Shown: positions 1-64,000 of the stretch, one piece after another
How the letters are laid out: every line of letters begins with the position of its first letter
How positions within the stretch are numbered: the stretch's first letter is position 1
DNA from: an uncultured Gemmatimonadales bacterium
GTDB lineage: Bacteria; Gemmatimonadota; Gemmatimonadetes; Gemmatimonadales; JACORV01
Length of the DNA stretch: 64,000 nt
Direction of reading: 5' to 3'
Assembly: GCA_963812035.1 (NCBI GenBank)
Contig: CAWETG010000001.1
Span: 654,987 to 718,986 of the forward strand
Translations under genes and position numbers: made by a program
The notes under the pieces: model-generated
Database searches by the model: none
What the model was told of the DNA's origin: nothing
Seen by the model: only the letters and a program-made list of their open reading frames with translations

Positions 1-1323
1 CAGCTCCTCGGCGGGATACGAGACGTAGGTCCCCTCGTGCAACGCGAAGCCGTGGGGAATCCAGTACAGTCGCGTCCACGCCATGATGTGGTCCACCCGG
101 AGCACGCCGGCGAGCCTCGCCTGGTGGGCGATGGACGCCGCCACGTACTGGTGTCCTTCGTGGCGGGAGGCGTCGGGGAGCACCGGCGAGAAGCCCCAGT
201 CCTGCCCACTCGGGAAGCCCAGGTCGGGAGGGGCACCCACCGACATCCCATCACCGAACAAGGCCTGCCGGGACCATGGATCGTACCCATCGGGGTGTCC
301 GCCCACCGCCAGGTCCAGCCCCAGGCGGAAGCCGTCGTGCTCCAGACGCTGGCGGAGGTCGTGGAGCTGCCGGCGTGCCAGCGTCTGGGCCACGAGGTGG
401 AAGCGCTCCTCCTCGGCATCGACGTGGTCGGGCTGCAGCGTTCCGGCGCGGGCGAGTGACGGCCAATCCCGCCAGTTCCTCCCGAGTCGAGCTTGGGCGC
501 CGCGGAACTGTGCGTAGCGGACCAGCTCCTCGTCCAGCAGCGACACGGGCGGAGCCGGGTGCCCTGCCAGGGCCGCCCGGACCTCGGCGTCCGCCCGGGT
601 CACGTCCAGGGTCGTTGGGCGGGCCGTCGGATGATGGGCGTCCCCCAGATCGAGGATCAGCTCGGACCAGAAGAGCCGGCTCACCGCGGAATACGGGCTG
701 GGCTCCGGCCACTCAGAGTTGAAGGTGGGAAGCAGGGGGAGGACCGTGACCAGGTCTCCACCCCGCGCGCCGATCCAGCGGCACAACGACTCCAAGTCCT
801 GGAGGTCGCCCATGGATCGGCTGCGCGCCGAGCGAAGAGCGGCGAGTTGGGTTCCGACCCCCCAGCTCCTGAGCGAGCCCGGGCGGCGCCACGCCTGGAC
901 GGGTGCGGCGATGACCGTACACGTCTCGCGCCGGTGCGAGTCTTCGACCGTGAGGCGGTGGTAGCCGAGGGGAAGCGGGCGAGTCGCCCGAAGCTCGCCG
1001 CCGGAGGTCGCGAGCTTGGCCCCGTCGCCGTCCTCGAGGCGCATCTCGGCATGCATCGGGCCGTCTTCGGCGATCACGACAGGAGGCAGGACTCCGTCCC
1101 AGGCGACCAGGACGGGGGGCACAAGGCCGCCTTTCCGGGTCGCGCGGTGTGCCCGCAGCGCTGCGGTGGCATCACCCGGGCGCTCGACGGGGGCGCCCAG
1201 TGCCGCGCAGACGCGGACGAGCGTCTCAGGGGGCACAATGACACGCTTGCCAAGGCCATCCTTGTAGCGGGTGTAGACACCCAGTGCCTTGGCGAGTGAT
1301 CGAAGAACCCTCAGTTCATCCAC
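1..1323 (-). CDS. malQ: 4-alpha-glucanotransferase (amylomaltase, GH77); 3' end cut by the window edge
   Basis: Absent from the ORF track because it has no stop in the window. My manual minus-strand translation is open from GTG 1323 (GGAGGA 9 nt upstream) to position 1. It reads ...LPLLPTFNSEWPEPSPYSAVSRLFWSE...GAPPDLGFPSGQDWGFSP...RVDHIMAWTRLYWIP, typical GH77 motifs. The plus-strand ORFs here are Arg/Gly-rich shadow frames. Confidence 0.85.
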   Translation of the reverse strand, partial: MDELRVLRSLAKALGVYTRYKDGLGKRVIVPPETLVRVCAALGAPVERPGDATAALRAHRATRKGGLVPPVLVAWDGVLPPVVIAEDGPMHAEMRLEDGDGAKLATSGGELRATRPLPLGYHRLTVEDSHRRETCTVIAAPVQAWRRPGSLRSWGVGTQLAALRSARSRSMGDLQDLESLCRWIGARGGDLVTVLPLLPTFNSEWPEPSPYSAVSRLFWSELILDLGDAHHPTARPTTLDVTRADAEVRAALAGHPAPPVSLLDEELVRYAQFRGAQARLGRNWRDWPSLARAGTLQPDHVDAEEERFHLVAQTLARRQLHDLRQRLEHDGFRLGLDLAVGGHPDGYDPWSRQALFGDGMSVGAPPDLGFPSGQDWGFSPVLPDASRHEGHQYVAASIAHQARLAGVLRVDHIMAWTRLYWIPHGFALHEGTYVSYPAEEL

Positions 1324-1337
1324 GCGCGGGAGTCCTC

Positions 1338-4238
1338 CTACCTGCTCGCGCTTCTCGGGTCCGGTCGCACCGTGAAGGTCTGCGTGTAGCTCTGCCCGTT
1401 GACGGTGAGCTTCGCCGTGAACGTGCCGGTGAGCAGCCGGACGGGGCCGCGGCGGAAGCCGCCCGCCCCACCTGCGCCCGGGCCACCCCGGGTCGGAGCC
1501 ACCGGGCGCCAGACCACGCGGTGCATGCCGGCCGCAACCGAGAACGGCTCGGGCACCGGCTGCCAGAGCGGCGAGACGCGCGGAATGCCGGCTGCCGCGC
1601 CGGGTCCGCGGCCGCCCGCCGGTGTCGACTCGCTCGCCGGCGCACTCGAGAAAATCCTGAGGCTCGCGCCGCTCGCGTCGAGGATCTCGAGCGTCACCGG
1701 TCCCGTTGCGGCGCTCTTGAGGTAGTAGTCGATGACGGCTCCGTCCGGCGGGTTCGGCGCCTGCGGCTCGTCCTTCTGCAGCGGCGTGCCGTCGTCTCCA
1801 CCCTGGATCACGTTGATCGCGTCGGCCGGCTTGAAGAGGTACGCGTCGGACGCGAGCACCGCGTCGCTGATCTGGCGGAGCGGGCTGATGTCGTCGATCA
1901 CCCAGAAGCCGCGGCCGTGCGTGGCGACGATCAGGTCGTTGTTGTAGATCGCGAAGTCGCGCGTCGAGTTGGGCGGCAGGTTGAGCTGCAGCGGCTGCCA
2001 GTGGTCGCCGTCGTCGAACGAGACGAACGCGCCGCGCTCCGTGCCGGCGAACAGGAGGCCGCGCCGCACGGGATCTTCCTTGATCGTGTGCACATACACC
2101 CCGGCCGGCAGCCCGCTGCTGATCTTCTCCCAGGTCCTGCCCAGGTCGCGGGTGCGATAGACGGACGGATCGAAGTCGTCGAGCTGGTGGCGGTCCACGC
2201 TGGCATACGCCGTGTTGAAGTCGAAGTGCGACGCCTCCACCATGGTGACCCTGCTCCACGCGCTCAGCGCCGGCGGTGTGACGTTCCGCCACGTCGCGCC
2301 ATCGTCCATCGTGAGCTGGATCAGGCCGTCGTCGGTGCCCACCCACAGCATCGGCACGAGGACCGGCGAGGGAGCGATCGTGTAGATCACGCCGCGCCGG
2401 CTGTTGCCGTTGTCGGCGGCGGCCGCCGCGTCCAGGTTCGGCGGGACGCCCGGATCGGGCCGCGTGAGGTCGGGACTGATCTGCTTCCAGGTCTGCGCGC
2501 CGTCGGTCGTCTTGAACAGGAACTGGTTCGCGTAGTACAGCGCGCGCGGATCGGCCGGCGAGAGCACCAGCGGCTGCGTCCAGTCGCTGCGCGCCGGCTC
2601 GGGGCTCTGCGGCGTGGTGGTACCGGGCACCGCGCTGTTGGTCTCGAGGTCCCAGCGGGCGCCCGCGCCGCCGTAGACGATCCCGGGATGCAGCGGGTCG
2701 CCCGCCGTGTAGCCGCTCTCGCCCCCCGCGCCGACCGGCTCCCAGTCGTGCTCCGAGATCTCCGCGAACTTGCCGCGCGACCGCACCGCCACGGTGCCGC
2801 TGTCCTGCTGTGCGCCCGTCACCCAGTACGGGAACCGATAATCGACCGAGACGTGGTAGATCTGCGCAGTCGGCTGGTTGAGCCAGGAACTCCAGGTCAC
2901 GTCCCTGGGATCGTCGGCCCTCGCGTTCCGGGTGATGATCGCGCCCTGGTCGCTCGCCGCGATCAGCGTGTCGGGATCGTCGGGCGAGATCCAGATCTGG
3001 TGATAGTCGTCGCCGCCCGGGGAACCGCGGAGCGCGACCCAGGTCTTCCCGCCGTCCTTGGTCCGGTTCACGGCGACGTTCGGCACGTAGACGATGTCGG
3101 GGTCACGCGGATCCACCGCGATCTTCTCGAAGTACCAGCCCCTTCCCCACAACGCGGGATCGGACGAGAGTCTGGCCCACGTGGCGCCACCGTCATCGGA
3201 GCGGAAGAACCCACCCTGCCCCGGAGGCGCCTGCGGACCGCCGCGCCCCTCGCCTGCCGGCGCCGCAGGTTGAGCGGCCGGCGCGCCCGCCGCCGGTGTC
3301 TCCGGCACGAGGCAGTCCACGACCGCGTATACTCGCCGCGGGTTGCTCGGCGACACCGCGATGCCGGTCCTTCCGATTCCCTCCTTCGGCAGCCCCGCCG
3401 TGAGCTGCTTCCACGTCGCGCCGCCGTCCGTCGACTTGTAGATGCCGCCCCCCGGCCCATTGGTCGGCGCGTAGGTGAACCACGGCGGACGGCGCGTATT
3501 CCACAGACCGGCGTACACCACGTGTGAATTGACCGGATCGATGACGACCTCGACGGCGCCGACGTCCTCGTTCTGGTAGAGGACCTGCTCCCAGCTCCGG
3601 CCGCCGTCCCGCGACCGGTACACCCCGCGCTCGCGGTTGGCCGAGTACAGCGAGCCCATCGCCGCAACGAAGACGACGTCTGCGTTCCGCGGGTCCACCG
3701 CGATCTTGCCGATGTGTTGCGTGCCCTCGAGGCCGAGATGCGTCCAAGTGCGGCCACCGTCGGCGGACTTGTAGAGACCGTTCCCGTAGCCGGTCGAATC
3801 GCGCGGCGTGGATTCCCCGCTGCCCACGTACAGCACGTCCGGCGCCGAGGGCGCCACCGCCATCGCACCGATGGAGGCGACGGGCTGCGAGTCGAAGATC
3901 GGCGTCCACACGCGGCCGCCGTCGATCGTCTTCCACAGGCCGCCGTTGACCGAGCCGAAGTAGAACTCGTTCGGCCGGCCCCTGACCCCGGCCACGGCGT
4001 CCACCCGTCCGCCGCGGAACGGGCCGAGCATGCGCCACTTCAAGCCGGAATAGAGATCGGCGGGCTGCTGCTCACGGGTCGCCGTCAGGAGACCGGGAGA
4101 CGGCTGCCGACCACCCGCTGGCGACGGGGCGGAGGTCAGGGCGTGGCCGAGCCACGGGCCGAGGGCGAACGCTCCCCATCCTGCCTGACCAACGAGGACG
4201 AGGAACTCGCGGCGCGGGAAACCGATCTCGCCGGGCAA
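1338..4238 (-). CDS. BNR/Asp-box repeat beta-propeller protein (sortilin/VPS10- or GH74-like), probable Tat-exported
   Basis: 966-aa ORF with at least 8 Asp-box motifs (SADGGRTW, SRDGGRSW, STDGGATW, SDDGGATW, TKDGGKTW, TTDGAQTW, TRDLGRTW...). N-terminal PRREFLVL twin-arginine-like signal. The stop lies 14 nt before the malQ start. Confidence 0.8.
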   Translation of the reverse strand: MPGEIGFPRREFLVLVGQAGWGAFALGPWLGHALTSAPSPAGGRQPSPGLLTATREQQPADLYSGLKWRMLGPFRGGRVDAVAGVRGRPNEFYFGSVNGGLWKTIDGGRVWTPIFDSQPVASIGAMAVAPSAPDVLYVGSGESTPRDSTGYGNGLYKSADGGRTWTHLGLEGTQHIGKIAVDPRNADVVFVAAMGSLYSANRERGVYRSRDGGRSWEQVLYQNEDVGAVEVVIDPVNSHVVYAGLWNTRRPPWFTYAPTNGPGGGIYKSTDGGATWKQLTAGLPKEGIGRTGIAVSPSNPRRVYAVVDCLVPETPAAGAPAAQPAAPAGEGRGGPQAPPGQGGFFRSDDGGATWARLSSDPALWGRGWYFEKIAVDPRDPDIVYVPNVAVNRTKDGGKTWVALRGSPGGDDYHQIWISPDDPDTLIAASDQGAIITRNARADDPRDVTWSSWLNQPTAQIYHVSVDYRFPYWVTGAQQDSGTVAVRSRGKFAEISEHDWEPVGAGGESGYTAGDPLHPGIVYGGAGARWDLETNSAVPGTTTPQSPEPARSDWTQPLVLSPADPRALYYANQFLFKTTDGAQTWKQISPDLTRPDPGVPPNLDAAAAADNGNSRRGVIYTIAPSPVLVPMLWVGTDDGLIQLTMDDGATWRNVTPPALSAWSRVTMVEASHFDFNTAYASVDRHQLDDFDPSVYRTRDLGRTWEKISSGLPAGVYVHTIKEDPVRRGLLFAGTERGAFVSFDDGDHWQPLQLNLPPNSTRDFAIYNNDLIVATHGRGFWVIDDISPLRQISDAVLASDAYLFKPADAINVIQGGDDGTPLQKDEPQAPNPPDGAVIDYYLKSAATGPVTLEILDASGASLRIFSSAPASESTPAGGRGPGAAAGIPRVSPLWQPVPEPFSVAAGMHRVVWRPVAPTRGGPGAGGAGGFRRGPVRLLTGTFTAKLTVNGQSYTQTFTVRPDPRSASR

Positions 4239-4246
4239 GGTCGCGC

Positions 4247-4471
4247 CTACGCCTTCGGTGCGGCCGGCTCTTCCTTGCCGCAGGTCGAGATGCCGAACAG
4301 CGTGTACAACGGGCAGAAGGACACCAGGCTGGTGAGGAGGAAGATCAAAGCGACTATCCCCAGGATCAGCGCCAGCGTGCCGCCGATCACATGCGCGAAG
4401 TAGAGCACCACCACCAGAATCGCCAGCACCGTGCGGATCGCGCGATCCGCGAACCCCATGTTCTTCTTCAT
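4247..4471 (-). CDS. small membrane protein, DUF2892/YgaP-like
   Basis: 74 aa with two hydrophobic helices. The N-terminal ..DRAIR.. and C-terminal FCPLYTLFGISTC match what I recall of the DUF2892 family. Confidence 0.65.
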   Translation of the reverse strand: MKKNMGFADRAIRTVLAILVVVLYFAHVIGGTLALILGIVALIFLLTSLVSFCPLYTLFGISTCGKEEPAAPKA

Positions 4472-4768
4472 CGTGTAGCCTCGCTAGAAGAGTCTCCGGA
4501 TCAGCAGTACCAGGCCCGCAATCACCGCCAGGCAGATCGCACAGGCGGCCGTCAGCTTCAGCGCTTTGGACGCCGTCCGATTCACGCGCCGAAGGTTACA
4601 GGTGGCAGCCTCGGTGCGATAGAGCGGCGCGACGCGGCCGTGGGTGGCGTGTGCGAGGGACCCCGCCGGGCCATCCAGGCGCTCTGGCCGAGCCCCTGGC
4701 GGAGAGGGGGCGGAGCGGGCGCTGGCGCGTGCTTGCGCCGTCCCGCCGCGGCGCCTACCGTAGGCCCC

Positions 4769-6337
4769 ATGCGCACCCTTCGACGCGCCGCGGTCCGCGC
4801 GGCACTGCTCGCGGCCCTGGTGGCTCCGGTGCCCCGGTCGCTGCACGCGCAGGCCTCGACCTACCAGCTGCTCCGGACCTTCTCCGACCTGCTCAACCAG
4901 ATCCGGGTCAACTACGTGGATTCCGTCACGACCGCGCGCCTGATGCGCGGCGCCATCGAGGGCATGCTCGCCTCGCTCGACCCCCACAGCTATTTCCTGG
5001 CACACGACCAGGCCGAGCAGCTCCATGCGTGGGATGAAGGCCGCCTCGCCGAGACGGGAATCCGGGTCGAGACGGTGGAAGGCGCCATCACGGTGGCTGC
5101 GGTGGTCCCCGGAAGCTCAGCCGAGCGGGCCCACGTGGCGCCCGGCGACCGGATCGTCACCTTGAACGATACGTCGGTGGCCGGCGTCGAGGCGCATGCG
5201 GTGCAGGCGCGCCTGGTGGGTGAGCGGGGGACCCGCGTGCGCGTGCGTATCGAGCGCGGGCCCCGCCTGGAGCCCGACACCATCTCGCTCACGCTCCGCA
5301 ACCAGGACGTCAAACCCCGAAGCGTCACCCGCGAGCGCACCCTCGCCGGGGGCATCGGCTACGTCCGTCTCGCGCAATTCAACGAGCACGCCGCCGACGA
5401 GGTGCGTGCCGCGATCGACCGCGTCGCCAAGGGTCCGGACCCGCGTCGGATCATCCTCGACCTGCGCGGGAATCCCGGCGGCTTCCTCGTGGCCGCGCAG
5501 GGGATCCTGTCCCTCTTCCTGTCCGAGGGTCAGGTGGCGTATCGGGAAAAGGGGCGGCATCCCGACGCCAACGCGACGACCGTGGTCGCTCGCAACGGCC
5601 GTTACCGGGACGCCCACCTGGCGGTGCTGATCGACGAGAACTCGGCCTCGGCCTCGGAGGCGGTCGCGGGCTCGCTCCAGGACCACGACCGGGCCGTGAT
5701 CCTCGGGCGCCGCAGCTTCGGCAAGGCCCTCGTCCAACTGCCGTTCTACATCCAGCCTGCCGGCGACGAGGTACGGCTCACGATCGCTCGCGTCACCACA
5801 CCGAGTGGCCGGGTGATCCAGCGCCGGTACGAGGGGTTGAGCCCCGAGCAGTACGAAGCGCTGGCGGGCAAGGGCGGCAGCGCCGCGGATACGTCCGATG
5901 TCTTCCGGACCGACGCCGGTCGGCCGGTGCGCGGGGGCGGCGGCATCACGCCTGATTCGATCCTCCCCGCGCCCGCCTCGCTGCCGCTCTGGTTCGTGGC
6001 CGCCTCGGACAGCAACCTCGACGACGCAGTTTCAGACAGCGTGGCGGCGAGTCTGCCGCCGGATGCAGCCGCCCGCGCCGCTTGGGTCGGCGACCCGACC
6101 GGGTGGGTGTCCCGTCTCCTGCCCCCGTTCCTCGACCGAGTGCATAAGCGGTTCGACATTGTCCCGCACCCCAACGCGGCGCAGGGTGCGCGCATCGCCC
6201 GGTACATGGCGGCACGCGTAGCCGAGGTGAGGTGGGGCCCAGATGCCTCCGAGGAGCTGCTCGTGGCCAGCGACCCGGAAATCGCCGCCGCGGCGGCGGC
6301 CCTGAACCGGCCGCAGCCCGAAGCCGCCCCCCGGTAG
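4769..6337 (+). CDS. S41 family C-terminal processing peptidase (PDZ-containing)
   Basis: I moved the start to ATG 4769 (MRTLRRAAVRAALLAALVAP signal peptide). PDZ-like VVPGSSAERAHVAPGDRIV, DLRGNPGG, IDENSASASE and SFGKA motifs are present. Confidence 0.85.
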   Translation: MRTLRRAAVRAALLAALVAPVPRSLHAQASTYQLLRTFSDLLNQIRVNYVDSVTTARLMRGAIEGMLASLDPHSYFLAHDQAEQLHAWDEGRLAETGIRVETVEGAITVAAVVPGSSAERAHVAPGDRIVTLNDTSVAGVEAHAVQARLVGERGTRVRVRIERGPRLEPDTISLTLRNQDVKPRSVTRERTLAGGIGYVRLAQFNEHAADEVRAAIDRVAKGPDPRRIILDLRGNPGGFLVAAQGILSLFLSEGQVAYREKGRHPDANATTVVARNGRYRDAHLAVLIDENSASASEAVAGSLQDHDRAVILGRRSFGKALVQLPFYIQPAGDEVRLTIARVTTPSGRVIQRRYEGLSPEQYEALAGKGGSAADTSDVFRTDAGRPVRGGGGITPDSILPAPASLPLWFVAASDSNLDDAVSDSVAASLPPDAAARAAWVGDPTGWVSRLLPPFLDRVHKRFDIVPHPNAAQGARIARYMAARVAEVRWGPDASEELLVASDPEIAAAAAALNRPQPEAAPR

Positions 6338-6368
6338 CGGCGCCGCTCTCGGCGGCGGCGCCCCGGCG

Positions 6369-7664
6369 TTACGGTGCTGGGGGCGCCAGCGCGGCGAGCC
6401 GCCGGCGCGCCGCAGCCACGTTCGGATCGGTCCGCGCGGCGAGAGCCAGGAAGCGTTGGTACTCAATCGCGGCGCCCTCCCGGTCGACGGCCTCCATTCG
6501 CACGTTCCCCAGCGCGAAGTGCGGGTACGCGACCCACGGCTCGATCTCCGCTGCGCGATGCAACTGCTGCGTCGCGGGCCCGAAGGCACGTCGGGCCGCG
6601 TTGACTTTCCCCAGCAGCAGCTGTGCGGAGAAGTCGTCATCCTTGATCGTGATGGCCCGCTCCAGTTCCGTCACCGCGGTCGCCGTATCGCCGGCGCGCA
6701 CGGCCACGTACGCGAGCCGGACGTGCGCCGGATAGAAGGACAGGTCCTCGACCAGGGCGCGCTGGTAGGCGTCCCGCGCCGCCGCCCAGTTGCCCTCCTG
6801 CTCGTGGATCCGCCCCAGCTCGTACACCCAGAGCACCTTCGAGTCGTACACATACCTCATCTTCTCGGCGTCGGAGCGGCGCGCCATCACGAGGGCCGCC
6901 TCCAGCTCGGCGCTCGCGCTGTCCAACTGGCCTAACAGAAACAGCGCCTGTGAGCGCCGGACCCGCAGGTCGGCGTCCCCGGGGTGGCGGAGCAGCTCGC
7001 CGGCCCAGTAGTCCGCCGCCTCGCGGTACTGGCCTCGGCCGAACGCGAGCCACGCACGAGTCGCCGGATCGGCGTTATCAATCTCGCTCCGGATGTAGTC
7101 CTCGATTTCCTGATCGCTCACCGCCGAGGTCTGCCACAGCTGCGAGCGAATCTGATTGCCGATGCGGTTCGTGAGGTACTTCACGATGAGGTCTTCGTCG
7201 AGGGGCTGAGGGAAGAAAGGGTCCAGGGTGATCGCCTGTACCTGGAGAGAATCAATCCAGCGCACCTTCGCTGACTGGAGGGTCCGGCGGTCCCCGTCCA
7301 CGTAGCCGCGGAGCAGACGCGGGTCCGCCATCAGGAGCGCCACGCGCTCCGAGTAGTACGCGAAGGGAGAACTCGGCGAGAGCCGCTGCGTCCAGTAGAA
7401 TGCGGCCGCCGCCACCGTGGGGTGCTCGCGCAGCTGCGACCGGCCGAACAGGTAGTAGGCGTATGCGTCGCACGTGTCGGCGTCCGGAGCAAGCGCCGGA
7501 CGAGGCAGGGCCATTTGGAGGCCGCCGCCCTGACCCGCGAGAGGCATAGCGGCCGAGGCAAGTTGGGGACCGCCACCGCTGCTGCAGGATGACGTGACGG
7601 CCACGAGCAGAGAGCCGCTGCCGAGCAGCAACAAGCGTCGACAGGCGTGCGCGGCGAAGAACAT
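6369..7664 (-). CDS. tetratricopeptide-repeat lipoprotein
   Basis: Start moved to ATG 7664, with GGAGGT 7 nt upstream. Signal plus lipobox-like LLVAVTSSC. Repeated TPR-like A/Y/L helices are visible (AAARDAYQRALVEDLSFYPAH...). Confidence 0.7.
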   Translation of the reverse strand: MFFAAHACRRLLLLGSGSLLVAVTSSCSSGGGPQLASAAMPLAGQGGGLQMALPRPALAPDADTCDAYAYYLFGRSQLREHPTVAAAAFYWTQRLSPSSPFAYYSERVALLMADPRLLRGYVDGDRRTLQSAKVRWIDSLQVQAITLDPFFPQPLDEDLIVKYLTNRIGNQIRSQLWQTSAVSDQEIEDYIRSEIDNADPATRAWLAFGRGQYREAADYWAGELLRHPGDADLRVRRSQALFLLGQLDSASAELEAALVMARRSDAEKMRYVYDSKVLWVYELGRIHEQEGNWAAARDAYQRALVEDLSFYPAHVRLAYVAVRAGDTATAVTELERAITIKDDDFSAQLLLGKVNAARRAFGPATQQLHRAAEIEPWVAYPHFALGNVRMEAVDREGAAIEYQRFLALAARTDPNVAAARRRLAALAPPAP

Positions 7665-7914
7665 CACCCACCTCCGGAATGTCGAGTCACGGCCCTCGAT
7701 GGCTGCCAAGGGCGGCTCAGGCTAACCAGGAGGCGTTAGGCCCCCGTCACTCGGGCACGGCGCTAAAGCCGAATGCGACAGAGGGAATTGAGGGAGCCGC
7801 GTCGCGCGGCAGGCTTGGCGACGGTCGCTTGCCGCGGACCCTCCCACGACGCTCTATCTATGGCTGGGGCCAGCCCGGCGCCGCCGGCCGAGACTGCATT
7901 CGACGGAGGGTCTG

Positions 7915-8994
7915 ATGCGACTGGTTCGCCGATCGACCGTTCTGGGCGCGCTCGCGCTCCAAGCCCTCGCAGGAGTTCCGAGCCGCGCAGGTGCTCGACA
8001 ACGCCCCGATGTCGTGCGGGGCGTCGTGCGGTCCAGCGGCGTGAGAATCCCCTACGCCGTCGTCGAGCTTGGCGCCCCGCGTGGCAAACAGTTCACCGAT
8101 GACAGCGGCGCTTTCCTCTTTGCCGGCATCCCATCCGGCCCCTACCGGCTGAGGGTGCGCCAGGTCGGCTTCCGACCCTTCGACTCCACGGTGGTGAAGA
8201 TCGAGGGAACGCCGCTCGTGGTTGCGGTCGACATGGAACCGCTGGTAGTCGAGCTCGCGGCCATCAACGTCGCCGTGCCACGAACCTGTGCGACGCCAGG
8301 CCGCCCGGACTCGGGGCTCGTACCCGAGCTGGCCGCCGTGTTCGATCAGCTGCGCCAGAACGCGGAGCGATACGCATTCCTGTCCGACTCATACCCATTC
8401 CACTACCGCCTGTCGCGAACTTTCGCGGCGTACGATCAGCAGGGCAAGATCGTCTGGTCCTCGACCGACACGGTTCGCTACCTCAGCAGCGCCCAGGTGC
8501 GTTACCGGCCCGGCCAGGTGCTGGCCCTTGGACTCGGCTCGGAGCACAGCCGCGCCAAGGTCATCCGGCTGCCCATGCTGTCGGACTTCGCCGACAGCGC
8601 GTTCCAGGCCCACCACTGCTTCTACTTCGCGGGGACGGTGCAGCGAGACACCAGCCGGTTAGTCCGGTTCGAGTTCGTCCCCGTCGATTCACTGCGCTTT
8701 CCCGATATCGAAGGGGAGGTGGACCTGGACGCACGCTCGTTCCAGATCCGGTACGCCACCGTCCGGCTCACCCGGGTCGGGCGAGCGATGCCGGGTCTGC
8801 TGTCGACCAGTTCGACAATCACCTACGGGGAGTTGTATCCGAACATTCTGGTGCCGATCAAGATGGAGGGTGAGCTCAAGCCGGAGCCGCGCCTCGACGT
8901 GCGCACGCCCATCGCTCGCTCGACGGAGACGCAGCAACTGCTGGACGTGCACTTCGAGCGTCCGCTCCCGGTGGCGGCTCCCGAGCACCGGTAA
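7915..8994 (+). CDS. carboxypeptidase-regulatory-like (CarboxypepD_reg) domain protein, secreted
   Basis: GGAGGG SD before ATG 7915, followed by a signal peptide. VRGVVRSSGVRIPYAVVEL...TDDSGAFLFAGIPSGPYRLRVRQVGFRP is typical of this beta-sandwich domain. Confidence 0.6.
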   Translation: MRLVRRSTVLGALALQALAGVPSRAGARQRPDVVRGVVRSSGVRIPYAVVELGAPRGKQFTDDSGAFLFAGIPSGPYRLRVRQVGFRPFDSTVVKIEGTPLVVAVDMEPLVVELAAINVAVPRTCATPGRPDSGLVPELAAVFDQLRQNAERYAFLSDSYPFHYRLSRTFAAYDQQGKIVWSSTDTVRYLSSAQVRYRPGQVLALGLGSEHSRAKVIRLPMLSDFADSAFQAHHCFYFAGTVQRDTSRLVRFEFVPVDSLRFPDIEGEVDLDARSFQIRYATVRLTRVGRAMPGLLSTSSTITYGELYPNILVPIKMEGELKPEPRLDVRTPIARSTETQQLLDVHFERPLPVAAPEHR

Positions 8995-9081
8995 ACGCAC
9001 GCGCTGGGGGTGGGAGGACGTGGCGCCCGATTGCGGTGGAGGTCTCCCGGCACCACGTTATGCATTCCACCAGAGGAACCC

Positions 9082-11526
9082 ATGACCGCACGACACAGCA
9101 CGCTGGCCCTGCTTGCCCTCGCGATCCTGGCCGCGACGCCCGCCCAAGCCCAGGACGGCCGCTTCACCTACCTCGGCAGTTACCGCGGCATGGGGCGCGT
9201 CACGGGCGGCGTGGTGGCGCGCGCGGAGAACGGGGCCGTCCGCATCGAGCAGATCGCCGGCGTCGGCTTTCGCATCCGCTACTCGTTCGGCGGCGCCTTC
9301 GACACCACCTCATCCTGGGCTACCATCCCCGACAGCATCGTGCTCGTCGATCCGCAGGTACGCGAAACGCCCGACGCGGTGGTGGTGCGCGGGGCGGCGC
9401 TGATCGTCACGGTGCGAAAGCGCCCGCTCCGTCTCGCCGTGGCCGACACCGCCGGAAACGAGCTGCTCTCGGAGTCCCTCGGCGCCGGCCACCAGGGCGC
9501 CCGGGTCGCCGAGATTGTCGCCCGCCCCGCGGACGCGCACTACTTCGGCCTCGGCGAGGAGCCGTTCCCGCTCGACCGCAGCGGCAGCATCCTCACGATG
9601 TGGAACACCGACGCTGGCTATCACGCCGGCCAGCCGACGCCGATCTACTCGTCAATACCCTTCTACGTCGCCGTGCACGGCGGCCGCGCGTACGGGGTCT
9701 TCTTCGACGACTCGTACAAGAGTGAGTTCGACTTCGGCGCCAGGCTGAGGAGCAACGTGGGCTTCACGGCCGACGGCGGCGAGCTGCGCCTCTACGTCTT
9801 TCCCGGCCCCTCGGTCGCGACGGTGCTCGCCGAGTACACCAGGCTCACCGGCCGGACGCCGCTCCCGCCCGAATGGGCGCTGGGCTTCCAGCAGAGCCGC
9901 TGGGGTTATTTCCCCGACAGCGAGCTGTACCGGATCACCAGCGAGTTCCGGAGCCGCGGCATCCCGTGCGACGTGCTGTACCTCGACATCGACTACATGG
10001 ACGGGTACCGCCTGTTCACCTGGAGCCCGCAGCGCTTCCCCGACCCGCGGCGCATGCTGGCCGACCTCAGGCGCCAGGGGATGAAGGTCACGACGATCGT
10101 GGACGTCGGGGTCAAGGTGGACAGCGGCTACGACGTGTACCGGCAGCTCCTGGCGTCGGGGAACTACGTGACGTGGCCCGACGGCTCGCCCTACGTGGGC
10201 GACGTGTGGCCCGGCAGGACCATCTTCCCCGACTTCACGCTCCAGCGCACGCGGACCTGGTGGGGCGAGATGAACAACCGGCTGTGGGACGCCGGTATCG
10301 CGGGCATCTGGAACGATATGAACGAGCCCGCCAACTTCTTCGGCGGCACGCTGCCCGACGTCACGATGTTCGGCAAGGGGGAGCACGAGGGCAGCCACCT
10401 CGAATACCACAACCTCTATGCGCTGCTGGAGGCGCGGTCCACCTACGAGGGCTGGCGGCGACTGCAGCCCGACCACCGGCCCTTCATCGTCACCCGCGCC
10501 GGCTTCTCCGGCCTGCAGCGCTATTCCAGCATCTGGACCGGCGACAACTCGGCCGACTGGGAGCACCTGCGGCTCGCGATCGGCATGACGCTCGGCCTGG
10601 GCATCAGCGGGGTACCGTTCGCCGGCGCCGACATCGGCGGCTTCGCCGGCGCGCCCGACGCCGAGCTGTTCTCGCGCTTCCTCGAGGCGGCCACGTTCTT
10701 CCCGTTCTACCGCACCCACAACGAATTCTCGGCGCCCGCCCGTGAGCCGTGGGCGTTCGGCCCGGTGCACACCGCGGCCAACCGCGAGATGATCCGGCTG
10801 CGCTACCGGCTGCTGCCGTATCTCTACACGGCGTTCTTTCAGCAGACCCACTCGGGCAGCCCCATCGCCCAGCCGCTGGTCCTGCAGTACCAGACCGACA
10901 CCGCCGTGTACGGCATCAACGACGAGTTCATGTTCGGCGACCATCTGCTCGTGGCGCCGGTGACCCGCCAGGGGCAGGACGCGCGGCCCGTCTACCTCCC
11001 CGCCGGACGCTGGTACCGGTACCCGTTCGACTCCATCTACGACGGCGGGCGCACCGTCACGGTGAGCGCTCCGCGCGTCGACCCGTGGGCGCGCGACGAC
11101 TCCAACTTCGTCAAGAGCGTGCCCCTGTTCGTCGCGGCCGGCGCCGTGATTCCGATGCAGGCCGTGGAGCAGTACGTCGGCGAGCGCCACATGGACACGC
11201 TCGAGCTGCACGTGTGGGACGGAGGCCCGGCGACGAGCGAGCTGTATGAGGACGCCGGCGACGGCTTCGAGTACCAGCAGGGGGCGTACCGGCTCACCCA
11301 GTTCGCGACGACGGCTGACGGTGCCACCCTCCAGATCGCGCTCACGCAGTCGGGCCGCTACGATGGTGCGGCGTCCCGCTTCCGCGTCGTGGTGCACGGG
11401 CTCAGCGCGAAGCCTGGTTCCGTCACCGTAGATGGCGCCCGGGAGGAACCGAGCTATGACGCGACGCGCAAGCTCGCGACGTTCGACGTGCCGGCCGCGT
11501 CCAAGGAGATCAGGATAGAGCGTTGA
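9082..11526 (+). CDS. GH31 alpha-glucosidase
   Basis: Start moved to ATG 9082 (MTARHSTLALLALAILAATPAQA signal). Contains GIWNDMNEP (catalytic Asp region) and GADIGGF motifs. Confidence 0.9.
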   Translation: MTARHSTLALLALAILAATPAQAQDGRFTYLGSYRGMGRVTGGVVARAENGAVRIEQIAGVGFRIRYSFGGAFDTTSSWATIPDSIVLVDPQVRETPDAVVVRGAALIVTVRKRPLRLAVADTAGNELLSESLGAGHQGARVAEIVARPADAHYFGLGEEPFPLDRSGSILTMWNTDAGYHAGQPTPIYSSIPFYVAVHGGRAYGVFFDDSYKSEFDFGARLRSNVGFTADGGELRLYVFPGPSVATVLAEYTRLTGRTPLPPEWALGFQQSRWGYFPDSELYRITSEFRSRGIPCDVLYLDIDYMDGYRLFTWSPQRFPDPRRMLADLRRQGMKVTTIVDVGVKVDSGYDVYRQLLASGNYVTWPDGSPYVGDVWPGRTIFPDFTLQRTRTWWGEMNNRLWDAGIAGIWNDMNEPANFFGGTLPDVTMFGKGEHEGSHLEYHNLYALLEARSTYEGWRRLQPDHRPFIVTRAGFSGLQRYSSIWTGDNSADWEHLRLAIGMTLGLGISGVPFAGADIGGFAGAPDAELFSRFLEAATFFPFYRTHNEFSAPAREPWAFGPVHTAANREMIRLRYRLLPYLYTAFFQQTHSGSPIAQPLVLQYQTDTAVYGINDEFMFGDHLLVAPVTRQGQDARPVYLPAGRWYRYPFDSIYDGGRTVTVSAPRVDPWARDDSNFVKSVPLFVAAGAVIPMQAVEQYVGERHMDTLELHVWDGGPATSELYEDAGDGFEYQQGAYRLTQFATTADGATLQIALTQSGRYDGAASRFRVVVHGLSAKPGSVTVDGAREEPSYDATRKLATFDVPAASKEIRIER

Positions 11527-11536
11527 GAGCGCCGAT

Positions 11537-11684
11537 CAGTTGTGAGACGCCGAGTTGCGAGTGGTGACGAGGCGTGAGCTTGGAGAACGCAGGCAAGTGT
11601 GGAAGCGGAAGCGGTGAGGACGAGCGCACTCTCTCCCCGTTTCTCCAAGCTCACAACCACCCGCAACTTGGCGTCTCGCAACTG
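11537..11684. repeat. 148-bp imperfect palindromic intergenic repeat (AGTTGCGAGA family), full copy
   Basis: The left arm cagttgtgagacgccgagttgcgagtggt...gtgagcttggagaa pairs with the right arm ttctccaagctcac..accacccgcaacttggcgtctcgcaactg. It begins 10 nt after the GH31 stop. Confidence 0.8.
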
Positions 11685-11728
11685 TTCCGCTAACTCCTAC
11701 CTTTCTCTTCTGATTACTTTTCGGCAGC

Positions 11729-13276
11729 ATGACCAAGCAGCAAGCTAACAAGTGGGTCGTCGCCAGCACGGTCCTGCTCGGCACGGTCATGGCCGTGCTC
11801 GACTCGAGCGTGGTGAACGTCGCGCTGCCCAACATGAGCGGCACGCTCGGCGCCACGATCGAGGAGATCACCTGGGTCGTCACCGGCTACATCCTGGCCC
11901 AGGTCATCATCATGCCCATCACCGCGCTGCTCGCTTCGCGGTTCGGGCGCAAGCACTTCTACATGGCGAGCGTGGTACTCTTCACCGTCGCCTCGATGGC
12001 CTGCGGCGCGGCGCGCAGCATGGAGTTGATGGTGATCTTCCGCGCGATCCAGGGAGCCGGCGGCGGCGTCATGATCACGGTCTCCCAGGCCATCCTCCGC
12101 GAGAGCTTCCCCCCCGAAGAACAGGGAACGGCGATGGGGCTCTTCGGGGTGGGCACCGTCCTGGCGCCCGCGTTCGGCCCGACGCTCGGCGGCTGGCTCA
12201 CCGACCAGTACTCCTGGCCATGGGTGTTCTACGTCAACGTCCCCGTCGGCGTGCTGTGCATCCTGCTGGTCAACCGCTTCATCGAGGACCCGCCCTACCT
12301 GGTGCGGCAGAAGGGCCGGATCGACTGGTCCGGGCTCTTCGCGATGGCGATCGGCCTCGGCTCCTTCCAGCTGATGCTCGAGAAGGGGCAGGACAAGGAC
12401 TGGTTCCAGTCCTCGTTCATCGTCTGGCTCGCCGTCGTCGCCCTGGTCGGGCTGGTGGTGTTTCTGTGGCGGGAGCTGCGAAGCGAGCGGCCCGCCGTGG
12501 ACCTGCGGCTGTTCGGCAACATCCCCTTCGCCTCGGCGACGTTCCTGGGCGGCGTGCTGGGGATGGGGCTCTACGGAGCCCTGTTCCTGCTGCCGCTGTT
12601 CCTCCAGGAGCTGCTGGGCTATCCCGCGATGAAGTCGGGGCTCGCGCTGATGCCGCGCAGCCTCGCGATGGCCGTCTGCATGCCGGTCGCCGGCCTGCTG
12701 TACAACCGCGTGGGCCCGCGGGTGCTGGTCGGGACGGGGCTGGTCGTGAGCGCCTTCTCGTTCTGGGACCTTGCGCACCTGACCAGCGACATCGGCATCT
12801 GGGACATCCTGCTTCCCCAGGTGTGGCAGGGCGTGGGATTCAGCCTGCTGTTCGTGTCGTTGAGCACGGCCGCGCTGTCCACCATCCCGAAGTCGAAGAT
12901 GACGGCTGCGTCCGGCCTCTACAACGTGGTGCGGCAGGTGATGGGAAGCGTCGGCATCGCGGCGGCGGCCACCGAGCTGGTGCGGAGCCAGACGCGCTAC
13001 CACGATGCGCTGGCGACGAACGTGACGATCTACGACGCGGCCACCCAGAGCTGGCTGCATGCCGCGACGGCGGGGATGGTGCACGCCGGCACCGACGCCT
13101 ACACAGCGCTGCAGCGCGCCCTGAACGTCCTGAACCTCACGGTGACCAAGCAGGCGATGGTGCTGGCCTACAACCACGTGCTCCTGCTGGTGGCCGTGCT
13201 GTTTCTGGTGTCAGTCCCGCTGGTGCTGCTGGTGCGGGGGCACCGCGACGTGAAGGTCGAGGTGGTCGCCGACTGA
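11729..13276 (+). CDS. MFS transporter, DHA2/EmrB-QacA drug:H+ antiporter type
   Basis: 515 aa with about 14 hydrophobic segments. The N-terminus VMAVLDSSVVNVALPNM...GRKHFYM...RAIQGAGGG is characteristic of EmrB-like DHA2. Confidence 0.85.
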   Translation: MTKQQANKWVVASTVLLGTVMAVLDSSVVNVALPNMSGTLGATIEEITWVVTGYILAQVIIMPITALLASRFGRKHFYMASVVLFTVASMACGAARSMELMVIFRAIQGAGGGVMITVSQAILRESFPPEEQGTAMGLFGVGTVLAPAFGPTLGGWLTDQYSWPWVFYVNVPVGVLCILLVNRFIEDPPYLVRQKGRIDWSGLFAMAIGLGSFQLMLEKGQDKDWFQSSFIVWLAVVALVGLVVFLWRELRSERPAVDLRLFGNIPFASATFLGGVLGMGLYGALFLLPLFLQELLGYPAMKSGLALMPRSLAMAVCMPVAGLLYNRVGPRVLVGTGLVVSAFSFWDLAHLTSDIGIWDILLPQVWQGVGFSLLFVSLSTAALSTIPKSKMTAASGLYNVVRQVMGSVGIAAAATELVRSQTRYHDALATNVTIYDAATQSWLHAATAGMVHAGTDAYTALQRALNVLNLTVTKQAMVLAYNHVLLLVAVLFLVSVPLVLLVRGHRDVKVEVVAD

Positions 13277-13277
13277 C

Positions 13278-14768
13278 CTACGGCGTGTCGGGCGCCTCCA
13301 CGATGGCCGACGCCACCCCTACCCGGCGCCACACGAAGTACACCGGGATCCCGATCATCACGATGATGAGGCCCGGCCAGGTGTAGAGCGGCTTCATCAC
13401 CAGCAGGTCCACCATGAGCAGGCCCATCGCCGCCAGGTAGAGCGCCGGCATCCACGGGTAGCCGATGACGCGGTAGGACCGCTCGGCCTCGGCCCGGATC
13501 CGCCGCAGCCGGAACAACGCGATGACGGTGAGGAAGTAGAAGAGCACCGCCGCGAAGATCACGTAGTCGAGCAGGTTCCCGTACGTCCCCGAGAGCGCCA
13601 GCAGGCAGGTCCACAGCGCCTGCACCCACAGCGCGATCCTGGGGGTGCGGTGCCGGGGGTCCACCCCCCCGACGCTGCGGAAGAACACGCCGTCGTGGCT
13701 CATCGCGTAGTAGACGCGCGCCCCCGCCAGGACCAGCCCGTTGGTGCAGCCGAAGGTGGAGACCATGATGGCGATGGCCATGATCGCCAGCCCCGCCCGG
13801 CCGAAGATGACCTGCATCGCGGCGGTGCCGACCCGGTCCTGCGCCGCGTTCTGGATCTGGCCGAGCGGCAGCACATTGAGGTACGCCACGTTGGCGAGCA
13901 GGTAGAGCGTGCATACCACGGCCGTCCCCAGCCCGAGGGCGAGGGGGAGGTTGCGCCGCGGGTTCTTCACCTCGGTGGCGGCGAACGCGACGTTGTTCCA
14001 GGCGTCGGAGGAGAACAGCGAGCCCACCATCGAGGCGCCGATCACCGGAAGGATGGCGAGCGTGAACGGCGCCGATCCCCAGAAACGCCCGGCACCGAAA
14101 TTGGCCGCGAGCGCGGCGGCATTGCGGCCGATGGCCAAGCCCAGCAGGACCAGCCCGCCGAGCGCGAGGACCTTGGCCGCGGTGAAGACGGTCTGGATCC
14201 AGGCGGCCGTCTTCACGCCCTGCGCATTGACCCAGGTGAGGAGCAGCACGATGCCGATCCCGAACAGGCGCTGCCACGACACGCCGATCTCGATCGCCTG
14301 CGGATGGGCCGAGGGGTGGCCGAACAGGGCAAACAGCGCGTCCCCGGGCGCGGGGATGTGCCCCAGCGACAGCCACACGTCCGGAGAGAGCGCCGGCCAC
14401 AGGACGGCCAGAAATCGCGAGAAGGCCACCACCACGGCGGCGATCGTTCCGGTCTGGATCACGAGGAAGAGCGTCCACCCGTACAGGAAGCCCCACAGCG
14501 GCGACAGCCCCTCGCGCAGGTAGGCGTACTGCCCGCCGGCCCGCGGGTACATCGCGGCCAGCTCGCCCTGGGTCAGCGCTCCCATCACCGTCACCACGCC
14601 GGTGACGGCCCAGACGACCAGCAGCAGGCCGGGCGAGCCGACCTGGCGGGCGATGTCGGCCGGGACGATGAAGATCCCGGACCCGATCATCGAGCCCATC
14701 ACGATGGCGACGGCCGCTGTCGGGCTGATGCCGCGCAGGAGGGTGGTGCTGCCGCTGGGTTGCGTCAC
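13278..14768 (-). CDS. APC family amino acid permease
   Basis: 496 aa and polytopic. GSMIGSGIFIVP and ELAAMYPRAGGQYAYL motifs are present. Confidence 0.85.
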   Translation of the reverse strand: MTQPSGSTTLLRGISPTAAVAIVMGSMIGSGIFIVPADIARQVGSPGLLLVVWAVTGVVTVMGALTQGELAAMYPRAGGQYAYLREGLSPLWGFLYGWTLFLVIQTGTIAAVVVAFSRFLAVLWPALSPDVWLSLGHIPAPGDALFALFGHPSAHPQAIEIGVSWQRLFGIGIVLLLTWVNAQGVKTAAWIQTVFTAAKVLALGGLVLLGLAIGRNAAALAANFGAGRFWGSAPFTLAILPVIGASMVGSLFSSDAWNNVAFAATEVKNPRRNLPLALGLGTAVVCTLYLLANVAYLNVLPLGQIQNAAQDRVGTAAMQVIFGRAGLAIMAIAIMVSTFGCTNGLVLAGARVYYAMSHDGVFFRSVGGVDPRHRTPRIALWVQALWTCLLALSGTYGNLLDYVIFAAVLFYFLTVIALFRLRRIRAEAERSYRVIGYPWMPALYLAAMGLLMVDLLVMKPLYTWPGLIIVMIGIPVYFVWRRVGVASAIVEAPDTP

Positions 14769-14856
14769 TGCCGTGGGCCCGCCGGTGAGTGGTCGCGAAA
14801 TCCTAGCTTTCCGGCCGCCCCCGAGTCAACGTCCATGGCGAGAGGAGGCGCGACGC

Positions 14857-15501
14857 ATGTACGTGCCCGGGCACTTCCGCGAGACCGACCAGTCACAGCT
14901 GGACGCCTTCATCCGGCAGCACGATTTCGCCACCCTGGTGGGTTGGGACGGCGAGCGCCCGGCGGCTTCGCACCTGCTCCTGGAGCTGGTGCGCGCGGCG
15001 GACGGGACCGCCTGGCTGTGCGGGCACATGGCCCGCGCCAACCCGCAATGGCGGAGCTTCGCGAGCGGGCGCGAGGTGCTGGCGATCTTCACGGGCCCCC
15101 ACAGCTACGTGTCGGCGGGCTGGTACGGCCACGCGAACGTGCCGACGTGGAACTACCTCGCCGCCCACGTCTACGGCGTGCCCGAGCTGATCACCGACGC
15201 CGAAACCCTCAGGGCAATGCTCAAGCGGCTGGTGGACACGCACGAGGCCGCGGGGGGCGCAACGCCGCCGTATCGCCTGGAAGCCCTGCCGGACGGCCAT
15301 CTGGGCGAGGCGCTGGAAGGCGTAGCGGCGTTCCGGATCCGCGTGACCCGCATCGAGGCCGGCTTCAAGCTCAGCCAGAACCGCAACCCGCGCGACTATG
15401 ACGCCGTGATCGCCGCGCTCGAGCAGCGCGGCGACGAGAACTCAGTGGCGATCGCGCGGGCCATGCGTGCGCGCGGCCCCACGAGCGACACGGGGAGCTA
15501 G
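14857..15501 (+). CDS. FMN-binding negative transcriptional regulator (PaiB family)
   Basis: Start moved to ATG 14857. MYVPGHFRETDQSQLDAFIRQHDFATLV...FKLSQNR is typical of PaiB. Confidence 0.75.
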   Translation: MYVPGHFRETDQSQLDAFIRQHDFATLVGWDGERPAASHLLLELVRAADGTAWLCGHMARANPQWRSFASGREVLAIFTGPHSYVSAGWYGHANVPTWNYLAAHVYGVPELITDAETLRAMLKRLVDTHEAAGGATPPYRLEALPDGHLGEALEGVAAFRIRVTRIEAGFKLSQNRNPRDYDAVIAALEQRGDENSVAIARAMRARGPTSDTGS

Positions 15502-17898
15502 GAGCGGCGACTTGGCCTGCGCGCGCGCCGCGCGCGGCTTCGGCAGGAGCGCCAGCCGCAACACCTCGTCCACCGTCTCCACCAGGTGGATCTTGAGCGC
15601 ACGCTGGATGCTCTCGGGCACGTCCCGGAGATCGGGCTGATTCGCGGCTGGAATGATGGCCGTGGTGATGCGCCCGCGGACCGCGGCGCCGAGTTTCTCC
15701 CTGAGTCCGCCGATCGCCAGCACCCGGCCCGCCAGCGTGATCTCGCCGGTCATCGCCACGTCGGAGCGGATCGGCCGGCCGGTGAACAGGCTGGCGAGCA
15801 CGGTCGCGATCGTGACGCCCGCCGACGGCCCGTCCTTGGGAATCGCCCCCTCCGGGAAGTGGACGTGCACGTCCTTCTCGCCGAAGCGCCGGCGCGGAAC
15901 GCCAAGGTCGTCGGCCCGGCTGCGCACCCACGACAGCGCCGCCTGCACCGACTCGATCATCACCGAGCCGAGCTGGCCCGTCACCTGGAACTGGCCGGTG
16001 CCCGGCATCGAGATCGCCTCGACCGGGAGCAGGTCGCCGCCGGTCGACGTCCAGGCGAGTCCGTTGGCGATGCCCACCGCCGGGACCGGCTGCGCGCGCT
16101 CGTCCACGTACCTAGGCTGGCCGAGTACCTCGTCGATCAGCTTCGCGTCCACCGTCCACGGCCCCGCCGCGCCGGCCGCCTTGCGCGTCGCGACGTGCCG
16201 GAGCAGCGCGGCGAGGTCTCGCTTGATGCCCCGCACGCCCGCCTCGCGCGCGTACCCCAGCACCAGGAGCGACAACTCGTCCTCGCCGATCGTGATCTCC
16301 GCGTCCGCCAGCCCATGCTCGGGCAGCAGCTGCGGGAGCAGGAACTTGCGCGCGATGGCCACCTTCTCCTCCGGCGTGTAGCCGGGGATCTCGATGACCT
16401 CCATCCGGTCCAGCAGCGGATCCGGGATCTGCGGCTCCGCGTTGGCCGTGGCGATGAACAGCACGTGCGAGAGATCGAACGGCACGTTCAGGTAGTGGTC
16501 CACGAAGGCGACGTTCTGCTCCGGGTCCAGGACCTCGAGCAGCGCGGCCGAGGGGCTTCCGTGACCGGGGCGGTCGGCGCCGAGCTTGTCGATCTCGTCG
16601 ATCATCAGGACCGGGTTCATCGCCCCTGCGCGGCTGATCTCCTGGACGATCTTCCCCGGCATCGCGCCGACGTAGGTGCGCCGGTGGCCGCGGATCACCG
16701 CCTCGTCGTCCACTCCGCCGAGGCTCATCCGGCCGAACGGGCGGCCCATCGCGTCGGCGATGGCGCGCCCGAGCGACGTCTTCCCCACGCCGGGCGGCCC
16801 CACGAAACAGAGGATCGGCGGCCGGGCCTGCGGCGCCAGGCGGCGCACGGCGAGGTATTCGACGATCCGGGTCTTCGCCTCCTCGAGCGCCAGGTGCCCG
16901 AGATCGAGGACCGCCCGCACCGCCGCCGGATCGGGACGCCGCTCCTCGACCTCGATGCCCCACGGCAGCGCGAGCATCCAGTCAACGTAGGTCCGGGAAA
17001 CCTGATACTCCGCCGACGCCGGCGTCAGCCGGCCGAGGCGATCCAGTTCGCGCAGCGCCTCGGCACGGGCCGTGTCCGGCATCTTCAGCCCTTCGAGCCG
17101 GCCCTTGAGCTCGCGCGCCTCGCGCAGCGCGTCGTCCTCCCCGAGCTCGGCGCGAATCGCCTCGAGCTGCTGCCGGAGCAGGTACTCCCGGCGCCCGCGC
17201 TCCACGTGCAGCGTGGTCAGCCGGTCCACCTCGCGCTGCACCTCGGCGCGCTCCACCGCCGCGGCGAGGAAGTCGGCCAGCATGTCGAGGCGCGCCGCCG
17301 CCGCCGGCTCCGCCACGATCCGGTCGCGCTGCACCAGTGAGAAGGGGAGCTGCTGCGCCACCAGGTCGGCGAAGTGGCTCGCGTCCTCGACGTTGGTCCG
17401 CAGGTTGTCCACCGACTCGACGTTGACCGCCGGATCCAGCGACGCCAGCGTCTCGGCCAGGCGCAGCACCGCGCCGATGCGGCGGTCCAGCTCCGGCCTC
17501 GACTCTTCGAGCGGCGGCACCGGGACCACCTCCGCCACCGGCCACGGCCCGTCGGTCGCGACGCTCGCGATCCGCACCCGGCGCTTGCCCTGGAAGGTGA
17601 CCTGCACCGCCTCGTCGGCGAGGTTCATCCGGTCGAGCACGCCGGCCGCCACGCCGATCTTGCCGACGAACGACGCCGGAGCCGCGCCGGCCGCCGCCTC
17701 GCCACGCACGACCGCCACGACGTTGTCGGTGCGGGACAGCGACCGGATGGCGGCGACGTTGGTGCCGCTGGTCACCTGCACCGCCGCCACGCCGAGCGGA
17801 AAGACGTGGGTCGAGCGCAGCGTCACGAGCGGCACGTGCCGCGGCACGTCCCAGGCGCGCAGGTCGTCCCGGGTCGTCGTAAGCAAATCGTCGGTCAT
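15442..17898 (-). CDS. lon: ATP-dependent Lon protease
   Basis: 818 aa with an LON substrate-binding N-domain, Walker A GPPGVGKTS, and the catalytic PKDGPSAGVT. Confidence 0.95.
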   Translation of the reverse strand: MTDDLLTTTRDDLRAWDVPRHVPLVTLRSTHVFPLGVAAVQVTSGTNVAAIRSLSRTDNVVAVVRGEAAAGAAPASFVGKIGVAAGVLDRMNLADEAVQVTFQGKRRVRIASVATDGPWPVAEVVPVPPLEESRPELDRRIGAVLRLAETLASLDPAVNVESVDNLRTNVEDASHFADLVAQQLPFSLVQRDRIVAEPAAAARLDMLADFLAAAVERAEVQREVDRLTTLHVERGRREYLLRQQLEAIRAELGEDDALREARELKGRLEGLKMPDTARAEALRELDRLGRLTPASAEYQVSRTYVDWMLALPWGIEVEERRPDPAAVRAVLDLGHLALEEAKTRIVEYLAVRRLAPQARPPILCFVGPPGVGKTSLGRAIADAMGRPFGRMSLGGVDDEAVIRGHRRTYVGAMPGKIVQEISRAGAMNPVLMIDEIDKLGADRPGHGSPSAALLEVLDPEQNVAFVDHYLNVPFDLSHVLFIATANAEPQIPDPLLDRMEVIEIPGYTPEEKVAIARKFLLPQLLPEHGLADAEITIGEDELSLLVLGYAREAGVRGIKRDLAALLRHVATRKAAGAAGPWTVDAKLIDEVLGQPRYVDERAQPVPAVGIANGLAWTSTGGDLLPVEAISMPGTGQFQVTGQLGSVMIESVQAALSWVRSRADDLGVPRRRFGEKDVHVHFPEGAIPKDGPSAGVTIATVLASLFTGRPIRSDVAMTGEITLAGRVLAIGGLREKLGAAVRGRITTAIIPAANQPDLRDVPESIQRALKIHLVETVDEVLRLALLPKPRAARAQAKSPLLAPRVARGAARTHGPRDRH

Positions 17899-17937
17899 CG
17901 AAAGGAGGCGCCGCGGGCGCAGACCAGCCCCGGCTGG

Positions 17938-18138
17938 CTACCCCGCGGCTCGGCTCGCGGCGAGCATCTCACGCATCCGGCGGGCGAGGCCCTCAATCTC
18001 CCGGAGCCCTTCGACCGTCTCGGCGTCGAGCGTCGCCTCGTTGAGGAGCAGCAGCTGCGTTTCGGCGAGAATGGCGGCCAGCGGGTTCGACAGATCGTGC
18101 CGCAGTTTACGGATGATGTCCAGATCCGGTGCCGCCAT
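17938..18138 (-). CDS. standalone DHp (HisKA-like) domain protein with no ATPase domain
   Basis: Start moved to ATG 18138, which is 8 nt after the upstream stop. The 66-aa product carries the H-box RKLRHDLSNPLAAILAETQLL followed by a second helix. It ends 39 nt before lon. Confidence 0.55.
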   Translation of the reverse strand: MAAPDLDIIRKLRHDLSNPLAAILAETQLLLLNEATLDAETVEGLREIEGLARRMREMLAASRAAG

Positions 18139-18146
18139 GGGCCCCG

Positions 18147-18434
18147 TCAGGTCGCGAGGGAACGGTAGAGATCGCGCAGGTGGTGTTCCCGGAGATCTCG
18201 CACCGCCTGCCACAGATCCTGCTCGGAGGTCGCGCAGAAGATCTCCGCCGTGACCCGCTCTTCCTCCCCGCCACTTTCGATGAAGTGCAGGCGGCCGCGC
18301 CAGATGCCGTCCTCACTGCGCCGCACGCCGAGCTGCACGGCGATGGCGACGCCCTCATAGCGGATCGGAGCCAGGTCGTGGAGCACCGGCTCGGATGGAT
18401 CGGGAACGCTCGGTCGGGGCTGCGGAAGCGGCAT
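18147..18434 (-). CDS. hypothetical protein
   Basis: Coding-like composition (YEGVAIAVQLGVRRSEDGIWRGRLHFIESGGEEERVTAEIFCATSEQDLWQAVRDL). I chose ATG 18434 because of a GGAG 7 nt upstream. ATG 18461 is also possible. Confidence 0.5.
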   Translation of the reverse strand: MPLPQPRPSVPDPSEPVLHDLAPIRYEGVAIAVQLGVRRSEDGIWRGRLHFIESGGEEERVTAEIFCATSEQDLWQAVRDLREHHLRDLYRSLAT

Positions 18435-18503
18435 CGGAAGCTCCGGTTCACAAGGGGGCATCCGAACCCGGACCAGGACCTTCGGAACGTCCGAGTTTGA
18501 AGC

Positions 18504-18531
18504 AATATAACGAGTTACGAGGCTCGCGCAA
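18504..18531 (-). promoter_or_regulatory. candidate sigma-70 promoter for the hypothetical/DHp/lon unit
   Basis: On the minus strand: TTGCGC, 16-nt spacer, TATATT. Confidence 0.4.
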
Positions 18532-18607
18532 TATTCCGGCGCTGCGGTTCGCCATCCGCGGGGGGCCGCGCCGCCCGCGGGGAGCACGCACCACTCCCAC
18601 GGTGCTC

Positions 18608-18636
18608 TTGACCAGCCTATGTGACTGATCTATAAT
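18608..18636 (+). promoter_or_regulatory. sigma-70 promoter of rho
   Basis: TTGACC (18608-18613), 17-nt spacer, consensus TATAAT (18631-18636). It lies about 145 nt upstream of the rho start. Confidence 0.7.
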
Positions 18637-18780
18637 CAGTTGCTCGCAAACCAACCCCATAACCGCATTGCTTCCTAAGCTGGCCACACTGCCGGCTTCG
18701 CGCTTCCACACAATGAGGGTACACCAGGTAGGGGGCTCAGCGCCCTCCACCTCCCGCACCACACTCGGAGTCTCCAACCC

Positions 18781-20031
18781 GTGGACATCGCCGAACTGAA
18801 GAAGAAGTCCGTCGCCGAACTGCATGCGATGGCCGAAGAACTCAACATCACGAACTACTCTGGGCTGCGGAAGCAGGACCTGATCTTCCGCATCGAGCAG
18901 AACCTGCTCGACTCCGACACGGTGCTGCGCGGCGAGGGCGTGCTGGAGATCCTCCCGGAGGGGTACGGCTTCCTGCGCAGCCAGGATTGGAACTACCTGT
19001 ACGGTCCCGACGACATCTACGTCTCGCCCAGCCAGATCAAGCGCTTCGACCTCAGGACCGGTGACACCGTGCTGGGCCAGGTGCGGCCGCCCAAAGAAGG
19101 GGAGCGCTATCTCGCGCTGCTCAAGGTCGAGACGGTCAACGGCGACGAGCCGGAGAAGGCCAAGCACCGCATCGCGTTCGACAACCTCCGCCCCCGCTAC
19201 CCCGACGAGCGGCTGCGGCTCGAACGGAAGGACAACGACCTGTCGATGCGGGTGATCGACATGCTCGCGCCGATCGGCAAGGGGCAGCGCGCGCTGATCT
19301 CCTCGCCGCCCAAGGCGGGCAAGACGATCCTGCTCCAGAAGCTCGCCAACTCGATCACCGAGAACCATCCGGAGTGCGTGCTGATCGTGCTGCTGATCGA
19401 CGAGCGGCCCGAGGAAGTGACGGACATGGAGGAGAACGTGAAGGCCGAGGTCATCTCCTCGACCTTCGACGAGCCGGCCGACCGGCACGTGCAGGTCTCC
19501 GACATGGTGCTGGAGAAGGCGAAGCGGCTGGTCGAGTCAGGGAAGGACGTGGTGATCCTGCTCGACTCGATCACCCGGCTGGCGCGGGCCCACAACGTGG
19601 TGGTCCCGCACTCGGGCAAGATCCTCTCGGGCGGTGTGGACGCCAACGCGCTGCACAAGCCGAAGCGGTTCTTCGGCGCAGCCCGCAACATCGAGGGCGG
19701 CGGCTCGCTCACCATCGTCGGGACGGCGCTGATCGAGACCGGGAGCCGGATGGACGAGGTGATCTTCGAGGAGTTCAAGGGCACCGGCAACATGGAGCTG
19801 GTGCTCGACCGGAAGATCAGCGAGCGGCGCATCTGGCCCGCGATCGACGTGCAGAAGAGCGCCACCCGGAAGGAGGAGCTGCTGCTGCCGCCGGACGAGC
19901 TGAACCGGATGTACCTGCTGCGGAAGTTCCTGGCCGACATGCCGCCGGTCGAGGCGATCGAGTTCCTGATCGAGCGGATGAAGCGGACCAAGAACAACAA
20001 GGACTTCTTCGCGACGATGGCCCAGGGTTAA
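18781..20031 (+). CDS. rho: transcription termination factor Rho
   Basis: [24 protein letters not shown]-terminal domain, an RNA-binding domain, and Walker [13 protein letters not shown] start. Confidence 0.95.
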
Positions 20032-20037
20032 CGGGCC

Positions 20038-20511
20038 GTGCAGCCCGGAGGAGGAGAGCCGGGAGGAGGCCCGGACGCCGGGCGCGTGCTCGCCGTGGAC
20101 TGGGGCGGCAAGCGGTTCGGCCTTGCGCTCTCGGACCCGACCCGGCTCATCGCCCAACCCCTCGTCACGCTGACTCGCCGCGCCAATCACCGCGCCCCCG
20201 TCACCGACATCGTCGCACTCATCGCACGCCACGAAGTCACGCAGGTGGTGGTGGGCCTGCCGCTCGATCTCGAGGGCGCCGAAGGCGAGGCGGCGCGCGA
20301 GGCGCGGGCCCTGGGCGAAGCGGTGGCCCGCCGCTCCGGCGTCCTGGTGACCTACTGGGACGAGCGGCTCTCGACGGCCGCGGCCCTGCGGTCGGCGCGC
20401 GCCGCCGGCGTCCGGGACCGCGACTCGCGCGGGCGCATCGACCAGATGGCGGCCGTGGCGATCCTGCAAGGCTGGCTGGACGCGCAACGAGCGGACGGCA
20501 CGGGGGCGTGA
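20038..20511 (+). CDS. ruvX: Holliday junction resolvase-like nuclease RuvX/YqgF
   Basis: RVLAVDWGGKRFGLALSD and VVGLPLDLEG motifs. The start could instead be the GTG at 20086. Confidence 0.85.
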   Translation: MQPGGGEPGGGPDAGRVLAVDWGGKRFGLALSDPTRLIAQPLVTLTRRANHRAPVTDIVALIARHEVTQVVVGLPLDLEGAEGEAAREARALGEAVARRSGVLVTYWDERLSTAAALRSARAAGVRDRDSRGRIDQMAAVAILQGWLDAQRADGTGA

Positions 20512-20636
20512 GGATGGCACGGAGGCCCAGGGGCACAGAGGCACGGGAAGGCACACGCACTCCGGTGCCCCCGTGCCCCCGTGCCCCTGTGCCCACCGGC
20601 CTTCGTGTTCTTGTGCCCCTGTGCCTCTGTGCCCTC
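20497..20636. repeat. imperfect palindrome built from GGCACNNN / GTGCCCNN octamer units
   Basis: The left half has 5 GGCAC-containing units. The right half runs gtgcccccgtgcccccgtgcccctgtgccc...gtgcccctgtgcctctgtgccc. It spans the ruvX stop and the mltG start region. Confidence 0.8.
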
Positions 20637-21728
20637 TTGTCGGCCTGCGGCCCCGCGGCGAACGCGCCGCACGAGCGCATCATCGTGCCCAAGCGGGCGT
20701 CGCTGAAGACGGTGGCCGATTCCCTGGCCGCCCACCGCATCATCGCCTCCACTGACCGGTTTCTGCTGTCCGCGCGCCTGCTGGGCTTCCTCGTCGCCCC
20801 GTACCGGGGGCTCGACCGCCACCTGCGTCCGGGCCGCTACGACTTCCCGGTCGGTGAGAAGACGCGGACCATCCTCAGCGCGATGATCACCGGCCGCACC
20901 GACGACGACTTGTTCACGGTGCCCGAGGGCTTCACCGTCGCAGAGATGGCCGAGGCCGCCGCGAAGCGGCTCGGGATGGACAGCGTGGCGTTCCTGGCGG
21001 CGACGCGCGACTCCGCCTTGCGCGCCCGGCTCGGCATCCCGCACAACGACCGCACGATCGAGGGATACCTCTTCCCCGAGACCTACCGGGTCGTGTTCGG
21101 CGCCTCGCCGGAGCAGCTGGTGGAGCAGATGGTGCAGCAGTTCCAGGCGCAATGGGACACGGCGTGGGACGGCCGCGCCCGGCAGCTCGGACTCAGCCGG
21201 CACCAGGTCATCACCCTGGCGAGCATCGTCGAGGCAGAGGCGCGGCGGCACTCCGAGCGCCAGGTGATCGCGGGCGTGTACTACAACCGTCTCAGCCGAC
21301 GCCACCCGATGAAGCTCGAGGCCGATCCCACCGTCATCTACGCGCTCGGCCGGCACGTGAATCGGGTGCTGATCCGGGACCTCAGGATCAAGTCTCCGTA
21401 CAACACCTATCTCCACACCGGACTGCCGCCGGGCCCGATCAATTCGCCGGGCCGCGCCAGCATCCTCGCGGCGCTGTGGCCGGCCAGGCACCCGTATCTG
21501 TTCTTCGTCGCGCGCCCTGACGGGAGCCACATGTTCAGCGCGACCGGGCAGGAGCATGCGGACTCGGTGAAGGTGGCGCGCCGCCTGCGGGCCGAAGCGC
21601 AGGCCGCCAAGCGGGACAGTATTCTGGCCGCGCGGCGGGAGAGCACGGCCGTCGCCCGGCAGGGCCACGCGGCGCGGCGGGCCGCAACGCCGGACAGTGC
21701 CACGCCGCCCCCGCCACCACTCCCGTGA
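20514..21728 (+). CDS. mltG: endolytic murein transglycosylase MltG (YceG-like)
   Basis: Start placed at ATG 20514 (GTG 20613 is an alternative). LASIVEAEA (catalytic Glu), YNTYLHTGLPPGPINSPG and YLFFVA motifs are present. Confidence 0.85.
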   Translation: MARRPRGTEAREGTRTPVPPCPRAPVPTGLRVLVPLCLCALLSACGPAANAPHERIIVPKRASLKTVADSLAAHRIIASTDRFLLSARLLGFLVAPYRGLDRHLRPGRYDFPVGEKTRTILSAMITGRTDDDLFTVPEGFTVAEMAEAAAKRLGMDSVAFLAATRDSALRARLGIPHNDRTIEGYLFPETYRVVFGASPEQLVEQMVQQFQAQWDTAWDGRARQLGLSRHQVITLASIVEAEARRHSERQVIAGVYYNRLSRRHPMKLEADPTVIYALGRHVNRVLIRDLRIKSPYNTYLHTGLPPGPINSPGRASILAALWPARHPYLFFVARPDGSHMFSATGQEHADSVKVARRLRAEAQAAKRDSILAARRESTAVARQGHAARRAATPDSATPPPPPLP

Positions 21729-22360
21729 GCGCGCCGGCGTCCCTGGAGGAGGCCGTGCGCCTGGTCGTGATTCTCGACGCCGGTGTCGCGGGGGGCCGTG
21801 ACCTGGCCGCGCTCGCCGCTCAGGCGGCACGGGGCGGCGCCACGATGGTGCAGGTGCGCGCCAAGGAGGCTGCGGCGCGGGACGTGGCCGACCTGGTGCG
21901 CCGCGTGATGGCGGCGACCGCGTTGCCGGTCGTGGTGAACGACCGCCTGGACGTCGCGCTGGCCACCGGGGCGGCCGGATGCCACCTCGGGCAGGACGAC
22001 TTCCCGATCCATGCCGCGCGCGCGATCGCCCCGGCCGGCTTCTGGCTCGGCGGCTCGGCCGGCGATCCCGACGAGGCGCGCCGCGCCGCAGGCGCCGGAG
22101 CGGATTACCTGGGCATCGGACCCATCGCCGTCACCGCCAGCAAGGCGGACGCCGGAGCGGCCATCGGGGTGGAGGGCTTCCGGCGCGTGCACGCCGCGGC
22201 GCCCGGCGTGCCCGCGGTCGCCATCGGCGGCATCACCGCCGCGCTCACCCCGGCCCTGATGGCCGCCGGCGCAGCCGGCGTGGCCGTGATCCGAGCGGTT
22301 CTCGACGCACCCGACCCGGAAGAAGCCACCCACGCGGTGCGCGCGGCCGTCGGCCGATGA
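21725..22360 (+). CDS. thiE: thiamine-phosphate synthase
   Basis: VQVRAKE, VVNDRLDVALA, CHLGQDD and IGGI motifs. GTGA overlap with the mltG stop. Confidence 0.85.
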   Translation: MSAPASLEEAVRLVVILDAGVAGGRDLAALAAQAARGGATMVQVRAKEAAARDVADLVRRVMAATALPVVVNDRLDVALATGAAGCHLGQDDFPIHAARAIAPAGFWLGGSAGDPDEARRAAGAGADYLGIGPIAVTASKADAGAAIGVEGFRRVHAAAPGVPAVAIGGITAALTPALMAAGAAGVAVIRAVLDAPDPEEATHAVRAAVGR

Positions 22361-23535
22361 CCGCGTCCGCCGCCAACCCGACCGTCGTCGTCGCCCCGCG
22401 AGGCGTGGGCCGGTTGCGGGCCGGGCACCCCTGGATCTTCCGCTCCGATATCCGCGACGCCGACAGCGACACCCCGGGACTCGCCCGTCTCGTGGACGAG
22501 CGCGGCAAGGGACTCGGCACGGCGCTCTACTCGCCTGCGTCCGAGATCCGCGCGCGCTGGCTGGCGCCCGAGAGCACGGCGGTGCGCGGCGCCTGGTGGA
22601 AGGCGATGGTGGCGGCGGCCCTGGAGCGCCGGCGAGGAATCAGCGACGGCGCCTTCCGGGTGGTCCACGCCGAAGGTGACGGGCTTCCGTCGCTGATCGT
22701 GGATCGCTACGGCGACTGCGCCGTCGCGCAACTGCTCTCGGCGGGACTCGAGGCCGTGCGGGACGACGTGATCGCCGCCATCCGCGACACGCTGGCCCCT
22801 GCCGGCCTGCTGCTCAGGAACGACGCCGCCGTGCGGGAGCGCGAACGGCTGCCGCGCGAAGTCACGCTCGCCTTCGGTGCGGTGCCGCAGGAGATCACGG
22901 TGGAGGAGGCGCCGGGGATCCGCTACGTGGCGACCCCGTGGACGGGCCAGAAGACCGGCGCGTTCCTCGACCAGCGCGAGAACCGCCGGTTGCTGGGGAC
23001 GATGGCCCGAGGCCGGTGTCTCGACGCCTTCGCGTATCACGGCGGCTTTGCGCTGCACCTCGCCGGCGGCGGCGCCCGGGAGGTGGTGGCCGTGGAGATC
23101 TCCGGAGAGGCCGCGGAGCGGCTCGGGCGCAACGCCGCGCTCAACCGCTTCGACGCCGTCCGAACGGTCGAGGCGAACGCGTTCGACTGGCTGAAGGAAG
23201 CTGCGGCGGCGGGTGAGCGCTTCGACGTCGTGGTGCTCGATCCGCCGGCGTTCGCGCGGGACCGGCGCTCGCTCCCGCGGGCGCTGGCGGGCTACAAGGA
23301 GGTGAACCTGCGGGCGATGCAGCTCCTCGCGCCCGGCGGCCTCCTGTTCACCGCCTCATGCTCGCACCACGTGCACCGCGGCGATTTCTTCACGATGCTC
23401 GCCGGAGCGGCGGCCGACAGCGGCCGCCCGCTCCAGCTGCTCGAGATCCGCGGCGCGGCCGCCGATCACCCCGAGATCGTCACCATTCCGGAGACCGGTT
23501 ACCTCAAGGGTGCGCTGCTCCGCGCCGTGGACTAG
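22357..23535 (+). CDS. class I SAM-dependent rRNA methyltransferase with N-terminal PUA-like domain (RlmI-like)
   Basis: Start at ATG 22357 (ATGA overlap with thiE). GHPWIFRSDI, KTGAFLDQRENR and VVLDPPAFAR motifs are present. Confidence 0.8.
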   Translation: MTASAANPTVVVAPRGVGRLRAGHPWIFRSDIRDADSDTPGLARLVDERGKGLGTALYSPASEIRARWLAPESTAVRGAWWKAMVAAALERRRGISDGAFRVVHAEGDGLPSLIVDRYGDCAVAQLLSAGLEAVRDDVIAAIRDTLAPAGLLLRNDAAVRERERLPREVTLAFGAVPQEITVEEAPGIRYVATPWTGQKTGAFLDQRENRRLLGTMARGRCLDAFAYHGGFALHLAGGGAREVVAVEISGEAAERLGRNAALNRFDAVRTVEANAFDWLKEAAAAGERFDVVVLDPPAFARDRRSLPRALAGYKEVNLRAMQLLAPGGLLFTASCSHHVHRGDFFTMLAGAAADSGRPLQLLEIRGAAADHPEIVTIPETGYLKGALLRAVD

Positions 23536-25094
23536 CGCGTCACCCGTTCGACGAACGCCACCACCAGCGACACCAGGTCAGGCACCAGCGGCAGCGACGG
23601 ATCGTTGTAGGTGACGAGCTGCGCGGCGCGATCCGTGGTCGCGATGTGCACGAAGAGGTGGTTCGCGTCCGGGAGGATGTGCACTTCCGCGTCGGCGCGC
23701 GCGGCGCGCAGCGCTTCCGCATCCGCCACGCTCACCTGGATGTCGGTCGCGCCCTGCACGACCAGCAGCGGCACCGTCAGGCGCCGCGCCTCGTCGGCGG
23801 GGTCGATGGCGCTCTCGGTCTGGATGAACCGGCGCACCGACGGGCGAAGCAGCGTGCTCAGATCCGCCGGGACATCCGGCATCGGCCCGGAGCCGAGGAA
23901 CAGGGCCATCAGGCTGTCGTATGCCGCGAGCCGGGCGCCGTCGAGCTGGCGCGCCATCTGCTCGTGCAGCACCGCCGTGAAACGGCGGCCCATGCCCGCC
24001 AGCATCACCACCCCCGAAACCGGGGCACCCCTATTCGCGGCGCGCTCGGCGAGCAACGCCCCCTCGCTGTGCCCGACCAGCACCACCTTCGAGAAGCGCG
24101 GGTCCGCGGCCAGGGCGCGGGCGCCCGCGGCGGCATCGTCGGTAAAATCGTCGAACGCCATCGTCGAGACGTCGCCTACGAAGGTCGAACCGTCGAGGCC
24201 CCGCTTGTCGTAGCGCACGCTCGCGATGCCGCGCTGGGCCAGCGCCCACGCGAGCTTCTTGTACACGTTCGAGGTGAGGCCCAGCCGCGAGTTGCCGTCG
24301 CGGTCGGTAGGTCCCGAGCCCGCGATGATCAGCACCGCCGGGGTCTTGCCCGTCGCCCGCTCCGGCCGGGTCAGCGTCCCGGCCAGCCGCTGCGACCCAT
24401 CGTTCCATCCGAACGGCTCCTCGACCACGCCGGGCGGCGGCGGCGCGGGCGGATGCACCACCAGCGGGCGCGACGCGGGCACGCTGTCAGCCGGGACGCG
24501 CTGAACGACCAGCCCTTGGCTGGGCACGGTGGCCGACTCGAGATCGCCGTCCGCCGCCGGCACCATCACGACCTCGGTGCCGGCCAGCGACGCCGTCACG
24601 TGGCCGCCATGCCGGGCGAGCGTCAGATCGAGGACGCCGCCGTTGTCCACCAGGAAGGTGTGCAGCACAACCGAGGTGTCGGTGCCCGGAGGGAGGCGGC
24701 GCGCCATCGCCGCCATCTGGCTCCACACCAGGTTCTGCATTACCGCCCGCGGCGCGGGCAACGCGCGGGCGCCTCCGGACGGTTGCCCGGCGACGCTCCA
24801 GCGCACCGAGTCCCCGACCGTCACGCTCACGGCACGCTGCTGCTCGCCGGTCGCCAGCGCCACCACCTTCAGCTCGTACCACAGCGGCTGCCAGGCGTCG
24901 TCGTACTGCATCCGCGTCACCAGGCGATAGCCCGATGCGTCCACCGTGGCCTCGAGCGCGTGCCCGGCCCAATGGAAGTACTCGACCGCGATCTCGCGAT
25001 CGCCCTGCAAGGTCCGGTAGCCCCCGGACTGCGCGGACAAGTCGAGTGGCAGCAAGGTCACCAGCGCCGCCACCACACAACCAGAGATGTGCAC
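23532..25094 (-). CDS. secreted alpha/beta hydrolase with N-terminal extra domain
   Basis: Signal peptide, GHSEGA nucleophile elbow, and a C-terminal D/H region (VQGATDIQV...DANHLF). Confidence 0.75.
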   Translation of the reverse strand: MHISGCVVAALVTLLPLDLSAQSGGYRTLQGDREIAVEYFHWAGHALEATVDASGYRLVTRMQYDDAWQPLWYELKVVALATGEQQRAVSVTVGDSVRWSVAGQPSGGARALPAPRAVMQNLVWSQMAAMARRLPPGTDTSVVLHTFLVDNGGVLDLTLARHGGHVTASLAGTEVVMVPAADGDLESATVPSQGLVVQRVPADSVPASRPLVVHPPAPPPPGVVEEPFGWNDGSQRLAGTLTRPERATGKTPAVLIIAGSGPTDRDGNSRLGLTSNVYKKLAWALAQRGIASVRYDKRGLDGSTFVGDVSTMAFDDFTDDAAAGARALAADPRFSKVVLVGHSEGALLAERAANRGAPVSGVVMLAGMGRRFTAVLHEQMARQLDGARLAAYDSLMALFLGSGPMPDVPADLSTLLRPSVRRFIQTESAIDPADEARRLTVPLLVVQGATDIQVSVADAEALRAARADAEVHILPDANHLFVHIATTDRAAQLVTYNDPSLPLVPDLVSLVVAFVERVTR

Positions 25095-25107
25095 GGTGTG
25101 ATCCTCA

Positions 25108-25923
25108 CTAGCGGACGGTGATGCCGAGGCGTTCCAGGAACGCCCCGACGTGGTGCTCGGTCACAAACCAGCTGCCCAGTGCGGGGCGCGTTGCGCCGTG
25201 CCAATCGGATCCGCCGGTCACCACGAGGCCGGCGGCCCGCGCCGCCTGCTCGAGCTCGACCGAGCCGTACGGATCCAGCGATGGGCGGAGCGCTTCCACG
25301 CCGGCGAGTCCACACTCCTTGAGACGCGCGAAGTGGCGTGCGTCCTCCAGGGCCGGATGCGCCCAGACCGCACAGCCACCGGCGGCGGTGATCACCGCGA
25401 TCGCGTCGGCAACCGCTTCGCCGCGGCTCGGCACGAAGCCCGGGGCCCCGTCCCCGATGAAACGGGCAAAAGCATCGGAGATGGAGCCAGCCCTGCCCAT
25501 CCGGACCAGGGTGCGCGCCAGGTGCAGGCGCCCGACGGAGGCGCACTCCGGCTCGGTCGTCACGTCCGCCGTGGTGATCGCGACGCCGATGGCCCGCAGC
25601 CGCTCGACCAGCGCGGCCATGCGCTCCCGGCGCGCCACGGCCGCGCGCGCCGCCAGCGCGGCGACGCCCGCGTCGTCGAGCCGGAATCCGTACCCCAGGA
25701 GATGCAACTCCTTCCCGTCCAGGCGGGAAGTGATCTCGATGCCGGCGATGACTCCGCACCCGGCCTCCGCCGCCGCTGCGCAGGCCGGCCCGAGACCGGC
25801 GGCCGTGTCGTGGTCGGCCAGCGCGATCATCCCCAGACCGGCCCGCCCGGCGGCGGCCACCACCGCCGCCGGCGCGAGCGCCCCGTCGGAACAGGTCGAA
25901 TGGACATGCAGATCCAGGTGCAT
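25108..25923 (-). CDS. PHP-domain phosphoesterase (TrpH/YciV-like)
   Basis: MHLDLHVHSTCSDG and ALADHDT motifs. Confidence 0.8.
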   Translation of the reverse strand: MHLDLHVHSTCSDGALAPAAVVAAAGRAGLGMIALADHDTAAGLGPACAAAAEAGCGVIAGIEITSRLDGKELHLLGYGFRLDDAGVAALAARAAVARRERMAALVERLRAIGVAITTADVTTEPECASVGRLHLARTLVRMGRAGSISDAFARFIGDGAPGFVPSRGEAVADAIAVITAAGGCAVWAHPALEDARHFARLKECGLAGVEALRPSLDPYGSVELEQAARAAGLVVTGGSDWHGATRPALGSWFVTEHHVGAFLERLGITVR

Positions 25924-26016
25924 CGCCCTCCCATCCTCGTGAAACCGAAGCTACGGAGCGGCGGAAGAGCGAACAAGGGAGTTGACAGCCGAGATTGGGT
26001 TCCTCAGCTTGCCCGC

Positions 26017-26895
26017 ATGGCAGTGGCCCGCACCGCCGGGCGCGACCGCACGGTTTCCATCCAGCGCGTTTTTCTCGGCCTCCTCGCCGCCAATCTGGTG
26101 GTGGTGGGGGCCAAGATCGTCGTCGGCGTCTCGGCGGGTTCGCTCTCGGTCATCAGCGACGCCGTCCACTCCTCGGTGGACGCGCTCAACAACATCCTGT
26201 TCATCATCCTGATGCGGTACGCCGGCGCCGAGGCGGACGCCAACCATCCGTACGGCCACGGCAAGTTCGAGGTGCTCGGCGCGCTCGGCATCGTGATCTT
26301 CCTCGCGGTCGCCTCGTTCGAGCTGCTCAAGAGCGCCGTGGGCCGCCTCGTGGCACAGGCGCCTTCACCGCGCCTCACCGGCCTCGACCTGTGGCTCCTC
26401 GCGGGCACGCTCGCCATCAACCTGTGGGTGGCGTGGCTCGAGTCCCGCAAGGGACGCGAATACTCGAGCGACCTGTTGCTGGCGGACGCGGCGCACACCC
26501 GCGTGGACGTGATGATCACCACCGGCGTGATCGCGGGCAGCGTGCTGTCGCGGGCCGGCGTGCGGCACGTGGACCCGATCGTGGCGCTCGCCGTCGTGCT
26601 GCTGATCGGGCGCGTCGCCTACCAGATCCTGCGGCGCGGCGTCCCCGTCCTCGTGGACCAGGCCGCCCAGGAACCGGAGGCGGTGCGCCGCTCCGCCGAG
26701 GGGGTGGACGGCGTGCACTCCGCCCACGACATCCGCTCGCGCCTCGCGGCCGGCGTCGCCTACGCCGAGCTCACCATCAAGGTCTCGGGCCAACTGCCGG
26801 TGGATGAGGCCCACGACATCGCTGACGCGGTCGAGCACCGCCTCAAGGAAGACCTCAAGCTCGACCGCGTCGTCGTGCACATCGAACCGTGCTGA
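26017..26895 (+). CDS. cation diffusion facilitator (CDF) metal efflux transporter
   Basis: Start moved to ATG 26017. HSSVDALNN, DANHPYGHGKFE, six TM segments and a C-terminal cytoplasmic domain are present. Confidence 0.85.
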   Translation: MAVARTAGRDRTVSIQRVFLGLLAANLVVVGAKIVVGVSAGSLSVISDAVHSSVDALNNILFIILMRYAGAEADANHPYGHGKFEVLGALGIVIFLAVASFELLKSAVGRLVAQAPSPRLTGLDLWLLAGTLAINLWVAWLESRKGREYSSDLLLADAAHTRVDVMITTGVIAGSVLSRAGVRHVDPIVALAVVLLIGRVAYQILRRGVPVLVDQAAQEPEAVRRSAEGVDGVHSAHDIRSRLAAGVAYAELTIKVSGQLPVDEAHDIADAVEHRLKEDLKLDRVVVHIEPC

Positions 26896-27746
26896 ACGCC
26901 GTGGAGCGCCGCGCCCGCCGGACCCCGCGCAGCCTGCGTTCGGAGTACGAGGAGTTCATCGAGCAGCGCATCGAGGAATACAAGGACGGCCTGCCGCGAG
27001 CGTCGATCCTCGGCATCGGCGACGAGGCCGTCCAGGAGTTGGCCCGCACCGAGCAGTACCAACTGACCGAGGTGCTCCTCCAGGAACAGGTGGATTCCAT
27101 CATCCGCCGGCGCCTCCGGCTGCCGTCGTACCGTCGCTGGCGCGAGCGCCACGTCGCCCTGCGCGCCGCGCAGGCACAGCCGTCGCACTGGGGGCTCGCC
27201 CCGAACGACCCGGTGGTCAGCCTGGCCGATCGCATCGAGGATCTGGACCTGATCGCGGTGGTGGGCGCCGCCGACGGCGCCTGCGCGCTGTTCCTCGCCG
27301 CGCGCGGCGCCTCCGTGCTGGTGGGCGACCCCGACCTCGCCGCCATCGAGGGGCTCGAGAACCGCGCCATCGCAGAGCAGCTCGGCAGCCGCGTCGAGTG
27401 CCGCGTCGTCCCGCTCGAAGCGTGGACGCCGGATCGCGCCATCGACGGCTGCGTTATCGAAACACCCGCGCTCGCGGGACTCGCCGCCGGCGACCGCGCC
27501 GAACTCATCCGGCGGTTCAAGGCGGTCACCACCGCCGGCGGCCACCACGTCGTGATGCCCGCGGTGAGTTCGGGCGGCAAGGCCGCGGCGGTCTCCAGCG
27601 ACGCGCTGCGCTCCCTCTACGCGGATTGGACCGTCGCGCGCGCGCAGCCGCCCGCCCCGAGCGCCCGTCGCTCGCGCAACGTCGGATTCATCGCAACCCA
27701 CCCCGGTCCGGGTCAGAGTGAAACGAGCCAGGCTGTGTCCAACTGA
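26889..27746 (+). CDS. hypothetical protein with a C-terminal Rossmann/methyltransferase-like fold
   Basis: GTG start overlaps the CDF stop by 7 nt. VVGAADGACALFLAARGASV resembles SAM-MTase motif I. The N-terminal half is a charged helical region. Confidence 0.5.
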   Translation: MLNAVERRARRTPRSLRSEYEEFIEQRIEEYKDGLPRASILGIGDEAVQELARTEQYQLTEVLLQEQVDSIIRRRLRLPSYRRWRERHVALRAAQAQPSHWGLAPNDPVVSLADRIEDLDLIAVVGAADGACALFLAARGASVLVGDPDLAAIEGLENRAIAEQLGSRVECRVVPLEAWTPDRAIDGCVIETPALAGLAAGDRAELIRRFKAVTTAGGHHVVMPAVSSGGKAAAVSSDALRSLYADWTVARAQPPAPSARRSRNVGFIATHPGPGQSETSQAVSN

Positions 27747-27906
27747 CACGGAATCTTGATTGCGGTTCCTGCAGTAGTGTGTAACAAGCAACAGGACAAT
27801 CACTTACAAACAAGAGTCCCAGGCACGGCGAATGCCATACGTAGAGGCAGCGGTTCGTGTGCGCGCCAGGCGCGCGGAGTCCTCTCCTCGGTGGCAGGAA
27901 GGTCGT

Positions 27907-28056
27907 ATGACGACAGCCGTATTGGCGGCCAATGAGCCCGTGGGAATCGTGATCCGCGACGGCGGCAACGTTCGCCGCGTGCCGCGCATCCTGATGTGGT
28001 TCTGGGCGAATGAGGAAGAGGCGAACGACGAGGAGGAGTGGCGGGAGCGGACTTAG
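27907..28056 (+). CDS. orphan small protein (49 aa), acidic C-terminus
   Basis: GGAAGG SD 5 nt before ATG 27907. A strong intrinsic terminator follows. The upstream region is AT-rich. Confidence 0.45.
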   Translation: MTTAVLAANEPVGIVIRDGGNVRRVPRILMWFWANEEEANDEEEWRERT

Positions 28057-28084
28057 CTCGCCCTGCCGCAGACGTCGGTGACCG

Positions 28085-28115
28085 GGGCCCGGCCGTGTGC
28101 CGGGCCCTTTCTATT
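28085..28115 (+). terminator. rho-independent terminator
   Basis: gggcccggc / cgtgt / gccgggccc gives a perfect 9-bp GC stem, followed by tttctatt. Confidence 0.75.
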
Positions 28116-28153
28116 CCCTTCCCTGGGTGGTCAGACTGGACGGCTACAGGACG

Positions 28154-28318
28154 CAGAACAGTTGCGAGACGCAGAGTTGCGATGTGGTCTGGAGTCTGGA
28201 ACTGTCAGTTGAGAGTGCCCTTCCTCCCACCCGCCAACTTGCCTGCACACTCACCGCCCCCACCTCGTAAGCTCTCGCAACTCGGCGTCTCGCAGCTCAA
28301 CTGACAGCCGCTGTTCTC
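28154..28318. repeat. compound/nested copy of the AGTTGCGAGA palindromic repeat family
   Basis: cagaacagttgcgagacgcagagttgcga on the left pairs with ctcgcaactcggcgtctcgcagctcaactgacagccgctgttctc on the right. An inner ctgtcagttgag pairs with ctcaactgacag. Confidence 0.75.
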
Positions 28319-28337
28319 ACTGCTCGCACCCCTGGGA

Positions 28338-30140
28338 TCAGATCCCCAGCTCCGCCCTGGCCTCCGCCGGCAGCCAGCGGCGCGCCCGGCCGATCGGGAT
28401 CGCGAAGCCGAGGGCGACCGGTGTGCTCTCGCCGGCCGGCGACGCGTACGCGCCGTAGTGGACGCCGATTACCGCGCCCTCGGCATCGAACACGGGGCTC
28501 CCGGACGAGCCGGCGTCGGTGGAGCCGGCGAACTGGATCCACTCGCTGGTGGCCTTGGCGATAACCCCGGCAAACATCGTCGTGCGCACAAAGCCGTTGG
28601 GGTCGAACGCCAGCTGCGTGCCGCGGGGGAAGCCGATCAGCGCCGCGGGCGCTCCCTGCCGGACACCGCGCCCCGTCCAGTCGATGGTCCGGACCACGGC
28701 GCCGTGGAAGTTGCGGATCTTGAGGACGGCGATGTCCTGGTCCTGCACGTTGCTGGCGGCGATCAGGTCGGCCACCAGCGGCGTGCGCGTATCGGCCATC
28801 ACCACCTCGATGGCGCGCGGCCGGCCGCGGCCCCGATCCTGGACCACGTGCCCATTGGTCAGCAGGTAGCCGGACGGCGTGATGACGAAGCCACTCCCCA
28901 TCACCGAATCGGACTGGTAGCGGACGATCACCAGCCCTACCGCCGCCTGGTTCTCGGCCGAGACGCGCGAGAAGTCCGCCACCGTCGAGGGGCCGACGGC
29001 GGAGCCGGCGCGGGATTCCGCGTCCCGCAGCTTGGCCTCGAGGCTCTCCACCACCTCGCGCGGCACGCTGGACTGCCGCGCCGCGGTGAGATCGCGGCGC
29101 AGCCGCACGATGACGGAATCCGCCCGGAGCTGCGCCTCGCTCGCCGACCGGAGCTGGGCGGCGAACGCGCGCTCCGCGCTGGCCAGCCGCAGCTCGGCCG
29201 CGGCCCGCTCGCGCGAGGCGCTCCGGTAGATCAGCGTCACGACCACCGCCAGCGCGACGATGGTCAGGATGACGCCCGCGCGGAAGGACGACGACGACTC
29301 CCGCGCCATCTGCCGCGCGAGCGATCGGACGAACACTCCCGCGCGGGCGCCCCGGGCCGCACCGGCCTCGCCGCGCGCCACCTGCACGATGCCGGCGAGC
29401 GTCTTGGGCGGCTGCAGTCGCGGACGGTACTCCGCTCCCTGGCCCTCCGGGAGGCTGGCCGCACCCAGCACCCGCACTTCGAACAGCGGGCCGTGCCAGC
29501 CGAGCATGACGCGGTCGCCCAGCTTCAACATGGCAGGCCCGCGGACCTGCTGGCCGTTGACGTAAGTGCCGTTCCGGCTGTCGAGGTCGGTGACGGTCGC
29601 CGCCCCCGCCTCGTCGAAGGCTACGGCCGCGTGCCGCTTGGAAACCACGCTGTCGGCGACCGTGCGCAGCGGGATCGTGCAGGTGGCCGAGCGCCCCAGC
29701 AGAATCTCGCGGCCGTGACCGAGCAGGTCCTCGCCGCCCGCGACCCGCCGCAGCCGCAGCAGCGGTGGCACGGCGTCGGCCACGGGCTCGGCGTGGGTGC
29801 GCGCCAGCTCGCCTGGCAGACTCACGCGCAGCGCCGGCCCGCGCTGGCCGAGGCTGAACCGGTCGCCGGATCGCAGCGGCTCCGCCGCGGCGATCCTCCG
29901 ACCGTTCAGCCAGGTGCCGTTGGTGCTCCCGAGGTCCTCCAGCCACCACGAGCCGCCGGCGTCGCGCCACACGCGCGCGTGCACGGCGCTGACGACAGCG
30001 TCGTCCTGGTCGAACGGGATGTCGAGGGTAGGGTCGCGGCCGAGGCGCGCGGACGCGCCGTCCACGGGCAGATCGAGATCGCGTCGCTCGTCGTGCAGGA
30101 TCACGCGGCGCAATATGGGGGAAATGCGCGGGGCCGGCAA
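28338..30140 (-). CDS. FHA-FHA-transmembrane-coiled coil-trypsin-like (S1C) serine protease
   Basis: Two FHA domains (..GRDPTLDIPF..VSAVHARV..DLGSTNGTWLNG and ..LGRSATCTIPL..VSKRHAAV..DLDSRNGTYVNG). One TM segment (GVILTIVALAVVVTLIY). Protease triad contexts TNGHVV, DIAVLKI and GSSGSPV. The start is uncertain: TTG 30140, TTG 30113 or GTG 30104. Confidence 0.8.
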   Translation of the reverse strand: MPAPRISPILRRVILHDERRDLDLPVDGASARLGRDPTLDIPFDQDDAVVSAVHARVWRDAGGSWWLEDLGSTNGTWLNGRRIAAAEPLRSGDRFSLGQRGPALRVSLPGELARTHAEPVADAVPPLLRLRRVAGGEDLLGHGREILLGRSATCTIPLRTVADSVVSKRHAAVAFDEAGAATVTDLDSRNGTYVNGQQVRGPAMLKLGDRVMLGWHGPLFEVRVLGAASLPEGQGAEYRPRLQPPKTLAGIVQVARGEAGAARGARAGVFVRSLARQMARESSSSFRAGVILTIVALAVVVTLIYRSASRERAAAELRLASAERAFAAQLRSASEAQLRADSVIVRLRRDLTAARQSSVPREVVESLEAKLRDAESRAGSAVGPSTVADFSRVSAENQAAVGLVIVRYQSDSVMGSGFVITPSGYLLTNGHVVQDRGRGRPRAIEVVMADTRTPLVADLIAASNVQDQDIAVLKIRNFHGAVVRTIDWTGRGVRQGAPAALIGFPRGTQLAFDPNGFVRTTMFAGVIAKATSEWIQFAGSTDAGSSGSPVFDAEGAVIGVHYGAYASPAGESTPVALGFAIPIGRARRWLPAEARAELGI

Positions 30141-30171
30141 AATCGCCGGCCCCTGTGCATCTCCGCGAAAA

Positions 30172-30237
30172 CTACTTCTTCTTCTTCGCGGTCTTCTTTG
30201 CCGTCTTCTTGGCGGCCTTCTTCTTCTTCATCGCCAT
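30172..30237 (-). CDS. candidate 21-aa lysine-rich micropeptide MAMKKKKAAKKTAKKTAKKKK
   Basis: Below the ORF-track size cutoff. ATG 30237 is preceded by GAGGAGG (4-nt spacing). 12 of 21 codons are AAG, in a GC-rich genome. TAG stop at 30172, then a GC hairpin 17 nt downstream. Confidence 0.45.
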   Translation of the reverse strand: MAMKKKKAAKKTAKKTAKKKK

Positions 30238-30512
30238 ACAGCCTCCTCGAAATGGTGAAACACTCCGGCGGCCGGAAGTGGCCGGCGGTCAAACACCATG
30301 AATAGTGCTGTAGGTGGTGGAAGAGCAGATGTCGGAGGGGATGCCGCACGAGCCGTGGAGGGACGCCACAACCGTCGCCACGGGCGCGACTGACTTTTTC
30401 GTCTCGAGAATCGTAAAGGTTGACTCCAACCAGGCGTCTCCGCGCAGTGCGCAAAGCCTTGAGTGCCAATATATAAGAGTCGCTGCGACGCGCAATAGCT
30501 CGGAGTGGTGAT

Positions 30513-30542
30513 TTGGCACGTCACGCCGCCGTGGTGTACAAT
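30513..30542 (+). promoter_or_regulatory. candidate sigma-70 promoter of the formate dehydrogenase gene
   Basis: TTGGCA (30513-30518), 18-nt spacer, TACAAT (30537-30542). It ends 25 nt before ATG 30567. Confidence 0.45.
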
Positions 30543-30566
30543 GACGTCGACCCTTCAGACACGCCG

Positions 30567-33497
30567 ATGATCACGCTGACGGTTGATGGCCGCCTCCTCC
30601 GTGTCGCCGACGGCACGACGATTCTCGAAGCCGCGCGTTCCGCCGGCATCGAGGTGCCGACGCTGTGCTGGTACCCGAAGCTGCCGGTCGTCGGCTCGTG
30701 CCGGATCTGCCTCGTGGGCGTGGCGGGATCGCCGAAGCTGGCGGCGGCGTGCGCCACCGCGGCGCAGGACGGCATGGTGGTCGAGACGGAGTCGCCCGCC
30801 GCCGTCGCCAACCGGAAGAGCGTGCTCGGCCTGCTGCTCGAGCGCTACCCCACCGAGCACCTGCGATCGGGCGGCAACCACCTGAACGAGTTCGAGCGGC
30901 TGGTGCGCCGCTACCACGTCCCGGTGCGCCCGGTCCGCGACCACGAGCTCGCCCTCCGCACCGGCGACGAGCGGCCCGGCGATCCGATGATCCGGCACGA
31001 CATGAGCACCTGCATCCTGTGCACCCGCTGCGTCCGGGCGTGTGCTGACCTCCAGGTCGTGGGGGTGCTCGACGTCGCGCGGCGGGGCGCCGCCGCCGAG
31101 ATCGTGGTCGGCGGCGACGGGGACCCCGATCACGCCGCCTGCACCTGGTGCGGCGAGTGCGTGCGGGTGTGCCCCACCGGCGCCATTCACGAGGTGCTGC
31201 CACGCGAGAAGTTCACGGCGCTCCAGATCGCCGAGCCCGACCGCGTGGTGCGCTCGGTCTGCCCGTACTGCGGCGTCGGGTGCCAGATCGATCTCCACGT
31301 CCGGGGCGACGCGGTAGCGCGCGTCACCAGTCCGTGGATCGAGGAGAACACGCCCAACCTCGGCTCCACCTGTGTGAAGGGCCGGTTCGGCTACGACTTC
31401 CCGCAGCACCGGGACCGCCTGACGATGCCCCTGATCCGGCGGGGCTGGGTGAAGCGCGACGGGCGGTGGGTATGGGAGGGGCCCGCCGAGGGGGAGCGCC
31501 GCCGCGGCCCGTGGCTCACCATCGAGGCCGAAGGCCGGCGCGGCAAGTCGCGCCCGCCCGCCCGCTCGGTGGGGAAGTCGCTCGGCGAGATCTCCCGGAC
31601 GCCCCGCGGCGTGGACGACGTGCGCGACCGCGTGGCGACGCCGGCCTCGTGGTACGAGCCGTTCCGCGAAGCCACCTGGGAGGAGGCGCTGGAGCTGGCC
31701 GCCCAGGAGCTGGTGCGCATCCACGCGGAACGCGGCTCCGACGCTCTCGCCGTCTTCTGCTCGGCCAAGTGCACCAACGAGGAGAACTACGTCCTGCAGC
31801 GCATCTTCCGCGGCCGCTTCGGGACCAACAATGTGGACCACTGCACCCGGCTGTGCCACTCCTCCTCGGTGGCCGCGATGCAGCGCGCCCTCAGCACGTC
31901 TGCGGCGTCCGGCTCGATGCGCGAGGTGGAGCAGGAGGCCGACGTGATCTTCGTGGCCGGCGCGAACGTGACGGAGGCGCACCCGGTTTTCGGCGCCGCC
32001 ATCAAGCGGGCCCAGCGCCGCGGCGCCACGCTGATCGTCGCCGAGCCGCGCGGGATCGAGCTGGCACGCCGCGCCGACATCCACCTGCAGCTGTCGCCCG
32101 GCACCGACGTCGTGTTGTTCAACGCGATGCTGCACCACGCCATCGCGCAGGGACTGGTCGACCGTCCGTTCATCGCGGCGCGCACCCAGGGCTTCGAGCA
32201 GGTCGCAGCAGCGGTGGCGCCGTACACCCTGGAGCGCGCCGAGGTCATCACCGGCGTCCCGGCGGCCGACATCGCGCGGGCCGCGGAGCTGTACGCCCGG
32301 GGGCCCCGGACGTCCACGCTGTGGGCGATGGGGCTGACTCAGCACTCGACCGGAACGGACATCGTCGCCTCGCTCCTCAACCTCGTCCTCGCAAGCGGCA
32401 TGATCGGGCGGTGGGGTGCGGCGATGATCCCGATCCGCGGGCAGAACAACGTGCAGGGGGCCTCGGATGTCGGAGGGATTCCGATGTCGTACACCGACTA
32501 CCAACCGGTGAACGACTCCACCGTCCGCCGCCGTTTCGCCGAGGCGTGGCAGGTGCCGGAGGAGGCGCTGTCCCTCAAGCCCGGGCTCAAGGTCACGGAG
32601 ATCGTCGGCGCCGACTCCCCGGTTACCGGGATGTACATCTTCGGCGAGAACCCGGTCATCTCCGATCCCAACGTCGCGCACGCGGAGGGCTGGTTTCTCG
32701 GCCTCGAGTTCCTGGCGGTGCAGGACCTGTTCCTCACCGACACGGCCCGGTTCGCCGACGTGGTGCTCCCTGGCACGTCGTTCGCCGAAAAGGACGGCAC
32801 TTTCGTCAACACCGAGCGCCGGATCCAGCGGGTGCGGGCGGCCTGCGCCCCTCCCGGCGGCGCGCGGCGCGACCTCGACATCCTGGTCGAGCTCTCGGAG
32901 CGGGTCGGCTTCCGCACGCCGTTCACGGACGCCGAGAGCGTGATGCGCGAGATCGCGGCGGTCACTCCCTCGTGGGCCGGCGTCACCTACCCGCGGCTCG
33001 ACATGGCGGGGCTCCAGTACCCGGTGCCCGACGCCGGGAGCCCCGGCACGGCCTTCCTGTTCGACGACCGCTTCCCGACCGCGGACGGCCGCGGGACGAT
33101 GGTCCCGGTGGAGTACCTGCCGCCGGCGGAACTGCCGGACGAGGAGTATCCGTTCGTGATGAACACGGGTCGGCAGCTCTACCACTGGCACACCGGCACG
33201 ATGACACGCCGGTCCAAGGGGCTCGACTCGCGGGAGCCCGTGCCCACGGTCGAAGTGAACCCCGCCGACGCCGCCGCTCTCGGCGTCCGCGACGGCGACC
33301 AGGTGCGCATTACTTCGCGCCGCAACTCGATGCTGATCGGCGCGCGGCTCTCGGACCGGGTGCGGCCGCGGCAGGTCTTCGTCCCGTTCCACTTCCGCGA
33401 GGCTGCCGCCAACCTCCTCACCAGCACGGCGCTCGACCCCTACGCCAAGATCCCCGAATTCAAGGTCACGGCCGTCCGCGTGGAGCGGACGGACTAG
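30567..33497 (+). CDS. fdhF: formate dehydrogenase alpha subunit, Cys-type, with N-terminal 2Fe-2S/4Fe-4S domains
   Basis: Start moved to ATG 30567 (MITLTVDGRLLRVADGTTILEAA). Cys clusters CRICLV and CILCTRCVRAC...CTWCGECVRVCP. Molybdopterin domain CPYCGVGC. The active-site region VDHCTRLCHSSSV has Cys where some homologues have Sec. Confidence 0.85.
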   Translation: MITLTVDGRLLRVADGTTILEAARSAGIEVPTLCWYPKLPVVGSCRICLVGVAGSPKLAAACATAAQDGMVVETESPAAVANRKSVLGLLLERYPTEHLRSGGNHLNEFERLVRRYHVPVRPVRDHELALRTGDERPGDPMIRHDMSTCILCTRCVRACADLQVVGVLDVARRGAAAEIVVGGDGDPDHAACTWCGECVRVCPTGAIHEVLPREKFTALQIAEPDRVVRSVCPYCGVGCQIDLHVRGDAVARVTSPWIEENTPNLGSTCVKGRFGYDFPQHRDRLTMPLIRRGWVKRDGRWVWEGPAEGERRRGPWLTIEAEGRRGKSRPPARSVGKSLGEISRTPRGVDDVRDRVATPASWYEPFREATWEEALELAAQELVRIHAERGSDALAVFCSAKCTNEENYVLQRIFRGRFGTNNVDHCTRLCHSSSVAAMQRALSTSAASGSMREVEQEADVIFVAGANVTEAHPVFGAAIKRAQRRGATLIVAEPRGIELARRADIHLQLSPGTDVVLFNAMLHHAIAQGLVDRPFIAARTQGFEQVAAAVAPYTLERAEVITGVPAADIARAAELYARGPRTSTLWAMGLTQHSTGTDIVASLLNLVLASGMIGRWGAAMIPIRGQNNVQGASDVGGIPMSYTDYQPVNDSTVRRRFAEAWQVPEEALSLKPGLKVTEIVGADSPVTGMYIFGENPVISDPNVAHAEGWFLGLEFLAVQDLFLTDTARFADVVLPGTSFAEKDGTFVNTERRIQRVRAACAPPGGARRDLDILVELSERVGFRTPFTDAESVMREIAAVTPSWAGVTYPRLDMAGLQYPVPDAGSPGTAFLFDDRFPTADGRGTMVPVEYLPPAELPDEEYPFVMNTGRQLYHWHTGTMTRRSKGLDSREPVPTVEVNPADAAALGVRDGDQVRITSRRNSMLIGARLSDRVRPRQVFVPFHFREAAANLLTSTALDPYAKIPEFKVTAVRVERTD

Positions 33498-33499
33498 CG

Positions 33500-34291
33500 A
33501 TGGACCTCGGGCTGGCGGGACGGGTGGCCCTGGTCGGCGGCTCGTCCGCAGGCCTCGGCAAGGCGATTGCGACGCGCCTCGCATCCGAGGGCGCGCGCGT
33601 CGCCGTGAACGGACGCGACGCCGCCCGGGCCGAGCGCACCGCAGCGCTCATCCGCTCCGAGACCGGCGGTGAGGCGGCGGCCTTCCCCGGCGACCTGAGC
33701 GATCCGCACCAGAGCGAGGCGGTGGTCGGCGCGGTCGCCGCGCGGTTCGGCCGGCTCGACGTCCTGGTGTGCAATGCCGGCGGCCCCCCGCCCACCACCT
33801 TCGCCGAGGCGCCGGCCGAGGCGTGGCAGCGCGCGCTGGACCTGAATCTCCTCTCGACCATCCACCTCTGCCGCGCCGCGGTGCCGCTGATGCGCCGTGC
33901 CGGGTGGGGCCGGGTCGTCTGCCTCACCTCACTGGCCGCCCGCCAGCCGCTGCCCAACCTGATTCTTTCCTCGACCGCGCGCGCCGGCGTCCTGGGCTTC
34001 GCCAAGTGCCTGGCCGACGAAGTCGCCCCCGATGGCGTGCTGGTGACGGTCGTCTGCCCGGGCTACTTTCGCACCGACCGCGTAACGGAGATGGCGGCCG
34101 CCCGCGCCCGGCGCGAGGGGAAGACGCCCGAAGCCATCCTGAGCGAACAGGTCGGGTCCACCCCGCTGGGCCGCATGGGAGAGCCCGAGGAACTGGCGTC
34201 GGTGGTCGCCTTTCTGGCCTCCGAACGCGCGTCGTATATTACCGGCGCCGTTCTTGCGGTAGACGGCGGGCGGCTCCGCAGCATCGACTGA
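33500..34291 (+). CDS. SDR family oxidoreductase
   Basis: GGSSAGLGKAIA (TGxxxGxG-like), NAGG, and an S...YxxxK-like region. Starts 2 nt after the fdh stop. Confidence 0.8.
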   Translation: MDLGLAGRVALVGGSSAGLGKAIATRLASEGARVAVNGRDAARAERTAALIRSETGGEAAAFPGDLSDPHQSEAVVGAVAARFGRLDVLVCNAGGPPPTTFAEAPAEAWQRALDLNLLSTIHLCRAAVPLMRRAGWGRVVCLTSLAARQPLPNLILSSTARAGVLGFAKCLADEVAPDGVLVTVVCPGYFRTDRVTEMAAARARREGKTPEAILSEQVGSTPLGRMGEPEELASVVAFLASERASYITGAVLAVDGGRLRSID

Positions 34292-34313
34292 CCTCTCTCC
34301 AGTTCGAGGGACC

Positions 34314-35348
34314 ATGAAAGCGATCGTCAAGACGACGCGTGGGCCGGGCCTCGCCGTGCGCGACGTCCCGAAGCCGGCGTGCGGGCCGTCGGACGTGCTC
34401 ATCCGGGTGCATCACGCGGGCGTGTGCGGCACCGACCTCCACATCGCCGACTGGAATCCGTGGGCCCAGGGCCGCTGCAAGCCCCCCTTCACGGTCGGCC
34501 ACGAGTTCGCGGGCGAAATCGTCGAGGTCGGCAGCGAGGTCCACGAGGACTTCAAGACAGGCCAGCTGGTGACCGCCGAGGGCCACATCATCTGCGGCCA
34601 CTGCCTGCAGTGCCGGACCGGGAACGGTCACGTGTGCAAGCGCACGCAGATCATCGGTGTGGACCGCAACGGGTGCTTCGCCGAGTACCACGCCATGCCG
34701 GCGAGCAACGTCATGATGCTGAGCGGCATTCCCACGGAGATCGGGGCCATCATGGACCCGATGGGAAACGCGTTCCACACGGTGCTGAGCACCGAAGTGT
34801 CCGGCAGCGTCGTGCTGATTCTGGGCTGCGGACCGATCGGCTGCTTCGCGGTGGGGATCGCCAAGGCCGCCGGCGCCGCCGCCGTGATCGCGGTGGACGT
34901 GAACCCGAAGCGGCTCGAGCTGGCCCGGAAAATGGGCGCCACCCGAGCGCTGAACCCGAAGACGGACGACGTGGAAGCCGCGGTACTCGAGCTGTCGAAG
35001 GGCGACGGCGCCGACCTGGTGTGCGAGATGTCGGGCGCCCCGAGCGCGCTGCACACCGGCTTCAAGGTGGTGCGCTACGGCGGGCGCGTGCACCTTCTGG
35101 GCATCCCGGACGGCGACGTGCCGATCGACTTCGCCAATGAGATCGTGTTCAAGGGCATCACCATCTATGGCGTGATCGGCCGCAAGATGTACGAGACCTG
35201 GCACCTGATGCAGCGCTTCCTGCGCTCGGGGCAGTTCGATCCGCGTCCGACGATCACGCATCGCTTTCCGCTCGAGAAGATCGACGACGCGATCGCCGCC
35301 ATCCGCAGCGGTGACGCGGGCAAGGTGATCCTCGACATCGGATCCTGA
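34314..35348 (+). CDS. tdh: L-threonine 3-dehydrogenase
   Basis: Zn-ADH motifs GVCGTDLH, GHEFAGEIVEVG and CGHCLQCRTG. Immediately followed by kbl. Confidence 0.9.
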   Translation: MKAIVKTTRGPGLAVRDVPKPACGPSDVLIRVHHAGVCGTDLHIADWNPWAQGRCKPPFTVGHEFAGEIVEVGSEVHEDFKTGQLVTAEGHIICGHCLQCRTGNGHVCKRTQIIGVDRNGCFAEYHAMPASNVMMLSGIPTEIGAIMDPMGNAFHTVLSTEVSGSVVLILGCGPIGCFAVGIAKAAGAAAVIAVDVNPKRLELARKMGATRALNPKTDDVEAAVLELSKGDGADLVCEMSGAPSALHTGFKVVRYGGRVHLLGIPDGDVPIDFANEIVFKGITIYGVIGRKMYETWHLMQRFLRSGQFDPRPTITHRFPLEKIDDAIAAIRSGDAGKVILDIGS

Positions 35349-35352
35349 GCCC

Positions 35353-36558
35353 TTGGCCGCCACCGCATTCACCGCCCGGCTGCAATCGGAGCTGGACGAA
35401 TTCAAGCGCACCGGCGTCTACAAGCGGCTCAACTACCTGGACGCCCCGCAGGGTGCCCGCACCGTGATGGAAGGGCGGGGCGACGTCGTCATCCTGTCGT
35501 CGAACAACTACCTGGGGCTGTGCGACCACCCGGACGTGGTCGCCGCCGGCAAGGCGGCGCTCGACCGGTACGGCGCCGGCACCGGCTCGGTGCGGTTCAT
35601 CTGCGGAACCTTCACGGTGCACCGCGAGCTGGAGGCGGCGCTGGCGGCGTTGGTCGGCACCGAGGCGTCGCTCAGCTACGTGTCGTGCTGGAACGCGAAC
35701 GAAGGCCTGTGCGCGACCATCCTCGGTGAGAACGACGTCGTCATCTCGGACCAGCTCAATCACGCTTCCATCATCGACGCGGTGCGCCTCGCCCGGCAGA
35801 TCACGAAGTGTCAGTCGCTGGTGTACCGGCACTCCGACATGGCGGACCTCAAGGAGAAGCTCGAGGCCGCCAGGGGAGCGCGGACCCGGCTGATCTTCAC
35901 CGACGGCGTGTTCTCGATGGAAGGCGACACGGCGAAGCTGGCCGACATCTGCGAGCTGGCCCGCCGGTACGACGCGGTGGTGGCGGTGGACGACTCGCAC
36001 GCCACCGGCGTGCTGGGCGCCACCGGGCGGGGTACGGCCGAACACGCAGGCCTGATGGAGCAGGTTGAGATCATCACCAGCACCCTGGGGAAGGCGCTGG
36101 GTGGCGCGGCCGGCGGGTTCACCGCCTCGTCCGCGGCGTTGTGCGACTACCTCACGCAGCGCTCGCGTCCGCAGCTCTTCTCCAACGCCCTGCCCCCCAC
36201 GGTCGCGGCCAGCGCGCTGGCTGCCGTCCGGGTGCTGAGCGCGCATCCCGAGCTGGTGACCCGTCTGCACGAGAGCGCGCGCTGGTTCCGCGCGGCGCTC
36301 CGGGAGGCGGGGTTCAAGCCGCTCGCGGGAGAGACGCCGATCATCCCGGTCATCCTCGGCGAGACGGCGCTGGCCATCAGGATGAGCGAGGCGCTGCTGG
36401 ATGAGGGCGTGTTCGTCACGGGTTTCGGCTACCCGGTGGTGCCGCAGGGCCAGGCACGGGTGCGCTGTCAGATCTCGGCTGCCCACACGCGGGAACACCT
36501 TGAGCAGGCCCTGGCGGCCTTCAAGAAGGTCGGCAAGAGCCTGGGAGTGCTGCAGTAG
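35353..36558 (+). CDS. kbl: glycine C-acetyltransferase (2-amino-3-ketobutyrate CoA ligase)
   Basis: Alpha-oxoamine synthase motifs. PLP-Lys context STLGKALGG. Follows tdh. Confidence 0.9.
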   Translation: MAATAFTARLQSELDEFKRTGVYKRLNYLDAPQGARTVMEGRGDVVILSSNNYLGLCDHPDVVAAGKAALDRYGAGTGSVRFICGTFTVHRELEAALAALVGTEASLSYVSCWNANEGLCATILGENDVVISDQLNHASIIDAVRLARQITKCQSLVYRHSDMADLKEKLEAARGARTRLIFTDGVFSMEGDTAKLADICELARRYDAVVAVDDSHATGVLGATGRGTAEHAGLMEQVEIITSTLGKALGGAAGGFTASSAALCDYLTQRSRPQLFSNALPPTVAASALAAVRVLSAHPELVTRLHESARWFRAALREAGFKPLAGETPIIPVILGETALAIRMSEALLDEGVFVTGFGYPVVPQGQARVRCQISAAHTREHLEQALAAFKKVGKSLGVLQ

Positions 36559-36585
36559 AGTTGCGAGACGCCGAGTCGGGAGTGG
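36557..36585 (+). repeat. half copy (left arm only) of the AGTTGCGAGA repeat family
   Basis: agagttgcgagacgccgagtcgggagtgg starts at the kbl stop codon. I found no inverted partner. Confidence 0.6.
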
Positions 36586-36691
36586 ATACGAGCGGGGAGC
36601 AGGAGGCCTCGAAGGGCTCCGCTCTCGCCTTTTGCTGCCCATCTTCCTATTATGTGCGGTCGGTAAGCCGTTTCCAACCGTGAGGTTAGTC

Positions 36692-37330
36692 ATGACGCGA
36701 CACCGCTCGCTGGCGCTCGCCGCACTGCTCGTCCTAGTCTCGGCTGCCCCGCTCGCCGCACAGATCCAGGACTGGCAAAACCAGTGGTACTGGGGGGCGA
36801 AGGGCGGCGTGTTCAGCTATACGCTGCCGTCGGGGACGGTCAACCAGCCGCAGGGTGGAGCGGAGTGGATGATCACCGCTAAACGCACCGCGCTGTACGT
36901 CGCGTACTCCACCACGTTCAAACAGACCGGTGACAACTTCACCTCGACCGCGGGAGTCGCCGTTCCGGCGACGTACAACGCGGTGCAGCGCGTCCAGGTC
37001 GCGATCCTGGTCCTGCCGTGGGGCGGCAACATTCAACCCTACGCCGGCGGCGGCTTCGTGATCGAGTCTCTCAGCAACGCCTCGGTCAACAGCGTGACGC
37101 CCTCCACGGCGCAGACGCAGTTCGTGGAGCAGAACTCATCGGGCGGATTCGCGCTGGCCATGGTCGGCCTGCAGCTCAGGGTGGGCAAGCTGGCCGTCTT
37201 CGGGCAGGCGCAGTTCAGCCCGCAGGGGCACGGCTTCATGCTGCAGAACGGGTCCACGTCGCTCGAGGCCGGGGTCCGGTACGCATTCCTCGGCTCACGC
37301 GAAACCGGGGACGTTTCGACCCAGCAGTGA
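36692..37330 (+). CDS. small outer-membrane beta-barrel protein
   Basis: Start moved to ATG 36692 with a signal peptide (ALAALLVLVSAAPLAAQ). Alternating hydrophobic strands and Gly/aromatic-rich segments. Confidence 0.6.
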   Translation: MTRHRSLALAALLVLVSAAPLAAQIQDWQNQWYWGAKGGVFSYTLPSGTVNQPQGGAEWMITAKRTALYVAYSTTFKQTGDNFTSTAGVAVPATYNAVQRVQVAILVLPWGGNIQPYAGGGFVIESLSNASVNSVTPSTAQTQFVEQNSSGGFALAMVGLQLRVGKLAVFGQAQFSPQGHGFMLQNGSTSLEAGVRYAFLGSRETGDVSTQQ

Positions 37331-37351
37331 CCGCATCGGCACCGGCGCGAG

Positions 37352-37393
37352 GCGAAGCGGCCAGCCGATTCCGGCTGGCCGCTTCGCTTTGGT
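37352..37393. terminator. strong hairpin terminator between convergent genes
   Basis: Perfect 16-bp stem gcgaagcggccagccg / attc / cggctggccgcttcgc, then tttggt. Confidence 0.75.
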
Positions 37394-37431
37394 CTGCGCG
37401 GCCTACCGGCGGGCGGGAGCGGCGGCTGGCG

Positions 37432-38025
37432 TCACGGACGGGGTCTGCTGACGAACGGATTGTCCCGGACGTAGAAGCGCAGCTTCCAGTCCGCCGCGAC
37501 GCGGATACCGACGCGCGGTCCCGCCACCACCTGTCGCGCCGGCGCCGCTTCGCCCGCCGCGATCCACAGCGGCCGTGACGCGAGGCGGTGCCCGTTGAGG
37601 CGCCGGTCGATGCCGAGCGCCTGGGTGAGCCGGGCCGGACCGGCGGCCAGCGCCAGGTCGGGCACCCGGCCGCGCCGCCGCCGCATCGTGGCGAGCCCTT
37701 CCAGCGGCTCGGCGGCGCGCAGCAGGACGGCGGCCGGGTAGCCCTCCGGCTCCGTGACGACGTTCACGCACCAATGCATGCCGTAGGTGAAGTAGACGTA
37801 GGCGAGGCCGGGCGGGCCGTAGAGCACCTCGTTGCGCGGCGTGCGCCGCCAGCCGGCGGCATGGCACGCCGGGTCGTGCGGCCCGACGTAGGCCTCCGTC
37901 TCCACGATGCGCGCGAGGCAGCGCCGGCCCCCGACGACGGACACCAGCAGCTGCCCCAGCAGCGCCTTCGCGACGACAACAGTGTCCCGCGCGTAGAACC
38001 CGGGCGGGAGCGGCCGCAGGTTCAC
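37432..38025 (-). CDS. DNA-3-methyladenine glycosylase (AAG/Mpg family)
   Basis: IVETEAYVGPHDPACHA...YVYFTYGMHWCVNVV motifs. GTGA overlap with the upstream gene. Confidence 0.85.
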   Translation of the reverse strand: MNLRPLPPGFYARDTVVVAKALLGQLLVSVVGGRRCLARIVETEAYVGPHDPACHAAGWRRTPRNEVLYGPPGLAYVYFTYGMHWCVNVVTEPEGYPAAVLLRAAEPLEGLATMRRRRGRVPDLALAAGPARLTQALGIDRRLNGHRLASRPLWIAAGEAAPARQVVAGPRVGIRVAADWKLRFYVRDNPFVSRPRP

Positions 38026-39647
38026 GACTCCGGGGACGGCTCCTCGGGCTTCTTCTTCGACCGGCTGCGCGCGGCCGGACGCCGCCCGGCGCCGCCCCGC
38101 GCGCGCCGGCGCGCCGGTGGCTTCGCCTTGTCCGGCGTCGCCGGCTCCGCGGCGTCAACTTCCACGATCCCCACCATGGGCACACCCGCGGCCGAAGCCG
38201 CCGGACGCACCGAGCCGCGGCGGTAGCGGATCCCGCGGGCCGGTCCGGCGTGGCCGGCTGAAGGCGACGGCGCGACCGGCGCCGAGGGCGTGGCGGGCAG
38301 CGCAGGTGCCGCCGTCGCCGTCGCAGGTTCCACGACCTTTTCCGCGTGGTCCGCGACCCTGCCCCTGCCGCGGCCCCGGCCGCGGCGCCCACCGCGCCCG
38401 CCATGGGCCTCGGGTTCCGCGGGCACGGGCGCGGGCGCCGCTTCACCCTTCAGCGCCACCTCGAAGCCGCGCTCGTTCTTGGCCAGATCCACCAGCTCGG
38501 CGTCGTGCGCCTGGCGGAGCAGACGGCCGAACCGGGGCCGGTGGAACAGCGGATCCTGGGCGTTCCCGTGCAGCGCCTCCATCCGCTCGCGCACGATGTC
38601 CTCGTCTACGACCGTGGGCGCGAACGCCCCCACCTCACGCAGTGCCCGCTTCAGCAACTCGAACGCCTCCGCCAGCGACAGCGGAGCCACTCCGGAAGCT
38701 CCCGTCGCCGGCTTCTCGTGGGCCGGCTCCGGCGCGGGTCCGCGACCGCGTCCGCCGCGCCGCCCGCGGCGCGCCCGTTCCCCTCCCGGCAGCGCCTGCT
38801 CCCGGTCGTGCTCGGCGCGCTCCTGCCCGCGCCGCTCGTCCGCCCCGCCGGGAATCGGCGGCAGCGCCCGCTCCCCGCCGGGGGCCGAAGAGCCCAGGTC
38901 GATCTCGTACTGCCCGTTGTCGAGCTTGGTCGCGGTCAGCAGTCCCCGGCGCTTCGCCTCGTCCACGAACTTCGAGAACCGGCTCATCCCGACGTTCTTC
39001 TCGTCGAACGATGCATCCAGCTCCTGCATCACCTGCTTGAGCCGGTCCGAGCGCATCACGTCGCCGCGCTTCTTCATTTCCAGCACGGCGTCCACCACCA
39101 GCTCCCACGGATCGCGCCGCACACCCTCGTCCTCGCCGGCGCGGGCCAGGCCGGCCAGCTCGTTGTACGAGAAGTACTCGTCGCAGTTCTGGATCAGCAG
39201 GTCAGACGCCGACTCGCGGATGCCCACCCCGATGATGTACTTGCCGTACTCCTTGAGCTTGATCACCAGAGACGAGAAATCGGAATCCCCCGACAGGAGG
39301 ATGATCGTCCCGATCTCAGGCCGAGTGAAGACCAGCTCGACGGCGTCGATGGCCAGCCGGATGTCGGTGGCGTTCTTCTTGTTGGAGCCGAAGGCCGGCG
39401 CGAAGATCAGGTCGATCGACGCTTCCGACAGCGGCACGATGTACTGCGGATAGCGGCGCCAGTCAGCATACGCCCGCTGGACGGCCACCTTCCCCCGGAT
39501 GACTTCCGAGTTCATCAGCTTCCGCAGCTCGACCTGGAGATCGGAGCGGATGCCCATCGTGACGTTGTCGAAATCGATCAACAGTGCGGCATTCGGCGCA
39601 TGCGCCGGCGGCTGTTTGCTCGCCGGACGCGGAGACGGAAAGGTCAT
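38022..39647 (-). CDS. NYN (LabA-like) nuclease domain + two OST-HTH/LOTUS-like domains + Arg/Gly-rich tails
   Basis: NYN: LIDFDNV...KNATDIRLAIDA...LLSGDSDFSSLV. LOTUS-like: RSDRLKQVMQELDASFDEKNVGMSRFSKFVDEA. Low-complexity tracts RRGRRGGRGRG and GGRGGRRGRGRGRGR. Confidence 0.75.
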   Translation of the reverse strand: MTFPSPRPASKQPPAHAPNAALLIDFDNVTMGIRSDLQVELRKLMNSEVIRGKVAVQRAYADWRRYPQYIVPLSEASIDLIFAPAFGSNKKNATDIRLAIDAVELVFTRPEIGTIILLSGDSDFSSLVIKLKEYGKYIIGVGIRESASDLLIQNCDEYFSYNELAGLARAGEDEGVRRDPWELVVDAVLEMKKRGDVMRSDRLKQVMQELDASFDEKNVGMSRFSKFVDEAKRRGLLTATKLDNGQYEIDLGSSAPGGERALPPIPGGADERRGQERAEHDREQALPGGERARRGRRGGRGRGPAPEPAHEKPATGASGVAPLSLAEAFELLKRALREVGAFAPTVVDEDIVRERMEALHGNAQDPLFHRPRFGRLLRQAHDAELVDLAKNERGFEVALKGEAAPAPVPAEPEAHGGRGGRRGRGRGRGRVADHAEKVVEPATATAAPALPATPSAPVAPSPSAGHAGPARGIRYRRGSVRPAASAAGVPMVGIVEVDAAEPATPDKAKPPARRRARGGAGRRPAARSRSKKKPEEPSPES

Positions 39648-39655
39648 GGACTCCT

Positions 39656-41224
39656 TCAGGAGGCTGTGTGTTCCAGCGCGACGACCTGCGCCAGTTCGCG
39701 ACGCTTTACCTTCCCGCTCGCCGTCAACGGGAGTGCGTCGAAGAACCGCACCAGGTCGGGCACCTTGTAGTCGGCCATCTGCTTCCGGGCGAAGTCCGTG
39801 ATGTCCTCGCCCCGGAGGATGGCGCCCTCAGTCGGTACGACACAGGCGCACACCATCTCACCGAGGATGTCGTGGGGGACGCCCACCACGCAGACCTCCT
39901 CGACGCCAGGATGCGCCCGCAGCACATCTTCCACTTCGCGCGGGTAAACGTTGTAGCCGCCCCGGATGATCATCTCCTTGCGGCGCCCGACGATCCGCAC
40001 GTAGCCGTCTGCTTCCAGCATCGCCAGGTCGCCGGTGAGGAAGAACCCCTCCGGCGTAAAGGAGCGCCGGGTCTCGGCCGGCATCCGGTGGTACCCAGAC
40101 ATCACGTTCGGCCCCTTGACCGCCAGCTCGCCCACGGCCTCGACGCCGTGCAGCTCGCCGGTGGTCACGTCCACGATCCGCAACTCCACGCCCGGCAGCG
40201 GCCGTCCCACTGTCTCCACCCGGCGGTCCGGCGGGTCGTCGGCCCGGGTGAGCGTGACCGTCGGCCCCGTCTCGGTCAGGCCGTAGGCGATCTCGACGTT
40301 GCACGTGCGCCGTACCTCCGTGACCAGGTCGGGCTGGACCGGGCTGCCGGCAATGATCCCCGTCCTGAGCTGCGGCAGCCGCGCCCGCGCGAAGCCGGGC
40401 TGCCGCACCAGAAGGTGGAACATCGTCGGCACCCCGTGACACACGGTCACCCGTTCCCGCACCATCAACTCGACCGTCGCGGCGGGGTCGAACCGCTCGT
40501 CGAGTGCCAGGGTCGCGCCGGCCGCGACCGCGCCCGCCATCACGCTGGTGCCGAAGATCGTGAAGAACGGCACCGCTGCCAGCACCACGTCGTCCGCCGT
40601 GACCCCCAGCGCCCCCGCCACCGCCACCGCTGTCCCCACCACGTTGCGGTGCGAGAGACACACGCCCTTGGGTTTGCCCATCGTGCCCGACGTGTACAGG
40701 ATCGCGAACGTCGCGTCAGGATCACGCGGGCCCGCCGGCGCCTCGAGCCGGGCCCCCTTCGATACCAGGTCCCGGTACGGGAAGACCCGGTCGTCGTACC
40801 AGTAGTCACCGCCGCCGACGGCGACGAGGTACTGGACGTCGGGCAGCTCGGCGATCAACTCGTCGAACAGCTCCACGAAGTCCCTTCCCCCGTGGCTCTC
40901 GGCGGTCACCACCACCGAAGCCTCGGCATGGCGCAACTGGTACGTGAGCTCGTGGTGCCCCAGCCCGGGATTGATGGGAACCAGCACCGCGCCGAGCCGC
41001 GCCGCGGCCAGGGCGGTGGTGAGCCACTCCGGCCAGTTGGGCAGGTTGACGGCGATCGTGTCGCCGGCCTCGATGCCAAGATCGGCGAGGGCTGCGGCGA
41101 AGGCGTCGGCATCACGGCTTGCTTGCGCGTAGGTTAGGCGCCGGTCCCCGCTGACGGTGAACGGCCGCTCAGGATACCGCGCCACGGCGGCGTCGAAAAC
41201 GTCGGCCAGATGAACCGATGGCAA
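39656..41224 (-). CDS. AMP-dependent acyl-CoA synthetase/ligase
   Basis: [17 protein letters not shown] and GKVKRREL motifs. There is no ATG near the N-terminus, so I placed the start at TTG 41224. The start is uncertain. Confidence 0.8.
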
Positions 41225-41337
41225 CGACCTGCCCCCACGCAACGCAAGCAGGGAATTGTACTCACCGCCGGGACCGCTGGCCAGCCGCCGACCTGGCGTC
41301 CCTTGAGGCGCCGGAGCGCCCGACCCCATATTGGCGC

Positions 41338-42624
41338 GTGGCCCTGGCCTTCCGCCGCAGCATTTTCGTCTGGCTCGTCGTGGTCGCGGCGATCCCCGCC
41401 GGCGTCGGCGTCGGGGTGACGCTGCTCGCCCCGCGGCTCGCGGTGCCGGTCGGCGGCGTCGCCGCCTGGGACCGGGCCGGCGCGACGTGGCGCAACGTCG
41501 ACAGCGCGCTCGCCCACCAGAATCTTCCGGCCGCTGCGCGCGCGGCACTGGCGCGCCACCGCGACGAGCTCAGCAACTCGGTGGGGCGCGCGCACCAAAG
41601 CCTGTTCATCCGCAACGCCGTGGCGGCCGCGCTCGGGGGAGTGGTCGCGGCCCTCGCCGCGCTCGTCGCCCTGGGCACCCTCCGCCTCGCCGGCCACCTG
41701 TCGCGTCAGTTGTCGCGTCCGATCGACGAGTTGATCGCCTGGACCGGGCGCCTGACGCGTGGCGAGCCGCTGCCGGACACGCCTCCGGCCAAGGGCGCGC
41801 CCGAGTTCGACGTGCTGCGCAACGCGTTCCGCACCATGGCCGCGGACCTGGCCGCGGCGCGCGCGCGCGACGTGGAGGCCGCGCAGCTCCGGGCCTTCCG
41901 CGACCTCGCCCGCCAGGTGGCCCACGAGCTCAAGAACCCGCTCACGCCGCTGCGCTTCGCCACGTCGCGCCTCACCCAGGAAGCGCGGCCCGACCAGCGC
42001 GAGCTGCTCGAGATCATCGACGGCGAGAGCGAGCGCATCGAGCAGATGGCGAGGGACTTCGCCACCCTGGGCCGGCTGCCCGAAGGACCGCCCGCGGCCG
42101 TCGACCTCGGTGAGCTAGTCGAGACCCTCGTCAAGGGCACTGTGCCTCCCGGCATCGCCGTGCGCATCGATCGGGCGCCGGACCTGCCGATGGTGAGTGC
42201 CCACTACGAGCCGCTGCGCCGGGCGCTGCACAATCTGGTGCTGAACGCATGCGACGCCTGCGAAGCGGCGGGCACGGGGGCACGGGGGCACGGGGGCACG
42301 GACGAGCCGGCGGGCACCGGGCCACGGGGGCACGGGGGCACGGAGGCGGCCACCGCGCCGGCGATCAACATCGCGCTCCGCGCAGTGGCCAACGGCGCCG
42401 CGCCCGCCGTGCAGGTCGTGATCGCGGACACGGGCGTCGGCATCCCGCCCGAGCAGCTGGGCCGGATCTTCGAGCCGTACTTCACCACCAAGGCGAAGGG
42501 AACCGGCCTGGGCCTGGCGCTGGTGCGCCAGACGATCCACGACCACGGGGGCTCGATCGGCGTGGCGAGCGAGCCGGGTCGCGGCACGACGTTCACCATC
42601 ACGCTGCCCTTGGCGCGCGCATGA
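41338..42624 (+). CDS. NtrY-like sensor histidine kinase (2 TM, HAMP, HisKA, HATPase)
   Basis: H-box [13 protein letters not shown]-box [11 protein letters not shown]-boxes DTGVGI and GTGLGLA. Start placed at GTG 41338 because ATG 41218 would overlap the divergent ligase start. Confidence 0.8.
42268..42343 (+). repeat. tandem GGGGCACG octamer tract, duplicated block, in frame inside the kinase gene
   Basis: gcgggcacgggggcacgggggcacgggggcacgg is followed after 8 nt by gcgggcaccgggccacgggggcacgggggcacgg. The tract encodes [25 protein letters not shown] between the N-box and G1-box. Confidence 0.85.
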
Positions 42625-43997
42625 CGCGGCACCCGCTCGTGCTCGTGGTCGACGACGAGGCCAACCTGCGCCGGATGCTGGGCGCGGTGCTCGCGGCCGA
42701 CGGCTACCGCACCGCCGAGGCGGCGTCGGGCACCGAGGCCATCGCCGCCGCCGGGCGCCGCCGGCCCGACGCCGTGTTCCTCGACCTGTCGATGCCGGGC
42801 GGCCCCGACGGGCTCGAGACGCTCGAGCGCCTCAGCGCCGAAGCGCCCGGCGTTCCGGTGATCATGATGAGCGGGCGCGCAGGGCTCTCCGACGCCGTGC
42901 GCGCCACCAAGCTCGGCGCCTACCACTTCCTCGAGAAGCCGCTGGCCCCGGAGGCGGTGCTGCTCACCCTGCACTCGGCGCTCGAGTTGGCGCGCGCCCG
43001 TGCCGAGGCGTCGGCGCTGCGCGAAGTGCTCGGCCCCACCGCCACCCTCGTGGGCTCCAGCCCGCAGATGGCCGAGCTGCGGTCGTTGATCGCCCGGGTC
43101 GCAGCCACCGAAGCACGGGTCCTCGTTTCCGGAGAGTCCGGCACCGGGAAGGAGCTGGTGGCCGGCGCGATTCACGCGGCGAGCCAGCGCGCCGACGGGC
43201 CGTTCGTCCGCGTCAACTGCGCGGCGATCCCGCGCGAGCTCGTGGAGTCGGAGATGTTCGGCCACGAGCGCGGCTCTTTCACCGGCGCGACGGAACGGCG
43301 CGCCGGGCGCTTCGAGCAGGCCGACGGCGGCACGCTGTTCCTCGACGAGGTGGGCGATCTGTCGTCCGAGGCCCAGGCCAAGTTGCTGCGCGCGCTCGAG
43401 GGCGGCGAAGTGGAGCGGGTCGGCGGCGACCGCCCGATCCCAGTCGACGTGCGCGTCGTCTCCGCGACGAACAAGGACCTGGAGCGCGCCGCGCGGGACG
43501 GCCGCTTCCGCGACGACCTGCTCTACCGGCTCAACGTCTTCCCGATCGCCATCCCGCCCCTGCGGGAGCGGCCCGGCGACATCCCGGAGCTGGTGAGCCA
43601 CTTCGCCACTTTGGTCACGCAGCGCATCGGCCGGCCCGCGGTGACCGTGACGGACGAAGCCATGGACGTGCTGGTGCGCCATCCGTGGCCAGGGAACGTG
43701 CGGGAGCTGGCCAACATCGTCGAGCGGCTGATCATCCTCTCGCCACGCTCGTCGATCGGCGCCGACGACGTGGCGGCCGCCCTTCCTGCCGGCGAGGGCC
43801 GGGAGGAGCGGCTCCCCAACCCCGCCGCGATGACGCTGTCGCTGAGCGATGAACTCGACCGCTTCGAGCGGGTGCTGATCGCGCGGGCGCTCTCCGCCGC
43901 CGGCGGCAGCGTGGCGGAAGCCGCGCGCCGCCTCTCGACGGACCGGGCCAACCTCTATCGGAGAATGAAGCGGCTGGGCATCGAGCAGCCGTCGTGA
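42621..43997 (+). CDS. NtrX/NtrC-like response regulator (REC + AAA+ + Fis-type HTH)
   Basis: ATGA overlap with the kinase. DAVFLDLSMPG, Walker A GESGTGKE, a GSFTGA variant of GAFTGA, and C-terminal AARRLSTDRANLYRRMKRLGI. Confidence 0.85.
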   Translation: MTRHPLVLVVDDEANLRRMLGAVLAADGYRTAEAASGTEAIAAAGRRRPDAVFLDLSMPGGPDGLETLERLSAEAPGVPVIMMSGRAGLSDAVRATKLGAYHFLEKPLAPEAVLLTLHSALELARARAEASALREVLGPTATLVGSSPQMAELRSLIARVAATEARVLVSGESGTGKELVAGAIHAASQRADGPFVRVNCAAIPRELVESEMFGHERGSFTGATERRAGRFEQADGGTLFLDEVGDLSSEAQAKLLRALEGGEVERVGGDRPIPVDVRVVSATNKDLERAARDGRFRDDLLYRLNVFPIAIPPLRERPGDIPELVSHFATLVTQRIGRPAVTVTDEAMDVLVRHPWPGNVRELANIVERLIILSPRSSIGADDVAAALPAGEGREERLPNPAAMTLSLSDELDRFERVLIARALSAAGGSVAEAARRLSTDRANLYRRMKRLGIEQPS

Positions 43998-44053
43998 CGT
44001 GTCGGAACGACACGGCGGCTCCGTTGCCAGGGAGACAGACCCCCGGCCGGTCG

Positions 44054-44080
44054 CAAGTTGCGAGAGTCCAAGTTGCGAGA
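44054..44080 (+). repeat. two tandem 15-nt units of the AGTTGCGAGA repeat core
   Basis: caagttgcgagagtc caagttgcgaga, which has the same 10-mer and 15-nt periodicity as the arms of the full copies. Confidence 0.6.
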
Positions 44081-44108
44081 TTCATTTGACTTGAGGAGAG
44101 CCGGGCCG

Positions 44109-44124
44109 CGGCATGAGCCGTGCC
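44109..44124 (+). promoter_or_regulatory. weak candidate sigma-54 (-24/-12) promoter
   Basis: cGGCATgagccgTGCc has correct GG-N10-GC spacing, 35 nt before ATG 44159. It departs from TGGCAC-N5-TTGC at several positions. Confidence 0.25.
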
Positions 44125-44158
44125 TTTGCACCACCCGGCACCCCTGCAGGAGCGTGGC

Positions 44159-45931
44159 ATGATCAAGGCAGTGATCGCAGCAGTTGTCCTCCTGAGCGTC
44201 GCCCGAGCGGCCTGGGCCCAAGACACTACCATCACGATCCGGCCGACGCAGCACGGAGCGGGCGCGCAGCCCGCGCGGCAGTTGCCGCGCGATGTGGCCG
44301 ACGACGTCATCCGGTTGTTCAACGCCGAGAGCACGATCCGGCTCACCGGCGCGACGCGCATCCCCGCGGGCCGGGGTGTCGACGGAGACCTCGCGGTGCT
44401 CGGTGGACCGGTAGTGGTGGGGGGCCGAGTGAGCGGCGCCCTGGTGGTCGTGAACGGCGACGTGATCTTCGACTCAGGCGCCGTCGTCGGCGGCCCCGTG
44501 CTGGTGGTGGGCGGCTCCGTCCGGGGTGCCGACCAGGCAAGCATCCAGGGCGAGGTCCGCTCCTACGCCGATCCACTGCGCTACCGGCGGCAGGGCGACC
44601 AGTTGGTGTACGCGCCGGAGCGCATCTTCCAGCCGCCGCGCTGGATCGAGCAGTACGGCTGGGGCGAGGACCAGACCAATCATGCCGGCATCCTGCTGGC
44701 GCTCGCCGGAACGTACAATCGCGTCGAGGGGCTGCCCATCCTGTTTGGCCCCCGCGCCGATCTCCGGGTCGCCGACCAGCTCCGCTTTCAGGCGGACGCG
44801 ACCGCCATCTTCCGCACCAGCGACATTTCCTTCGACAGCAACGACATCGGGTACCGCGCCCACGCGGAGTTTGTGCTGGGCAGCGCCGACCGGAACATCG
44901 GCCTCGGCGTGCGCGGCTACGACGTGGTGGCCCCGATCGAGCCCTGGCCGCTCAAGGACTTCGAGGTCGGCTGGGCGTCATTCCTGTTCCACCGCGACTA
45001 CCGCGACTACTACCGGCGCCACGGCGGAAGCCTCTTCGCCACGCTGCAGCTCTCCCCCGCGGTGTCGTTCACGGCCGAGGGCCGCGACGAGCGCGAGTCG
45101 TCGCTCGACGCCCGCACGCCGTGGACCCTGTTCAGGACCGACGAGACCTGGCGGGTGAACCCCGCCATCACGGACGGCAAGTATCGCTCGGCGGTCGCCT
45201 CCTTCCGCATCGACACGCGCAACGACCGGGGCACGCCGAGCGCCGGGTGGTTCGTGACCGGCGAGTACGAGCTCACACACGGAGGTGACGTCACCGGCGA
45301 CCTGGGGCTGCTGCAGTGCATCAACGCCGTGTGCGACGACCCGGCGCTGGCCAACGGCAATCTGGGGTACGAGCGGATCGCATTCGACGCGCGACGCTAC
45401 CTGCGGCTCTCGCCGACCGGCCGGCTCGATTTACGCCTGGCGGGCGGCGGCTGGGCCGGCGGTGGGCCGCTCCCCCTGCAGCAGCGTGCCTCGCTGGGCT
45501 ACCCCGACCCGCTGCCGGGCTATGGATTCCGTCAGTTCTCGTGCGGGGGGGACGAGCTGCCGGGCGATCCGGCGTTGTGCGATCGCGCGGTGGTGGCCCA
45601 GGCGGAGTTCCGGACCCACCTCGGTTTCGACTTCGGGCCCAAGTGGGCGAGCGACTGGGGCGACAACGGCGACGAGCACTATGAACCGTTCCACGTGAGC
45701 GGACCCGACCTGGTGTTCTTCGCCGACGCGGGCCGCGCCTGGTCGGTTTCGCGCGACGGAAGCGCGGGGCCGGACATCATTCCTGCCGACAAGCTGCCGG
45801 CGCTGAGCACCTTCCGCAGCGACGTGGGCGTGGGGCTCGACTTCGGCCCGCTCGGCTTCTACCTGGCAAAACCGCTCGACCAGGCCAATCTCGCGGTGAC
45901 CTTCACCGTGCGGATGGGCCGCCGCTTCTAG
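44159..45931 (+). CDS. Omp85-family outer-membrane beta-barrel with an N-terminal bactofilin-like beta-helix repeat region in place of POTRA
   Basis: Start at ATG 44159 (GGAG upstream) with signal MIKAVIAAVVLLSVARAAWA. Repeats GDLAVLGGPVVVGGRVSGALVVVNGDVIFDSGAVVGGPVLVVGGSV. C-terminus ...FFADAGRAW...DVGVGLDFGPLGFYLAKPL...VRMGRRF, with a terminal Phe. Confidence 0.65.
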   Translation: MIKAVIAAVVLLSVARAAWAQDTTITIRPTQHGAGAQPARQLPRDVADDVIRLFNAESTIRLTGATRIPAGRGVDGDLAVLGGPVVVGGRVSGALVVVNGDVIFDSGAVVGGPVLVVGGSVRGADQASIQGEVRSYADPLRYRRQGDQLVYAPERIFQPPRWIEQYGWGEDQTNHAGILLALAGTYNRVEGLPILFGPRADLRVADQLRFQADATAIFRTSDISFDSNDIGYRAHAEFVLGSADRNIGLGVRGYDVVAPIEPWPLKDFEVGWASFLFHRDYRDYYRRHGGSLFATLQLSPAVSFTAEGRDERESSLDARTPWTLFRTDETWRVNPAITDGKYRSAVASFRIDTRNDRGTPSAGWFVTGEYELTHGGDVTGDLGLLQCINAVCDDPALANGNLGYERIAFDARRYLRLSPTGRLDLRLAGGGWAGGGPLPLQQRASLGYPDPLPGYGFRQFSCGGDELPGDPALCDRAVVAQAEFRTHLGFDFGPKWASDWGDNGDEHYEPFHVSGPDLVFFADAGRAWSVSRDGSAGPDIIPADKLPALSTFRSDVGVGLDFGPLGFYLAKPLDQANLAVTFTVRMGRRF

Positions 45932-45935
45932 GAGG

Positions 45936-46604
45936 GTGAACCGGGCTGCGGGGCTCCTGCTCGCGCTGCTGGTGAGCGCCGGCCCCACGGCTCGCGCCCA
46001 GGAAGTGCGCGAGCGCGCCCCCCCTGTCCGGCCCCACCTGTCCATCGCACTGTCGCGCGACTCCGCGAACGGCATACGGCCGCCGGTGTTGCGCGCCGAG
46101 CACCTGCTCGACGACGGCGTCTTCGAAGGGGCGCTGCGGAACGGGTTTTCCGTCCGGTTTCACTTCCGCCTGGAGCTGTGGCGCAAGGCGGCGCTGTTCG
46201 ATCACCTGGAGCGCGACGTCGAGTGGGACGCGGTGGTCCGGCTGGATCCGCTCACGCGAGAGTTCGACCTGATCCGGACCGGCGGCGATGTGGAACACTA
46301 CACCGCGATGGAGGCGGTGAGCCGCGCGCTGGCCAGGTCGTTCACCGTCGAGTTGCTGCCGCCCTCGGCCGGGGCCGGCGCCCGTTACTACTACCTCGCC
46401 ACGCTTGAGATCGCGTCGCTGTCGCAGTCGGAGCTCGACGAGGTGGAACGCTGGCTGCGGGGCGACGTGGGCCCGGCGATCTCGAGCCACGGCGGCTTGA
46501 CGAACGCCCTCGCGGTCGGGGCGCGCCGCCTCCTCATTCGCCTGTCGGGGCTCCCGCACCTGCGACTGGAGGCGCGCACCGCGACCTTCCTCGCAGGACG
46601 CTAG
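45936..46604 (+). CDS. secreted hypothetical protein, possibly DUF4390-type
   Basis: GTG start 4 nt after the upstream stop, followed by a signal peptide. The family call is from memory only. Confidence 0.45.
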   Translation: MNRAAGLLLALLVSAGPTARAQEVRERAPPVRPHLSIALSRDSANGIRPPVLRAEHLLDDGVFEGALRNGFSVRFHFRLELWRKAALFDHLERDVEWDAVVRLDPLTREFDLIRTGGDVEHYTAMEAVSRALARSFTVELLPPSAGAGARYYYLATLEIASLSQSELDEVERWLRGDVGPAISSHGGLTNALAVGARRLLIRLSGLPHLRLEARTATFLAGR

Positions 46605-47005
46605 GTCTTGAAGCGCGCGTCGATGGCGCGGCGGATCTCCTCCAGCATGGCGCCCTGGCCGTGCAGCTGCGCCGCCATCGCCGCCTCATCCAGGCAGATG
46701 TCACACGACGCCGCGTGCTCGGACTCGTAGCACGTCAGCAGCGACACGTGCCCCATGTCCTCCTTGCAGTGGCAGTAGCAGTACAGCCCGTCAAACACCT
46801 CAGGCATCGTGCGCGCGGCCGTGTAGGCGCGCACCAGGCGCTCGTCCTCGCCGAACAGCGAGGCGGGCAGCACCTTCGCACCCGTAATGCCCGGCCGCGG
46901 CGTGGGATGTTGCCCCACGCCCGCCGCACGCGTCGCCAGCACGATCGCGACGATCGCGACGACGGCGGCGCCCGCCACCAGCCAGGGAAGCTTCGTTCTC
47001 GCCAT
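46601..47005 (-). CDS. membrane-anchored CYCxC (PCYCGC-like) motif protein
   Basis: N-terminal TM segment. GLYCYCHCKEDMGHVSLLTCYESEHAASCDIC is a Cys/His-rich putative metal site. Its stop overlaps the convergent DUF4390-like stop in the palindrome CTAG. Confidence 0.6.
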   Translation of the reverse strand: MARTKLPWLVAGAAVVAIVAIVLATRAAGVGQHPTPRPGITGAKVLPASLFGEDERLVRAYTAARTMPEVFDGLYCYCHCKEDMGHVSLLTCYESEHAASCDICLDEAAMAAQLHGQGAMLEEIRRAIDARFKT

Positions 47006-47025
47006 CGTGCTCCCCGCTGCGCCGC

Positions 47026-47433
47026 TCAGGCGTCCAGCGCGTCCGAGCGCTCGGCCAACTCTGATCCGTGCTCCGGCCGCAGCGTCTCCAGGATCGTGTT
47101 GTCCGGCTTGAGCAGGACGATCGTGGGCCGGTGAATCCGCGCCTCGTCCGGCGTCATCAGGGCGTACGCGATGATGATGACCGGGTCACCCACGTGCACC
47201 AGGCGGGCGGCGGCGCCATTCAGGCAGATGATCCGGGAGCCGCGCTGCCCCTCGACCGCGTAGGTTTCGAACCGCGCCCCGTTCGCAACATCCACCACCT
47301 GCACGCGCTCGAACGGCACGATGCCGGCAGCTTCCATGAGCGCGGCGTCGATCGTGATGCTCCCCACGTAGTGCAGATTGGCCTGCGTGACCGTGGCGCG
47401 GTGCAGCTTGGACTTGCAGAGCGTCAGCAGCAA
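47026..47433 (-). CDS. panD: aspartate 1-decarboxylase
   Basis: Start placed at TTG 47433 (GAGGA upstream). [23 protein letters not shown] contains the Gly-Ser self-cleavage site. Confidence 0.85.
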
Positions 47434-47605
47434 GGCGGTCGTCCTCGTGGCCCGGGAATGCCCGGAAGCTAACAACCCCGCCGCCCGGCCTGGTAGCGCC
47501 GGTCTACCAGCGGAGAGCCCGCCGGGCCCGGACCGGGGTGCCGAGCGCGGAGTTCCGGTGCCCGGCGGCTTGACAATCGCGACGCAGCCGTAAGGCTTCC
47601 TGTTC

Positions 47606-48283
47606 ATGTCCGGCTCCCGCCGCTTCGTCGTCATCCAGCACCAGGCTACCGAGGGTCCGGGCCTCATCGCCACGGTGGCCCACGACCACGGCTTTACCCT
47701 GGACGTGCGACGCATGGACCGGGGCGACTCCGTGCCCGCCGCCGACGCGCTCGAAGGCGTCGTCGTCCTCGGCGGCACGATGGGAGCGTACGACGTGGCG
47801 GGCCACCCGCATCTCGCCGCCGAGCAGCGCCTGCTCGCTGAGGCCTGCACCCGCGACATCCCGGTGCTCGGCATTTGCCTCGGCGCGCAACTCCTCGCCG
47901 CCGCACTCGGCGCGCGGGTGTTCAAAGGCCCGGCCGCAGAGATCGGATTCGGCGTCGTCACGCTGACGCCCGAGGGGACGCTCGATCCGATCCTCGGGCC
48001 ATCCGGCCCGGCATTCCCCGCCTTCCACTGGCACGCCGACACTTTCGACCTGCCGTCCGGCGCCGCGCACCTGGTCACCTCAGCCGCGTATCCCCGGCAG
48101 GCGTTCCGCGTCGGCGCGCGGGCCTATGGGCTCCAGTTCCACGTGGAGCTGGACCGGACGCTGGCCCACGACTGGGCCGCGGCGCTGCCGCCCGGCGTCA
48201 AGCTCGAGGAGAAACGCCGCGCGGCCGTGGAACAGACCGGCCGCGCGATCCTGCACCGCTTCTTCGCCGAGGTTCCGCGCTAG
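47606..48283 (+). CDS. class I glutamine amidotransferase-like protein
   Basis: [10 protein letters not shown] (nucleophile Cys) and LQFHVE (His-Glu). Confidence 0.75.
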
Positions 48284-48284
48284 A

Positions 48285-48803
48285 CTAGTGCTGGTGCCCC
48301 ATGCCGCCGTGCCGCATCGGCATCGGGTTCTTCGCCATCGAGTCCACCTGACTCCGCTGCGCATCCGTCAGCAACGCCCGCGCCTGGGCAGCCGCGCGCA
48401 ACATCGCCCACATCGCGTCGCCCATGAACTGGTGCGCTGCATCGAAGTGCGCCTTCACCGCCACGGTGTCCGGCGCCGCGGCCTGCATCGCCTGCTCCAG
48501 CTCCCCCAGGTGTTTCTGGGCCTGGTGCGCCGCCGCGTCGTGCGCCGCCTTCGCCGAATCGCCGAGCGCCGTGAGCTGCGTGACTTGATCGCTCGTGAGG
48601 TGCAGCGCGTCCTTCTGCCTCAGCAGGTGCTGCGGTGCGTCCGCCATGGCGCGCATCATCGGCGCCATCATCGAGTCCATCCCCGGCATCATGTCTCCGC
48701 GCATCGCCCCTCCATGCGCCATGCCTCGATGCGCAGAGGGTTGCTGCGCGGCGAGCGGCGTCGCCGCCGCTACCAGAACCGCCAACACCGCCATAGCCTT
48801 CAT
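48285..48803 (-). CDS. periplasmic LTXXQ (Spy/CpxP/ZraP-like) protein with Met/His-rich termini
   Basis: Start moved to ATG 48803 (AAGGACGGAG upstream) with a signal peptide. Two LTxxQ motifs (LTSDQ, LTDAQ). Met/His-rich tracts HRGMAHGGAMRGDMMPGMDSMMAPMMRAM and PMPMRHGGMGHQH. Confidence 0.65.
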   Translation of the reverse strand: MKAMAVLAVLVAAATPLAAQQPSAHRGMAHGGAMRGDMMPGMDSMMAPMMRAMADAPQHLLRQKDALHLTSDQVTQLTALGDSAKAAHDAAAHQAQKHLGELEQAMQAAAPDTVAVKAHFDAAHQFMGDAMWAMLRAAAQARALLTDAQRSQVDSMAKNPMPMRHGGMGHQH

Positions 48804-49003
48804 AAGCTCAACTCCGTCCTTGAGGTAGGACACAAGGGTAGTGCACTGAGCCGCTTGGTTGCAGTACCCAGCGGAGGAGGGCTGTCGCAATCTGTCCACG
48901 CGCTGTTTGTGAATTCGGACACAAGGGATGTTGTTTGCGTCTAACAACTGTTCGACAACGTCGTAACACAATGAGAGTCAAAGGCTTGCGCACACTTGGA
49001 CAG

Positions 49004-49019
49004 TGGCACAGGCTGTGCG
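49004..49019 (+). promoter_or_regulatory. sigma-54 (-24/-12) promoter candidate upstream of the first multihaem cytochrome
   Basis: TGGCACaggctGTGCg versus the consensus TGGCAC-N5-TTGC. GG-N10-GC spacing is exact, with one mismatch in the -12 box. It lies 80 nt before ATG 49099. Confidence 0.6.
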
Positions 49020-49098
49020 ATCGCATCCGTACGAGTACTTAGCCCTAGCCACGACCGCTACGGGCATTGAACGATTGGGAAGCGCGAGGAAGGGGCTC

Positions 49099-50580
49099 AT
49101 GGATCATCCCATCCAGGTCCGACATCTGCTGGTTGCTTCGGCGTTCGCGGTGCTGGCGACGGCATGCGTGAAGGACAACAATACGACCACGTCGCCGACA
49201 GGGGGCAGCAACCTCACCGCTGCGTTCGTCGGGTACAGCAACCCCACCACGAAGCAGACGACCTGCGGCAACTGCCACGTGTTGAAGCAGGAGACCTGGA
49301 TCCAGACCGGCCACTCTCACGCGTGGGCCGACCTGCAGGCGAGCGGGCACGCGGATACGACTTGCAGCCGGTGCCACTCGACGAATGGCACGAGCAACAC
49401 CGCCCCCGACACCGCCGGCTTCTTCAGCGCTTCGGCGGCGTCGCAGAAGTACTTCGTGGACGTCCAGTGCGAGGCCTGCCACGGTCCCGGGGCGCTGCAC
49501 GTGACGGTGCCTGACCAGACCGGCACGCAGCCAATCCCGTACTTCGTTTCCAAGGACACGACGCTCGGTGTCGGCTGCGGTATGTGCCACTACGGTGCGC
49601 CACACAACCCGTTCTATGAGGACTGGTCGCGCGGGGCCCACGGCATTCTGGAAGCCCCCGCCATCAGCAATGGCGGAACGTGCCTGCAGTGCCACGAGGG
49701 CAAGACGACGATGGAGCGGTTCGGCGGGAGCACCGTGTTCGTCGAGGCCGGCAACGCGACCGCCTACCCGATCGGGTGCACGACCTGCCACGCCCCGCAC
49801 GGCTCCACCAATACCCACGAGCTGCGCGAGTCCATCACCGTCCTCGACACGACGAACCTGTGCATCCAGTGTCACCATCGGAATGCGAATCCCGCCCTCT
49901 CGAACACCCGAGGACCGCACTCGCCGCAGGGGCCGACGTTCCTCGGCACCTCGGGGTGGCGGCCGGTGGGCTTCACCTGGGATTCGACCAACATGACGAC
50001 GCACTCGAACCCCGCTGCCAATCCACTCCTGTGCGCGACCTGTCACGTGGACACGCTCGACGTCAACAACAGCGCCGGCACCCTCGCGTGGCACTACACC
50101 GGGCACAGCTTTTACGCCATCCCCTGCGTGGATACCGCGGGGATCGACTCCACGAATTCGTGCGACGTCTCCGTGCGCAGCTTCGCGGCCTGCACCGCGA
50201 GCGGCTGCCACTCATCCCAAGCCGTGGTGCGGACTGACTTCCAGGCGCTGGGCGCGGAGCTGGCGTACTTCACCGGCGTCCTGTGGACCGACGTCAACGG
50301 CAACGGCAAGATCGACGCGGGCGACACGGGTCTCCTGACCCAGGTCCCGTCCACTGAATTCACGAATACCACGACCATCACGGTGGCGATGGGGGCGCTC
50401 TTCAACGTGCAGTTGGTGAGCGTGGACCAGTCGCACGGCGTGCACAATCCTCCGTACCTGCGGGCGCTGCTGGTCGCGACGATCCAGGCCGTCGAGCAGC
50501 AGTACAACCTGACACCGTCGCCGGCGGTGGACGCACGCGTCCATCAGTTGGCCGCCCAACTCGGCGTGCGCATCCGCTGA
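49099..50580 (+). CDS. multihaem c-type cytochrome, probable lipoprotein (8 CxxCH + 1 CX4CH)
   Basis: Start at ATG 49099 (GAGGAAGGGG upstream). Signal ending LATAC. Haem motifs CGNCH, CSRCH, CEACH, CGMCH, CLQCH, CTTCH, CIQCH, CATCH and CTASGCH. Confidence 0.85.
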   Translation: MDHPIQVRHLLVASAFAVLATACVKDNNTTTSPTGGSNLTAAFVGYSNPTTKQTTCGNCHVLKQETWIQTGHSHAWADLQASGHADTTCSRCHSTNGTSNTAPDTAGFFSASAASQKYFVDVQCEACHGPGALHVTVPDQTGTQPIPYFVSKDTTLGVGCGMCHYGAPHNPFYEDWSRGAHGILEAPAISNGGTCLQCHEGKTTMERFGGSTVFVEAGNATAYPIGCTTCHAPHGSTNTHELRESITVLDTTNLCIQCHHRNANPALSNTRGPHSPQGPTFLGTSGWRPVGFTWDSTNMTTHSNPAANPLLCATCHVDTLDVNNSAGTLAWHYTGHSFYAIPCVDTAGIDSTNSCDVSVRSFAACTASGCHSSQAVVRTDFQALGAELAYFTGVLWTDVNGNGKIDAGDTGLLTQVPSTEFTNTTTITVAMGALFNVQLVSVDQSHGVHNPPYLRALLVATIQAVEQQYNLTPSPAVDARVHQLAAQLGVRIR

Positions 50581-50647
50581 GGCGCGCGCGAGACGGGTAG
50601 GGACCGGCGCAGCAGCCTTCGGCGCTCGACGCCCGGTGGAACGCAGC

Positions 50648-50677
50648 GGGTCGGTCCTCTCCGGACCGGCCCGTTTT
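50648..50677 (+). terminator. intrinsic terminator/attenuator between the first two cytochrome genes
   Basis: gggtcggtcc / tctcc / ggaccggccc (one mismatch), followed by gtttt. Confidence 0.5.
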
Positions 50678-50712
50678 GCGTCTCCGCTCGAACGGTGAGA
50701 GAATAGGTTGCC

Positions 50713-52368
50713 ATGACGCGATACTACGTCTGGGTCTTGGAGCGATGGGCTCACCTGAGGCGCGGGTGGCGCATCGCTTTGGTGGCGGGGTTCACGCTCG
50801 CCCTGGGGAGCGCGTCGGTCGCCGGCTACCGCCAGTGGCACTACATGCAGCACGACAACCACTTCTGCACGTCGTGCCACCTCATGGTGGACCCGTTCCA
50901 GCGATTCAGCCGCAGCGCGCACGCGAAGCTCGAGTGCCACAACTGTCACGAGGGGCGGCTCCCGGAGCAGCTGCACCAGCTCTGGCTCACCGCCGTCACG
51001 AACCCTACGACCATCGGCCGGCACGCCCGGGTCCCGAACGAGGTCTGTGCCAGGTGTCACGTCAGCGGCGATTCCACCAAGTGGAAGATCATCGCCGCCA
51101 CCGCAGGCCACCGGATTCACCTGGAGTCGAAGGACCCGAGGCTCAAGGGAATGCGGTGCGTGGAGTGTCACGGCGTGTCGCTGCACGAGTTCGCGCCGGT
51201 AGACCGCACGTGCGGGCAGGCCGGATGCCACGACCACAATACGATCCAGCTCGGCCAGATGGGGCGGCTCAGCGAGTTGCATTGCACCACCTGCCACAAC
51301 TTCCTGGCCGAGGCGCGGGCGTTTGCGGTGGACTCCCTCGGCAAGCCCCTGACGCCGGCCGCCGCCCAGTGCCTCGCCTGCCACGCGATGCAGGAGAAGA
51401 TGCAGGCGATGGACATCGGCCGGGACCCGCACAACGGGGTCTGCGGCGATTGCCACAATCCGCATACGCAGACCAAGCCCCAGGACGTCAATTGCACCAA
51501 CGCCGGCTGCCATGCCGGCTGGCAGCGGGTGAGCTTCCACAACGGCGTGCCACACCCCGAGCGCTGTACCACCTGCCACCAGCCGCACAGCTGGCGGGTG
51601 GAAGGTCAGAACTGCGTCCGCTGCCACGCCAACATCCCACGGGAGGCCCCAAGCCACGCGCGCCGCGTCTCGCTGTCTCCGCGGTCGCACCTGACGGCCC
51701 CGACGGCGGTCGCCGACTTCGCGTCGGCCGCAGCCGCGTGGCTGCCGGACGCCGCGAGCCAGAACCCTCAGGCCAGCGGGGCGCCGGCTCTCGGGACTCC
51801 GCCGCGCTTCTCCCACGGCGATCACCGGGGGCAGATGTGCTCGAGCTGCCACTCGAGCCGGGTGCGGCACGGCGAGCTGCTGGTGAAGTCCAGCGCCGAC
51901 TGCCAACGCTGCCACCACAGCGGCCCCGAGCGGGCGGAGTGCTCGACCTGCCACGATGTCGCGGCGCTCGGCAAGGCCACGCTGCAGACCGAGCAGACGT
52001 TCCCGGTGGCGGCGAAGCACGCCACCGAGACCCGGCGCCTCCCGTTTGAGCACGCGCGACACCAGGGCTTCCCGTGCACGCAGTGCCACACGAACCCGCT
52101 GTCCCGTGCGCCGGAGGGCGCGGCGTGCGCCGCGTGCCACGCGAGCCATCACACGGCCTCGGCCAACTGCGTCGCCTGTCACGCTGGCACCAGGCCGATC
52201 GCCTTCCACAAGGCCGCCGATCACCCGAACTGCACTTCCTGTCACGGTGCGCGCGCGGCGAACTTGCCTGCCACGCGCGAGATGTGCCTGATGTGTCACA
52301 GCGCCCAGGCGCGGCACGTTCCGGGCGTGGTGTGCGAGCAGTGCCACAAAGTCCTGGCCCGGAGCTGA
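50713..52368 (+). CDS. membrane-anchored NapC/NirT-like cytochrome fused to a long multihaem extension (18 CxxCH + 2 CX4CH)
   Basis: N-terminal TM segment WRIALVAGFTLALGSASVAGY, followed by HFCTSCHLM (NapC/NirT-type first haem). I counted 20 haem motifs in 551 aa. Confidence 0.85.
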   Translation: MTRYYVWVLERWAHLRRGWRIALVAGFTLALGSASVAGYRQWHYMQHDNHFCTSCHLMVDPFQRFSRSAHAKLECHNCHEGRLPEQLHQLWLTAVTNPTTIGRHARVPNEVCARCHVSGDSTKWKIIAATAGHRIHLESKDPRLKGMRCVECHGVSLHEFAPVDRTCGQAGCHDHNTIQLGQMGRLSELHCTTCHNFLAEARAFAVDSLGKPLTPAAAQCLACHAMQEKMQAMDIGRDPHNGVCGDCHNPHTQTKPQDVNCTNAGCHAGWQRVSFHNGVPHPERCTTCHQPHSWRVEGQNCVRCHANIPREAPSHARRVSLSPRSHLTAPTAVADFASAAAAWLPDAASQNPQASGAPALGTPPRFSHGDHRGQMCSSCHSSRVRHGELLVKSSADCQRCHHSGPERAECSTCHDVAALGKATLQTEQTFPVAAKHATETRRLPFEHARHQGFPCTQCHTNPLSRAPEGAACAACHASHHTASANCVACHAGTRPIAFHKAADHPNCTSCHGARAANLPATREMCLMCHSAQARHVPGVVCEQCHKVLARS

Positions 52369-52370
52369 CG

Positions 52371-53768
52371 ATGCACTACCGCCTCCTCTCGACCTGTGCC
52401 CTGCTGCTCGGGCTCGCCGCGCCCGCAACGACACTACTTGCCCAGTCGGTGCGGCTGCACGGGACGACCACGACACAGTACATCCAACTGCGCCCCATCC
52501 AATACGATTCGTCAGCCGATTCGGGGGCCGGGGCCTACGTAGCGCTGCCGGTCGCGTACGCGGCGCCCTTCACCCAGGACCTGGAGCTGTCGGCGTGGGG
52601 GCTCGGGATGACGGGCCTGCGCGCTTACGCCCTGGTACGCGGGCGCGCGGCGCTGGGCTCCGAGTTGATCTGGCCGCAGTCCGACATGCACTTCGAGGCC
52701 CTGGATGCGTACCTGGAGCTGGAGCGGCCGCAGTACCTGCTGCGCCTCGGACGGCAGCAGCACTCGTCGGGGCTCGGATTCTACGGGTTCGATGGGCTGA
52801 CGGCCTTGTGGCGCCCGCTGGCCGCGCTGCACGTCGAGGGCTACGGCGGACGCGGCCTGGCGCGCGCCTCGGACGAGTCGTACAACAGCTCGGCCATCGC
52901 CTCGCTCGATCCGCTCCGCCCGGATCTGGGAACCATTCTGCTGGGGGCGTCGCTGTGGGCCGCCCCCACGGCGCGCTCGACTTTCTCGGCGATCTATCAA
53001 CGCGAGCTGCTGAGCGATGCCAGCGGCCTGGTGTCGGAGCGCGCCGCCTTCGACGGCCGCGTGGGGCTCGGCTCGCACCTGATCCTCTCGGCCTCGGCCG
53101 ACGCCGACATCGCGCGCGAGCAGTGGGGCAAGGCGAGCATCAGCGCGATGCTCCTCCTGCCGCGCGGCACCTCCCTCGAGATCGAAGCCTTCCAGTACCG
53201 GCCGACGCTCGATCTGTCGACCATCTGGGGGGTATTCACGCCGGAATCGCACTCCGGGTATTCGGCCACGGCCACCGTGGCGGCCGCCCGCGACCTGACG
53301 TTCTCCGGCGCCTTCACCTACCGGCACTGGCAGCCGCTCAGCTCCGGCTCGCCGTTCCTCGTGGACGTCGGCGACGACCAGAAGGAAGTTTCGCTCGGCG
53401 CGCACGCGCGCCGCGGAGTGTTCACCGTGGACGCCGGCTACCACCTGCAGCTCGGCTACGGCGGAGACCAGAGTGGCGGAGACCTCAGCGTCACCTACGC
53501 GATGCCGCGCGGGTGGCACCTCGGCGTCCAGACGACCGCGTTTCAGCAGACCGACATGTTCCGCGTCGCCGACGGCACCGTCTACGGGGTGGGGGGAAAC
53601 GTGAAGACCCCGCTCGGCCGGCGGCTGGGCCTGAGCGCTGAAGCCACGCGGTACTTCCACCGCCGCCTCACGGGCTCGACCAGCATCGACTGGAACCAGA
53701 CGCGGGCCTCGGTCAGCCTCGATTGGACCATCGGCGCCGACGCCGATCGCACCGGGAGCTATCGATGA
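52371..53768 (+). CDS. outer-membrane beta-barrel (porin-like) protein embedded between cytochrome genes
   Basis: ATG 2 nt after the upstream stop. Signal MHYRLLSTCALLLGLAAPATTLLAQ. No Cys-haem motifs. Alternating strand-like segments rich in Gly, Tyr and Ser (GYHLQLGYGGDQSGGDLSVTYAMP...). Confidence 0.65.
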   Translation: MHYRLLSTCALLLGLAAPATTLLAQSVRLHGTTTTQYIQLRPIQYDSSADSGAGAYVALPVAYAAPFTQDLELSAWGLGMTGLRAYALVRGRAALGSELIWPQSDMHFEALDAYLELERPQYLLRLGRQQHSSGLGFYGFDGLTALWRPLAALHVEGYGGRGLARASDESYNSSAIASLDPLRPDLGTILLGASLWAAPTARSTFSAIYQRELLSDASGLVSERAAFDGRVGLGSHLILSASADADIAREQWGKASISAMLLLPRGTSLEIEAFQYRPTLDLSTIWGVFTPESHSGYSATATVAAARDLTFSGAFTYRHWQPLSSGSPFLVDVGDDQKEVSLGAHARRGVFTVDAGYHLQLGYGGDQSGGDLSVTYAMPRGWHLGVQTTAFQQTDMFRVADGTVYGVGGNVKTPLGRRLGLSAEATRYFHRRLTGSTSIDWNQTRASVSLDWTIGADADRTGSYR

Positions 53769-55204
53769 TCGCCCGCGCGCTCACGGCCCTGCTCGCGCTG
53801 GTGGCCGCGCTGACCGGCACGCCGGCCCGTCACCGGGCGGGGCCTGCCCTCGCGGGCCAGGTGGCCACCGACACCTTCCCGCACGCACGCCACGCGAACC
53901 TGTTCACGACCTGCGCGTCGTGCCACGCCGGGATCTCGACCGGCGACACCGCCGCGCTGTGGCCGTCGCCGGAGCTGTGCGCCGGCTGTCACAACGGCGA
54001 TCTGGCGCGCCAGGTGAACTGGACGCCACGGCCACCGCGGGTCACCAATCTCAGCTTCGACCACGTGCCCCACGTCGCGATGTTCGAGTCGATGGACAGC
54101 GGAGGCGCCACCTGCCAGCGCTGCCATGCGCCGGCGGACTCCCTTCCCTTCATGGAGGTCGGCCGCGCGTCGCCGGAGCGGTGCGTGGGCTGCCACGGCC
54201 AGGGCGCGACGAGCCACCTGACGCAGACCAGCTGCGAGCCGTGCCACACCACGCTCCACGACGCCGCCGCGCTCGACACGGCGGCGATCCACGCGTTCCC
54301 CAGGCCCCCGTCGCACGACTCCGACTGGGTCCTGCACCACCAGAGCGCCGCCGCCGGCACGACCTGCGCGGTGTGCCACGCGCAGCCGTTCTGCGCCTCG
54401 TGCCACGTCAACGCGCGGATGGTGCAGGCCATCGAGAGCCTTCCGCCGGACGACCGCGTGGCCGCGATGGTGCGGGGACGGCAGGTCGCCTACCCGCGCC
54501 CGCCGTCCCACCTGGCGGCGGACTGGGACCGCGCTCACGGCGCCGTCGCCAAAGCCGGCGTGGCGGAGTGCGCCAACTGCCACGCCCAGGAGTCGTGCCT
54601 CGGCTGCCATCGCATCCAGGAGCGTGTGCCCGCGATCGCGGCGCTGCCGCGCCGCACCGCCGGCGCCGCGCCTGGCGTCAACCTCGCGGGCTTGAGGCCT
54701 GCCACCCATCTGCCCGACATGCAGCTGCGGCATCGCACGCTCGCTGCCGGCGGCGCCACGACCTGCAGCACGTGCCACCGGCCCTCGTACTGCGCGAGCT
54801 GCCACGACGCGGCCAAGGCGCCGAGCTTCCACGGCGCCAACTTCGTCCAGCGGCATGCGCAGCAGGCCTACGCCGCCGAGGCGGAGTGCACGGCCTGCCA
54901 CCAGACTCAGATCTTCTGCCGCGACTGTCACCAGAGGCTGGGGCGGGCCAACACCAACGCGCCGCTCGGCGGCGGCAGCTACCACGACAAGCAGCCCGGC
55001 TGGTTGTTCGGCCACGGCGGCGTGGCGCGCCGCTCCATCGAGACCTGCGCCAGCTGCCACGCCCAGGACTTCTGCGTGCGCTGCCACTCGGCGACGAGCG
55101 GCTGGCACATCAACCCGCACGGAGCCGGTTTCAACCCGAGCGTCGAGAGCAAGAACCCGGCGATGTGCCTCATCTGCCACACGACCGGCGTGCCCACCCA
55201 CTGA
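53765..55204 (+). CDS. 16-haem c-type cytochrome, secreted, with doubled-CxxCH pattern
   Basis: ATGA overlap with the barrel gene, then a signal peptide. 16 CxxCH motifs, many in close pairs (CAVCHAQPFCASCH, CANCHAQESCLGCH, CSTCHRPSYCASCH, CTACHQTQIFCRDCH, CASCHAQDFCVRCH). Confidence 0.85.
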   Translation: MIARALTALLALVAALTGTPARHRAGPALAGQVATDTFPHARHANLFTTCASCHAGISTGDTAALWPSPELCAGCHNGDLARQVNWTPRPPRVTNLSFDHVPHVAMFESMDSGGATCQRCHAPADSLPFMEVGRASPERCVGCHGQGATSHLTQTSCEPCHTTLHDAAALDTAAIHAFPRPPSHDSDWVLHHQSAAAGTTCAVCHAQPFCASCHVNARMVQAIESLPPDDRVAAMVRGRQVAYPRPPSHLAADWDRAHGAVAKAGVAECANCHAQESCLGCHRIQERVPAIAALPRRTAGAAPGVNLAGLRPATHLPDMQLRHRTLAAGGATTCSTCHRPSYCASCHDAAKAPSFHGANFVQRHAQQAYAAEAECTACHQTQIFCRDCHQRLGRANTNAPLGGGSYHDKQPGWLFGHGGVARRSIETCASCHAQDFCVRCHSATSGWHINPHGAGFNPSVESKNPAMCLICHTTGVPTH

Positions 55205-55236
55205 GGCGGGCGGCCGGCGCCGGTCACCGAAACGCC

Positions 55237-55267
55237 AGGAGGCCAGCCGGGCGTCGGCTGGCCTCCT
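55237..55267. terminator. hairpin between the convergent cytochrome operons (possible bidirectional terminator)
   Basis: aggaggccagcc / gggcgtc / ggctggcctcct gives a 12-bp perfect stem. No strong U-tract on either side. Confidence 0.45.
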
Positions 55268-55294
55268 CGTCATGCGGCGGTTGACCGGCGGGCC

Positions 55295-56554
55295 CTACCT
55301 TGGCGCGGCCCCGGGCGCGAGGAACCGCTCCCGCCGCCGACGCGCCTGGGCGTGGGCGGCCCAGCCAACAGCCACTGGCGCAATCACCGCGATGACCCAG
55401 AGCACCGGCACCGAGAGGCCCAGCTCTGCGCCGAAACCCGCCAGCGACAGCGCGAGGAAGAGCGTGATGGTGGCGAGCCCGAGGGCGAGCCGCAGCGGGC
55501 TCTCCAACGGGGGCTCCGTGTAGTAGAGCGACGACGGCCCCCGATCGAGCCACGGCACCAGCACGATCACCAGGGAGAGAATCCCGGGCACGAGCATCGC
55601 GCCGAAGACCTCCGACCCGATCGTCGCACCGAACAGCTTAAAGCTGAGCCCCCCGGGGATCAGGCGCAGCGCACCGTACACCCACAGCAGGTACCAGTCG
55701 GGTTTCACCTCCGGCGTCACCGGCTGCGGCGGCCCATAGAAGGCGGAGGGGTGCACCGGGAGGAACGCCGCCAGGGCCGCCAGCACGCCCAGCAGCACCA
55801 GGAACAGCACCCCCATCAGCGCGACCTGCTCCGGCCAGAGCGGAATCCCGCGGATGTAGGCACCCTCGGCCGCGTCGGGCCGGACCCCGGCGCGCCGCAT
55901 CTCGGTGTGCTTCTGCTTGAGCACGATGACGAGGTGCAGGGCGATCAGCCCGCTCAATGCCAGCGGCGCCCACACCACGTGGTAGGCGAAGAACCGCGGC
56001 ACGGTGGCGCTCGACGGGAACTGCCCGGCGAACACGAGATCCGCGAGGGTGGAGCCGACCCACGGCACCGAGCGCGCGATGCCGTACCCGATGGCGGTCG
56101 CCGTCACGGAGAACTGATCGAAGGGGAGCAGGTAGCCGGCGAACGACGCGCCGAGCGTGGCGCCGAGCAGCCCCAGGCCGAGCACCCAGTTCACCTCGCG
56201 CGGCTTGCGGTACGAGGCGGTGAAATAGATCCGGAGGAGGTGCAGGAGGACGGCCGCGATCATCAGATGGGCCGCCCAGTGGTGAATCCGCCGCATCAAC
56301 GCCCCGAACGGGTGGCTGTCGATGAGCAGCGTGCTCGCGTACGCCGCAGGCGCGGCGCCGTGCCCCGAGAGGAGCTGCGCCGAAGGCTCGTAGAACAGGG
56401 CCAGGTAGAGCCCCGTCGCCACCAGGATCACGAAGCAGAAGAGCGCGATCTCGCCCAAGAAGAATGTCGAGTGGACCGGGAAGGGCTTGCCGAGGTACTT
56501 GGCGCGGAAGCGTTCGAGCGCGAGCCGCTCGTCGAGCCAGCGTGGCACGGTCAT
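55295..56554 (-). CDS. cytochrome b (bc/b6f-type, N- and C-terminal domains fused)
   Basis: 419 aa and polytopic. RRIHHWAAHLMIAAVLLHLLRIYF and later His-bearing helices are present. Confidence 0.85.
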   Translation of the reverse strand: MTVPRWLDERLALERFRAKYLGKPFPVHSTFFLGEIALFCFVILVATGLYLALFYEPSAQLLSGHGAAPAAYASTLLIDSHPFGALMRRIHHWAAHLMIAAVLLHLLRIYFTASYRKPREVNWVLGLGLLGATLGASFAGYLLPFDQFSVTATAIGYGIARSVPWVGSTLADLVFAGQFPSSATVPRFFAYHVVWAPLALSGLIALHLVIVLKQKHTEMRRAGVRPDAAEGAYIRGIPLWPEQVALMGVLFLVLLGVLAALAAFLPVHPSAFYGPPQPVTPEVKPDWYLLWVYGALRLIPGGLSFKLFGATIGSEVFGAMLVPGILSLVIVLVPWLDRGPSSLYYTEPPLESPLRLALGLATITLFLALSLAGFGAELGLSVPVLWVIAVIAPVAVGWAAHAQARRRRERFLAPGAAPR

Positions 56555-56567
56555 CCGCGGGCCCCCC

Positions 56568-57140
56568 CTACGCCTTGACGCCGATCGGCGCGCTGAACGG
56601 CCCGGCGACGATCACCTCACCCTTGGCGTTCAACTTGACCGGCAGCTGCGGCAGCGGCCGCGGCGCGGGACCGCCCAGGACCGTGCACCCGTGCTGTGGG
56701 TCGAACATCGCGCCGTGGCACGGGCAATGGACATGCGGGAAGGGGGCCTGTTCCATCGGCTCCTCGGAGAACCGCACCGTACAACCCAGGTGCGTACAGA
56801 TCGCGCTGTAGGCCACGATGCCGTGGGCGGTGCCGGCGATGTCGGTCGGCGGCTGGACCTGCGCCGGATCGAGCTTGCAGACCATCGCCAGGTTCTCGTG
56901 GTTGTCGGACTTCCCCTCGGGATATGCGAGCACCGCTTCGTTCTGGGTGAAGCTCCCCTCCGTGATCGCCTCGCCCGCGTTGCCCCCCAGGGCGAAGACC
57001 AGCCGGTCCCCGGCCTCGACCCCGCGCGTGGCCGACGTGCGGGAGCGCCCCCGCAAGGTGATCACGCCCGGCAGGAGCGCCGCGATGGCGGCGACGATGC
57101 CCGTCTTCAGCGACCAGTTCGCGAAGCGTCGGCGATCCAC
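56568..57140 (-). CDS. Rieske 2Fe-2S subunit
   Basis: Twin-arginine signal MDRRRFANW. Cluster boxes CTHLGCTV and CPCHGAMF. GGGAGG SD upstream. Confidence 0.9.
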   Translation of the reverse strand: MDRRRFANWSLKTGIVAAIAALLPGVITLRGRSRTSATRGVEAGDRLVFALGGNAGEAITEGSFTQNEAVLAYPEGKSDNHENLAMVCKLDPAQVQPPTDIAGTAHGIVAYSAICTHLGCTVRFSEEPMEQAPFPHVHCPCHGAMFDPQHGCTVLGGPAPRPLPQLPVKLNAKGEVIVAGPFSAPIGVKA

Positions 57141-57153
57141 GCGTCCAACCTCC

Positions 57154-58159
57154 CTACCAGGGAATCCCGTCGTCGCGTTCCGTGCGGATGGACTCCCAGC
57201 GCACGAACGCGCGGCTGTACATCACGACGATGCCGGCCAGCGCGAGCAGCCCCACCGCCAGGCTCGACCCCAGCAGCCAGACCGGCTCCGCCCGCGCGAC
57301 GGCCACCGCGAAGGTCGCGAGGGACGCCACCTCCACCACCATGAAGACCGGGATCAGCGCCATCGCCACCCCCGTCCGCTCCGCGGAGGCGCCCTCGGCG
57401 GCGTGGGAGCCTTCGGCCCAACCCGCCACCACCCCATGCACGCCGACGATCAGGAGGACCGCCATCCACACGGTGATCATGATCTGGACGTCGGTGAGGT
57501 GATCCGGCAGCAGCGCCCCGCCCGCGGCCTCAGCCGGCGGCCCCGCGAACAGGTCGAGGAGCGCCACGGCCTTGTGCCCCCCGGCGTGGTACGCGGTGAA
57601 GTCCTTCGCGTCGGCGGACGCCATGAGCACGCGCGTCTGGCCCGCCATGATCGGCTGGTCCGTGCTGTCGTGCGCGGCCAGCGGCCGCTCGAACTCGATC
57701 GTCGTGCCGGCCGCGGTCGTGAGCCCCGCCGAGCCGAGGATGTCGTCGTGGCCGCCCAGGGCCGTGTCGGCCACGTGCGACACCGGAGTATTCGCGTAGT
57801 CGTCCTCCACGTGGGCGCCGCGCGCGTCTACGTAGCCGATCACGATGTCGGCGCCAAACATCAGCGGCCCCGCGCCCCCGAACCCTATGGCAACCCAACC
57901 CGTGTTCGGGCGTCGAAATCGCGCCGATCAGGCGGTCGCCGACGATGCTCCACTCGAAGGCAAGCTGGCTCGCCGGATCCACCCACCGGAATTGGTACTC
58001 CCCGGGGGTGATGCGGCCGTCGAGCTGGTGGGTGGCGTGGCCGGGCCGCGCCAGCGCGAGCAGCCGCTGCGGAAGCCGGAGCGTGAAGGCGAGGAGCAGC
58101 GCGAGCACCACGCCCGCGCCCAGCGCCACCAGCGGGAGGCGATCCCGGCCTGGCGTCAC
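57154..58159 (-). pseudogene. DOMON-domain membrane protein interrupted by a single-base frameshift (or a sequencing indel)
   Basis: GTG 58159 (GAGGAGGGG upstream, GTGA overlap with the upstream stop) opens ...ITPGEYQFRWVDPASQLAFEWSIVGDRLIGAISTPEHG. The frame then breaks at gggttgggttgcc (about 57897). Dropping one T restores ...HGWVAIGFGGAGPLMFGADIVIGYVD, which continues into ORF 57154..57861 with 3 C-terminal TM helices. The length of 1006 nt is not a multiple of 3. Confidence 0.7.
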
Positions 58160-58941
58160 TCGCCCCTCCTCGGATTGCGCGGCACCGCGCCGATGCCGCT
58201 CTCGCGCGGGGCCGGGTGCCCAAGAGCCTGCCAGGCCTCCACGAGGGCCTGCCTCGCTTCCCCAAGTCGCGCCGCCGCCGAGTCGAGGCGGAAGCTGTGC
58301 CAGACCTCGGCCGCCGCGCTCAGATGCCGCTCGGCATCCCCGAGCAGGATGGTGGCGCGCGCGCCGGCACGGGTGCCGCGCCGCCCCGCGGCGTCGGTCG
58401 AGACGACGTCGAAGAGAATGTTCTCGGTTCGGACCAGCGCCAGAACCCGGGAGGCCTCCCGCGCCTTCTCGGGCGGCGCGACCCCGCCCTCCACGTGGCA
58501 CGCCGAGCACGTCGTCAGCAGCCGCTCAGGGGTGAGGATCGACGTGGCCATCGAGCCGTGGCAAGTCACGCAGTTCGGGCCCCGGCCGTCGGACTCCAGC
58601 CGCGCGAAGTGCAGGCTCGTGCGGAAATACGCCGCTTCAGCGGCGTGGCACCGGCCGCAGGTGTCAGGGATGCGCGTGAAGAACACCGGGCTCGAAGGTT
58701 GACTCGACAACAGCACGCCCTGGTGTGCCGCGGCCGCGTTGGTGGCGGCGGGATTCCCTCCGTGACACGCCTCGCAGGTCACACCGGCCGCCGCGTGGGG
58801 GGACGCCTGCCATGCGGCGAAGCCGTGGCCCGCGCCGGAGGCCCCGCTCTGGCGGGCGTGGCAGGTCATGCATTCGCTGCGCGGCGGCCGCTGGCGAGCG
58901 TGGGCCGGCACCGCCGCGAGCGCCACGGCCAACGCTGCCAT
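58156..58941 (-). CDS. pentahaem c-type cytochrome
   Basis: CMTCH, CEACH, CGRCH, CVTCH and CSACH. Start placed at ATG 58941 (MAALAVALAAVPAHA). The longer ORF would overlap the upstream gene by 80 nt. Confidence 0.75.
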   Translation of the reverse strand: MAALAVALAAVPAHARQRPPRSECMTCHARQSGASGAGHGFAAWQASPHAAAGVTCEACHGGNPAATNAAAAHQGVLLSSQPSSPVFFTRIPDTCGRCHAAEAAYFRTSLHFARLESDGRGPNCVTCHGSMATSILTPERLLTTCSACHVEGGVAPPEKAREASRVLALVRTENILFDVVSTDAAGRRGTRAGARATILLGDAERHLSAAAEVWHSFRLDSAAARLGEARQALVEAWQALGHPAPRESGIGAVPRNPRRGE

Positions 58942-59002
58942 CGGCACCACACGCCAGCGGAGCAGCCCGCGCTCACGACCGACTTGACGACCGGGGCGCA
59001 GC

Positions 59003-59440
59003 TCAGCCACCGCCCGGGCCCGGAGCAGGTGCGGCCGCCACCTCGTGACACAGCTTGCACGTGGAGCCGTCGAAATTCGCATGCGACACGGGGGGCGACG
59101 GAGCGGCGCCCGGCACCGGGGCGGCGCCCGCTACCGCCTGCACGTGGCACTTCCGGCACTCCGCATGCACCTCGTCAGCGGCGTGCTTGATCGGGGTCGG
59201 CGTCTCCGCGATCGGCTTGTGGCACATCCCGCACGCGCCGTTGGCAAAGTGGTGCGTCGCCGGCACGCTGGTGATGTGCGCGTTGGCCCCGGCGCCGTGG
59301 CAGCTCAGACAGTCCTGCTTCCCTGCCGCCGGGTGCAGCATCCGCGGCGGCGTGTGCGGCGCCGCCTGCGCACGCAACGTGGACGCGCCCACCCAGGCCA
59401 CGAGGGCGGCGGACGCGAGCGCTGCACGTACCGCGCTCAT
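59003..59440 (-). CDS. tetrahaem c-type cytochrome
   Basis: Start at ATG 59440 with AGGAGG SD, then a signal peptide. CLSCH, CGMCH, CRKCH and CKLCH. Confidence 0.8.
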   Translation of the reverse strand: MSAVRAALASAALVAWVGASTLRAQAAPHTPPRMLHPAAGKQDCLSCHGAGANAHITSVPATHHFANGACGMCHKPIAETPTPIKHAADEVHAECRKCHVQAVAGAAPVPGAAPSPPVSHANFDGSTCKLCHEVAAAPAPGPGGG

Positions 59441-59492
59441 GCTCACCTCCTGCGCACAGCGCGCCGATGCCGGCCGCCGGCGGCTCGAGTCC

Positions 59493-59825
59493 CTAGTGTT
59501 TGCTGAACGTCCTGATGTAGCTGACGAGAGCGGCAATCTGCTCCGGCGTGAGCCGGCTCTTGTACGACGGCATCATACGACCCTTGCCGTTCATCACCGT
59601 CGCGCGCAGGACGCTGTCCGGCACCGATGCCAGCGTAGCCGCTACCCCGAAATCCGGCACACCCATCGAGGTCTTCATCGACGCAGTCGGCGTGCCTGCC
59701 GCGCCGTGGCACGAGGCACAAGTCTTCGCGAACAGCGTCGCTGCGCCGGCCGGCTGCTGGGCGCGCAGCGTCACCGCTGCAGCGAGTCCGAGCGCGACCG
59801 TCAGGAGAATTGCTTTCGTCGCCAT
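59493..59825 (-). CDS. monohaem class I cytochrome c
   Basis: GGAAGG SD and a signal peptide. CASCH plus a downstream Met (GKGRMMPSY). C-terminal LTPEQIAALVSYI is typical of c55x-type proteins. Confidence 0.85.
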   Translation of the reverse strand: MATKAILLTVALGLAAAVTLRAQQPAGAATLFAKTCASCHGAAGTPTASMKTSMGVPDFGVAATLASVPDSVLRATVMNGKGRMMPSYKSRLTPEQIAALVSYIRTFSKH

Positions 59826-60185
59826 GAAGCCTTCCGATCTCAGGAGTCCACTCGCCGCGGCGGAGTGCCGGCGGCACGAGCCACAACACGGACGAACGCC
59901 ACACCCGCAGGCCCTGGCCTCAGCTCATTGGCACACTGGCTCAGCGCCAAGCGCCGGGCTGCGGGGAGAGGAATCTATATGCCGCCTGTCGAAATGCCAT
60001 TTTCATCCTCAAAAAAAACCGACAGAATTCCGAATGATTGACTAGGAGACTTTGGCCGCTGGGCAACGAGCCCATTGGCCGAGCCTCGGTGCCGCAGGAT
60101 AACTACCTCCGGGAGGCCTCCAATTGGCCCCCAGGCAGCCCTTTGGTTGCTATCATGGCGCAACCTGACGAGCTTTCGGGACAGG

Positions 60186-61260
60186 ATGCCTCAGACCCTA
60201 TCCCAACCCGACCCCGCGCTCGTCGCTGCCATTCTCGACATGGCGGCCGACGCCATCATCTGCGTCGGCCCGGACGACCGCGTCCTCTCCTGCAACCGGG
60301 GGGCGGAGAAGATGCTCGGCTGGACCGCCCAGGAGTTGGTGGGCCAGCCGTTCGCGGTCCTGCTGCCGGAGGAGGAGCTGGCGCGCGGCGAGGTCGACTG
60401 GATGCGCCGCACGACGAACGCCCAGGGCGCGCTCCGCGACTACGAGACGCGGCGGAAGACCAAGGATGGCCACATCGTCGACGTGAGCATCACCCGGACG
60501 GTGGTGTACGACGAGTCCGGGAACCTCATCGGCTACTCGGCGATCCTGCGCGACATCTCCGACCGCAAGCGCATCGAGCGGCAACTGCTCACCGCCGAGC
60601 GGCTGGCCACGGCGGGCCAGGTGGCCGCGGGCGTCGCCCACGAAATCGGCGCGCCGCTCACCGCCATCTCGGTGGCGGTAGATCACATGCTCCAGTCCCG
60701 CTGCAACTTCTGCGGAGGCGGCGAGGAAATGCAGGTCCTGCTGTCGCAGACCGACCGCATCGCCAAGCTGGCCCGCCGCCTGGTGAACCTCGCCAAGCCG
60801 GCGGGGCTGGTGTTCACGCCGACCAGCGCCAACGAGACGGTGGAGCAGGCGACGAGCCTGGTGCAGCCGCAGCTCAGCCGGCACCGCATCCGACTCGAGC
60901 TCGATCTGGATCCGGAGCTTCCCGCCATTCACGCGGACGAGGCGCAGCTGCAGCAGGTGCTGATCAACCTGTTCCTCAACGCGCAGCGGGCGATGGCCGA
61001 CACAGGCGGCCTGCTGAAGGTCGCGACCGGCGCGAACGGAAGCGACATGGTCGAGATCATCGTCTCCGACAATGGTCCGGGCATCGCCGAAGCGGATCTC
61101 CCCCACATCTTCACGCCGTTCTTCTCGCGCTCCGGCGGCACCGGACTCGGCCTGGCACTCGCGGCACAGATTGTGAAATCGCACCGCGGGACCATCGACG
61201 TCGCCTCGCAGATTGGCCACGGCGCGACCTTCACCATCCGGATTCCCGCATCGGTGAGCC

Positions 61261-61268
<8 letters not shown>
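60186..61268 (+). CDS. cytoplasmic PAS-domain sensor histidine kinase
   Basis: Start moved to ATG 60186. PAS region (ILDMAADAIICVGPDDRVLSCNRGAEKMLGW...DGHIVDVSIT). H-box VAHEIGAPLTAI, N-box LFLNAQRAM, DNGPGI and GGTGLGLA. No TM segment. Confidence 0.85.
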
Positions 61269-62709
<1,441 letters not shown>

Positions 62710-62756
62710 ATACGCCGCCGCCCTCCCGGCGCGGACACGTTGTCTCATGGGACCCT

Positions 62757-62786
62757 GAGGCCCCGGCGGAAATCCGCCGGGGCCTC
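62757..62786 (+). terminator. hairpin terminator after the sigma-54 activator gene
   Basis: gaggccccggcgg / aaat / ccgccggggcctc gives a 13-bp perfect stem. The T-tract is weak (gttgt). Confidence 0.55.
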
Positions 62787-62869
62787 GTTGTAACTAACAA
62801 CCGGATAATGAGTTACGAAACCGGCACCGATTCGCTCCCGTGGTACGCGATGCGCAACTGAGAGGGAGT

Positions 62870-63598
62870 GTGATCGAGTCCCTGCTGATCGCCGTGGACG
62901 CCGCCGCTTTTGCGGATCGCGTGGCCGGATGGCTGCCCGATCTGGTGAGCGCGGGCGTGCGCCGGGCCACCCTGTTCCACGCTATCGAGGGTGTCGGCGA
63001 CGAGTGCGTGCGGGAACTCGACGAGCTTCGTCCGAGGCTCGACCGTCTCGCCGTGCAGCTGTCGGCACGCGAGGTGGAAACGGAGATCGCCCTCAAGCGC
63101 GGTGACCGGGTGCGGTGGCTGACGTCGCTCGCCGAGCTGCGCACGAGCCAGGTTGTCGTGCTGGGCGTGCGGTGCTCCATGGCCTCGAGTCAGCACACGA
63201 TCGGCACGACACTGCGGCTGATGCTCGAGGAGTCGCACGCTCCCTTGCTCGTGCTTCCCGCGCCCGTCGACCCAGCGGCTCCGCGGCTGTTCGATCAGCC
63301 GGTGCTGCTGTCGAACGGCCGCACCAACGCCGCGCTCGAATCCCGGGCGCGCGCCCTCATCCCGGTCCCGTTGCGCGCGGCCAAGTTCGACCCGGACGAC
63401 GCCGCTCCGCCGGAGGCCTCGCTGATCGTCGCCGGTCCCGAATTGTCGGGTCACGCGTTCGAACGCGTGATCACGACTGGAAGCTCCTGCCCGGTGCTCG
63501 TTTTCCCGGCCCCGTCCCTTTCGACCCATCCTGAGAAGGGCCCGAGTACCGTAGTCACCCCACCGTCGGAAGCATCGGGCACCGCGCGCAAGGGCTAA
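62870..63598 (+). CDS. tandem universal stress protein (UspA)-like protein
   Basis: Start placed at GTG 62870 (AGAGGGAG upstream). VIESLLIAVDAA... and ...VVVLGVR....IGTTLRLMLEESHAPLLVLP are USP-like. A second degenerate half follows. Confidence 0.55.
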   Translation: MIESLLIAVDAAAFADRVAGWLPDLVSAGVRRATLFHAIEGVGDECVRELDELRPRLDRLAVQLSAREVETEIALKRGDRVRWLTSLAELRTSQVVVLGVRCSMASSQHTIGTTLRLMLEESHAPLLVLPAPVDPAAPRLFDQPVLLSNGRTNAALESRARALIPVPLRAAKFDPDDAAPPEASLIVAGPELSGHAFERVITTGSSCPVLVFPAPSLSTHPEKGPSTVVTPPSEASGTARKG

Positions 63599-63627
63599 GT
63601 CAGCAATGACCGCGGCCCGCCGTGTGG

Positions 63628-63660
63628 TGCCCGACTTCCGAGTCGGGCATCATTTTTTTT
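63628..63660 (+). terminator. rho-independent terminator
   Basis: tgcccgact / tccg / agtcgggca, followed by a T8 run. Confidence 0.8.
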
Positions 63661-63704
63661 GAGGGGGAGGAGCAGACTGGCACCGGAGATTCCGGCGCCG
63701 CGGC

Positions 63705-64000
63705 TTAGAGGGCCGACAACTCCGCGAGAACTTCCGCCCCGTAGAAGAGGCGGATGTACTTGGCCTGCGTCGGCGTGAGCCGGCGCACCGCCCACGCCAG
63801 GTGGACGAAGTGCGGCTCGACCGGCGGCCGGAGCGGGTGCATGCCCAGCTCTTCCGGCAGGTGGCTGCCCTTGCGGGCGTTACAGGTCGAGCAGGCCGTC
63901 ACGACGTTGGTCCACGCGTTGGTGCCCCCGCGCGACAGCGGCACGAGGTGGTCGCGGGTGAGGCACTCGCGCGGGCGTAGCTGGTTCTGCGGCCGCGAGC
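63705..64000 (-). CDS. HNH endonuclease, 5' end beyond the window
   Basis: The frame stays open to the window edge. ...CLTRDHLVPLSRGGTNAWTNVVTACSTCNARKG is an HNH core. Confidence 0.7.
   Translation of the reverse strand, partial: SRPQNQLRPRECLTRDHLVPLSRGGTNAWTNVVTACSTCNARKGSHLPEELGMHPLRPPVEPHFVHLAWAVRRLTPTQAKYIRLFYGAEVLAELSAL

Follow-up and report, generated by a model that had tools for sequence, protein, structure and literature searches.

Dispersed short repeats and palindromic elements in bacteria

Aklujkar et al. (2009, PMC2700814) described multicopy elements of Geobacter metallireducens that are made of units of ∼7 to 8 nt in runs of about four and are present in tens of copies per genome. 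The unit GGGACCG occurs in 49 copies between and within genes, and GTTGCTYN is found at 48 sites, mostly as opposite-strand pairs at variable distance (PMC2700814). The function of these elements is unknown, and those authors proposed regulator sites or RNA elements (PMC2700814). The TAACTGA repeats of Beggiatoaceae, Cyanobacteria, and Bacteroidetes and the cyanobacterial STRR heptamers occupy ∼100 to 170 loci, often just 5' of start codons, in arrays of 2 to ∼40 copies (MacGregor 2015, PMC4679880). They are AT-rich and mainly intergenic, with 169 direct sets compared to one indirect set, and the same unit is shared by unrelated phyla without an apparent means of transfer (PMC4679880).

Two further groups of elements are palindromic. 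The Rickettsia palindromic elements (RPEs) are in-frame palindromes of ∼100 to 150 bp with family-specific unique sequence, which lie in unrelated protein genes and add a peptide while leaving the host protein intact (PMC10969869). REP, BIME, and REPIN sequences are mobilized by RAYT transposases, reach high copy numbers, are lineage specific, and form long hairpins from inverted pairs at gene ends and between convergent genes. The REP unit is an extragenic imperfect palindrome of 20 to 40 nt with a GTAG or CGTC tag (PMC3333891, PMC3733652).

The locus described here is the ruvX/mltG junction of an uncultured Gemmatimonadales bacterium, which carries tandem octamers arranged as an imperfect palindrome; the window (the whole stretch of DNA that was analyzed) comprises 64,000 nucleotides. 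The paired arrays resemble the architecture of the Geobacter element GTTGCTYN, but phylum and unit sequence differ, in-frame translation as parts of signal peptides or of domain loops is not reported for the Geobacter elements, and a hypervariable cassette at an orthologous junction is not described there. Like the STRR and TAACTGA repeats, the unit GGGGCACG is dispersed and also occurs in unrelated phyla; unlike those repeats, its copies often form inverted pairs or lie in frame within genes. As with RPEs, the host reading frame is kept, with 14 of 15 junctions in frame and two palindromic pairs lying within DnaE2 domains, but the construction from tandem 8-nt units and the different host lineage set the octamer arrays apart from RPEs as these are described. 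High copy number, lineage-specific sequence, and hairpin-forming inverted pairs are shared with REP, BIME, and REPIN sequences, which affect the mRNA stability and translation of adjoining genes. In contrast to REP units, the octamer GGGGCACG is nonpalindromic, the inspected array ends show neither a GTAG nor a CGTC tag, and many copies are intragenic. Dispersed bacterial short tandem repeats (STRR, TAACTGA, and those of Geobacter) have been known for decades, and to our knowledge, their mechanism and their function have yet to be established. A literature search for Gemmatimonadota repeats found nothing specific; papers matching the octamer quote a DGGE GC-clamp primer with a single GGGGCACGGGGGG and are irrelevant.

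Structure of the octamer palindrome

The G-rich arm contains GGCAC at positions 20497, 20516, 20533, 20541, and 20550 by direct reading of the sequence. In the C-rich arm, an 8-nt register divides positions 20565 to 20636 into nine slots of GTGCCCNN, seven of which open with GTGCC, while the two slots at 20597 to 20612 are degenerate. TRF assigns a period of 8 to positions 20565 to 20634, with 8.8 copies and 73% matches, and at most two or three perfect units follow each other anywhere in the tract. The outer C-arm units show C-to-T changes (GTGCCCCT GTGCCTCT GTGCCCTC) and code for the hydrophobic core VPLCLCAL. The arms, 30 to 47 nt long and 70 to 83% complementary, form an inverted repeat that is longer than any other in the window. 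The first-pass annotation had described five GGCAC units followed by about eight octamers, an imperfect palindrome centered near 20561, a span covering the ruvX stop and the mltG start, and a recurrence of the octamer near 42.3 kb. All four observations stand, with nine slots instead of eight units and a TRF period of 8 (9.5 copies, 82% matches) for the second array. A two-unit 14-mer searched with up to 2 mismatches has 12 matches in the window compared to 3.4 ± 1.8 in shuffles (none of 100 reaches 12), and all 12 fall inside these two arrays. The features are compiled in Table 1.

Table 1. Features of the ruvX/mltG junction and of the second octamer array, in window coordinates
Feature	Position	Strand	Description	Basis
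ruvX (YqgF) CDS	20038..20511	+		ORF list; Pfam RuvX PF03652, E 2e-37, residues 16-148 of 157
Full predicted hairpin	20491..20630	+	RNA -109.2 kcal/mol, z -6.2; DNA -50.4 kcal/mol, z -5.1	
G-rich 5' arm	20497..20560	+	Five partly degenerate GGCAC-containing octamer units; contains the ruvX stop, the overlapping GTG 20508, and ATG 20514	Inverted repeats, fold, frame analysis
mltG (YceG family)	20508..21728	+	Start proposed at GTG 20508; alternative ATG 20514	Pfam YceG PF02618, E 2e-80
Apical loop	20561..20564	+	TCCG, 4 nt	RNA and DNA minimum-free-energy structures
C-rich 3' arm	20565..20636	+	Nine 8-nt slots, seven of them GTGCCCNN	TRF, direct repeats, translation
Canonical G4 motif	20568..20594	-	G3 CACA G4 CAC G5 CAC G5; complement of inner C-arm units	Regex scan, G4-aware folding
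Lipobox	20637..20648	+	Leu-Ser-Ala-Cys, Cys codon 20646-20648; end of predicted lipoprotein signal peptide	Translation; kept in orthologues
Second family copy	42270..42347	+	(GGGCACGG)n, 4 + 3 units, in frame in HATPase_c domain	TRF, ORF, Pfam

In favor of an assembly or sequencing artifact, tandem repeats rich in GC are prone to errors, and the source of the window is a metagenome-assembled genome (MAG). Such an origin is extremely unlikely. Positions 20421 to 22728 of the window, repeat included, recur without change in L110, an independent Logan assembly of a sequencing run (ERR10755942). Orthologous arrays also appear in numerous samples that were processed with different assemblers and platforms (ENA megahit, JGI, and long-read MAGs), and the reading frame is kept. 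The repeat is real and is one copy of a dispersed family.

The dispersed octamer family

By its sequence, the tract is a copy of a dispersed Gemmatimonadales family of tandem GGGGCAC[G/A] octamers with the variants GGAGGCAC and GGACGCAC. Related Gemmatimonadales MAGs have tandem arrays of GGGGCACG at numerous loci; they occupy gene junctions, are placed in frame within genes, and occur as inverted pairs in which the G-rich arm always comes first. A genome scan with a three-unit 22-mer matches at least 109 genome blocks, ∼40 of them in ∼12 Gemmatimonadales MAGs with many from one MAG; the scan was selected on the pattern and covers only the matches listed, so that the counts are lower bounds and the context statistics are biased. 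Arrays are present in at least 17 separate 8-kb blocks of MFD01299.bin.1.239 and in at least 20 of CBDFJJ01. The source genome contains two arrays within the 64-kb window, and the size of its family is extrapolated from relatives. The closest such MAG among the matches listed (L072 and L111) is syntenic with the window and carries arrays at both sites.

The second array of the window is oriented opposite to the C-arm array of the junction and lies in a histidine kinase gene (41218 to 42624), where it stretches the Pfam domain by ∼29 residues; the L072 orthologue has 4 units at the same place. In-frame arrays of L079 are found in the PHP and HHH_6 domains of DnaE2, in ImuB, and in an ImuA-like ORF, and DnaE2 contains two palindromic pairs within domains, each adding ∼22 residues. 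By inspection, the octamer is free of stop codons in all six frames. Most arrays in the MAGs of 70 to 74% GC are flanked on one or both sides by coding-type GC periodicity, and a predominantly intergenic location is found only in the 61% GC MAG CBDFJJ01. The tandem unit of ∼7 to 8 nt and the presence at multiple loci are those of dispersed short tandem repeats, and in unrelated phyla, GGGGCACG arrays occur beside STRR-like heptamers. A phage origin of the octamer finds no support in a scan of IMG/VR with the 22-mer, which gave two matches in 2.9 million contigs.

Probable start codon and signal peptide of MltG

The G-rich arm includes, within its first unit, the last four ruvX codons (Gly-Thr-Gly-Ala) and the TGA at 20509 to 20511. 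GTG 20508 overlaps this stop as GTGA (20508 to 20511) and is in the mltG frame, as is ATG 20514, whereas the public annotation places the start at GTG 20613, giving a 371-aa product (P0001). Gene callers set the mltG start inconsistently within the clade, and the public call drops most of the probable signal peptide. An NTGA or TGATG overlap is seen in 14 other junctions besides the GTGA of the window, and at 14 of 15 junctions, the start located at the ruvX stop shares its frame with the lipobox Cys, with N-terminal lengths of 15 to 48 codons. The junction insert varies from 0 to ∼32 codons while the overlap start keeps its frame. The junctions of L199, L200, and L201 are likewise in frame according to called gene coordinates and product N termini (16, 49, and 47 codons), and the L131 junction has an in-frame stop immediately 5' of the lipobox codon. 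Four-nucleotide overlaps also connect mltG with thiE and the subsequent genes. Since the start stays in frame with the lipoprotein Cys at 14 of 15 junctions despite the variable insert, the palindrome is most likely translated as part of MltG. ATG 20514 is a usable start, and this comparative frame conservation argues for translation of the Pro/Val/Cys-rich N-terminal extension that had been proposed from it. Alternatively, the true start could be GTG 20589, yielding a normal 20-residue signal peptide, with the in-frame pattern arising from another cause.

The G arm codes for an Arg/Gly/Thr/Glu-rich start of MltG (VRMARRPRGTEAREGTRT). Inspection of the translation reveals the parts of a lipoprotein signal peptide (a positive n-region, a hydrophobic h-region, and a lipobox of the form [LVI][ASTVI][GAS]C): an unusually long charged n-region, the h-region VLVPLCLCALL, and the lipobox LSAC, which is present in all orthologues. 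Translated as a whole, the palindrome would yield a lipoprotein signal peptide of unusual length, with the G arm providing the Arg/Gly-rich n-region and the C arm, tuned by its C-to-T changes, the hydrophobic core. The C-arm signal peptide, the dispersed family, and the in-frame kinase insertion are absent from the first-pass annotation. A candidate for a second C-arm-derived signal peptide is found in L070 (RARLFLPLCLCALWLSC), the sole candidate from a six-frame motif hunt that is too noisy in DNA of 70% GC.

Predicted hairpin and proposed translational coupling

The long mRNA hairpin postulated over the mltG initiation region agrees with the predicted RNA fold. Insert-bearing orthologues give RNA fold z scores of -4.2 to -7.0, compared to +1.0 and -0.3 for insert-free ones. 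The 8-species consensus comprises 28 pairs, with 87% of cells paired and compensatory changes in 9 pairs; its covariation score of 0.231 contrasts with 0.166 ± 0.023 in shuffles (2 of 500 reach it) and at most 0.152 in slid controls. The arms keep their complementarity and change jointly between species, as in L116 and L118, where GGACGCAC is accompanied by GTGCGTCC. At 8 of 10 loci, RNA of the sense strand folds more stably than its antisense counterpart and with a larger number of G-U pairs. A cross-species duplex-energy matrix was built by automated extraction of the arms, which picked wrong helices at four loci and was confounded by arm length; the matrix is used solely for the contrast of GGGGCAC-type and GACGCAC-type arms. 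A terminator scan finds no intrinsic terminator at the junction, and no T run follows the stem. Searches of Rfam at permissive E values returned only subthreshold microRNA-precursor hairpins (19 to 37 bits compared to gathering thresholds of 60 to 168), so that no known RNA family is recognized.

Translational coupling through an overlapping stop and start combined with a start-occluding stem is known, for example, from the phage MS2 coat-replicase pair and from ribosomal-protein operons. The junction resembles these classic cases in its NTGA overlap and in having the start buried within a stable stem, which would be opened by a ribosome terminating on the upstream gene. It differs in that the stem has more than 60 pairs, is built from repeats, lies inside the downstream ORF, and is missing from close relatives. 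The mRNA hairpin (approximately -109 kcal/mol) would bury the mltG start, so that MltG synthesis would need ribosomes terminating at the ruvX stop to open the stem, a termination-reinitiation coupling. The hairpin probably forces mltG translation to depend on that of ruvX.

Empty, filled, and replaced alleles

A metagenome scan with MltG yielded ∼7 close relatives, and the remaining matches, 33 to 46% identical, were used as outgroups. Contigs that are 94.5 to 96% identical carry an empty allele (L199), a GACGCAC-type allele, and a long GGGGCAC-type allele (comparison of L199, L200, and L201). L132 is likewise empty in comparison to the filled L131. The empty alleles have ordinary short signal peptides. 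Alignments of filled with empty alleles (L199 with L200 and L201; L132 with L131) show no clear target-site duplication of the kind that flanks the terminal inverted repeats of MITEs, the arms here being inverted arrays, and the adjoining signal-peptide codons are also replaced. No transposase or other means of spread came to light. The arms of L119, L120, and L123 are decayed (z ∼0), and about half of the Gemmatimonadota junctions have no significant hairpin. Across syntenic loci of 21 kb, arrays are found at the ruvX/mltG junction only. L112 and L117 are 100% identical over 5.8 kb and therefore represent the same strain, which makes them uninformative on polymorphism.

In more distant lineages, this junction is occupied by palindromes whose units are unrelated: the 9-mer GGGCGGAGA in L124 and L127 (z -7.5 and -8.9), a GCGTGGGGCGTG-type palindrome in L130 (z -4.0), and a GGAACGCG palindrome in L131 (z -2.1). 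Within the L124/L127 lineage, the units differ among loci, and even at one mltG 3' position, a pair of related contigs do not share the same unit. The insert-free L113 contains three GTGC units at 8-nt spacing (GTGCGCCTGTGCCTCTGTGCC), which code for VRLCLCA. The empty allele L199 has no octamer periodicity, and the LCLCAL motif is missing from orthologues outside the octamer-bearing clade.

Explanations for the palindrome

The reading preferred here, at a probability of roughly 0.6, is that of a tolerated, rapidly replaced dispersed repeat, present as a palindromic pair in frame at the mltG 5' end, and not of a G-quadruplex switch. The cassette would consist of a G-rich array, a short loop, and a C-rich array directly 3' of the start that overlaps the ruvX stop. 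It would persist because the C-terminal tail of RuvX and the signal peptide of MltG form one permissive site in a tightly overlapped operon, and the hairpin would be dispensable. The arrays may be seeded and renewed by slippage, by template switching from arm to arm, or by ectopic conversion. The G-quadruplex emphasized by the first-pass annotation has a counterpart in the sequence, as the canonical motif is present on the minus strand; four runs of at least 3 G with loops of 1 to 7 nt also occur on the plus strand at 42270 to 42296 and 42312 to 42338. As the main point of the tract, the G-quadruplex is not supported, since the window holds 9 such motifs compared to an expected 7.5 ± 2.6 and G4-aware folding of either strand, with RNA parameters only, picks the hairpin (-100.5 and -109.2 kcal/mol). 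With the same parameters, the isolated G-rich strand gains only ∼4 kcal/mol (-18.4 with and -14.7 without the G4). The mRNA bears the C-rich complement at this site. The related idea of an unstable contingency repeat whose unit number tunes mltG draws on the length of the unit, as 8 nt is not a multiple of 3 and adding or removing a single unit would change the reading frame, and on length differences among close relatives. These are differences of whole blocks in multiples of 3 nt; the predicted repeat-number polymorphism did not materialize, with no single-unit change seen. Eleven strains of one cluster of at least 90% identity all have a 392-aa product with substitutions only, all complete junctions but one are in frame, so that the frame-switching changes among close strains typical of phase variation are missing, and two or three perfect units in a row make a poor slippage substrate. 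Action through a minus-strand G-quadruplex or as a contingency repeat is thus very unlikely.

A selected cis-regulatory device at ruvX-mltG, acting in coupling, attenuation, or mRNA processing or stability, deserves more credence but is still doubtful. Each lineage would build the hairpin from its own units, with the structure conserved and the sequence free to turn over. The long hairpins of unrelated units at one junction, the joint changes of the arms, the more stable sense fold with its G-U pairs, and the sole array site within 21 kb of synteny point in this direction, and the unrelated-unit palindromes, taken together with the compensatory changes, are no harder to square with a selected structure than with a passenger that is tolerated. 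The empty alleles with short signal peptides in near-identical backgrounds, the many junctions lacking a significant hairpin, and the decayed arms argue against it. The G-U excess is also explicable if selection at the protein level favors Leu and Cys codons in the C arm, and the same kind of palindrome lies inside enzymes such as DnaE2, where such a role is implausible. It is improbable that the palindrome arose in place, with signal-peptide octamers like those of L113 being copied in inverted form by template switching and the arms expanding by slippage. The 8-nt-spaced GTGC units already present in this insert-free allele suit such an origin, and the locus-specific units of the L124/L127 lineage fit local generation better than one mobile family. 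Against it stand the same octamer at dozens of unlinked loci in related MAGs, some without a signal peptide, the restriction of LCLCAL to the octamer-bearing clade, and the truly empty L199 without periodicity.

Implications for the Gemmatimonadota

A broader and rather speculative proposal is that of an undescribed process or element class of the Gemmatimonadota that builds palindromes of tandem 7- to 9-nt units, G-rich arm first, and repeatedly installs or reinstalls them at permissive sites. If this is true, the in-frame palindrome would be a ready-made export module that supplies or remodels signal peptides and locks the downstream gene to upstream translation, the C-to-T changes in the C arm keeping G-U pairing in the mRNA. 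The ruvX-mltG junction would then be a hotspot or a selected site common to lineages with unrelated units.

At a single orthologous site, genomes of ∼95% identity provide a well-resolved natural series of alleles, which are empty, short, long, or decayed. Judging by the frames of the arrays, repeats of this kind can be translated, whether they lie within essential-type genes or contribute to a signal peptide; the family also keeps a strict arm polarity. Together, the allele series, the translated copies, and the arm polarity make the origin, the turnover, and the expression effect of these repeats directly testable.

Architecture and folding of the repeat tract

The repeat tract at the ruvX/mltG junction (20497-20636) comprises a G arm (20497-20560), a four-nucleotide loop and a C arm (20565-20636). 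The first-pass annotation, which described GGCAC units and octamers in an imperfect inverted repeat, is borne out by closer analysis. GGCAC occurs five times within 20497-20554, and the C arm keeps an exact 8-nt register over nine slots, seven of which start with GTGCC, with two degenerate slots at 20597-20612. TRF returns a period of 8 with 8.8 copies and 73% matches. The halves are inverted copies of each other, with arms of 30 to 47 nt and 70 to 83% complementarity, and form the longest inverted repeat of the 64 kb. A two-unit 14-mer (at most 2 mismatches) matches 12 times in the window, compared to 3.4 ± 1.8 times in shuffled sequences, with 12 of 12 matches inside the tract or a second array, the latter corresponding to the recurrence noted near 42.3 kb. 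An independent Logan assembly (run ERR10755942) agrees with positions 20421-22728 at every base, which excludes an assembly artefact for practical purposes.

Folding of the plus-strand RNA (20490-20650) yields a single hairpin at 20491-20630 with the loop TCCG at 20561-20564 and an energy of -109.2 kcal/mol (z -6.2; none of 200 shuffles as good), in agreement with the long mRNA hairpin proposed over the mltG initiation region. DNA parameters give about -50 kcal/mol on both strands (z -5.1 and -4.5). The T run needed for an intrinsic terminator is absent at the hairpin, and Rfam returns only sub-threshold matches of the tract to generic microRNA hairpins.

Features of the window and junction palindromes of distant relatives (L-numbers, loci of relatives; z, hairpin z score)
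Feature	Position	Strand	Description
Sigma-70-like promoter match	18608-18636		TTGACC, 17 nt, TATAAT; 11/12; ~145 nt upstream of rho (18781)
ruvX	20038-20511	+	Pfam RuvX, E 2e-37
GTG	20508	+	overlaps ruvX stop; in mltG frame
ruvX stop TGA	20509-20511	+	
ATG	20514	+	two codons after GTG 20508
mltG	gene after ruvX	+	Pfam YceG, E 2e-80
Lipobox Cys codon	20646-20648	+	
mltG/thiE overlap	21725-21728	+	4 nt, GTGA
Histidine kinase array	42270-42347 (kinase 41218-42624)	+	in-frame (GGGCACGG)n, 4 + 3 units, inside HATPase_c
L124, L127			(GGGCGGAGA)4 in ruvX tail and (CTCTCCGCC)4 encoding FLSALSAVSALSAC; z -7.5, -8.9
L130			GCGTGGGGCGTG-type stem around start codon; z -4.0
L131			(GGAACGCG)n and complement; z -2.1; near-identical partner L132 empty

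The mltG start and the reading frame

The ruvX stop and the candidate mltG start ATG lie within the tract, as the first reading had it, and so does the second candidate start, GTG. The genes rho, ruvX, mltG, thiE and those following run in the same direction with several 4-nt stop/start overlaps, which are likewise found at the corresponding junctions of orthologous loci. Translated from the overlapping start, MltG would begin with a positively charged segment, followed by a hydrophobic one and the lipobox LSAC; this leader is predicted to be a signal peptide of the lipoprotein type whose n-region is unusually long. In the public annotation, mltG is called from GTG 20613 (P0001, 371 aa), which leads to MPLCLCALLSAC, a leader of 12 residues that lacks a charged n-region. 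Automated calls of the mltG start are inconsistent within the clade, for example in P0004, P0011, P0121 and P0158.

Twenty further ruvX/mltG junctions were compared as DNA. Of the 15 junctions with enough sequence, 14 have a start codon (NTGA or TGATG) that overlaps the ruvX stop and shares the frame of the lipobox cysteine, 15 to 48 codons away; the added junctions L199, L200 and L201 show 16, 49 and 47 codons. The exception, L131, has an in-frame TAG directly before the lipobox Cys codon (about 1610-1625); L131 is the one contig with the (GGAACGCG)n palindrome, and the TAG may reflect a sequencing error, a pseudogene or a different start. Since each 8-nt unit gained or lost would shift the frame, its constancy argues for translation of the whole stretch from the overlapping start.

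Pairing and turnover at the junction

Insert-bearing junctions show hairpin z scores of -4.2 to -7.0, and the insert-free junctions L113 and L114 show +1.0 and -0.3. The arms change together: GGACGCAC is paired with GTGCGTCC in L116 and L118, and GGGGGCAC with GTGCCCCC or GUGCCUCU in the window and L115. An alignment of eight species gives a consensus helix of 28 pairs with 87% of cells paired and compensatory changes in 9 pairs. The covariation score of 0.231, compared to 0.166 ± 0.023 in shuffles (reached by 2 of 500) and at most 0.152 for slid partners, lends modest support to the helix, and relatedness or DNA-level concerted evolution between the arms could each yield the same. In 8 of 10 loci, the sense RNA folds more stably than the antisense RNA. 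The sense fold has more G-U pairs, a difference that also follows from the C-to-T changes making (VPPCPRAP)n into VPLCLCAL.

The loci L199, L200 and L201 share 94.5 to 96% identity overall and hardly differ in the immediate flanks of the junction, which contains no insert in L199 (VKRAALGLCLLLAAC), a long GGGGCAC-type palindrome in L200 and a GACGCAC-type palindrome in L201; the signal-peptide codons adjoining the insert also differ. Arms are decayed in L119, L120 and L123 (z about 0). Distant Gemmatimonadota with 44 to 46% identical MltG carry palindromes of unrelated units at the same junction, and low-GC distant relatives show nothing comparable there. At this junction, the frame is conserved, the arms stay complementary and the alleles turn over fast. 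A palindromic pair also occupies the same position at the mltG 3' end of the related contigs L127 (1102-1205) and L124 (1290-1370), where the position is kept and the unit changed, (GGGCAGCG)n with (GCCCCGCC)n versus a GGTGAAC-type arm with (ACCGTTC)4.

A dispersed octamer family

A genome scan with the three-unit 22-mer, covering one genome per species with loci selected on the pattern, yields at least 109 blocks, ~40 of them from roughly a dozen Gemmatimonadales metagenome-assembled genomes (MAGs). Among the matches listed, single MAGs such as MFD01299.bin.1.239 and CBDFJJ01 contribute many blocks, and the former is the closest relative found (78 to 86% nucleotide identity). Arrays are present in it at the two window sites, in the kinase (L072) and at the ruvX/mltG junction (L111). 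Its kinase contains only the first 4 units of the window's array, which stretches the HATPase_c domain of the window's kinase by ~29 residues. The window's kinase array also holds two canonical G-quadruplex (G4) motifs on the sense strand.

In high-GC MAGs, some arrays directly follow a stop codon and precede the next start, some lie in frame within genes, others form palindromic pairs within the PHP and HHH_6 domains of DnaE2, and one palindromic pair separates convergent genes. The octamer has stop codons in 0 of 6 frames. Among arrays flanked on both sides by coding sequence of one strand, as inferred for the 8-kb blocks from GC periodicity rather than gene calls, the G-rich strand is sense in 17 and antisense in 3. 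The G- or purine-rich arm comes first in every palindromic pair seen (~12 independent cases). The octamer family exists and is tolerated in frame.

Arrays in DnaE2, ImuB and an ImuA-like gene are found in L079. This imuA-like/imuB/dnaE2 mutasome cassette (1-8000; CAWDZR010000029.1, 192-200 kb) is the densest cluster among the matches listed, with at least 7 octamer arrays in 8 kb, four of which are palindromic pairs; two of these pairs are in frame inside PHP and HHH_6. A possible second gene-start pair in L070 (7342-7470) shows a stop codon, a G arm and a C arm running on into the putative lipoprotein-leader-like RARLFLPLCLCALWLSC shortly before the locus ends. Further tandem repeats of the window are TCTTCTTCGCGG (x3.7, 30177-30228) and a GCGCGCGCCCG-type repeat (x4.5, 38067-38117) with overlapping palindromes.

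Beyond Gemmatimonadales, the 22-mer is present in Bacteroidales, Flavobacteriaceae, a cyanobacterium, Lysobacterales, Planctomycetota and Streptomyces, usually in intergenic positions next to arrays of other heptamers, for instance CTGGTCA and CCCCAGT; IMG/VR contains almost no matches to it. An identical three-unit 22-mer of GGGGCACG is shared by L006, L011, L020, L024, L029, L049, L083, L017, L021, L096 and others, with hosts of 44 to 56% GC from Bacteroidales, Flavobacteriaceae, a cyanobacterium, Omnitrophota and other phyla, and its neighbours in other phyla include GGGCATAA besides these two heptamers. Five short tandem arrays adjoin in L076 (2599-2760), namely GGGGCACG x3, GGGGGCGC x3, (GGTGCTCG)8, (GCACCCA)4 and CACCTAA repeats, among which is a G-first palindromic pair built from another unit.

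Relation to known repeats

The closest published precedent found is that of Geobacter metallireducens, with a four-fold GGGACCG heptamer in 49 copies between and within genes and a four-fold GTTGCTYN octamer at 48 sites, most of them paired across opposite strands (PMC2700814). A dispersed tandem nature, positions near start codons and a puzzling spread across phyla are features that the tract shares with cyanobacterial STRR heptamers and the TAACTGA repeats of Beggiatoaceae (PMC4679880). Rickettsia palindromic elements insert in frame into unrelated genes, as does the tract family (PMC10969869). REP, BIME and REPIN elements have hairpin pairs in common with the family, but the features that define them, a palindromic unit of 20 to 40 nt tagged with GTAG or CGTC and an extragenic position, are not found here, and this identity was rejected. 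A literature search found no such repeats described in Gemmatimonadota, which is no proof of absence. The tract is assigned to the known short-unit dispersed repeats, beside which polar, G-first palindromes that are apparently translated and form a hypervariable cassette at an orthologous site would be new.

Interpretation

With a probability of roughly 60%, the tract is a tolerated copy of the dispersed octamer-array repeat, in palindromic-pair form and placed in frame within the mltG 5' end. Selection on the hairpin itself is the main rival and distinctly less probable; the recurrence of unrelated units at the junction in several lineages and the compensatory changes favor it, whereas decayed copies, and near-identical genomes that carry an empty allele, argue against it. 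An origin on the spot, by inverted duplication of signal-peptide codons, appears doubtful.

Switching of a G4-based or contingency type is quite unlikely. The minus-strand G4 proposed initially stands as a canonical motif at 20568-20594, but G4-aware folding of either strand returns the hairpin, and a two-tetrad G4 adds ~4 kcal/mol of stability to the G-rich arm only when that arm is folded in isolation. Canonical G4 motifs number 9 in the window, where a first-order Markov model predicts 7.5 ± 2.6. The suggested repeat-number polymorphism between strains was not seen in eleven strains of one protein cluster (at least 90%), which have the same length and differ by substitutions only.

As a tolerated copy, the palindrome would be translated as an extended MltG signal peptide, and its stem would hide the mltG start, so that MltG synthesis would require ribosomes that end translation at the ruvX stop. 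In this operon of overlapping genes, no sequence other than the RuvX tail and the MltG signal peptide may be permissive, which would account for the persistence of the copy and for the ruvX/mltG junction being the sole array site in 21 kb of synteny.

Follow-up and report, generated by a model that had tools for sequence, protein, structure and literature searches.

A run of AAG codons directly upstream of a protease gene raises the question of whether an open reading frame (ORF) of barely twenty codons can be a gene, a regulatory device for its neighbor or nothing at all. The run lies on the minus strand of the window, by which we mean the whole 64,000-nucleotide stretch of DNA analysed here, from an uncultured Gemmatimonadales bacterium. 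A sequence-only reading of this DNA had offered three answers: a very basic micropeptide associated with the ribosome or with nucleic acid, a leader peptide whose translation remodels a hairpin over the protease start, or a chance ORF. The elements it described were all borne out, including the 21-codon frame, its 12 AAG codons and the spacing of the Shine-Dalgarno (SD) sequence from the start codon (Table 1). The frame opens with an ATG at 30237-30235 and closes with a TAG at 30174-30172, and lysine accounts for 12 of its 21 codons (57%), every one of them AAG. The peptide begins with M-A-(A/M) and continues with Lys, Ala and Thr only; it has no hydrophobic stretch, and it contains a KKxAKK-type repeat, KKKKAAKKTAKKTAKKKK. 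The run is also the compositional outlier that it had been taken for: (AAG)4 occurs twice in the window, both times within the micro-ORF, compared to 0.00 expected occurrences in shuffled sequence. Among window ORFs of 12-40 codons, this is the only one in which Lys makes up at least 30%.

Table 1. The poly-lysine micro-gene and the neighboring protease gene, with positions in the 64-kb window
Feature	Position	Strand	Details
Micro-gene CDS	30172..30237	minus	21 codons plus TAG; predicted product MAMKKKKAAKKTAKKTAKKKK, net charge ~+12
Shine-Dalgarno sequence GAGGAGG	30242..30248	minus	4 nt 5' of the micro-ORF ATG
Pyrimidine-rich linker GTTYCAYCAYTTC	30249-30264	minus	conserved; directly 5' of the SD
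Stem-loop in the 5' UTR of the micro-gene, CCGCCGGCC-ACTTCC-GGCCGCCGG	30265..30288	minus	stem carries a single internal C.C mismatch in this DNA
3' stem-loop of the micro-gene	30122..30162	minus	probable terminator or 3'-end protector; core of 9 bp
-10-like box CATATT (TATATT in most relatives)	30112..30117	minus	part of the FHA-protease gene rather than of the micro-gene
FHA-FHA-TM-trypsin-like protease CDS	28338..30104	minus	corrected start GTG 30104; 588 aa

We examined conservation at eight orthologous loci that were retrieved through the protease alone. In all eight (protease identity 52-79%), a micro-ORF lies 65-100 nt upstream of the protease, whether the gene on the other side is fdhA-like or another. 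The complete module, consisting of a 5' stem-loop, an SD, a poly-lysine ORF of 17-27 codons and an invariant 3' hairpin, recurs in 40 other loci of Gemmatimonadales, where the neighboring protein is as little as 49-52% identical. All of the orthologous loci sampled, and 32 further metagenome contigs, keep the ORF, the SD and both flanking hairpins. Paralogous FHA-protease loci (L010-L013, 28-30% identity) have no poly-lysine ORF upstream. Within the module, an ATG or GTG start follows GGAGG by 4-5 nt in 39 of 41 loci, and the SD is invariant or nearly so in the alignment. The ORF yields 16 peptide variants of 17-27 aa; its indels, of 3, 6 and 12 nt, are all in frame, and every length difference is a multiple of three. 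Core substitutions are restricted to third codon positions (GCC/GCG/GCA, ACG/ACC). The peptides are ~60-70% Lys, compared to 57% in the window, with spacers drawn only from Ala, Thr, Ser and Gly and with no signal segment; their KKTAKK core keeps an invariant Thr in Gemmatimonadales. Because the ORF, the SD and the flanking hairpins are conserved in the sampled loci, we rejected the idea of a chance ORF. We conclude from these comparisons that the poly-lysine ORF is a genuine, conserved micro-gene.

The two hairpins that bracket the ORF are conserved in different ways. At the 5' position, where the stem-loop of the window has a folding energy of -14.8 kcal/mol, all 30 distinct Gemmatimonadales variants form a hairpin, and their stems differ in sequence with compensatory changes (GGCC/GGCC, GGGC/GCCC, AGGC/GCCT, GGAC/GTCC and CGGCA/TGCCG). 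The TTGACC just 5' of this hairpin was considered as a -35 element for the micro-gene and rejected, as no -10 element lies at the proper distance. The GC hairpin that had been noted downstream of the ORF does exist, with its coordinates shifted by one base: the 9-bp core, GGGGCCGGC-GATTTT-GCCGGCCCC, occupies 30130-30153, which places it 18 nt past the stop codon rather than 17. A lower stem (AGAUGC/GCAUUU) extends this core, and the extended hairpin (30118-30166), folded alone, reaches -36.3 kcal/mol with a z-score of -6.85. The hairpin pattern occurs once in the window against 0.00 expected. Across loci, it begins 13-25 nt after the stop codon, and in 34 distinct sequences the 9-bp stem is invariant while the loop varies. 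Seven C-G to U-G changes in the hairpin can be tolerated only in minus-strand RNA, and a compensatory pair at its base is A-U in 21 sequences and C-G in 11. Together with the covariation of the 5' hairpin, these changes indicate RNA-level selection on the minus strand.

The 3' hairpin is the probable terminator or 3'-end protector of the micro-gene, the terminator role being proposed by analogy. It resembles intrinsic terminators in being a stable GC-rich stem-loop shortly past a stop codon, and its analogues in Paceibacterota and Omnitrophota, described below, carry a textbook stem plus U-run in the matching place. A consensus terminator scan did not call it, because the sequence that follows is UUUCC and just three U residues, which partly pair with the lower stem, come after the stem. 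In some relatives (L003, L006 and L092), the hairpin is followed by UUUU(U). Unlike in most terminators, the sequence of the 9-bp stem is invariant across the order, which hints at an extra, sequence-specific role. RNAalifold, run on the 34 distinct sequences, recovered only the 3' hairpin and a non-covarying 5-bp helix within the ORF; for neither terminator arm did it find a conserved alternative partner. An antiterminator fold was considered and dropped, as no mutually exclusive conserved structure emerged.

The downstream gene encodes the FHA-domain protease that had been predicted, with two FHA domains and a Trypsin_2 domain in Pfam on either side of a transmembrane (TM) segment. The TTG that the sequence-only reading had named as a start candidate within the hairpin, at 30140-30138, spans the junction of the hairpin's loop and 3' arm and opens the longest form of the protease ORF. 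However, we rejected this TTG as the start, because just 12 of 35 loci have it in frame and several lack it, and in L007 a 1-nt deletion is accompanied by an ATG where GTG 30104 stands. The latter position is conserved as GTG in the other loci, the reading frame further upstream is not conserved, and an identical protein in the database (P0001) has a called length of 588 aa. Additionally, a [C/T]ATATT box precedes the GTG or ATG by 6-8 nt (7 nt in the window) in 39 of the 39 loci where the protease adjoins the hairpin. Because this conserved -10-like box lies only a few nucleotides before GTG 30104, the protease is probably a separate, neighboring transcription unit and probably leaderless.

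Rearranged loci show which elements travel together. In the window, the protease start lies 26 nt past the 3' hairpin. Across loci, the distance between the two ranges from 11 to 263 nt, and in L092 the start is up to 279 nt past the hairpin. There, a 263-nt insertion separates the hairpin from the TATATT-GTG of the protease, and the box stays beside the start. L083 retains the ORF and the hairpin, and the protease gene is not downstream. In L199, the ORF and an identical hairpin follow tldD/pmbA and precede a glyoxalase gene, with the protease 900 nt and two genes away. Conversely, L201 has the protease with its own box, and the micro-ORF is absent within 1.5 kb. L199 and L201 keep related boxes, TAATGT and TATTTT. 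Judging from L083, L092 and L199, the 3' hairpin is part of the micro-gene and not of the FHA-protease gene. The specifics of a leader that remodels the hairpin over the protease start are therefore unsupported, both by these three loci, in which the hairpin stays with the micro-ORF, and by L201, in which the protease keeps its -10-like box without an upstream micro-ORF. The local annotation changes as a result: the protease runs from GTG 30104, and the GC hairpin becomes the 3' end of the micro-gene instead of a translational switch. The protease is the same-strand downstream neighbor of the micro-ORF in 39 of the 40 Gemmatimonadales loci with enough downstream DNA, and this near-constant adjacency leaves room for some functional coupling.

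Similar micro-ORFs occur outside the Gemmatimonadales. The first cross-phylum matches came from a pattern that forced a KKKKAAKKTAKK core, whereas the Paceibacterota secA and Omnitrophota rsfS-ribE loci were sampled by synteny, independently of the pattern. Poly-lysine micro-ORFs lie 64-102 nt upstream of secA in four of four further Paceibacterota loci (for example, MAAKKKAKKVVKKVAKKTTKKRA) and between rsfS and ribE in two of three Omnitrophota loci. A canonical terminator with a GC stem and a U-run comes after each of them, and control scans of these Paceibacterota and Omnitrophota loci found no further intergenic K-rich ORFs. One 17-aa peptide, MAKKKKAAKKTAKKKKK, is common to L092 (Gemmatimonadales, 68% GC) and L087 (Omnitrophota, 36% GC), with only synonymous differences between the two genes. 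A pair of near-identical Paceibacterota contigs differs by an in-frame 24-nt duplication. Across phyla, the relatives are 16-27 aa long with up to ~70% Lys, and several, such as MAKKKKKAAKKGKKRA and MAKKKAAKKKVAAKKVAKKKKK, lack Thr entirely. The downstream genes vary (FHA-protease, secA, hpf, ribE, mraZ and glyoxalase), and none is related to lysine. Ribosome-related neighbors appear in two contexts only, rsfS in Omnitrophota and hpf in L137, which amounts to weak guilt by association. These comparisons show that look-alike, unannotated micro-genes exist in at least three bacterial phyla; homology across the phyla is at most putative, because low-complexity poly-Lys/Ala sequence can arise convergently. 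Given this spread over at least three phyla, the micro-gene probably encodes a very basic micro-protein of a new kind rather than acting as a switch for the neighboring protease.

The micro-gene had no match in the collections searched. The 21-mer had no match in Pfam or NCBIfam (E ≤ 1) or among PDB chains (E ≤ 10), a search of low power with a 21-residue, low-complexity query. None of 10 micro-peptides, one of them a 39-aa form extended upstream, had an exact match among ~15 billion proteins. Rfam, searched over the micro-gene region and 11 other loci, placed no family on the micro-gene; a sub-threshold Fluoride-riboswitch match at 27498-27536 falls within a coding ORF and was dismissed as chance. 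Literature searches on small proteins rich in lysine, on leader peptides with poly-lysine and on KKKKAAKK turned up no description of the micro-gene, and only the work on the ribosomal protein bS22 was relevant.

The same observations bear on several other explanations. A cis-acting leader peptide or attenuator would let translation or stalling on the lysine ORF tune the hairpin, and with it the read-through into, or translation of, the FHA-protease gene (secA in Paceibacterota). This would suit a short, SD-driven ORF with 57% of a single codon, a strong hairpin 13-25 nt past its stop, the protease on the same strand at nearly all Gemmatimonadales loci and secA at every Paceibacterota locus sampled by synteny. 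Regulated read-through could be allowed by the window's weak U-tract, and the GAAG repeats could base-pair with a pyrimidine-rich stretch past the stop. Attenuator leaders such as hisL, pheL, thrL and trpL likewise combine an SD-driven ORF dominated by one codon with a GC-rich hairpin, on the same strand and upstream of a gene. However, the micro-gene differs from these leaders in having no alternative antiterminator fold, as the RNAalifold consensus contains only the terminator-type hairpin and nothing mutually exclusive with it. Its downstream genes vary among lineages and phyla and have no connection to lysine. The protease has its own -10-like box, and the two are separable, with the module lacking the protease in L083, the protease lacking the module in L201 and two genes between them in L199. 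In addition, the loop TTG is not the protease start, and the distance from hairpin to start varies widely, up to the long insertion in L092. Arrest peptides (SecM upstream of secA, MifM and VemP) offer another parallel, since the Paceibacterota micro-ORF is directly upstream of secA and the one in the window is upstream of a membrane-anchored protein. Unlike them, the micro-peptide lacks both a signal or TM segment and a known arrest motif, and GTG 30104 lies beyond the hairpin, not inside it. In Paceibacterota, a terminator and an extended -10 promoter (TGnTAATAT) part the micro-ORF from secA, whose ATG is 6-7 nt past the -10 box and therefore leaves no ribosome-binding site for a stalled ribosome to unmask. 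We consider control in cis of this kind unlikely.

A non-coding or dual-function small RNA is a further candidate, in which the ~170-nt, hairpin-bracketed transcript would act as RNA, for example with (AAG)n serving as an (A-R-N)n platform for the distal face of Hfq or for another protein, and the ORF would be secondary or incidental. The AAR repeats of the micro-ORF presumably fit the ARN motif, the size and the terminal stem-loops are typical of small RNAs, and the nucleotide conservation of the unit, including the pyrimidine-rich linker and both hairpins, exceeds that of the flanking proteins (52-90% aa). But a role as RNA alone is hard to reconcile with a conserved start codon and SD, indels that are all in frame and variation limited to synonymous third positions. 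The same peptide also recurs across 36% to 72% GC with AAA/AAG and GCA/GCC swaps, the Paceibacterota duplication preserves the frame, and Rfam has no match; an RNA function is quite improbable. The peptide could instead be a dedicated partner of the FHA-protease, either as a substrate or inhibitor or as a phospho-Thr ligand of the FHA domains through its conserved Thr. The tight adjacency in Gemmatimonadales, the invariant Thr of the KKTAKK core and a neighbor that combines an S1 protease domain with a pair of FHA domains are consistent with this. Nonetheless, the micro-gene occurs without the protease in L083 and next to secA or ribE in other phyla, and several relatives have no Thr. The protease domain is probably periplasmic because it lies beyond the TM segment, and the peptide has no export signal. 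We regard such a partnership as very unlikely. Finally, a functionless ORF in a promoter region would be in keeping with the extreme shortness, the low complexity and the fact that no gene caller reports the micro-ORF. This reading is effectively refuted by the (AAG)4 runs, by the SD, start, in-frame indels and flanking hairpins kept in 40 other loci and by the analogues at syntenic positions in two other phyla, and we give it almost no credence.

We favor, with slightly more confidence than doubt, a free-standing micro-gene with its own 3' hairpin whose product would act in trans as a polycation that binds the ribosome or nucleic acid. The gene would be transcribed into a short monocistronic RNA of roughly 170 nt that starts near the 5' stem-loop, continues through the strong SD and the 21 codons, and ends at the very stable 3' stem-loop, which would serve as its own terminator or 3'-end protector. 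The FHA-protease would be made from a separate leaderless mRNA, with the CATATT/TATATT box just ahead of the start at GTG 30104. Because the peptide is Lys-rich and has neither a hydrophobic nor a signal segment, it could act only as a soluble polycation, of 17-27 residues across the family, and its likeliest action would be in trans through polyanion binding. It may bind rRNA or the ribosome, much as bS22, eL41 or bTHX do, or it may bind DNA as a single KKxAKK unit of the histone-H1/AlgP type. Thus, the basic micropeptide proposed from the sequence alone is the best fit of the three original readings, with its function still putative.

The ribosomal option has close precedents. bS22 is a tiny protein with 61% K/R that annotation had missed, it sits in a conserved rRNA pocket, and its authors expect it in more lineages and phyla (10.1101/2023.04.16.537070). 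Like bS22, eL41 and mS38 (and also bTHX and bL37), which are 24-35 aa long with more than 55% Lys/Arg, missed by annotation and conserved within lineages, the micro-gene encodes a very small, very basic product. At 21 aa and 57% Lys, it lies within the size and charge range of the bS22/eL41 type (at most ~35 aa, more than 55% basic). It also has hallmarks of high expression, namely the strong SD and the stabilizing hairpins, and its position beside rsfS or hpf in two taxa is a weak hint of a link to the ribosome. The peptide differs in matching no ribosomal-protein profile, although so short a query has low power, and in composition: bS22 and eL41 combine an Arg-rich mix with hydrophobic anchors, whereas the micro-peptide is shorter still, at 17-23 aa, and almost pure Lys with Ala, Thr, Ser and Gly. 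It is possible, if tentative, that ~20-codon poly-lysine genes form an unrecognized, phylum-spanning family that encodes a new, very small protein bound to the ribosome or to rRNA and functionally analogous to bS22 and eL41. Such a family might span Gemmatimonadota, Patescibacteria/Paceibacterota and Omnitrophota, and probably more phyla, and might have been missed because its members have fewer than 30 codons and low complexity.

If the peptide is made, it would be among the shortest conserved gene products in bacteria and essentially a genetically encoded oligolysine. No current gene caller or family library picks up the micro-gene, and annotation pipelines would need a model for it. Its hosts belong to poorly understood phyla (among them CPR/Patescibacteria, Omnitrophota and Gemmatimonadota), and little work exists on the ribosomes and nucleoids of these groups. 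The micro-gene provides a testable candidate for a missing polybasic component of either, which should be useful to ribosome structural biologists and small-protein researchers. With regard to DNA binding, the peptide shares the periodic KK-x-A-KK composition of histone-H1-like Lys/Ala proteins, including chlamydial Hc1/Hc2, Pseudomonas AlgP and the C-terminal tail of mycobacterial HupB. Those proteins are 100-350 aa long with many repeats or a globular domain, whereas the product of the micro-gene stands alone and amounts to essentially one or two repeat units. A scan of viral contigs with the core pattern gave 0 matches, and the 12-residue core also occurs inside the long K/A-rich tails of larger metagenomic proteins.

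A poly-lysine ORF behind a strong SD had been noted in a sequence-only reading of the window, and both hold up: the GAGGAGG element stands at 4-nt spacing before 21 codons, 12 of them AAG. Every lysine codon of the micro-ORF is AAG in a window of ~72% GC, where shuffles predict 0.00 occurrences of (AAG)4 and two are observed, both inside the ORF. In the whole 64 kb the micro-ORF is the only Lys-rich ORF of 12-40 codons.

Positions of the micro-gene, the protease start and the matching Paceibacterota elements, counted from the window start unless a comparison contig (L number) is named
Feature	Position	Strand	Remarks
5' stem-loop	30265-30288	-	~17 nt before SD
SD GAGGAGG	30248-30242	-	4 nt before ATG 30237
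Micro-ORF, 21 codons, MAMKKKKAAKKTAKKTAKKKK	ATG 30237 to TAG 30174-30172	-	
3' hairpin GGGGCCGGC-GATTTT-GCCGGCCCC	30153-30130	-	begins 18 nt past micro-ORF stop
[C/T]ATATT box and GTG/ATG start	30102-30117	-	also L001-L009, L081-L159
Paceibacterota terminator, -10 and secA	L189 1930-2003; L192/L193 1924-2003; L194 1938-2003; L094 1842-1917		

Orthologous loci were fetched via the downstream protease only (alignment A1, one genome per species). The earlier suggestion to look for the micro-ORF and hairpin upstream of orthologous protease genes was fruitful, as the micro-ORF and its SD lie 65-100 nt upstream of the protease in 8/8 loci having upstream DNA. Protease identity across these loci is 52-79%, and the peptide, of 18-22 aa, reads MA[A/M]KKKKAAKKTAKK...KKKK. 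The divergent upstream neighbor is an fdhA-like gene in five loci and another gene in three, with the micro-ORF kept in both settings. The SD is invariant, the start codon is ATG or GTG, and substitutions in the core fall at third codon positions only (GCC/GCG/GCA, ACG/ACC, GCA/GCC/GCG); indels, of 3, 6, 12 and more nt, are in frame without exception. A metagenome scan for the peptide core brought in another 32 contigs of Gemmatimonadales type that share the hairpin. The 41 loci together encode 16 variants of the peptide, 17-27 aa long, in 22 distinct ORF sequences. The in-frame indels and third-position changes across the 41 loci argue for a translated low-complexity protein rather than a chance ORF. 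At the sequence level, then, the module is conserved, carries coding-type substitutions and is separable from the protease gene.

The GC hairpin described earlier is present, although its coordinates had been placed one base off and its distance from the stop put at 17 rather than 18 nt. In its extended form it folds at -36.3 kcal/mol (z = -6.85). Among 34 distinct sequences the 9-bp stem is invariant and the loop varies (GATTTT, GCTTT, GCTGGTT, GAAGGCT, GCAGTCA, CAGCT and others). The closing pair changes from C-G to U-G in seven sequences, tolerable in minus-strand RNA only, and the lower stem holds a compensatory pair, A-U in 21 sequences versus C-G in 11. These changes identify the hairpin as an RNA structure of the micro-ORF's sense transcript, and the substitution pattern indicates that it is under RNA-level selection on that strand. 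The flanks of the stem (TGCACA...GCGCA) are also invariant, though neighboring proteins have diverged to ~50% identity across the order; this invariance exceeds the needs of a generic terminator. Right after the stop (30154-30171, minus strand) lies a pyrimidine-rich stretch, TTTTCGCGG or CTTCGCC in Gemmatimonadales and TCTTTTCCTACTTCT in Paceibacterota (L189 1930-1950), whose sequence complements the micro-ORF's GAAG repeats and pairs with them in MFE folds.

Four loci show that the hairpin goes with the micro-gene rather than with the protease gene. L083 retains a 27-codon poly-K ORF and the hairpin, with the protease gene absent and the downstream genes convergent. In L199, the 5' hairpin, SD, MAKKRKAAKKTAKKKKK and an identical 3' hairpin directly follow tldD/pmbA, with a glyoxalase gene and a 77-aa ORF downstream and the protease 900 nt off. 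A 263-nt repeat-rich insertion separates hairpin from protease start in L092. In L201 a Phd/PIN toxin-antitoxin pair precedes the protease gene, and no poly-K ORF occurs within 1.5 kb. In the L092 insertion (about 3860-4120), purine-rich GGAGG/GGGGCG repeats come first and their pyrimidine-rich complement after them, forming a large imperfect inverted repeat of MITE-like appearance. The PhdYeFM antitoxin/PIN toxin pair of L201 (702-1411) sits at the place held by the poly-K module in other genomes. L088 (from 3092 on) is a Gemmatimonadales-type contig in which the 5' hairpin, SD and poly-K ORF persist, but right after the stop codon the 3' hairpin and protease gene give way to unrelated sequence of lower GC; rearrangement, insertion of a mobile element or a chimeric assembly may account for this junction.

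On the 5' side, a hairpin occupies the same position in 30/30 distinct variants, its stem sequences differing with several compensatory changes, and a pyrimidine-rich linker, GTTYCAYCAYTTC, is conserved. A search for a promoter of the micro-gene identified none. The sole sigma-70-like match in the intergenic region, TTGGCA-18-TACAAT (30513-30542, plus strand), reads into the divergent gene for the fdhA-like molybdopterin oxidoreductase; that gene probably begins at the ATG near 30564 (MITLTVDGR...) rather than at TTG 30513.

The protease carries two FHA domains, a TM segment and a trypsin-like (Trypsin_2/HtrA-like) domain, and its database relatives bear the names Gemmatimonadales or Gemmatimonadetes. 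The sequence-only reading had named a TTG within the hairpin as a start candidate and offered, as one of three possibilities, that translation of a leader peptide or stalling on it remodels the hairpin over this start. TTG 30140 does open the longest ORF, and some gene callers wrongly use it (600-601-aa forms), but among 35 loci it is in frame in 12, out of frame in 21 and absent from two. The conserved start is GTG 30104, as in the identical database protein P0001, called at 588 aa; in L007 the start codon is ATG instead of GTG, and one nucleotide is deleted upstream of it. No SD precedes the GTG/ATG start. Instead, [C/T]ATATT lies 6-8 nt before it in 39/39 loci with the protease beside the hairpin; the box stays with the protease gene in L092 and varies to TAATGT in L199 and TATTTT in L201. 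In sigma-70-type promoters, the -10 hexamer is followed after about 6-8 nt by +1. Given this geometry the protease mRNA appears leaderless, which leaves control by a hairpin over the start codon without a substrate. Convergent with the protease gene is a small ORF (27832-28056, plus strand), conserved in 8/8 orthologous loci by tblastn, within a lower-GC stretch (27700-28300; surrounding 600 nt 58-67% GC); gene calls in L199-L201 give it 44-48 aa, and Pfam yields no match. A Fluoride-riboswitch hit at 27498-27536 (minus strand), inside a coding ORF, scored 16 bits against a gathering threshold of 34 (E = 0.23) and was judged chance.

The core-pattern scan also matched tiny ORFs in contigs of 36-65% GC. 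Outside Gemmatimonadota these open with MA(A)KKKK and reach their stop codon no more than a few codons past the core, and a textbook GC-stem and U-run terminator follows each. The pattern forces the core, and independence was checked by synteny-anchored sampling. The neighbor in L094 is SecA of Candidatus Paceibacterota/Nomurabacteria (Patescibacteria lineage); four further secA genes of Paceibacterota, selected solely on protein identity, all have an uncalled poly-K ORF 64-102 nt upstream. The peptides are MAAKKKAKKVVKKVAKKTTKKRA, MAAKKKAKKVAKKKTAKKGKKRA, MAKKKKKAAKKGKK(KAAKKGKK)RA and MAAKKKAKKTTKKAKKTTKKRA, and each locus runs poly-K ORF, canonical terminator, TGnTAATAT and, 6-7 nt on, the secA ATG. 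With this extended -10, secA also looks leaderless. The micro-gene terminator thus abuts the -10 box of a leaderless-looking gene in two phyla, which may reflect mere compaction or terminator-promoter coupling. In Omnitrophota, L087 places the micro-gene beside rsfS and ribE, and MAKKKAAKKKVAAKKVAKKKKK or MAKKKAKKKATAKKAKKK lies between these genes in two of three further ribE loci, accompanied by a 5' hairpin, AAGGAGGTG and a terminator. Other K-rich short ORFs in these loci (40.5 kb, both strands) are only pieces inside annotated genes. Further contexts are murB...mraZ and hpf-secA. L087 (36% GC) and Gemmatimonadales L092 (68% GC) encode an identical 17-aa peptide with synonymous DNA differences only. 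The gene architecture is the same in the three phyla, and with sequence of such low complexity either shared ancestry or convergence may lie behind it.

Neither Pfam, NCBIfam, Rfam nor PDB holds a match to the micro-gene, ten exact peptide sequences are absent from ~15 billion proteins, viral contigs gave zero core-pattern matches, and full-text literature searches found nothing on it; it is an unannotated, probably widespread gene. Among described classes, the tiny polybasic ribosomal proteins come closest. Borrelia bS22, itself unannotated, is an analogue of eL41 and mS38 with 61% K/R that is expected to turn up in other bacteria (10.1101/2023.04.16.537070). By sequence, the micro-gene peptide does not qualify as a bS22 member.

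We infer that the micro-gene is transcribed as a monocistronic mRNA, probably well expressed and stable given its strong SD and 5' and 3' stem-loops; the 3' stem-loop would be its terminator or protector. The encoded peptide, with a charge of about +12 and no hydrophobic segment, would act in trans on a polyanion. Precedent from bS22, eL41 and bTHX and the rsfS and hpf neighbors weakly favor rRNA or the ribosome over DNA as its target. That this is a real, free-standing translated micro-gene with the hairpin as its own 3' element we consider likely; toward the full statement, including the polyanion-binding role in trans, we lean only slightly. Among the earlier interpretations the basic micropeptide is preferred; the specifics of hairpin-over-start control fall away, as does chance.

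A cis-acting leader or attenuator is unlikely: the micro-gene does adjoin a downstream gene in Gemmatimonadales and Paceibacterota, and its U-tract is weak, but it lacks an antiterminator, a promoter box of its own precedes the downstream gene, the two units can be separated and the genes found downstream are unrelated. That the UTRs are conserved at the nucleotide level would suit an sRNA or dual-function RNA, an idea rendered improbable by coding signatures that contradict a purely non-coding role. We find it slightly more doubtful again that the peptide is a dedicated partner of the FHA-protease, and a chance ORF is scarcely credible for a sequence conserved with a coding-type substitution pattern.

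A tandem duplication of 24 nt (AAKKGKKK) within the poly-K ORF, in frame, sets apart the otherwise near-identical Paceibacterota contigs L192 (1873-1923) and L193 (1849-1923); the repeat tract is unstable in length yet stays in frame. Longer Lys/Ala-rich small ORFs with the KKKKAAKKTAKK core, such as MSMAKKRKVAKKAAKKAPKKKAAKKKKKTGAKKKKAAKKTAKKAATKRRKKK, form a continuum of ~27-60 aa in metagenome contigs L113, L114, L132, L150, L097 and L133; a broader class may exist, with the 17-27-aa genes at its short end.

Follow-up and report, generated by a model that had tools for sequence, protein, structure and literature searches.

The question raised by this locus is how a cluster of multiheme cytochrome genes in an uncultured Gemmatimonadales bacterium is switched on, and what part the short intergenic region in front of it plays. 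The region belongs to a stretch of 64,000 nucleotides (GCA_963812035.1 CAWETG010000001.1:654987-718986), the whole of which was analysed and is called the window hereafter. It fills the 295 bp between two divergent genes and has a G+C content of 52-54 %, compared with 70 % for the window, which bears out the unusually AT-rich character that a preliminary description had given to it. Our answer is that a sigma-54 promoter together with two upstream enhancer blocks probably switches on a multiheme-cytochrome/porin operon, and that the most likely activator is EBP2, a protein encoded further downstream. The genes and the intercistronic element that frame the region are:

Positions 48285..48803, minus strand: gene for an LTXXQ (CpxP/Spy/ZraP-like) Met/His-rich periplasmic protein, divergent from cytA
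Positions 49099..50580, plus strand: cytA, the first downstream gene, for a 493-aa multiheme c-type cytochrome with eight CxxCH motifs, one variant motif and a lipoprotein-like signal
Positions 50646..50677, plus strand: GC-rich hairpin and short T tract, GCGGGTCGGTCC-TCTC-CGGACCGGCCCG-TTTT, between cytA and cytB
Positions 50713-52368, plus strand: cytB, with 18-20 heme motifs (18 CxxCH), an N-terminal membrane anchor and a Pfam match
Positions 52371-53768, plus strand: beta-barrel gene, 465 aa, assigned from an AF2 model
Positions 53765-55204, plus strand: cytD, with 16 CxxCH motifs and a Pfam match

The product of cytA matches Pfam cytochrome families and has orthologues in all loci. Between cytA and cytB, a stem of 12-13 bp is predicted at the same place in 17 of the 17 loci examined; this hairpin was not called by a consensus terminator scan of 48200-50800 and is a candidate attenuator or partial terminator. 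Beyond it, the ends of cytB, the barrel gene and cytD (50713..55204) abut or overlap. Modelled with AF2 from 41 homologues, the 465-aa protein comes out as an all-beta barrel (pLDDT 77.9, pTM 0.72), and its Foldseek matches are all outer-membrane barrels, the best being generic porins, AlgE and TonB-receptor barrels; it is from this model and these matches that the cytA-cytD cluster looks like a porin-cytochrome-type module. Sequence searches of Pfam, NCBIfam and PDB returned nothing for the barrel family and gave no support for homology with MtrB/OmbB, and the named members of the family come almost only from Gemmatimonadetes. The divergently encoded protein shows weak matches to the Pfam families LTXXQ and Metal_resist; it carries a signal peptide and contains 12 His residues and 11.6 % Met. 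After cytD there is a Rieske/cytochrome b cluster on the minus strand, followed by the genes for a PAS kinase and EBP2.

The element from which the operon would be transcribed lies on the cytA side of the intergenic region:

Positions 49004..49018, plus strand: TGGCACaggctGTGC, very probable sigma-54 (-24/-12) promoter, with invariant columns in 38 orthologous loci

The sequence TGGCACaggctGTGCg occupies 49004-19, with GG at 49005-06 and GC at 49017-18, i.e. in the exact GG-N10-GC arrangement, and the element is intergenic, in sense orientation and 80 nt 5' of the cytA ATG (49099; 76-117 nt in relatives). From this position we infer a transcription start at about 49029-31 and a leader of 69 nt. 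When the motif was first described, it was taken to be near-consensus with exact -24/-12 spacing. The spacing holds and is the same in all 38 orthologous loci, but the match of the motif does not rise above chance, as 4.3 occurrences of TGGCAC-N5-TTGC with at most one mismatch are expected per window and two were seen. Compared with the extended consensus TGGCAC-N5-TTGCW, the promoter has one mismatch in ten specified bases (GTGC for TTGC) and a G at -11, and its -12 element reads GTGCG instead of TTGCW, which counts against a sigma-54 reading. In a crude weighted scan, moreover, it ranks about fifth to sixth among the GG-N10-GC sites of the window. Given the number of chance matches and this rank, the motif by itself is not significant; significance comes from conservation, which backs the promoter and the second copy of an 11-mer, GGACACAAGGG, and backs neither the first copy of this 11-mer nor a nearby palindrome, both of which are discussed below.

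Two other sigma-54 candidates were rejected, i.e. one at 32771, which falls within the ORF 30477-33497, and one at 59153, which lies in conserved minus-strand CxxCH-coding sequence upstream of the annotated cytE ORF. Reading through the sequence on the strand of the LTXXQ gene revealed no sigma-54 motif there.

A protein-based scan of species-representative genomes yielded seven Gemmatimonadales loci with a cytA 63-78 % identical to that of the window, and TGGCA[CT]-N5-nTGC is present in all seven, 89-116 nt before the start codon. When the eight upstream regions were aligned, discrete footprints appeared with unalignable sequence between them. A metagenome scan with the invariant 19-mer TTGTGAATTCGGACACAAG returned 42 contigs with exact matches, 41 of which represent the same locus type with the same layout. 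The footprint set comprised 38 distinct orthologous loci, taken from Gemmatimonadales MAGs and from metagenome contigs. T,G,G,C,A (49004-08) and T,G,C (49016-18) never vary among them, and C49013 is kept in 36. Over these loci the promoter averages 1.52 bits per column, compared with 0.17 and 0.67 for the stretches on its two sides. The promoter is also retained, with the rest of the architecture, in the loci L051 and L052, and the diverged clusters L053 and L054 keep it as CGGCAC-N5-GTGC / TGGCAT-N5-GTGC within an architecture consisting of the promoter, a dyad and the core of the first enhancer block.

The only unrelated metagenome match, L010, has no flanking elements and is probably due to chance. 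L055 and L056 are solo cytA homologues without the enhancer/dyad architecture.

Since conservation falls exactly on the positions read by sigma-54, and no sigma-70-type hexamer pair is present (a sigma-70 and terminator consensus scan called no sigma-70-like promoter in 48200-50800), the evidence for a -24/-12 promoter is strong, and phylogenetic footprinting, with TGGCA and TGC invariant in 38/38 loci and only 0.17-0.35 bits per column in the neighbouring stretches, strongly supports the original sigma-54 call. Judged from the sequence comparison, 49004-49018 is very probably a real sigma-54 promoter. The window and all the other loci retrieved contained neither an RpoN-box ORF nor an HU/IHF signature, and a literature search on rpoN in Gemmatimonadetes yielded nothing usable; rpoN is presumably present in the genome, as suggested by two activators with intact sigma-54 contact loops that are encoded in the window.

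Transcription from sigma-54 promoters starts only after an AAA+ enhancer-binding protein has remodelled the closed complex. Upstream of the promoter, two blocks could serve as binding sites for such a protein:

Positions 48883..48898, plus strand: putative enhancer (UAS) block 1, TGTCGCAATCTGTCCA, with 1.89 bits per column in 38 loci and its centre at about -140
Positions 48906..48929, plus strand: putative enhancer (UAS) block 2, TTTGTGAATTCGGACACAAGGGAT, with 1.91 bits per column and its centre at about -112

The conservation of block 1 was not imposed by the search pattern, and block 2 is invariant in eight loci retrieved through protein homology alone. The gap between the blocks varies from 7 to 8 bp. 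Block 2 and TGGCA are 97 bp apart in 26 loci, 98 bp apart in 10 and 96 bp apart in one, a strict phasing of 97/98 bp that suggests a bent or looped architecture. Both centres lie within the approximately 80-150 bp expected of UAS sites, and 100-140 bp upstream is the usual working distance of activators, with IHF between (PMC7962754). Inside block 1 there is a GTC-N7-GTC arrangement in direct orientation, its halves one helical turn apart. Direct repeats of this kind are unusual for Fis-type HTH dimers. Block 2 includes the second copy of GGACACAAGGG (48917-27), a TGT-N10-ACA shape (48908-23) and a partial palindrome around GAATTC (13 nt, 77 %). The enhancer blocks are without a clean dyad, which counts against the proposed reading. 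No further copy of either block, as a shared regulon or autoregulation would call for, occurs in the window with up to three mismatches, and this uniqueness suggests a regulator dedicated to a single target.

The GTCGCA-N4-GTC core of block 1 persists in L053 and L054, about 120 bp upstream of the promoter, but block 2 has diverged or been lost in these two loci, where the HTH of EBP2 is almost unchanged. The loss of block 2 despite a near-identical HTH fits either the binding of EBP2 to block 1 only or a role of block 2 in serving another factor. Overall, we consider it quite probable from their sequence and position that blocks 1 and 2 are activator sites. An upstream enhancer, as proposed in the preliminary description, is thus supported in a different anatomy, i.e. 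that of two invariant blocks at 48883-98 and 48906-29, with only the second GGACACAAGGG copy inside.

The near-total invariance of 40 bp exceeds what a typical binding site needs, and this counts against a simple reading.

Between enhancer and promoter lies a further conserved element:

Positions 48963..48989, no strand assigned: AT-rich dyad TAA-N4-(T)TG-N5-CAA-N4-TTR, centred on 48976, at about -54

In this dyad, A48965, T48972, A48980, T48986 and T48987 are invariant in 38/38 loci, and mirrored positions are complementary. It includes an IHF-like sequence, AGTCAAAGGCTTG (48976-88), that in the window has one mismatch to the IHF consensus WATCARNNNNTTR (quoted in PMC7962754); across the 38 loci, the aligned site mostly has 2-3 mismatches. 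The best match to WATCARNNNNTTR in the spacer was no better than in shuffled spacers, and for this reason the assignment as an IHF site was rejected and we call the dyad a candidate site of a bending protein or of a second regulator. A literature search on the TTG-N5-CAA site yielded nothing usable. As a bending-protein site, the dyad can be put forward only tentatively.

Conservation continues downstream of the promoter, into the predicted leader of cytA:

Positions 49026..49038, plus strand: conserved block TCCGTACGAGTAC, spanning the predicted start from about -4 to +9, with 1.80 bits per column
Positions 49042..49065, plus strand: candidate 5'-leader hairpin formed by GCCCTAGC (49042-49) and GCTACGGGC (49057-65)
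Positions 49068..49098, plus strand: conserved leader segment TGAACGATTGGGAAGCGCGAGGAA, with the Shine-Dalgarno sequence GAGG at 49086-89 and then the spacer to the ATG

The block around the predicted start has T,C,G,A,G,A,T,A,C unchanged across 38 loci and is also present in L051 and L052, and the columns of the segment next to the start codon are nearly invariant in an alignment of 34 leader sequences. The hairpin, with a conserved 3' arm (GCyACGGGC), forms in most of these 34 leaders, with a mean z of -1.57 relative to shuffles and values below -1 in 22. It was defined by hand and tested on a MAFFT alignment and then on a covariance-model alignment, and covariation was weak in both (5 of 500 shuffles reach the observed score; 67 % of cells paired). 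RNAalifold returned no consensus structure for the 34 leaders, the leader of the window folds as a single sequence no better than shuffles (z = 0.74), and Rfam gave no match for the intergenic region (E up to 1) or for seven related loci (gathering threshold). We therefore do not claim the leader as a structured RNA. Single cases of the hairpin look compensatory, e.g. GACC/GGUC in L018 and GCCAG/CUGGC in L048.

With these elements in place, the following course of events can be proposed. The promoter would remain off until an AAA+ enhancer-binding protein acts from the blocks at 48883-98 and 48906-29, and an IHF/HU-like protein, or the DNA itself, would bring this activator to the polymerase, with the dyad at about -54 lying between. 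From 49004-49018, transcription would then run through cytA and, by read-through of the conserved hairpin, into cytB, the barrel gene and cytD, the products of which may form a porin-cytochrome-type electron conduit of the Gemmatimonadales bacterium. The signal would reach the promoter through the adjacent cytoplasmic PAS kinase, which would phosphorylate the response regulator EBP2, so that the conduit would be expressed in response to an intracellular signal, perhaps the redox state.

Which activator acts on the blocks is the next question, and the window offers two pairs of kinase and regulator, the kinases being assigned by domain content:

Positions 41161-42624, plus strand: HAMP sensor kinase
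Positions 42639-43997, plus strand: EBP1, a second NtrC-type activator (REC-AAA+-HTH_8) with the loop GSFTGA
Positions 60075 or 60185 to 61268, plus strand: PAS histidine kinase
Positions 61261-62709, plus strand: EBP2, an NtrC-type activator with REC, AAA+ (with GAFTGA) and HTH_8

An activator bearing GAFTGA had been placed 12 kb away in the preliminary description, and it is indeed encoded at 61261-62709 on the plus strand, but it is not the sole one, EBP1 having been missed 5 kb upstream. EBP2 matches PF00072, PF00158 and PF02954 in Pfam, carries GAFTGA at residue 229 and aligns over its full length to the NtrC-family/ZraR structures 4l4u, 1ny5 and 1ojl. NCBIfam put a name to neither of the activators nor to the kinases, all scores lying below the equivalog cut-offs. 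In relatives, the PAS kinase and EBP2 directly follow cytD, with a 193-nt gap in L051, an overlap in L053 and a 12-nt gap in L054, and it is because of this linkage to the operon that EBP2 is favoured. In the lineage of the window, the bc-complex cluster has been inserted between cytD and the PAS kinase/EBP2 pair; no conserved sigma-54 promoter is visible between this cluster and the PAS kinase. EBP2 is also the best-conserved protein of the region, with 95 % identity in L051 and 81 % in L053 and L054, compared with only 44-77 % for the cytochromes there. On balance we lean towards EBP2 as the cognate activator, a choice that its gene order and conservation recommend with modest assurance.

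Alternatively, the operon could answer to EBP1 with its membrane-bound HAMP kinase, or to both activators with one block each, in which case periplasmic and cytoplasmic signals would be combined. EBP1 is encoded nearer to the promoter, is syntenic in the window, L012, L034, L048, L051 and L054 and is 81-96 % conserved; since both activator pairs are syntenic, linkage does not exclude it, and the presence of two separable enhancer blocks, only the first of which survives in L053 and L054, would suit a division of labour. However, EBP1 always travels with Omp85/DUF4390, upstream of which it lies, and not with the cytochrome genes, whereas in L051, L053 and L054 the genes for EBP2 and its kinase abut the last cytochrome gene or overlap with it, and the loop of EBP1 is the variant GSFTGA. 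A role of EBP1, alone or shared, is therefore rather unlikely in our view, and EBP2 is retained as the favoured activator in what follows.

It is tempting to speculate further that the region is a multi-input switch, on which EBP2 with the cytoplasmic PAS kinase and EBP1 with the HAMP kinase, which faces the periplasm, would act through separate blocks and a third, dimeric regulator through the dyad at -54, with the start-site block, the leader hairpin and the GGA-rich ribosome-binding segment adding a post-transcriptional or repressor layer. If this were true, expression of the electron conduit in peat Gemmatimonadales would integrate several signals. We hold such a switch to be quite improbable. 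The invariance over 40 bp, the loss of block 2 in L053/L054 and the unexplained block at +1 are compatible with it and do not demonstrate it.

The reading from which the analysis started placed the activator on other sequences of the same region, i.e.:

Positions 48828-38: first GGACACAAGGG copy, in the 5' leader of the divergent LTXXQ gene and 25-35 bp from its start codon
Positions 48917-27: second GGACACAAGGG copy, inside block 2
Positions 48930-48: palindrome GTTGTT (48930-35)-N7-AACAAC (48943-48)

Both copies of the repeat exist, but the second is found at 48917-27 and not at 48916-26, which makes the spacing 89 bp instead of 88 bp; the palindrome is likewise present, but it is not conserved. 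If the two copies and the palindrome were the activator-binding sites, one could point to an exact 11-mer repeat within about 100 bp, to 83 % identity over an 18-nt register and to the retention of GGACAnAAC at the position of the first copy in some relatives. Two or more GGACACAAGGG matches with at most one mismatch, however, arise in 29 of 100 shuffles. The first copy, close to the LTXXQ start codon as it is, aligns to differing sequence in relatives (AGCCACAAGAG, GGACAGAAC and others), is missing from the L003-type clade, which keeps the promoter and both blocks unchanged, and lies more than 300 bp from the enhancer in relatives with a 350-bp spacer, while the columns of the palindrome are near random (0.35 bits). 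This arrangement of sites is thus very improbable.

Finally, the notion that TGGCA-N6-TGC is an operator or belongs to another promoter class, with a non-EBP regulator on the upstream blocks, could appeal to the chance level of the motif alone, to an OmpR-type regulator divergently encoded beside the same region in L052 and to a block invariance unusually high for an enhancer, but it is barely credible given that the invariant positions are exactly the sigma-54-critical ones (T, GG, C, A; T, GC) in exact spacing and in sense orientation 80-100 nt before the ATG, that the intergenic region yielded no sigma-70-like hexamers and that two activators with GAFTGA-type loops flank the cluster.

The sigma-54 promoter with its enhancer blocks may be set beside known systems. 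Classical examples of enhancer-dependent sigma-54 promoters that have a bend site in between are glnAp2, with NtrC, and nifH, with NifA and IHF. The region described here shares with them the GG-N10-GC core, two putative activator sites about 110-140 bp from the start, a fixed helical phasing and an AT-rich element between enhancer and promoter. NifA sites have a TGT-N10-ACA shape, as is also seen in block 2. In contrast to these systems, the host belongs to the Gemmatimonadales, the genes under control form a cytochrome/porin operon, REC-type proteins and not a GAF-type protein like NifA are the candidate activators, the half-sites of block 1 are direct and not inverted, and the middle element is a symmetric dyad whose IHF match does not surpass that of shuffled sequence.

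Some resemblance to zraP-zraSR of Escherichia coli is also apparent: for EBP2 and its kinase, the AtoS/AtoC and ZraS/ZraR models and the ZraR structure 1ojl come out next-best, and a periplasmic gene of the LTXXQ/CpxP family is divergent to the sigma-54 promoter region of the window, although the promoter here faces the cytochrome gene and not the LTXXQ gene. As in conduits of the Pcc/Mtr type, multiheme cytochrome genes flank a large outer-membrane beta-barrel gene in one operon, although the barrel of the window is without a Pfam, NCBIfam or PDB sequence match.

In Geobacter sulfurreducens, BccR (REC-AAA+-HTH) is needed to induce the sigma-54-dependent cytochrome operon cbcBA (10.1101/2021.04.15.440034), and by analogy this is the closest functional precedent. 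BccR is encoded beside a respiratory cytochrome operon driven from a -24/-12 promoter and makes an electron-transfer module inducible, and the same would hold for the REC-AAA+-HTH regulator here. The differences are that the phylum is another one, that cbcBA encodes an inner-membrane bc-type cytochrome and the operon of the window an apparent outer-membrane conduit, and that the bccR gene is divergently adjacent to its target, whereas EBP2 is encoded downstream of the operon and is separated from it in the window by the bc-complex cluster.

The layout is that of a textbook arrangement of enhancer, bend and -24/-12 promoter, i.e. an ordinary example of a well-known promoter type. It extends the sigma-54 control of respiratory cytochromes known from Geobacter to another phylum and adds no new mechanism. 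The 19-mer TTGTGAATTCGGACACAAG is a near-specific metagenome tag of the locus, given its 41 correct hits among 42 exact matches, and could help to detect this locus or to place its transcription start in metatranscriptomes; the related MAGs carry isolate labels including fen_, SPRUCE and MFD. If the model is right, it would provide a concrete and testable point of entry to the regulation of a multiheme-cytochrome/porin module in these uncultured bacteria, consisting of a dedicated two-component activator, a single-target enhancer and a tightly off/on sigma-54 promoter.

The spacer between the divergent LTXXQ gene, encoding a periplasmic CpxP/Spy/ZraP-like protein, and the enhancer, i.e. the two conserved blocks 5' of the predicted sigma-54 promoter of the cytochrome operon, measures around 350 bp in many relatives and contains a conserved element of around 200 nt. 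The window retains just around 30 nt of it, reflecting the apparent deletion of the remainder. The element was located as follows (positions within each compared locus, and in the window for the remnant):

L001, 960-1150: spacer element
L032, 1133-1325: spacer element
L037, 595-782: spacer element
L042, 202-394: spacer element
L043, 189-377: spacer element
L045, 2605-2792: spacer element
L048, L018 and L030: further loci with the element
Window, 48839-48872: remnant of the element

Within this element, GCCGCGGGGTTGCAG and CTGCAACCTCGCGGC are complementary over a long range, and an internal GGCGGG-TCGT-CGCCCGC hairpin is also present. G-U-type substitutions are consistent with pairing on the LTXXQ-sense strand. 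Covariation was weak (RNAalifold, eight close sequences), and searching Rfam with the element gave no match. The element may represent a leader RNA belonging to the LTXXQ transcript.

In another relative (L052, 1650-1730), a divergent gene for an OmpR-type response regulator adjoins the same enhancer. The spacer of this locus harbours four to five TGCAAC/CGCAAC repeats resembling the CTGCAACC motif that other loci carry 5' of the LTXXQ gene, and these are possibly sites of an envelope-stress-type regulator.

Two further sequences in the window recall the elements of the cytochrome promoter region:

59980-60060: CCTGTCGAAATGCC...CCGACAGAATTCCGAATG, 5' of the PAS kinase gene
32771-32785: TGGCACGTCGTTCGC, one-mismatch sigma-54 consensus match within a long ORF (30477-33497)

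The former has CTGTCG and GAATTC in common with the enhancer, spaced 10 bp farther apart, is not conserved in the related locus L023 and is followed by no sigma-54 motif; the likeness is probably a coincidence. The latter is, besides the site at 49004, the sole one-mismatch match in the window. The preliminary description did not include a second two-component pair:

41161-43997: HAMP-HisKA kinase and REC-AAA+-HTH_8 activator with a GSFTGA loop, 5' of Omp85/DUF4390

Downstream of the promoter, the predicted beta-barrel protein (52371-53768) is without a Pfam domain. Its family is small, with just 157 members at E<=1e-10, nearly all from MAGs named as Gemmatimonadetes or Gemmatimonadales, with one Acidimicrobiales label. 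A further cluster separates cytD from the PAS kinase gene:

55295-59830: Rieske protein, cytochrome b, DOMON protein, multiheme cytochrome and small class-I cytochrome c

This cluster occupies the same position in L023, L041 and L052 and is missing there in L051, L053 and L054, a patchiness that marks it, by locus comparison, as a lineage-specific insertion or rearrangement.

The cytA gene (49099-50580) has diverged far more than its neighbours, i.e. 46-47 % identity to its counterparts in L018 and L051 versus 64-95 % for the flanking proteins, which suggests that this lipoprotein cytochrome has undergone allelic replacement or evolved under diversification. The gap between cytA and cytB contains a predicted structure:

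50646-50677: GC-rich hairpin with a 12-13 bp stem, then a short T tract

The hairpin, very stable by prediction, and its T tract are predicted in all 17 loci examined (the window and 16 others), and likely act as an attenuator or partial terminator that would fix the cytA:cytBCD ratio.
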